Origin: a virus
Virus genome (UHGV): UHGV-0014571
Reading direction: 5' to 3' (one strand)
DNA: 41,429 bases
Part shown: positions 1 through 41,429 of the stretch, piece by piece
How positions within the stretch are numbered: the first letter of the stretch is position 1
Layout of the letters: each line of letters begins with the position of its first letter
Program-made: the position numbers and the translations under genes
Notes under the pieces: model-generated
The model's input: the letters and a program-made list of their open reading frames with translations, nothing else
What the model was told of the DNA's origin: nothing
The model's database searches: none

Positions 1-473
1 ACCAACTTGGCGTTACCGTATTTTGTAAAAATGAATGGAATATTGTATATCGTAATGATCTGACAGTTCCCGAAAAACGTTATACTGTAGCTCATGAACT
101 GGGGCACATCTTTTTAGGTACCTTTAGTTGTGGGCTTGAATTTTCTTCGGTTTCTGTCGAAAAAAAGCGAAAATCAGAAACTCAAGCAGACAACTTTGCT
201 CGTTCTCTGCTCTGCCCTGCATGTGTTCTATGGAAAACCAATACAATAGAAGCAGAACAGATTGTATCTCTTTGTGATGTTCCGTTATCTGTTGCCAAAA
301 CACGCAGTAAAAGATTAAAGACTTTAATTCAGCGAGGCAAATTTCTTTATTCCTCACTGGAACAAAGTGTTCTGCAAAACTTCTCCGAATACATTGACCG
401 ATATAACACTGTTCCGGAGATTCAGCATCAATTGGATTGTATGCAAAGAAAAAAGGAAGAAGAAATTCTTTAA
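1..473 (+). CDS. ImmA/IrrE-family Zn-metallopeptidase, C-terminal part (5' end lies at 41276..41429; the gene wraps around the window ends)
   Basis: Frame 3 reading from nt 3 gives ...TVAHELGHIFLG..., an HEXXH motif typical of ImmA/IrrE. Stop TAA at 471-473. In-frame with the partial ORF that runs off the window end. Confidence 0.7.
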   Translation, partial: QLGVTVFCKNEWNIVYRNDLTVPEKRYTVAHELGHIFLGTFSCGLEFSSVSVEKKRKSETQADNFARSLLCPACVLWKTNTIEAEQIVSLCDVPLSVAKTRSKRLKTLIQRGKFLYSSLEQSVLQNFSEYIDRYNTVPEIQHQLDCMQRKKEEEIL

Positions 474-500
474 AAGATTGGATGAAAAGGATGTGACACA

Positions 501-1466
501 ATGAAAAGAAAAAAATACTGTCCAAAATGCGGTTATAAATCCGCCTATGATTATTGTCCGGAATGCGGATATTGTCTGAGGGATATCTCGATGAAATCAA
601 AAAATACTTCATCGAAAAGAAAACTTCTTTTGGGAATATTCATTCCTACAGGCATTCTGATAATAGTCGGTCTTATTCTTTTAATGATTATAATATTCAA
701 TCCCCATCTGTTATCTCCAAAAAATGAAGAAAATAATACATCTTCGTCCAATCAATACGATCAAGATAAATATGAAAAATTGCTTTCAACTATAAACATA
801 ACACACTATACAATACTTATTAATAATAATTGCTGTATATCTACAGGAACCAATACAAATGATTTAAAAGATGTATTTCCGGATGGTATATATCATTACA
901 ACGACAATGTTTTTTCCCTGGCGGAATCCGGCAATTCAATTGCTTTTGCTATTCAAACAAAAGATGAATACGGAGATAAACTGGATGATAAAGATGCCTA
1001 TATTAGTATGATTGTCTCCAATGATCCCAATGCCGTCGATTTTCATGGTATTTCGGCAGGCGATTCCGTAGAGGATATTCCTTCCTTCTTTGAAATTCTC
1101 GACTCTCCTGTAAACGGCGAAACAGTTTACAGTGTACGATACAATGATAATATTCCAGTATCTCGTGATAAGTCTATTAATACTTATCCTATTTCCTGTG
1201 AAATCTCATATTTTGTATCTGATGGAATTATCAATCGCATTATGATTTCCCAAAGCTTATATGATTTTTATTGCAACGAACACCGGATGGAATATCTCGA
1301 TGAATCTCCAGATATGGAAAATTACAAAAATGTAACTGACTGGTTTGATGATTACTGTGATTGGGAGGAAAAAAAATATAACGAATGGCTGAACAGCGAA
1401 TGGTATAGCGGCAATGCGATTGCAGAAAATGATCAATATAACAACGCTCTTAAATATCTTGATTGA
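501..1466 (+). CDS. zinc-ribbon membrane protein: N-terminal CPxCG...CPxCG, one TM helix, ~250-aa extracytoplasmic domain
   Basis: ORF track 321 aa, MKRKKYCPKCGYKSAYDYCPECGY then hydrophobic LLLGIFIPTGILIIVGLILLMIIIF. Preceded by AAAGGATGTGACACAATG, nearly identical to the leader of the next gene. Confidence 0.6.
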   Translation: MKRKKYCPKCGYKSAYDYCPECGYCLRDISMKSKNTSSKRKLLLGIFIPTGILIIVGLILLMIIIFNPHLLSPKNEENNTSSSNQYDQDKYEKLLSTINITHYTILINNNCCISTGTNTNDLKDVFPDGIYHYNDNVFSLAESGNSIAFAIQTKDEYGDKLDDKDAYISMIVSNDPNAVDFHGISAGDSVEDIPSFFEILDSPVNGETVYSVRYNDNIPVSRDKSINTYPISCEISYFVSDGIINRIMISQSLYDFYCNEHRMEYLDESPDMENYKNVTDWFDDYCDWEEKKYNEWLNSEWYSGNAIAENDQYNNALKYLD

Positions 1467-1492
1467 GATATCACAAGAAAGGATGTGACATA

Positions 1493-2467
1493 ATGGAAAA
1501 ATATTGTCCTCGATGCGGACATAAATCTGCATACAAGTTCTGCCCAAAATGTGGTTTTTCCTTACAGCAGATCAAGGTTGCAGAAAAAAAATACTGTCCC
1601 CAATGCGGCTTTAAGTCGGACAAAGATTTTTGCCCAAAATGTGGTTTTAATTTAAAAGATATTAATTTAGAAGAAACTAATAGTTCAATTCCTGAAGTGC
1701 AGTCTTCTGCTCAAAATGAATCTCATTCACAGCTTGATCAAAATATAAACATTCAGAAAAGCATCACAGAACACCAACCGGAATATGCAAATAAAGAGGT
1801 TCAGCAGAATAACGAGATTGAAACAAACACCGAGACTTACTACAAACAGACAGATATGCTAATGAAAGAAATCTCTATTCCAGATCGGCTGTATAACCTT
1901 CCTACAAAAGGATTGGAAAGAGCAAACGAATTAATTAATACCACCTACTGTCCTATTAGTTTTCTAAACGCATTTATCAGGGTTTTGCTTCCAATCGGAA
2001 TTGTTCTTTCCCTCATTAGCGTGATTAGTGCTTATTCAAATGTCTTCTATTCTTACAATTATTCTTCAGACACCTATACAGTGTTAACTTTTGCAATTAT
2101 GCTTGACACATTGCAGGTTCTTCTACGCATTCTATCATGGGTATATTTGAGAAAATATAATTATACGGGATATATTCTTTTATTCGTCTCATGGTATATA
2201 AATCTTGTTATTGGATTAATTCAATTTAATAATATTATCAGTTCATTGGGTTACTTTATTCCTTTTTTCGTTGCAAATATTATCTTTACGATATACTGGG
2301 AAAAACGAAGATTTCTCTTTACCGAAAAGGCAGAATTTCCTATTTTTAAAGCTAAATCAAAATACAATATAAAGATCTATGCTACTCAGGAAATGAAAAT
2401 CCGTATCTTTATTCTTAATTCAGGATATTGTTTAATCTATGTGATTCGAGTGCTTGCATCGTTATAA
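1493..2467 (+). CDS. double zinc-ribbon protein with C-terminal 4-TM domain (paralog of the upstream gene in its N-terminus)
   Basis: Start taken at ATG 1493 (MEKYCPRCG...) after AAAGGATGTGACATAATG. The track start at 1463 is TTG. Two CPxCG pairs, then four hydrophobic segments. Confidence 0.6.
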   Translation: MEKYCPRCGHKSAYKFCPKCGFSLQQIKVAEKKYCPQCGFKSDKDFCPKCGFNLKDINLEETNSSIPEVQSSAQNESHSQLDQNINIQKSITEHQPEYANKEVQQNNEIETNTETYYKQTDMLMKEISIPDRLYNLPTKGLERANELINTTYCPISFLNAFIRVLLPIGIVLSLISVISAYSNVFYSYNYSSDTYTVLTFAIMLDTLQVLLRILSWVYLRKYNYTGYILLFVSWYINLVIGLIQFNNIISSLGYFIPFFVANIIFTIYWEKRRFLFTEKAEFPIFKAKSKYNIKIYATQEMKIRIFILNSGYCLIYVIRVLASL

Positions 2468-2518
2468 ATCCCCCCGGTAATCTCTCACCGGATAAATCTC
2501 TTAAATGAGGAATGTATT

Positions 2519-4003
2519 ATGAATGTCGCAATCTATCTCAGAAAGTCCCGTGCAGAAGAAAACGCTGTTTCTTTAGAAGATACACTGCACCGACACAAAG
2601 AAACTTTGCTTGAATTTGCTAAAAACAACCATTTAACCATTTTAAAAATATATGAAGAAGTTGTCTCCGGAGAAAGCCTTTATGCACGACCGGAAATGCT
2701 TCAATTGCTTTCTGAGGTTGAGGACGGGAAATATGATGCCGTACTGGTTATGGACATTGATCGGCTCGGCAGAGGCGCTATGAGCGATCAAGGAGTAATT
2801 CTTGAAACCTTTAAAGCTTCTGACACAAAGATTATTACCCCTCGCAAAATCTATGACCTGAACAATGAATTTGATGAAGAATACACCGAGTTTGAGACCT
2901 TTATTGCCCGCCGTGAATTATCATTAATCAAACGACGGATGCAACGCGGAATCCAAAAATCTTTAGAAGACGGCTCCTATATTGCCAACGCTCCTTATGG
3001 ATATAAAAAAACCAAAGTAGGAAAACAACCCACTTTGGAAATTTATGAACCGGAAGCAAAATTTGTTCGGTTGATTTTTGATCTGTATGTCAATGAGGGA
3101 ATCGGCGTTCAAGCTATTTCAGAACGATTGACACAAATGGGAGCGGTATCTCATCGGTCAAATGCTTTTCCCAAAACTACTGTGTTGAAAATTCTGCGGA
3201 ATCAGGTTTACATCGGTAAAGTAGTCTGGAACCAGAAAACCTATACAAAGAAAAACGGAAAGAAAATTGTTACCTATAATCCCCCGTCAAAATGGAAAAT
3301 AATTGATGGGATTCATCCTCCGATTATTGATCAGGAACTATTTGAAAAAGCAAACGATATTTTATCCAGAAAATATCATCCTCCGAAAAACAACGGTATC
3401 TTATATAATCCTCTTGCCGGTTTGGTGGTCTGTGAAAAATGCGGAAAACAAATGGTTCGAAGAAAATATACAACATGGGGTTCCAAACAGCGTGAAGTTA
3501 ATTACATCTGTACCACAAAAGGATGCACCCCCTACGAACGCATGGAAAACGTAGAACGCGCCATTATAGAACACTTATATCATCTTTTTCTACAGATTCA
3601 GACAAAAGCAAAACAACAAAATAAAAACTCAAACACTATTCAGGCATCTATGACAGCAATTGACCGGGAATATCTGGCATGCCTAAAACAAAAAGACCGA
3701 CTGCACGATCTATTAGAACAAGGCGTTTATGATATTGATACCTTTGTACAGCGTTCTCAGATATTGACAGAAAAGATAAATCGGCTTAAAATAACCAAAA
3801 ACGATTTAATTCGACAGCTTCATCAAGAGGAAACAGATAAATTTTATCTTCTCCCGGACTTTGTTATTTTATTTGATAATTACTGGTCTGGTTCTCCGGA
3901 AGAAAAAAACAAACTGCTAAAGAAAGTCGTTGATCATATTGTTTATCGAAAAGAACACAACAGTCAATTAGGCAATTTTTCATTAAGCATTTACTTAAAA
4001 TAA
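2519..4003 (+). CDS. int: large serine recombinase (phage integrase)
   Basis: N-terminal resolvase-type catalytic domain (AIYLRKSR with catalytic Ser, DIDRLGR), recombinase domain, Cys4 zinc ribbon (CEKCGK...CTTKGC) and C-terminal coiled coil. 494 aa. RBS GAGGAA upstream. Confidence 0.9.
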   Translation: MNVAIYLRKSRAEENAVSLEDTLHRHKETLLEFAKNNHLTILKIYEEVVSGESLYARPEMLQLLSEVEDGKYDAVLVMDIDRLGRGAMSDQGVILETFKASDTKIITPRKIYDLNNEFDEEYTEFETFIARRELSLIKRRMQRGIQKSLEDGSYIANAPYGYKKTKVGKQPTLEIYEPEAKFVRLIFDLYVNEGIGVQAISERLTQMGAVSHRSNAFPKTTVLKILRNQVYIGKVVWNQKTYTKKNGKKIVTYNPPSKWKIIDGIHPPIIDQELFEKANDILSRKYHPPKNNGILYNPLAGLVVCEKCGKQMVRRKYTTWGSKQREVNYICTTKGCTPYERMENVERAIIEHLYHLFLQIQTKAKQQNKNSNTIQASMTAIDREYLACLKQKDRLHDLLEQGVYDIDTFVQRSQILTEKINRLKITKNDLIRQLHQEETDKFYLLPDFVILFDNYWSGSPEEKNKLLKKVVDHIVYRKEHNSQLGNFSLSIYLK

Positions 4004-4007
4004 TACC

Positions 4008-4053
4008 GGTCTATCCTGTTTCGTCTTCATCATAAGATGGTACATGATAGACC
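4008..4053. other. candidate attP core: 46-bp segment bounded by 8-bp perfect inverted repeats GGTCTATC / GATAGACC, immediately 3' of int
   Basis: GGTCTATCctgtttcgtcttcatcataagatggtacatGATAGACC read directly. Serine-integrase attP sites are ~40-50 bp imperfect dyads next to int. Confidence 0.25.
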
Positions 4054-4185
4054 ATAAAAAGGAGAACACTTATTATGATCTATTTTATATCACCCGTGCT
4101 ATACCATCAGAGATTATAACACCTATTTTATAACGGCTTGTTTTATGTTAAATGATGCAATATTATGTAAAAAGTGGGAAGTGAA

Positions 4186-4809
4186 ATGATGAAATATTTA
4201 GGGAAAATAATTCATGAATTACGGCTTGAAAAAAACTTGACCATTGAAACTCTGGCATATCATGCAGGGATCAGTGTTTCACACATGGGATATATCGAAA
4301 GAGGAACAAAAACCAACATACAAATGGACACATTAGAAAATATCGCAAAAGCTCTAGATATAAAACCTTACCAATTACTCCTGTACTGCGACCAATTGGC
4401 AACTTCATGTCCAATGGCAAATGTTTTAGTCAGCTGTGTCGGCTGTGAAAAAAATGAAGATGATGCGTTAATTTGCCGCACTTCAAAACGAATCAATACC
4501 GCAGAGCAACTTTTAACCGATTCTAATATTTCTCATATTAAACAAATCAAAAAAACAATAGCAAAAGCTCAACCAGAATATTTATACTCTGTTTCTGAAG
4601 AAATCATGTGTTCAGAAGAAAACGGATATTATAAAACTTACGGAATCCAATGCTGTCATTATAGTAATCCATCCACTGTTATTTTTAAAGTAAGCGATGT
4701 TTCTGTTGAAAAACAAAATGTATCGGAACTTACCGATCTTTGTAATATAGAAAAGCTAGAACCGATTCATTTAATGGATGTCATTTATGATTTTATTTTA
4801 ACCACATAG
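4186..4809 (+). CDS. XRE-family HTH protein with Cys-rich C-terminal domain of unknown function
   Basis: N-terminal KIIHELRLEKNLTIETLAYHAGISVSHMGYIERG = HTH_XRE. Track start 4174 is GTG; ATG at 4186 follows GGGAAGTGAA. The C-terminal ~130 aa, rich in Cys, match nothing recognisable. Confidence 0.6.
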   Translation: MMKYLGKIIHELRLEKNLTIETLAYHAGISVSHMGYIERGTKTNIQMDTLENIAKALDIKPYQLLLYCDQLATSCPMANVLVSCVGCEKNEDDALICRTSKRINTAEQLLTDSNISHIKQIKKTIAKAQPEYLYSVSEEIMCSEENGYYKTYGIQCCHYSNPSTVIFKVSDVSVEKQNVSELTDLCNIEKLEPIHLMDVIYDFILTT

Positions 4810-4810
4810 T

Positions 4811-4845
4811 AAAAAACCGCTAGAGAACTTCTAGCGGTTTTCTTA
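4811..4845. terminator. bidirectional rho-independent terminator between convergent genes
   Basis: AAAAAACCGCTAGAGaactTCTAGCGGTTTTCTT: GC-rich hairpin flanked by an A-run and a T-run. Confidence 0.75.
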
Positions 4846-4852
4846 TTGCTTT

Positions 4853-5620
4853 TTACAACTTTACAATCATATCCCAATCTTTACCGCCGAAATATCCGAC
4901 GCCCAGTTTGTATTTCTTCTGGAACTTGTGAACGGCATCCATTGTGATTGTTCCGGCTCCTCCTCCGAGATCCCCGTGATAGAATCCCAGCTTCTTTAAC
5001 TTTGCCTGTACCCATTTCACATACTCGCCCTTTGTTCCGTTTTGGATTTTCAGCTTGCGGCAGTATTTCTTTGTCAATGCTCCGTACCTTGTTCCTATTG
5101 CATTGATTCCACACTTGAACGTTGCATTTAAAATCTGCTGTAAATGTTTTAAGCTGATATCGTATTCCTCTTTTACAATCGGATAATTCGGCACTCCGTA
5201 TCCTAAGATATAGCTGTTTGATTTCTCATAGGTTCTCCGCATGACTTTATCGTTGGCGTTTCCCTCTATCGTATGTACGGTATTTCCAATCACCTTTTCT
5301 ACAATACCGACATGTGTGCTGACTCCTTTCTTGTTGGTAAAGAAAATAATATCTCCGCTCTGCGGTGTGTAGCCGCTTTTATTCCGCCATCTTCCCTTTC
5401 CCTTAAACCAGTTCATCCCAATCGTACAAGACGCGAATTTCGGGATTACAGAAGTGCTGACACCCGCCTTATTTGCACACCATGACACAAAGATAGCGCA
5501 CCATGCCGTTGTCAGCGGAATACTCGTGCTGTACCACTTAATATATTTGTCGTCTCCTGTCGGTTCTGCATGTCCGATTTCACCGATTGCAAGAGATACA
5601 ATGCTTTCTCTTTGGCTCAT
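4853..5620 (-). CDS. endolysin: N-terminal CHAP amidase/peptidase plus C-terminal peptidoglycan-binding domain
   Basis: CHAP-like Cys/His region (TTAWCAIFVSWCANKAG...STHVGIV) and a PG_binding_1-like C-terminus (YVKWVQAKLKKLGFYHGDLGGGAGTITMDAVHKFQKKY). Last gene of the late operon, after the holin. Confidence 0.85.
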   Translation of the reverse strand: MSQRESIVSLAIGEIGHAEPTGDDKYIKWYSTSIPLTTAWCAIFVSWCANKAGVSTSVIPKFASCTIGMNWFKGKGRWRNKSGYTPQSGDIIFFTNKKGVSTHVGIVEKVIGNTVHTIEGNANDKVMRRTYEKSNSYILGYGVPNYPIVKEEYDISLKHLQQILNATFKCGINAIGTRYGALTKKYCRKLKIQNGTKGEYVKWVQAKLKKLGFYHGDLGGGAGTITMDAVHKFQKKYKLGVGYFGGKDWDMIVKL

Positions 5621-5621
5621 A

Positions 5622-5873
5622 TTACTGACCCTCTTTCTCGGCTTTAATCTCTTTCATTACGCCGTCTGCGGCGATTGCCGCTTCGGAGAAGCTGTTATTT
5701 TTCCACCATGCTGTAACTGCCGCCACTACGGTAAAGATTGCCGTAATGCCTGCATACACCTGATCGTCCGAAAACGGCAGCGGATTGATTCCGAACATAG
5801 TTAAAATCTGATTGATTAATGCGATAACCAATACTGCTGTTCTTGCGATTGTTCCTGCGCTTACATTTTTCAT
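5622..5873 (-). CDS. holin (2-TM small membrane protein)
   Basis: Track ORF starts at TTG 5918. ATG at 5873 (MKNVSAGTIARTAVLVIALIN...) has the strong RBS AGAAAGGGG. Two hydrophobic helices plus a charged C-terminus. 1-nt gap to the endolysin. Confidence 0.6.
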   Translation of the reverse strand: MKNVSAGTIARTAVLVIALINQILTMFGINPLPFSDDQVYAGITAIFTVVAAVTAWWKNNSFSEAAIAADGVMKEIKAEKEGQ

Positions 5874-6004
5874 AAAGATATCCCCTTTCTTATTTATGAC
5901 AAGTGATCTGTCTGACAATCTAATCCTATCATGCCGATTATTTTGATGTCACACCACCCTAAACCAAAAATGCCGGAGAGAATCTTTCATCTCTCCGGTC
6001 GTTT

Positions 6005-9000
6005 TTAGGATGCTTTTTCTTTTTGTCTGTTTAGAATAATATCCACAACAGATCCGCCGTATTTATCTGCTTTCAAAGCCTTTAATTTCCAACCGTTTGT
6101 TTCGTAATCGGAAATCTGCGTTTTTCCGTAAACAGATGCATACTCATAAACATCTGCAACACACTCCGCTTTTTCTTCGTCCGATAACGAACGATAGCCG
6201 GCAGACTGAATTAACTGTTCCATCAAATGATATGCTTTCTGTCCTTTTGCCTTTGCAAATTTCGTATATTCTTCCGCCGTTAAATCCTTTCTCACCTTAT
6301 TAACCATAAAATACTTCGGTGCAGTTGACGGGAATACCGATTTGTCTCCGACAGCTTCATAAAGTCTGGTAATTTCTTTTTCCACCGCACGTTCGGCATC
6401 ACTGGTGTTACTGCTGTATCCGGGGCTCACAAAGTTTTGAAGAGCGCGTTCTAAAATATTCCCCTGCGTTTCTTCTCTTCCCCACAAGTCAATATACGGC
6501 TGACTCAGTTTACTTGCAAAAGGAATTTTATTCATATTTTTCTGGAAGAATTTTTGGAAATCGGACGGAACCTTAATGTTTTTGTCCATATATGTCGTTC
6601 TTCTGGTATCATCAATTGTCCGTGCCACCTGTCCTAAAACAGTCGGATTTGCCTGTCCGAAATATCCGGTTATCGTATTCATTGCAATGCTTCCCAATCC
6701 GTTATCTCCATAGGAAATTGATTCCAGAATATTCTGCAATCCGCTTAGCATTGACATCTCAATAATCGGATCAGCCAGTTTTTTGGTATCATCCACAAAG
6801 TCGGAAACCGAAAATCCTTCCCGTTCTCTCGATAGTGTCCGGAACACTTCGGATCCTACAAACAGCGGAAGCACCGATGGCGCCATCCAGTCAATCGTAT
6901 AAGAGAAGTTTCCGATTTGCAGAGAATACGGCTGATATCCCATGTTCTGTTCAAACCGGTCTTTCTTCTCCTCATCATCCCCTCCGGGACGCAGAAATCC
7001 AATTGAATTTAAAAACGCACCCAATACAAACAAGGCGCTTCCGGATAAGCCTGCCGAAACGGAATCAATATATTGTGTTGCCGTAATCTTTCCGGTTTTG
7101 ACATTTCTGGTTCCTACACTCAAAGCATAAATCAAACCGGCAGGGCTGTATTCCACACCACGCCGCAAAATATTAATCGGCGTTTTCTTAAATGGCAGCA
7201 CCCCTTCAACAAGCAACTCTGTTGCCGCATTGGTATGAGCGATTCTTTGGATTGCACTTGCTACTGCGGAGGCATCCCGGTACGTCGCCTTTTGCGCCTC
7301 ACTGATTGCATAATTTCGTGCGCGTTCCATAACGGCAATAGATTCAACGGAATTTAAATCAACATGATTGACTGACAGATATCCGGCAAGAGCATTGATA
7401 TAATATCTCTTCAGGAAAAAGCGGTCTTCTTTTTCCAATAATTCGGAATTTAGTTTTCTCAGCTTTTCCAATGGCTCAAACCGAAAGATTCTGCGATGAT
7501 CTCTAATAATATCCTCCGGATTCATTTTTCCGCCGCCGGATATAATATCCATCATCTGTTTAAAGTCATTCTTCGCAAATTCCTTATACTCTTTTCCGAT
7601 ATTAAGTGTCTTGGTACGCTCGGTTTTTGCACCGGCATACTGATATGCCGCCTCAAGCCCTGTAGCAATCAGGTTTTTCAGCTTCACTGTCGGCATGAAT
7701 ACGGCATTTCCAAGCACGTTTCTGACATGTGTTCGAGGATTCCCCAGCATTGCCAGATATCGCCATGCGTTCCACTTATCCGCAAACGTAGGCGGAAGCT
7801 GTTTTGCCAGATCTTCATAGATTTTCTGATTTGCCGCATCAATTTCTTCCGGTGTTTTTGCATTGAGCAATTCCTGTTTCAGCTGCTGCGGAATTTCAAC
7901 ATACTCTGCTTTTCCGTGTTCTCGGCGCTTTTCAAGATCCTGATTCAGACGGTCAACTACACGCTCGTTATACACAAGCTGTCCTTCGCCCGACATCTTT
8001 TTGAGCAAACGAAATGCCTGAACATTCTGTCCCGATCTGGTTCCTTCTTCGGCAATCTCCGCCGCCAATTCCATCGCAAGCCGGTAATCGCCGTTTTTTG
8101 CCGCCTGCATATACAGCTTTTCAGCCAACACGATATCATTTTTAGAAGCAGAATTTTTATTGTTCAGAACACTTCTCCATTGTCTCAGAGCACCGTCAAA
8201 TCCTTTGTGATTTATCACGGTATCCGCTTCTTTCTGCGCTGTATTGTCCTCAATCGGATTGTAGTTGAATGTTCCGTCCATAATCTCCCGTTCAAATTCC
8301 GATACCATTTCATCCGGTGTCGCTTTGGCTTCCATCGCAGTACGTGCAAACTGTCTGACTTTGGTATCTTCTGTTGTCTGTTTCGGCACATCCACATCAC
8401 GGATCGGGTTTTCTCCTTTGGAAATTGCACCGTACTGTTCAACCGCATTTCGATATAACGGGTTGTCCGACATATTGATTTTTGTGCCGGATTGAGGTAT
8501 ACTGTTATTGGAAACAGCGTTATTGATCAAGGTGCCTACGGGTCTTGATAGGTCAAGTTGACCGGCGCTGTTTCTTTTTTTGTCTGTAATAGCATACATA
8601 TGATTTTTACCATCGAATTTGCCATGCCCGACATTCAATAAGATCGGTTTTGATTGTTTTCCATTAGAAGTATCATATTCAATGGTAACGGCGTAATAAT
8701 AAAAGCGAGTAAACTTTGGATGTTCAACATCAGTTTCTTCTTGCAAAACAGCTTTTTTAATAATTGCTTCCAATTGTGATATTTCAGCAACTTTTACAGG
8801 TCCTGCATGTTGAGCCATCTCTTTTGCATCACTGTTGTCCATCACCGCCTTACGACCATCGCTAAATGTTATTTCAGTACCTCCGTATTTACGGATTAAA
8901 TGTTCTTTGATTATAACAGAAGCACTCTTTTTAGAAGTTGCGATTTCCTTTGCAAGATCAGAATCCATATCTAAACTTACAACAGCATTGTGACTTATCT

Positions 9001-17580: not shown

Positions 17581-19434
17581 CTACTTCCATTTTCCGATGA
17601 TTTGAATGTTAAATCCGTATGTCATTGATGTCGCTGTTTTTGCAAAATATACCAGTCTTGCGATAGCAACTTCCGACATATTCTGCTGTTGGTTCATGTA
17701 ACAGTTTGAAATGTTCCATGCATTAAAAATCGGTGAAACACTTGCCGAAACCAATGACACAAAAGAAATCGGAAAATTAATATTCTTTGTAACTGTGGAA
17801 GTAGAAGCACTGACGTTTTCGGTATAAAGCCAGCACTCATACAGTCCGTTGTTCCATTTCCGATAATTCCATCCCTCACTGGTTCCCTCCTCTATGACAA
17901 AATCAGCAAGTGATGATCCCTGAATCACCGTATTTCCCGTTACACTCAGATTTTTGCCGAGGCTTACATCTTCTTCAAAGATTGACTCCCATCCCACCTG
18001 AAACGAATAGGGTTTTGTGTAGTCACAATACCGCCCGACCGCCGTATTCTTTCCGCCCTGCCCAAGATGCAGCGGAACATCGTCGGTTGGAATATCAAAG
18101 GAGATCTCCGAACTTTCCCCGATATCATCCGCCACTCCGAGCTGAATGGTATAAGCATTGGTAATCGGAAATTCGATATCCGGGATCAGCGCACTGAACG
18201 AATCCGTATCGGTATTTGACTTTGCAATCAGATCATTCCACGGCTGATTTCCCCACGATTCAGAATCCGGCTTATATCTCCATCTCAACGAACAAAAATT
18301 CTTTTGACTGTTATCGGCTGTAATCGCGGTATAGTTTCTTTTTGCTTTTACCCATATTTTCGTTGAGCTGTTGTTTCTTCCGCCGTCGGCGTTTCCTCTG
18401 TAACATTCCACTGAATCGGATCCGTCCGTCGGGACAACATAGGGTTTGCTGTACGAATATACAAACAATTCCTGCTGACTCAAAGCCGAAAACCCTCTGG
18501 AATCTGTCACCTTTGAAGTAATAGTCTGGTTGCCGGTTGCGGACAAAAAGTCAGAAGTAAACGACGACACAGTATACGTTTTTCCGTCTGCGACAGTAGA
18601 ATAACTGCCTATAGTTGCATTGTACTTGGTCTGAGCCGACAATGTCACATCTACCTTAGATTTTCCCTGAATATAGATTCCCTGAAACGCAGTGCCGAGC
18701 GATCCGTTATTTGCCGCCGCTGTCACAGTCAGTTCGGGTTTGGTGGCATCTGTCTCCTGTACGGAAAATGTTTTTTCAACCGTACTGAAAAACGTACTTC
18801 CCGACATGATTGTTTTAATGATGAATGTTACGGTTCTGCTCCCGCTTGTGGTTGCATTCCGCAGTAAATCCCGTTGTGCATCCGTTAAGGAAAATGTGTA
18901 GGTGCTTGCGGTCTTTGGAATATCCCGATATTCGATATCCGGATAGTTGCCGACCAGTGAGATACAGGCTACCAGTGTAGTAACCGCATTTCCTGCCGGA
19001 TTGCTGTACCGAATGGTCGGATTGTCCAGATCGGTAAAATTCGGTGCCGAAGTAATCGTCGCTTTCCGCGGGATATTGGGCAATGACCATGAACCGCTTC
19101 CGCGGCAATTTACCGCCGTACTGTAGATTCCGGCTTCCGCCGATGCGCTAAACGATTTATTGCCGAGATTGTCATGTTTGAGTGTATAGGATCCGCTGGC
19201 AACAACTGTTCCGTTTTGCAGCCGGATTCTTTCGGAAGAATAGTATACCTGTACGCCGTCAATCACTACTTTGAAATTCCCGGACATATACCATGACGAA
19301 CTGCCCCCGGCGCCTTTTAACGTCCAGTCAATCGTCGTTTTGTTATTTGCAATGTCAGAAGCTCTTGCCGTCCATGCAAACTGCAAATATCTTCCGCTGT
19401 ATGCGCTTGTGTTAAAAGATCCGCTTCCTGCCAT
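17581..19434 (-). CDS. putative tail fiber / receptor-binding protein (~617 aa)
   Basis: ATG 19434 after AGGAGG (track start 19443 is GTG). S/T/N-rich beta-type composition typical of phage fibers. Position within the tail module. Confidence 0.5.
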   Translation of the reverse strand: MAGSGSFNTSAYSGRYLQFAWTARASDIANNKTTIDWTLKGAGGSSSWYMSGNFKVVIDGVQVYYSSERIRLQNGTVVASGSYTLKHDNLGNKSFSASAEAGIYSTAVNCRGSGSWSLPNIPRKATITSAPNFTDLDNPTIRYSNPAGNAVTTLVACISLVGNYPDIEYRDIPKTASTYTFSLTDAQRDLLRNATTSGSRTVTFIIKTIMSGSTFFSTVEKTFSVQETDATKPELTVTAAANNGSLGTAFQGIYIQGKSKVDVTLSAQTKYNATIGSYSTVADGKTYTVSSFTSDFLSATGNQTITSKVTDSRGFSALSQQELFVYSYSKPYVVPTDGSDSVECYRGNADGGRNNSSTKIWVKAKRNYTAITADNSQKNFCSLRWRYKPDSESWGNQPWNDLIAKSNTDTDSFSALIPDIEFPITNAYTIQLGVADDIGESSEISFDIPTDDVPLHLGQGGKNTAVGRYCDYTKPYSFQVGWESIFEEDVSLGKNLSVTGNTVIQGSSLADFVIEEGTSEGWNYRKWNNGLYECWLYTENVSASTSTVTKNINFPISFVSLVSASVSPIFNAWNISNCYMNQQQNMSEVAIARLVYFAKTATSMTYGFNIQIIGKWK

Positions 19435-19435
19435 C

Positions 19436-20164
19436 CTATACACCTCCTACCCATTTAAAAGCAACTCCGGATGTTAAATCACAAAGATATCTTCCCAGTT
19501 TCAGCGATCCGGTGATCTCCGCATTGGTAATATACAGTTTTGTTCCGCTCATCCATGCCACGGCAGACGAATATCCCGGCAGATAAAAATAGATTCCGCC
19601 TGCGGTAAATCTTGCAAATTTGTTGAACTGTTCTTCTCCGTCTATTGTCGTCTTTTGCCCTACTTCCATGCCGTATATCGGAACGCCCTGCGCATCATAT
19701 TCCAACAATCCGGATTTCATCCATGCATTGGTATCAATGACGCTGTGCTCCAGCGTTTCGATATCCGAAAGAATCGTTTGAAGATTGCTGTACATTTGTT
19801 CGATTGAGGAGGAGTTTTTGGTAATTTCATTCGATGTTGTTTCACGGTATATTCCAAAATCGGAGCTTGCTACATAATCTCCGTCTAATTTTTCTTTCAT
19901 CTGTTCATAATAGGCGTTTACAATATCCGCCGATTTGATAATCAGAGATTTTAACGAGTTGAAAGTTGTCTGTGCCTGTTTCTGGTCGGCTTCTGTGCGG
20001 TCGGTGATTTCAAGCTCTGCCGTTTCGCCTCTTGATGCGGAATCAATGGTATTCAGCGCCCAATTCAACTGTTGTACCAGCTGATACAAATAGCTCTGTA
20101 TCTGTGCTGTCTGCAACTCGGCGGACGGCGCTGTGATATTCGGAAGTCTGATATCAATACTCAT
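19436..20164 (-). CDS. putative tail needle/fiber protein with N-terminal coiled coil (242 aa)
   Basis: TAATG overlap with the upstream gene. N-terminal heptad-rich AELQTAQIQSYLYQLVQQLNWALNTI.... Size and position parallel P22 gp26. Confidence 0.4.
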   Translation of the reverse strand: MSIDIRLPNITAPSAELQTAQIQSYLYQLVQQLNWALNTIDSASRGETAELEITDRTEADQKQAQTTFNSLKSLIIKSADIVNAYYEQMKEKLDGDYVASSDFGIYRETTSNEITKNSSSIEQMYSNLQTILSDIETLEHSVIDTNAWMKSGLLEYDAQGVPIYGMEVGQKTTIDGEEQFNKFARFTAGGIYFYLPGYSSAVAWMSGTKLYITNAEITGSLKLGRYLCDLTSGVAFKWVGGV

Positions 20165-21990
20165 TACAGATCGCTCCCCTGCTCAATGGTTTTGGTGATT
20201 GAATAAATTTTGGCGTCTCCCGTTCCCACAATTTTAAAGCGGAAATGATCGCACCGTTTCGGTTTGACCGGGACAGAAAAGCTGCGAAGATTTGTTCCGG
20301 TCATGGAGGACAGCAGCTCCCACTCGCCGCAGGAATCATACTGCGCATAAAACTTGACGGTTGTTCCGATTCCCAGCGACATTCTGACAACGAGTCGGGA
20401 AACATATTTCTTGTCCGGCATCGACGTGCCGATCACTCCCGTTTCCGCCATCCATGAAATCGGGTCGCTCTCCTTGCTCCCGGATCCGAGAATTGCTTTG
20501 ATTTTCTGATCGGAATGATCCAGATAGTAAAGCTCTCCTCTGCATGCACAAAAGGCATCTGCTCTTGTTTCGTCCTCTTTATGCCACATACCGGACGACG
20601 CGTCATAGACAAACAGATACCATTTCCCGTCTGTTTCATCGTTCATAGTAATGTAGTATTTGTTGTGAATTGATCCTGCAACCGCGCCGTTTCGCAATGC
20701 TCCCCATTCTCCCGTTATCGTGCTGTCCGTGCCGGTATATTTGATTCCGCCGAAATAATAGGACACTTCGGACGGCAGGGATCCGTCATATACGCATACC
20801 CCGGTTCTTGATTTGTAGTACAGTTTTTCGTTGACAATCGCCAGACTGTTTCCGCATCCCTTTTGCACCCCGCGGCACGCCGTAGACTGAATCTGATAAT
20901 TGGACGGATAATTCCCGTACACCTTGTGCATAAAATCCTCTTTAAAAAAGAGCGGATATCCCAGATAAGCAACCGCTCCCGTCCATTGTCCGTCCGTTCC
21001 GCAGGACGCCGTATAGCTGTCGGTTGACAATCCCATATAGCAGTTCCAGTTTTTAAAATCCCCCTGCTTGCTGGCATAAATCTCGTTGACAATCTCTCCG
21101 TTTTTTGCCGTGCCGTACCGACATCCCCACAGCCGGTTATTGGCTTCTATGATAAAATCAAGATTCGGCATCTCTCTTTTGACAGTAAGCGGAGCATCCT
21201 GTTTTGTCACATTATCTAAAAACCCCACGACAACCAGATAATCTCCCGCACCGTTTCCATCCTCATCCTTGTACACATCCCACAGCACGCTGGTCTGTCC
21301 TTCCAGATCCTTGAGCTGAGTAATCGAGGAATCAATTCCGGACAGAAGAACCCCGTCATACTGTCGAAAAGCAGAGGCAATTCCGGGTGACTTAATCTTG
21401 ACATAGGTGGTTGCGATGTTCGTCCATACTGCACTTGCAGATGAATACTGCTTTAAGGTATGCGGTGTAGTCGAGGTATCAATCCACAGATCGGCATTAT
21501 CGGCTTCTTCCGGTTCGGCATTTGATACGGTAACATCGGGATAAGCCGTACCGTCAACTTTGCACAGCTCGTACGACACCGTAGAGGACGATGTATAGCT
21601 TGATTCAATGCTTCCGTATTCGGTCAGGTCTTTGGTGTTGATGTATTTTTTGTCCGGCATAATAATGACATACGCCCCCATCGACACCAATTGTTTGGGA
21701 CACATCTCCGCATCGGAGGACAACCCCAGATCAATCGAATATTCGTCAATGACAAAGTTTTTGCCGTCAATATAACACAGCGAATCTTTGGCTATAAGCC
21801 CTAACGGCTTTTGCGGAGAAAGCGCCAGCCCTCTTTTTTCTCTCGGAGAAAGAATCGGATAATAGGTCGAAGTCAGATTCTTCATGTCGTAAAATTCTCC
21901 GTCGGCAATCCTCAGATTGTGATTATATCCTCTGAATGCATCCACCGTGTCTCTTGCTGTTTGAATCACTTCAAGTGTCGGCTGAATCAT
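20164..21990 (-). CDS. putative tail hub/tail structural protein (608 aa)
   Basis: Large ORF between the adaptor-like and needle-like genes. No recognisable enzymatic motifs. Confidence 0.45.
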   Translation of the reverse strand: MIQPTLEVIQTARDTVDAFRGYNHNLRIADGEFYDMKNLTSTYYPILSPREKRGLALSPQKPLGLIAKDSLCYIDGKNFVIDEYSIDLGLSSDAEMCPKQLVSMGAYVIIMPDKKYINTKDLTEYGSIESSYTSSSTVSYELCKVDGTAYPDVTVSNAEPEEADNADLWIDTSTTPHTLKQYSSASAVWTNIATTYVKIKSPGIASAFRQYDGVLLSGIDSSITQLKDLEGQTSVLWDVYKDEDGNGAGDYLVVVGFLDNVTKQDAPLTVKREMPNLDFIIEANNRLWGCRYGTAKNGEIVNEIYASKQGDFKNWNCYMGLSTDSYTASCGTDGQWTGAVAYLGYPLFFKEDFMHKVYGNYPSNYQIQSTACRGVQKGCGNSLAIVNEKLYYKSRTGVCVYDGSLPSEVSYYFGGIKYTGTDSTITGEWGALRNGAVAGSIHNKYYITMNDETDGKWYLFVYDASSGMWHKEDETRADAFCACRGELYYLDHSDQKIKAILGSGSKESDPISWMAETGVIGTSMPDKKYVSRLVVRMSLGIGTTVKFYAQYDSCGEWELLSSMTGTNLRSFSVPVKPKRCDHFRFKIVGTGDAKIYSITKTIEQGSDL

Positions 21991-22002
21991 ACTGTCTCCC
22001 TC

Positions 22003-22374
22003 CTAAAAATATTTGATTTTGGTTCCGAGCGGCATATGCTCTCGGTTATAATACCGTTCCAGCGAAGAATAAGCCGTGTTAAACGCCGTAATGCTGTTGT
22101 TGTATTTGGCATATTCGGCATTGTAATAATCAATGCGGGATTCCAGCCAGTACAGATATAAATCATCATATCCGGCGGGTGCCAACAGCTGCGTTGTCGT
22201 CGGCGTCGTATCGCTGTACCCGTCAAACGTGATCTCCTCCCATCCCTCATGCCGATCTATGATTTCTGTTTTGATGATCTGATCTAAGCTGCTAAGCCAC
22301 TTGATTTTCTCCGAATCGGTATAATTGTTCGGCTTCAAAGAATTAACCGATTTGATCGCTTCTTCAATCGTCAT
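22003..22374 (-). CDS. putative head-tail adaptor/connector protein (123 aa)
   Basis: Position immediately after the capsid gene; size compatible with a portal-binding adaptor. Confidence 0.3.
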   Translation of the reverse strand: MTIEEAIKSVNSLKPNNYTDSEKIKWLSSLDQIIKTEIIDRHEGWEEITFDGYSDTTPTTTQLLAPAGYDDLYLYWLESRIDYYNAEYAKYNNSITAFNTAYSSLERYYNREHMPLGTKIKYF

Positions 22375-22449
22375 ATCACTGCCCCCTTATATTCCGGTAT
22401 AAAAAATAAGGGAGACATCGCCTGCCTCCCTTCCTTTTCGCTTATTTTG

Positions 22450-22677
22450 TTATCCCTGAACGGAAGAATCAAATTCATATGCACTTTCCAGCGCCTGCTC
22501 CTGATGCCGCAAAACTTCTGCGACACATTCCGGAACCTCAACTTCAATTCCGCGCTTAATCAGCCACGTCCGCTCATTCACGGACACGAATACATCTGCT
22601 TCTTCTTTTTTCATTCTGGGCAATTTAATTTTAACGGTCTTTTCTCTTGCTTCCTGTGCTTTTTTTGTTTCTGCCAT
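22450..22677 (-). CDS. small hypothetical head-associated protein (75 aa)
   Basis: ORF between capsid and adaptor-like genes, charged and lysine-rich. Confidence 0.35.
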   Translation of the reverse strand: MAETKKAQEAREKTVKIKLPRMKKEEADVFVSVNERTWLIKRGIEVEVPECVAEVLRHQEQALESAYEFDSSVQG

Positions 22678-22734
22678 TATGATCTTTCCTCCTTAAATCG
22701 GATGGGGAGGGATTTCCTCCCCAATTTAAAACAA

Positions 22735-23805
22735 TTAGTTCGCCGGGGTTGCGTCAAAGTCAGGAGAACAGGATTCAACCCGAACAAGATAGTTCGGAAT
22801 CAACAGTTCGGCTGTTTTCAGAGCTTTCCATCCCACAGAGCTTCTCTGATCTAACGGATCGGCTGTTCCTGCGCTTCCTTTCTGTTTGATAATCGTTTGA
22901 AGTCCGCCGCCAGTAATCTCTGTTACGCCGTATGCGCCATCACCGATAAACAGTGTGGCAAATACCGAATGATACACCGCCGGATTCCCGTCGGATGCCG
23001 CTGTTTTTACCGGACAGGTGCTGTCATTCCATACCTTTGCTTCGGTGGTCTGAACAAAACGAACGCCTGCGATTTCCCCGATTTCCCCTTCATAAAGGTT
23101 ATCCGGAGCCGCATATTTGTGTGCGTCAATCCATTCGGGATCACGCATTAAATCATAAGCAACATACGGATGGATGATTGCAACGTATTTTCCGTTGATG
23201 GTCGGCGCATTTTGTCCGCGCAGTTTGGCGACAACCTTTTGAATGGTTTTTACGGTTAGTTTTGCTGTGGTTCCCAAACTGCTTCTGGAAAGCACCTCGG
23301 TTTCTGTACTGCCGGATACTGTCGGACAATAGGTTACGTTTGTGTTTGATACCAAGACATTTCGCACAATAGTATCCAGTGTTGCACCGGCTTGTTTGCC
23401 CAACAGTTTGGTCGCTTCCAAAATGGTGTTGTCCAGTGCTGTCAATTCCAATACATCGGACTGGGTGATATAGTCGCCGTACTGAGAAACCGTCGCAGTA
23501 ATCGCTGTTACATCCAGTCTTTTTCCGTCCGGAGTAACGCCTTCGGTCAGTGCTTCCGTTGCTTTCGGCAAAGACGAGAATTTTCTAAATTCAATGGTTT
23601 TCCCGCCGTTTGCCGGAATCGGTCTTTTCTGTCCGAACTGATCGTGAACAAGCTGAGCCGATGCCTCGTCAATCAATGTCATGTCATAGAATGTTTTCAT
23701 CTCTGCCGACAGATCGTTATAGGCCGGGTATGCTTGTCCGGTGGTGCGGGTATCTCCTGTTACATTAACGTGGTTTGCAAATAACTGTAAATTTAATTCT
23801 TTCAT
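22735..23805 (-). CDS. major capsid protein with N-terminal Prp-cleavable leader
   Basis: 356 aa. N-terminus MKELNLQLFANH resembles the ribosomal L27/phage 80alpha Prp cleavage motif. Gene order scaffold-capsid. Confidence 0.75.
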   Translation of the reverse strand: MKELNLQLFANHVNVTGDTRTTGQAYPAYNDLSAEMKTFYDMTLIDEASAQLVHDQFGQKRPIPANGGKTIEFRKFSSLPKATEALTEGVTPDGKRLDVTAITATVSQYGDYITQSDVLELTALDNTILEATKLLGKQAGATLDTIVRNVLVSNTNVTYCPTVSGSTETEVLSRSSLGTTAKLTVKTIQKVVAKLRGQNAPTINGKYVAIIHPYVAYDLMRDPEWIDAHKYAAPDNLYEGEIGEIAGVRFVQTTEAKVWNDSTCPVKTAASDGNPAVYHSVFATLFIGDGAYGVTEITGGGLQTIIKQKGSAGTADPLDQRSSVGWKALKTAELLIPNYLVRVESCSPDFDATPAN

Positions 23806-23857
23806 GATAATATCTCCTTTTTATTCTTTTCTGACTGCAAGGAGATTGGATTTCGGT

Positions 23858-24802
23858 TTAAAACCGTATCTTTTCTCCCCCTGCAACTCTGCGGATAATT
23901 TCCGCTCGGTCTGCTTTTGAGAGCTGTGACACATCACTCTTGATTACTGCGGATGATTGGTTTCCGATTCCGTTTTCTGTCGGTCTTGCGCCGTTAGCGA
24001 TAATTTTGTTAGTCAGCTGCTGTCCTACTTTCTGGGCGGTAAACTGCATCGCAGCCGGAATAATTTCATCCTTGTGCAACACTTCGTAGGCAGTCCGTAC
24101 ATCAACGTTATTGCGCAGCAGTTCAAAAAACCGCGGATTCTGCATTTCGGTTTCAAAATCAAAACCCGGATAAATGCTTTTGACATGCTCTGCCTGATCC
24201 ATCCAAAACGCAAAGGTTCTGCTTGCATTTTCCTGTGCATCATGCTCTTCCATCTGTTTTTTGATCTCGGCGTTTTCCCGTTCCATCTTTCGGATGTACT
24301 TCAACTGATCTACCGTAATTCCTTTTTCCAGCGCTTCCTCCTCATAATATGAGTTGTCGTCCTCAATGGCTTTATTGAGTGCATCAACATCCGAAGCATC
24401 CACCCCATATTTTTTAGAGAGCATTTCCAACGTCGGCGTAAGTGCGTTGTACCGGTCTACCGTTTCTTTCGTGCTTTTCAGCCTTTTTTGAATGGTATCC
24501 TGAATCCGTGCGTCATAAAGATCTTTGTACTCTCCTTTAATCAGCTTTTCAAATTCGGCAGTACGGTCTGCCTGCGGTACGGCATCACTGTCGGAATCCG
24601 TTTCCTTGGTCTGCACATTGGCGGGATGTGCGTCCTCCTGAATCCCATATTTTACATTGGCAAGAGGATTTTTATCAGCCTTTTTTGCGGATGTGGCGGG
24701 CATCCCATCAGCCGGTGTTCCGTCTGCACCGGTGCCACTGTCTCCTGCTCCCTCTGCAAAGAGCTGAAGATTGATGCGACGGATTATTTCTTTTTTTGAC
24801 AT
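23858..24802 (-). CDS. scaffolding protein with N-terminal Prp-cleavage motif
   Basis: 314 aa, acidic and helical. N-terminus ...RRINLQLFAEGAG. Located between the Prp-like protease and the capsid. Confidence 0.65.
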   Translation of the reverse strand: MSKKEIIRRINLQLFAEGAGDSGTGADGTPADGMPATSAKKADKNPLANVKYGIQEDAHPANVQTKETDSDSDAVPQADRTAEFEKLIKGEYKDLYDARIQDTIQKRLKSTKETVDRYNALTPTLEMLSKKYGVDASDVDALNKAIEDDNSYYEEEALEKGITVDQLKYIRKMERENAEIKKQMEEHDAQENASRTFAFWMDQAEHVKSIYPGFDFETEMQNPRFFELLRNNVDVRTAYEVLHKDEIIPAAMQFTAQKVGQQLTNKIIANGARPTENGIGNQSSAVIKSDVSQLSKADRAEIIRRVAGGEKIRF

Positions 24803-24823
24803 ATGTAATAGTCCTTTCTGCTC

Positions 24824-25204
24824 TTAAAGTGAGCGATTCTTTTCTATATCGACAGGGACAGATTCCCTATCAAACCGTGTAATCTGCACATACTCCGGAT
24901 AGTGATGTGCCAAAAGGGCAAAACCCGCCTGCACCGTAAGAAACGTCTGCAATGCTTTTGCATAGGCGTCTTTGCGCGGTTTACAGGTGATAACGGCGTT
25001 TCCCTCGTTCAGCGTAACAGCAGGCTTTTTCTTGAGCTTGCCGTCTGCATACAGTTCCGATACAATCTGAGCGGCCGTATATGCTAGGATTGTTGCCGAG
25101 GCGCAGATCAGATCTTTTCCTGCTTCGGCTTGTCCTGCGTGTCCGCTTATTGTCAGAACAAATGACTTTTGATCTTGTGTTGTTTCAAACCTTGCTTTAA
25201 TCAT
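24824..25204 (-). CDS. prp: Prp-like cysteine protease (ribosomal-processing protease homolog; phage prohead protease)
   Basis: Start at ATG 25204 (MIKARFE...) with RBS AAGAGGAA. TISGHAGQAEAGKDLICASATIL matches the Prp His/Cys dyad region (GHA...C). Confidence 0.7.
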   Translation of the reverse strand: MIKARFETTQDQKSFVLTISGHAGQAEAGKDLICASATILAYTAAQIVSELYADGKLKKKPAVTLNEGNAVITCKPRKDAYAKALQTFLTVQAGFALLAHHYPEYVQITRFDRESVPVDIEKNRSL

Positions 25205-25214
25205 CCTGTTCCTC

Positions 25215-27230
25215 TTAGGTCGGAGAAGTCGCATCCGCAACCCGCTGTCTTGCTTTTTTGGTATGAGACGCTTCCCCGCTGTTTGATTCCTCTGACTGTT
25301 TAATCTGTTCGGCGGACGGATTTCCTCCCGTCATGTTCGGCAACTGCATTCCAAACTGTCCTGCCAGCCCCGCGGTAACTTCATTATTTCCGTGTGCCTG
25401 ATCTACCATAGCGCCCAGCTGCATCATCTGTTGCTGCATCATCATGATCTGCTGATACATTCCGCCGTTTTGGGCTATCTTTTGCATGACAAATTCTTTA
25501 CGGTCAAAATCCATCATGTCAATGCAGGCAAGCGCCTGATCGGCCAGCTGAGGATTAAAAAATCCTGCGCCGAAAAATTGCAGTGCGAGTTCATTTTGAC
25601 TCATTTTAGAATAGGGGCTTTGCTTTTGTGCCGTGACCTCGATATCAAATAACGGCAGTCTGTATCCGAAATCTTCTCCGAATGCCATGCCCTGTTCCTG
25701 CGGCTGAATCCCCGAATTGCTGTACTGAATATACTGCGCCGTGCCGTTTTCGCCGATAATCCGAAAACACCGCGGCAGATCATAAAACTGTCGAATCAGT
25801 TCAATTACCATCAGACAAAGCCCTCGGAACGCACGGTAAGACGCTTTGTTATTATCTCTGGACAGCTTTGATCCGGCTTCCTGCATAGCGGCAATTGCCG
25901 ACGCCGCCGTTACGCCCGATGTAGTTCCTCCGGTTGAGATATCTCTGTTTCCGGTTGTTTCTTTTAACTCGTCAATCTTATTGTTGAGCACGGCAACATA
26001 GATGTCGTTTAACGGTTTTCCCGACACCGGAAGAATACTGTCCTGTCCCAGATTCCCGTCAACATGGACAAAGTCCTTTGTCATGTCGGCATATTCCTGC
26101 TCGTTGACCGATCCGTCATTTCTGATAAAATGTCTCGGCTTTGCATTGGCAAGCATATTTTGCATGATTGCCTGATTCCCGCGGTCAATATATCCCTGTG
26201 CATCCTTGCCCACATCAATGTATCCGAATCCCGCAGGGGTTCCCTCTGTCTTAAATAAGGGATCAAACACAAACGGATATTTTCCGTGATCGTACCATCC
26301 ACGCTCAGAAAAATTCGGATCGTTCTCTGTCGCAAACAACACGATGTCATTTACATATTTACAGTAGTGCAGTACCACTTTTCCGTTGCGGTTTTTCTTG
26401 TAATACCAATCCACAACAACCGATTTTTCCGTCGTGTCTACGTTATCGTCATAAACATACTTTGCAATGTCAACCGTTGATTTGCCGAGCTTTCCCTGAA
26501 GCTGAGGATATTGACTTATCAGCAGATCGTTGTCGGCAAGCTCAACATGAAACAGATTTCTGCTCTTTTGAATATCGGTAATCCCGCTCTCCCAAAACAG
26601 ATTAATCAGATCAATCTTTTTAATTGAGATATCGCCCAGTCCGTTTAACAGCGATTTATCCCAGAAAACACCGTATACTCCTGTTCCGGTTTTCAGCTTG
26701 TAATCCATCACATCGGAATAAACCTGCTCAAACTCGCATTGATCCAAAATAACAGGAATAACAGAGGTAAGCATCTGCGCTTCTCCTTTGTCGCTTTCCT
26801 CTCTCGGGAGAACATTGGGTGCCGGAAAGTTATCCATTGCGTCGGCATGCTTATTGGCAATACAGTTAAACAGCCACGCCGATGTGGGCTGAATCGTTTG
26901 TTTTGCATCCCTCATACATTCCCAGTGTCTGAGCTTGTACCATTGTTCATTGTCAACAATTCTGCGTTCCAGATTTGCTTTGCCCTCTTTGTATTTATTC
27001 AGGATCAAGTTCGCTTTCTGAACCGCTTCTTTTCCGATCGGCTGCTGTAATGCGACAAATCCGTCTACTGCGCCGTTTTCATCCGCTTGCTGTTGTGTTT
27101 GCCATTGCCGGTCTAACAGGCGCTGTGCTTCGTCCTCTGCTGTCGGCTGAGGAGCAGACTGCCGCCTTGCCAGCTGTTCTTCATCGGTGATTTTGTTTTG
27201 TTTTTTGCTGTTTTCTTTTTTTGGTGCCAC
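25215..27230 (-). CDS. portal protein
   Basis: 671 aa. GTG start overlapping the terL stop by 1 nt. Position terL-portal-protease-scaffold-capsid. Confidence 0.75.
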   Translation of the reverse strand: MAPKKENSKKQNKITDEEQLARRQSAPQPTAEDEAQRLLDRQWQTQQQADENGAVDGFVALQQPIGKEAVQKANLILNKYKEGKANLERRIVDNEQWYKLRHWECMRDAKQTIQPTSAWLFNCIANKHADAMDNFPAPNVLPREESDKGEAQMLTSVIPVILDQCEFEQVYSDVMDYKLKTGTGVYGVFWDKSLLNGLGDISIKKIDLINLFWESGITDIQKSRNLFHVELADNDLLISQYPQLQGKLGKSTVDIAKYVYDDNVDTTEKSVVVDWYYKKNRNGKVVLHYCKYVNDIVLFATENDPNFSERGWYDHGKYPFVFDPLFKTEGTPAGFGYIDVGKDAQGYIDRGNQAIMQNMLANAKPRHFIRNDGSVNEQEYADMTKDFVHVDGNLGQDSILPVSGKPLNDIYVAVLNNKIDELKETTGNRDISTGGTTSGVTAASAIAAMQEAGSKLSRDNNKASYRAFRGLCLMVIELIRQFYDLPRCFRIIGENGTAQYIQYSNSGIQPQEQGMAFGEDFGYRLPLFDIEVTAQKQSPYSKMSQNELALQFFGAGFFNPQLADQALACIDMMDFDRKEFVMQKIAQNGGMYQQIMMMQQQMMQLGAMVDQAHGNNEVTAGLAGQFGMQLPNMTGGNPSAEQIKQSEESNSGEASHTKKARQRVADATSPT

Positions 27231-41429: not shown

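Follow-up and report, generated by a model that had tools for sequence, protein, structure and literature searches.

Polyvalent proteins were described as a class by Iyer, Burroughs, Anand, de Souza and Aravind in 2017 (J Bacteriol 199:e00245-17; PMC5512222), who predicted that they are processed by their embedded zincins. The same paper discusses T4 Alt, an ADP-ribosyltransferase, and N4 vRNAP, a protein of ~3500 aa with a zincin module; both are carried in the head and enter with the DNA to reprogramme the host (PMC5512222). A further precedent is gp47 (vb_24B_48; 2807 aa) of the short-tailed phage phi24B (vB_EcoP_24B), which is abundant in virions by proteomics and unseen in cryo-EM, and which its authors proposed to be an encapsidated ejection protein (bioRxiv 10.64898/2026.04.10.717836).

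Here we analyse a giant gene in a 41,429-nt stretch of viral DNA, referred to as a whole as the window. Its product resembles the 2017 set in being a late-gene giant with an ART-PolyVal domain (H-Y-D), a PBECR/MuF_C domain, LPD3, zincin-like modules and shuffled cassettes. It differs from that set in that neither its ~800-aa C-terminal module nor its N-proximal module has a counterpart among Pfam families, LPDs included, and its zincin-like modules fall below Pfam thresholds. Like phi24B gp47, it is a giant polyvalent protein of a temperate phage with MuF_C and LPDs; gp47, from a phage of a Gram-negative host, matches LPD5, LPD1, MuF_C and LPD38 in Pfam and has no ART-PolyVal or LPD3 match. 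With T4 Alt it has an ART in common, and with N4 vRNAP its size and a zincin-like module; its own packaging we infer from genomic context and the phi24B gp47 precedent. The ART clade of Alt is R-S-E (PMC5512222), whereas that of the giant protein is H-Y-D. An N4-like RNA polymerase was considered and rejected, as scans of Pfam, NCBIfam and PHROG found no such family, a difference from N4 vRNAP. The head proteins of the MuF/SPP1 gp7 type offer another parallel, since they share MuF_C (PBECR) and the fusion of a virion anchor to variable effectors. Unlike them, the giant protein has no Phage_Mu_F N-terminal domain, and its polarity is the opposite, the cargo preceding a C-terminal anchor; identity as a MuF head protein was rejected because only MuF_C was found and Pfam gave no Phage_Mu_F match.

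Layout of the giant gene and its neighbourhood

The ORF listing of the window places the giant ORF at 6005..16252 on the minus strand (3415 aa, ATG start), and its translation contains no internal stops. It occupies 10,248 of 41,429 nt (24.7%), in agreement with an earlier sequence-only reading, which had described a single ~10.2-kb, 3415-aa ORF filling a quarter of the genome. The exact protein is absent from an assembly index. The N-terminal ~2600 aa form a mosaic cargo region whose cassettes are shuffled among relatives, differing in order and copy number, and the remainder is a conserved C-terminal module:

14963..16252, minus strand: lineage-specific N-terminal region, aa 1-430, rich in K, N, S, D and Y
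13883..14953, minus strand: N-proximal conserved module, aa ~434-790, Gly/Ala/Ser-rich and partly hydrophobic
13163..13639, minus strand: small conserved region before the zincin modules, aa 872-1030, 33% identical to residues 638-1040 of the counterpart in L003
12635..13144, minus strand: zincin-like module A, aa ~1037-1206, with HEAFH at aa 1100-1104 (window 12941-12955)
11873..12472, minus strand: zincin-like module B, aa ~1261-1460, with HEFTH at aa 1330-1334 (window 12251-12265)
11363..11707, minus strand: LPD3 copy 1, aa 1516-1630, Pfam PF18798, 41.5 bits against a cut-off of 27
10643..10963, minus strand: MuF_C, aa 1764-1870, Pfam PF18819, 52.7-54.3 bits against a cut-off of 27.6
10037..10450, minus strand: ART-PolyVal, aa 1935-2072, Pfam PF18760, 74.5-80.9 bits against a cut-off of 31.2, full profile length
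9050..10003, minus strand: conserved module, aa 2084-2401, ending in a long charged helix (aa ~2335-2410)
8672..8932, minus strand: LPD3 copy 2, aa 2441-2527, PF18798, 24 bits, below the cut-off of 27, E 4.7e-5
6053..8455, minus strand: C-terminal module, aa ~2600-3400, predicted all alpha-helical, family-defining
6992..7048, minus strand: hydrophobic Gly-rich helix within the C-terminal module, aa 3069-3087, from a Kyte-Doolittle scan, conserved in the alignment consensus

Two related loci might suggest that so long an ORF is an assembly chimera or a read-through fusion of separate genes: in L001 two overlapping ORFs, of 2631 and 1616 aa, stand in place of the single gene, and in L002 the counterpart is an 898-aa protein consisting only of the C-terminal module, with a 1215-aa gene before it. 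However, uninterrupted ORFs of 2000-4200 aa that end in this module are found in most of 82 independent loci and in hundreds of representative proteins, and the giant protein is collinear over its whole length with that of its closest relative (L003), with identity rising from 33% in the N-terminal part to 65% in the C-terminal part and with cassette indels. An artefact is scarcely credible. Within the ORF, no in-frame ATG with a Shine-Dalgarno sequence that could give a nested module-only product was found, the start of the C-terminal module included.

Two upstream genes form a block with the giant gene:

16249..17394, minus strand: upstream partner, 381 aa, Q/N/Y-rich and helical, with a homologue upstream of the giant in 41 loci
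20164..21990, minus strand: homologue of PHROG 511 ('internal virion protein'), 608 aa, PHROG E 1.9e-60, co-occurring in 42 loci

The order PHROG-511, 381-aa gene, giant gene is conserved in 41-42 of ~50 related loci. The 381-aa protein matches no family, and its stop codon overlaps the ATG of the giant gene (ATGA, as read from the coordinates), which suggests translational coupling of the two. Upstream of the 381-aa gene, at 17581-19443, lies a 620-aa protein that PHROG names 'tail protein'; downstream are a holin (5622-5918) and an endolysin (4853-5620). Terminase, P22-type portal, capsid, tail protein, giant, holin and endolysin genes are all on the minus strand. The placement between tail-type genes and the holin that had been proposed from the sequence is therefore what the annotated neighbours show in the window, with the holin and endolysin on one side and the 381-aa and 'tail protein' genes on the other. 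The exact position is not fixed in the family, because in the closest relatives, L001 and L003, the giant gene precedes scaffold and capsid genes and not the holin.

This neighbourhood bears on whether the protein could instead be an oversized tape measure of a long-tailed phage with embedded enzymatic domains. Giant size alone is no argument against that idea because the tape measure of Lactococcus phage 949 is similarly large, at 3276 aa. The 620-aa neighbour has homologues in long-tailed, siphoviral Lactococcus 949-type phages, where it is a host-specificity protein, and the Gly/Ala-rich, partly hydrophobic N-proximal module is like tape-measure segments in composition. Against this, the structural module contains no family of tail tube, sheath, chaperone, Dit, Tal or tape measure, only ~6 kb of genes separate the capsid and giant genes, and the next gene is a holin, not a distal tail gene. 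The closest cultured relatives of the capsid protein are in Bacillus podophages of the genus Pagevirus, and similarity to the Bacillus podophage Pony is confined to that protein. A 'tail-less' or short-tailed phage is plausible.

Predicted effector domains and the junctions between them

Three class-defining polyvalent families, ART-PolyVal, MuF_C and LPD3, are present above Pfam curated cut-offs, as judged by profile scores. A PARP/ART-like domain with an H-Y-E core had been proposed at ~10060-10470. The domain itself holds up, since the motifs MYHGT (aa 1943), GNYFTS (aa 1976) and ESY (aa 1996) lie within that range, at window 10259-10426, and Pfam assigns ART-PolyVal there, but the third residue of the predicted triad is Asp, giving H-Y-D. 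Relatives do not retain the Glu of 'ESY', and this ART clade is defined by an H-Y-D active site with the His on strand 1, the Tyr on strand 2 and the Asp on strand 5 (PMC5512222). The corresponding residues, H1945, Y1978 and D2042, are all intact; D2042 lies in an invariant 'YDG' (an invariant DG column across the relatives compared), every full-length ART relative compared has the His, and the residue at the Tyr position varies among Tyr, Phe and His. Profile match and H-Y-D residues together place the domain in ART-PolyVal/Tox-ART-HYD2. The MuF_C family has been placed in the PBECR clade of predicted metal-independent endoRNases (PMC5512222), and the MuF_C domain here is PBECR RNase-like and a predicted RNase. 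As an aside, MuF_C/PBECR, both LPD3 copies, the C-terminal anchor and the N-proximal conserved module had all escaped the sequence-only reading.

The two HExxH signatures reported earlier are indeed found, HEAFH at 12941-12955 and HEFTH at 12251-12265, and their presence is not due to chance because only ~0.05 such motifs are expected from composition. The further claim that both mark zincin modules fares unevenly: for module B several individually weak lines converge, whereas module A has only motif conservation and an hhalign match to B. Polyvalent zincins (MPTases) have an N-terminal helix, a three-stranded sheet, an HExxH helix and a later Glu-bearing helix (PMC5512222). The AF2 model of module B (pLDDT 84-95) has each of these, namely, in model numbering, a helix at 245-257, strands at 261-265, 275-278 and 283-287, the HExxH helix at 292-310 and the Glu helix at 354-371. 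Eight homologues keep the residues H, E, H, Y, E and A, with the Tyr at +14 and the Glu at +59 of HEFTH invariant. Profile matches are sub-threshold, to Peptidase_M78 (18.3-18.6 bits, cut-off 22, E 0.002) and DUF6782 (14-16 bits, cut-off 27, E 0.008). The best Foldseek matches in the PDB, all with E >= 0.17, include PprI/IrrE (8sln, probability 0.54) and a M. tuberculosis regulator (6cyy, 0.82). Module B confidently models as a zincin-type fold.

Module A appears zincin-like at the level of its motif, plus a weak profile match. It recurs in three relatives (twice in P0081, and in P0100 and P0094), and across the five sequences HEAFH, a Tyr and an EE pair are invariant; a candidate third ligand lies in the invariant 'EE..AY' at aa ~1161-1166. 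The AF2 model of module A is of low confidence, and the alignment there has no depth for A. Comparison of A with B by hhalign gave a probability of 63% and E 7e-5, and MAFFT sets A-type sequences in register with module B, a placement that suggests the two modules are related. PDB sequence profile searches with both modules returned noise only, and a homologue search with the zincin region gave three matches.

Other parts of the cargo region are less readily assigned. The N-terminal 430 residues have no relatives among the 82 related giant ORFs and no family match. The N-proximal module is common to at least 17 of those 82, always close to the N-terminus; it has no match in Pfam or the PDB, where a sequence profile search gave noise only, and a homologue search with it returned one match. 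A stretch resembling aa 872-1030 is visible in P0122. The conserved module at aa 2084-2401 is 66% identical to its counterparts in P0001, P0002 and L003 and is the best stretch of PHROG 22978. Of the long coiled coils claimed earlier, a charged, heptad-like helix near aa 2335-2410 is legible by eye in the sequence. An NCBIfam scan of the giant protein gave nothing meaningful.

Between these modules lie short recurring junctions:

13655..13714, minus strand: junction 1, aa 847-866, 'VSQNNTGVNNRISQNN', a low-complexity linker between modules
11780..11794, minus strand: boundary motif 'RFSIK', aa 1487-1491, between zincin B and LPD3
11153..11251, minus strand: junction 2, aa 1668-1700, 'VSQNDTGVNSIISKND...NPLSIK', a linker with a degenerate boundary motif
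10001..10015, minus strand: boundary motif 'RFSLK', aa 2080-2084, directly after the ART domain

The recurring pattern is I-[PS]-Q-x-x-T-G-V-N-x-x-I-S-x-N, followed by [RK]-[FY]-S-[LIMV]-[KQR]. In L003 the counterpart of junction 2 reads 'IPQEDTGVNDSISKNDKNVRFSLK', and the DNA of junction 1 recurs at 11199-11251 as a direct repeat of 53 nt (85% identity). A search of the giant protein for Prp-type cleavage motifs (LxLQFF|A) found none. A joint reading, speculative and on balance doubtful, is that the junction protein might be a site of zincin cleavage that would release 6-8 effectors after ejection, that the junction DNA might be a recombination site for swapping cassettes and that, with the C-terminal module, the whole might act as a delivery platform. 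If true, gut phages of Gram-positive hosts would possess a general, programmable means of delivering proteins, combining a gp16-like carrier and cleavable linkers with cargo that can be exchanged.

All of these predicted enzyme activities could work in the producing cell, as would be expected of a non-virion, cytoplasmic polyprotein serving as counter-defence or toxin and expressed late or in lysogeny. However, the gene is part of the structural operon, shares its strand and has an ATGA overlap, suggestive of coupling, with a gene of the structural block, and its linkage to the PHROG-511 block is conserved over dozens of phages. In addition, the phi24B analogue was found in virions, and there is no evident purpose in making an active ART and an active RNase at a late stage in the producing cell. 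We consider a cytoplasmic role quite improbable.

The C-terminal module and proposed delivery into the cell

The C-terminal module is the feature that chiefly organises the giant protein. It matches no Pfam family, yet it is found at 38-65% identity, and at the C-terminus, in nearly all of 120 listed homologues, with strongly conserved motifs that include 'KWNAWRYLAMLGNPRTHVRN' and 'LPFKKTPINI'. Hydrophobic helices had been noted in this part of the protein; one, at aa 3069-3087, was recovered, and no other passes the Kyte-Doolittle threshold. The predicted fold is a compact helical domain (pTM 0.78). By Foldseek against predicted structures, whose names are themselves position-based annotations, it matches internal virion proteins of Pelagibacter and Synechococcus podoviruses at E 3e-12 to 2e-9 and probability 1.0, including those of Pelagibacter phage Eyrgjafa (E 3e-12) and Synechococcus phage S-RIP1 (E 8e-10), the latter a 1067-aa protein in the gp16 position. 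In predicted fold, then, the module resembles the large internal virion protein (T7 gp16 position) of T7-like marine podoviruses. Neither of two hhalign comparisons with the C-terminal family profile was significant, whether against the S-RIP1 internal virion protein or against phi24B gp47 (probability 0.3%). As with T7-type gp16 and the S-RIP1 protein, the giant is the largest product of a small block of putative internal-virion genes and its module is all alpha-helical in the predicted fold. An enzyme, a lytic transglycosylase, is added at the N-terminal end of T7 gp16.

These results also weigh on the tape-measure alternative. The module is compact and helical in its predicted fold, and the 50 viral fold matches listed for it include no protein annotated as a tape measure; nor does the giant protein match any tape-measure family in Pfam or PHROG. 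The earlier assertion that the protein is too enzymatic and wrongly placed to be a tape measure is upheld by these absences, by the lack of tube or sheath families and by the Pfam-assigned ART, and we regard a tape measure as very improbable.

A different possibility is that the protein stays on the outside, attached to the tail, and works on the cell surface in the manner of a fibre, spike or virion-associated lysin. The last structural gene before a lysis cassette is a common place for fibres and tail lysins, some relatives have a C-terminal M23 peptidoglycan peptidase, and genes of receptor-binding type (BppU_N, XkdX) lie nearby in L002 and L001. However, ARTs need NAD+ and the predicted PBECR RNase would need RNA, and both substrates are intracellular (PMC5512222). 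Pfam scans found no beta-helix, collagen-like or carbohydrate-binding domain, and the C-terminal module is like internal virion proteins, not fibres. An external role is improbable.

We conclude that the giant protein is a phage-type polyvalent protein, and we propose that, in a temperate phage infecting gut Oscillospirales, it probably serves as an internal virion (ejection) protein that carries cargo. Several effector domains, a late-gene location and a shuffled architecture mark it as a member of the polyvalent class, and the late operon between structural genes and holin, together with a P22-type portal, favours ejection. A polyvalent multi-effector protein in the ejection position was also the proposal of the sequence-only reading, and the Pfam domains, the PHROG-511 block (41 of ~50 loci) and the fold matches to internal virion proteins all point the same way. 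Under the ejection reading, the protein would be made late, translationally coupled to its 381-aa partner, and packaged inside the capsid by its C-terminal module. It would then leave by way of the portal and tail, either before the DNA or together with it, and the C-terminal module, perhaps with the hydrophobic N-proximal module, may help to form or cross a conduit through the envelope; the M23 peptidoglycan peptidase tails of some members would fit such an envelope-penetration role. In the cytoplasm, the ART would modify host proteins with NAD+, the PBECR domain would cut RNA, and the zincins could cut the polyprotein into separate effectors, cleave host proteins or both.

A large family and what it may deliver

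The giant protein is a typical member of a very large class, described in 2017 (PMC5512222), and of a family of thousands. Proteins with its C-terminal module number thousands, in prophages of Oscillospirales and in phages of the gut. Relatives were found in 282 of ~185,600 species genomes and on at least 540 IMG/VR contigs. A profile search yields clusters at 50% identity in the thousands, with roughly 6000 strong representatives. Matches in the database used for the segment-wise homologue search were mostly fragments no longer than 1550 aa. Measured on the ORFs of the relatives' loci and on a representative protein library, relatives are typically 2000-2600 aa long, and up to >4200 aa; module-only members also exist, such as P0045 (898 aa). 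N-terminal to the module, homologues carry ART-PolyVal, PBECR3, PBECR5, MuF_C, LPD3, LPD23 or ADPrib_exo_Tox, and in some M23 or KTSC forms a C-terminal tail after it. Among cultured phages in INPHARED, the C-terminal module has no detectable homologue, and megablast and tblastn against 50,697 phage records found relatives for the ART domain only.

The findings have several implications. First, the C-terminal module has no curated family, and defining one would allow thousands of 'hypothetical' giant genes to be re-annotated. Second, a defined module would enable the cargo to be catalogued, including ARTs, RNases, peptidases and probably counter-defence functions. Third, the family is very abundant in human and animal gut Clostridia, and the system is directly testable because a cultured strain, Massiliimalia timonensis Marseille-P3753, carries a relative that is 65% identical in the C-terminal module. 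Finally, if these proteins are packaged and injected, they would be the first phage-made proteins in the cell and would reveal which host functions are disabled before phage expression begins.

The giant gene and its late operon

The giant protein joins variable cargo domains to a conserved C-terminal anchor in a gene with conserved linkage to an internal-virion-protein block, and its domain identities place it in the polyvalent class. As the sequence-only reading had it, a single ORF takes up about a quarter of the genome: 6005..16252 (-) runs for 3415 aa from an ATG start with no interruption, covering 24.7% of the 41.4-kb window. Its start codon shares ATGA with the stop codon of the upstream 381-aa gene, and the holin gene begins 86 nt beyond its end. 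As a whole, the window is the genome of a temperate phage or a prophage: at its two ends the plus strand carries a serine integrase and repressor-type regulators, and the minus strand holds the genes for replication and recombination and, after them, the late operon.

Late operon, minus strand, in order
Head genes: small terminase, large terminase, P22-type portal, Prp-like protease, 314-aa protein (possibly the scaffold), major capsid protein
Middle genes: 123-aa protein, 608-aa PHROG-511 'internal virion protein' homologue, 242-aa protein, 620-aa 'tail protein'
Last genes: 89-aa protein, 381-aa protein, giant ORF, holin, endolysin

The protease, a Prp-type cysteine protease (Pfam Peptidase_Prp, E 1e-14) at 24824-25240 (-), lies between the portal and 314-aa protein genes, an arrangement identical in the related locus L002. 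Its presumed role is to remove N-terminal propeptides from head proteins; the giant protein itself showed no Prp-like cleavage motif.

Several features outside the late operon are recorded here in their own right.

Features of the lysogeny and early regions
501-1466 (+) and 1463-2467 (+): two side-by-side paralogues in a stretch of low GC (0.35), upstream of the serine integrase, with common 90-nt repeats encoding CPxCG zinc-ribbon motifs and a repeated ribosome-binding and start region (486-507 and 1478-1499); no PHROG family with known function matched, and the pair may be morons, accessory cargo carried in the lysogeny region
33527-33598: a tandem array of five 12-nt iterons (CTACG[GC]TTT[CG]T[AC]-like) inside a replication initiator/DnaD-like gene (33195-33881), probably the phage replication origin
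35916-36443 (-) and 35205-35897 (-): Mu Gam-like DNA-end protection protein (PHROG 253, E 2e-38) adjoining an exonuclease, likely a recombination and anti-nuclease module
38410-38458 and 38751-38799: 49-nt repeat, 341 nt apart, between divergent early genes; with the next feature, it looks like operators at a lysis-lysogeny switch
38778-38817: perfect 20-nt tandem duplication in the same intergenic region

Cargo domains

The sequence-only reading had proposed tiled domain parsing, and in a Pfam run on the whole protein and ten overlapping tiles ART-PolyVal, MuF_C and the first LPD3 copy exceeded their cut-offs. The sole PHROG match is family 22978, a 3513-position profile without known function (E 7e-84).

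Pfam matches in the giant protein
aa about 1290-1340, at HEFTH: Peptidase_M78/DUF6782, E 0.002-0.03, below cut-off
aa 1516-1630: LPD3, copy 1, 41.5 bits (cut-off 27)
aa 1764-1870: MuF_C, 52.7-54.3 bits (cut-off 27.6)
aa 1935-2072: ART-PolyVal, 74.5-80.9 bits (cut-off 31.2)
aa 2441-2527: LPD3, copy 2, 24 bits, below the cut-off of 27

ART-PolyVal, the LPDs and the PBECR clade were introduced as building blocks of 'polyvalent proteins' by Iyer et al. 2017 (PMC5512222), who predict MuF_C, a PBECR domain, to be a metal-independent endoRNase and describe an H-Y-D active site in the ARTs of this class. An ART-like domain with an H-Y-E core had been read from the sequence. The domain stands, with a Pfam match above cut-off and its motifs at aa 1943-1998, but the proposed catalytic Glu, that of 'ESY', does not: among relatives its position is Pro, Ala, Glu or Arg. 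The third residue is instead D2042, within an invariant 'YDG', and it is present together with H1945 and Y1978.

Both HExxH zincin signatures noted earlier are there, HEAFH at aa 1100 (12941-12955) and HEFTH at aa 1330 (12251-12265), where composition predicts about 0.05 in the giant protein. The segments that carry them recur independently, module A (HEAFH, aa ~1037-1206) in the related proteins P0081 (twice), P0100 and P0094, and module B (HEFTH, aa ~1261-1460) in a dozen other related proteins; within each family the HExxH, a Tyr ~14 residues on and a Glu ~59-61 residues on are invariant. MAFFT repeatedly aligned A-type sequences in register with module B, hhalign of A against B gave 63% probability (E 7e-5), and on these alignments the two modules are probably distant paralogues. 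In an AlphaFold2 model of aa 1030-1475, module B is confident (pLDDT 84-95), whereas module A lacked alignment depth and its model is unreliable. Module B is modelled as an N-terminal helix, three strands, the HExxH helix and a later helix bearing the Glu, the same core that defines polyvalent-protein metallopeptidases (PMC5512222). Foldseek found no significant match to the zincin model in the PDB; the best non-14-3-3 matches, none significant, include Deinococcus PprI/IrrE (8sln, probability 0.54) and a Mycobacterium tuberculosis regulator (6cyy and related entries, probability 0.82). We take the latter to be PrpR, with an M78-like domain. These matches agree with the weak Pfam M78 match.

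Linkers recur between the modules. A 53-nt direct repeat inside the giant gene (11199-11251 and 13662-13714, 85% identity) encodes the linker 'VSQN[ND]TGVN..IS.N'; a related third copy sits immediately ahead of the C-terminal module (~8453-8500). In relatives, the linker is followed at module boundaries by [RK][FY]S[LIMV][KQR], of which the giant protein carries two copies.

Copies of the boundary motif
11780-11794 (-): RFSIK, aa 1487
10001-10015 (-): RFSLK, aa 2080

Across 31 non-redundant cargo regions the motif was counted 17 times where shuffles predict 0.9 (~19-fold enrichment), and the C-terminal modules contain none; the giant protein of the close relative L003 has six copies, 200-400 aa apart. 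It may be a processing site, the strand starting each module or a recombination joint.

The C-terminal module and its proposed place in the virion

For the C-terminal module (aa ~2600-3400), which the sequence-only reading had missed, AlphaFold2 with 66 sequences predicts an all-helical fold (pLDDT 84.6, pTM 0.78). Against predicted viral structures, Foldseek returned first close relatives from uncultured gut phages. Next came proteins whose annotation is 'internal virion protein', from Pelagibacter phage Eyrgjafa (E 3e-12) and, at E 2e-10 to 2e-9, from Synechococcus phages S-CBP2, S-RIP1 and S-CBP3, with TM of 0.31-0.47 between predicted structures. The S-RIP1 (Autographiviridae) match is a 1067-aa protein encoded after the tail-tube genes and some smaller internal proteins and ahead of the fibre, which is the T7 gp16 position. 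Because a profile comparison of the C-terminal family with this protein was not significant, the supported kinship to internal virion proteins is one of predicted folds.

A giant protein at the end of a structural module could also be a tape measure. Lactococcus phage 949 has one of 3276 aa, and the 620-aa 'tail protein' is homologous to a host-specificity protein of long-tailed 949-type phages; size and that neighbour therefore prove nothing. The sequence-only reading had rejected a tape measure, and the surroundings and the fold argue against one: searches of the late operon turned up no family for a tail tube, sheath, chaperone, tape measure, Dit or Tal, the holin lies directly downstream, the C-terminal fold is compact and no tape-measure annotation appears among its 50 listed viral fold matches. 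The portal is P22-type, and among cultured phages the capsid protein is nearest (37% identity) to those of three podophages of Bacillus megaterium in the genus Pagevirus: Pony, Palmer and Pavlov. In Pony, the nearest cultured phage by capsid protein, a 1679-aa hypothetical protein (L083 19840-24000; record 19840-24879) ends the structural module after the 'lytic tail fiber protein'. Possibly an analogous carrier, this Pony protein has no BLAST-detectable similarity to the window's giant.

An ejection protein has a precedent in the short-tailed Stx phage phi24B, whose 2811-aa polyvalent protein gp47 is abundant in virions by proteomics, invisible in cryo-EM and proposed to be an encapsidated ejection protein (bioRxiv 10.64898/2026.04.10.717836). 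In its 2807-aa GenBank product we confirmed LPD5, LPD1, MuF_C and LPD38, and no similarity to the C-terminal module was found; the two giants share their design and one domain but differ in the anchor. We infer packaging, ejection and processing of the window's giant protein, and likewise its targets.

The family in gut phages

With the last 885 aa as query, at least 490 proteins match at 38-65% identity, from aa ~2600 to the end, and in nearly all of them the module is C-terminal. Their N-terminal parts vary (ART-PolyVal, MuF_C, PBECR3, PBECR5, LPD3, LPD23, ADPrib_exo_Tox or nothing), and an M23 peptidase or KTSC domain, in members having one, forms a C-terminal tail after the module. The other end is also kept: aa ~434-790 (13883-14953), Gly/Ala/Ser-rich and partly hydrophobic, with no Pfam or PDB match, recurs in at least 17 of 82 giants, close to the N-terminus. 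Both protein ends are thus conserved and the middle is variable. The window and L003 giants are collinear, each with extra cassettes, and their identity is 33% across the N-proximal module and climbs to 64-66% by the C-terminal end.

Among roughly 50 related loci with any window neighbour detected, homologues of the 381-aa protein (41 loci) lie just upstream of the giant gene and PHROG-511 homologues (42) further upstream; in the closest relatives, L001 and L003, what comes after the block is not the holin but scaffold and capsid genes. In L001 the giant gene is split into two overlapping ORFs (1945-9840 and 9728-14578; 2631 + 1616 aa, ~4200 aa jointly). This could mark a sequencing error, pseudogene or frameshift; automatic gene calling retained just the 3' part. 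In L002 (6357-12697) an 898-aa protein is the C-terminal module alone, with a separate 1215-aa gene before it and a 708-aa gene after, and some phages may make cargo and carrier as separate polypeptides.

No homologue of the C-terminal module was detectable in cultured phages (INPHARED). At least 540 IMG/VR contigs, each about 31-56 kb long, and 282 species genomes contain relatives, nearly all of them from Oscillospirales or other gut Clostridia (closest, Massiliimalia timonensis, 65%). A profile search of 1.84 billion cluster representatives gave 16,034 matches at E <= 1e-3, 11,296 at 1e-10 and 6,279 at 1e-30, the weakest of which may reflect cargo domains, as the profile held some columns upstream of the module; of the best 150, most measure 1,700-3,970 aa and carry the module C-terminally. 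Related giant ORFs in the 82 fetched loci are typically 2000-2600 aa, the largest being 3532, at least 4150 and 4220 aa. Giant size is normal for this huge family, which is of an already known kind, and the window's protein is a typical, fairly large representative.
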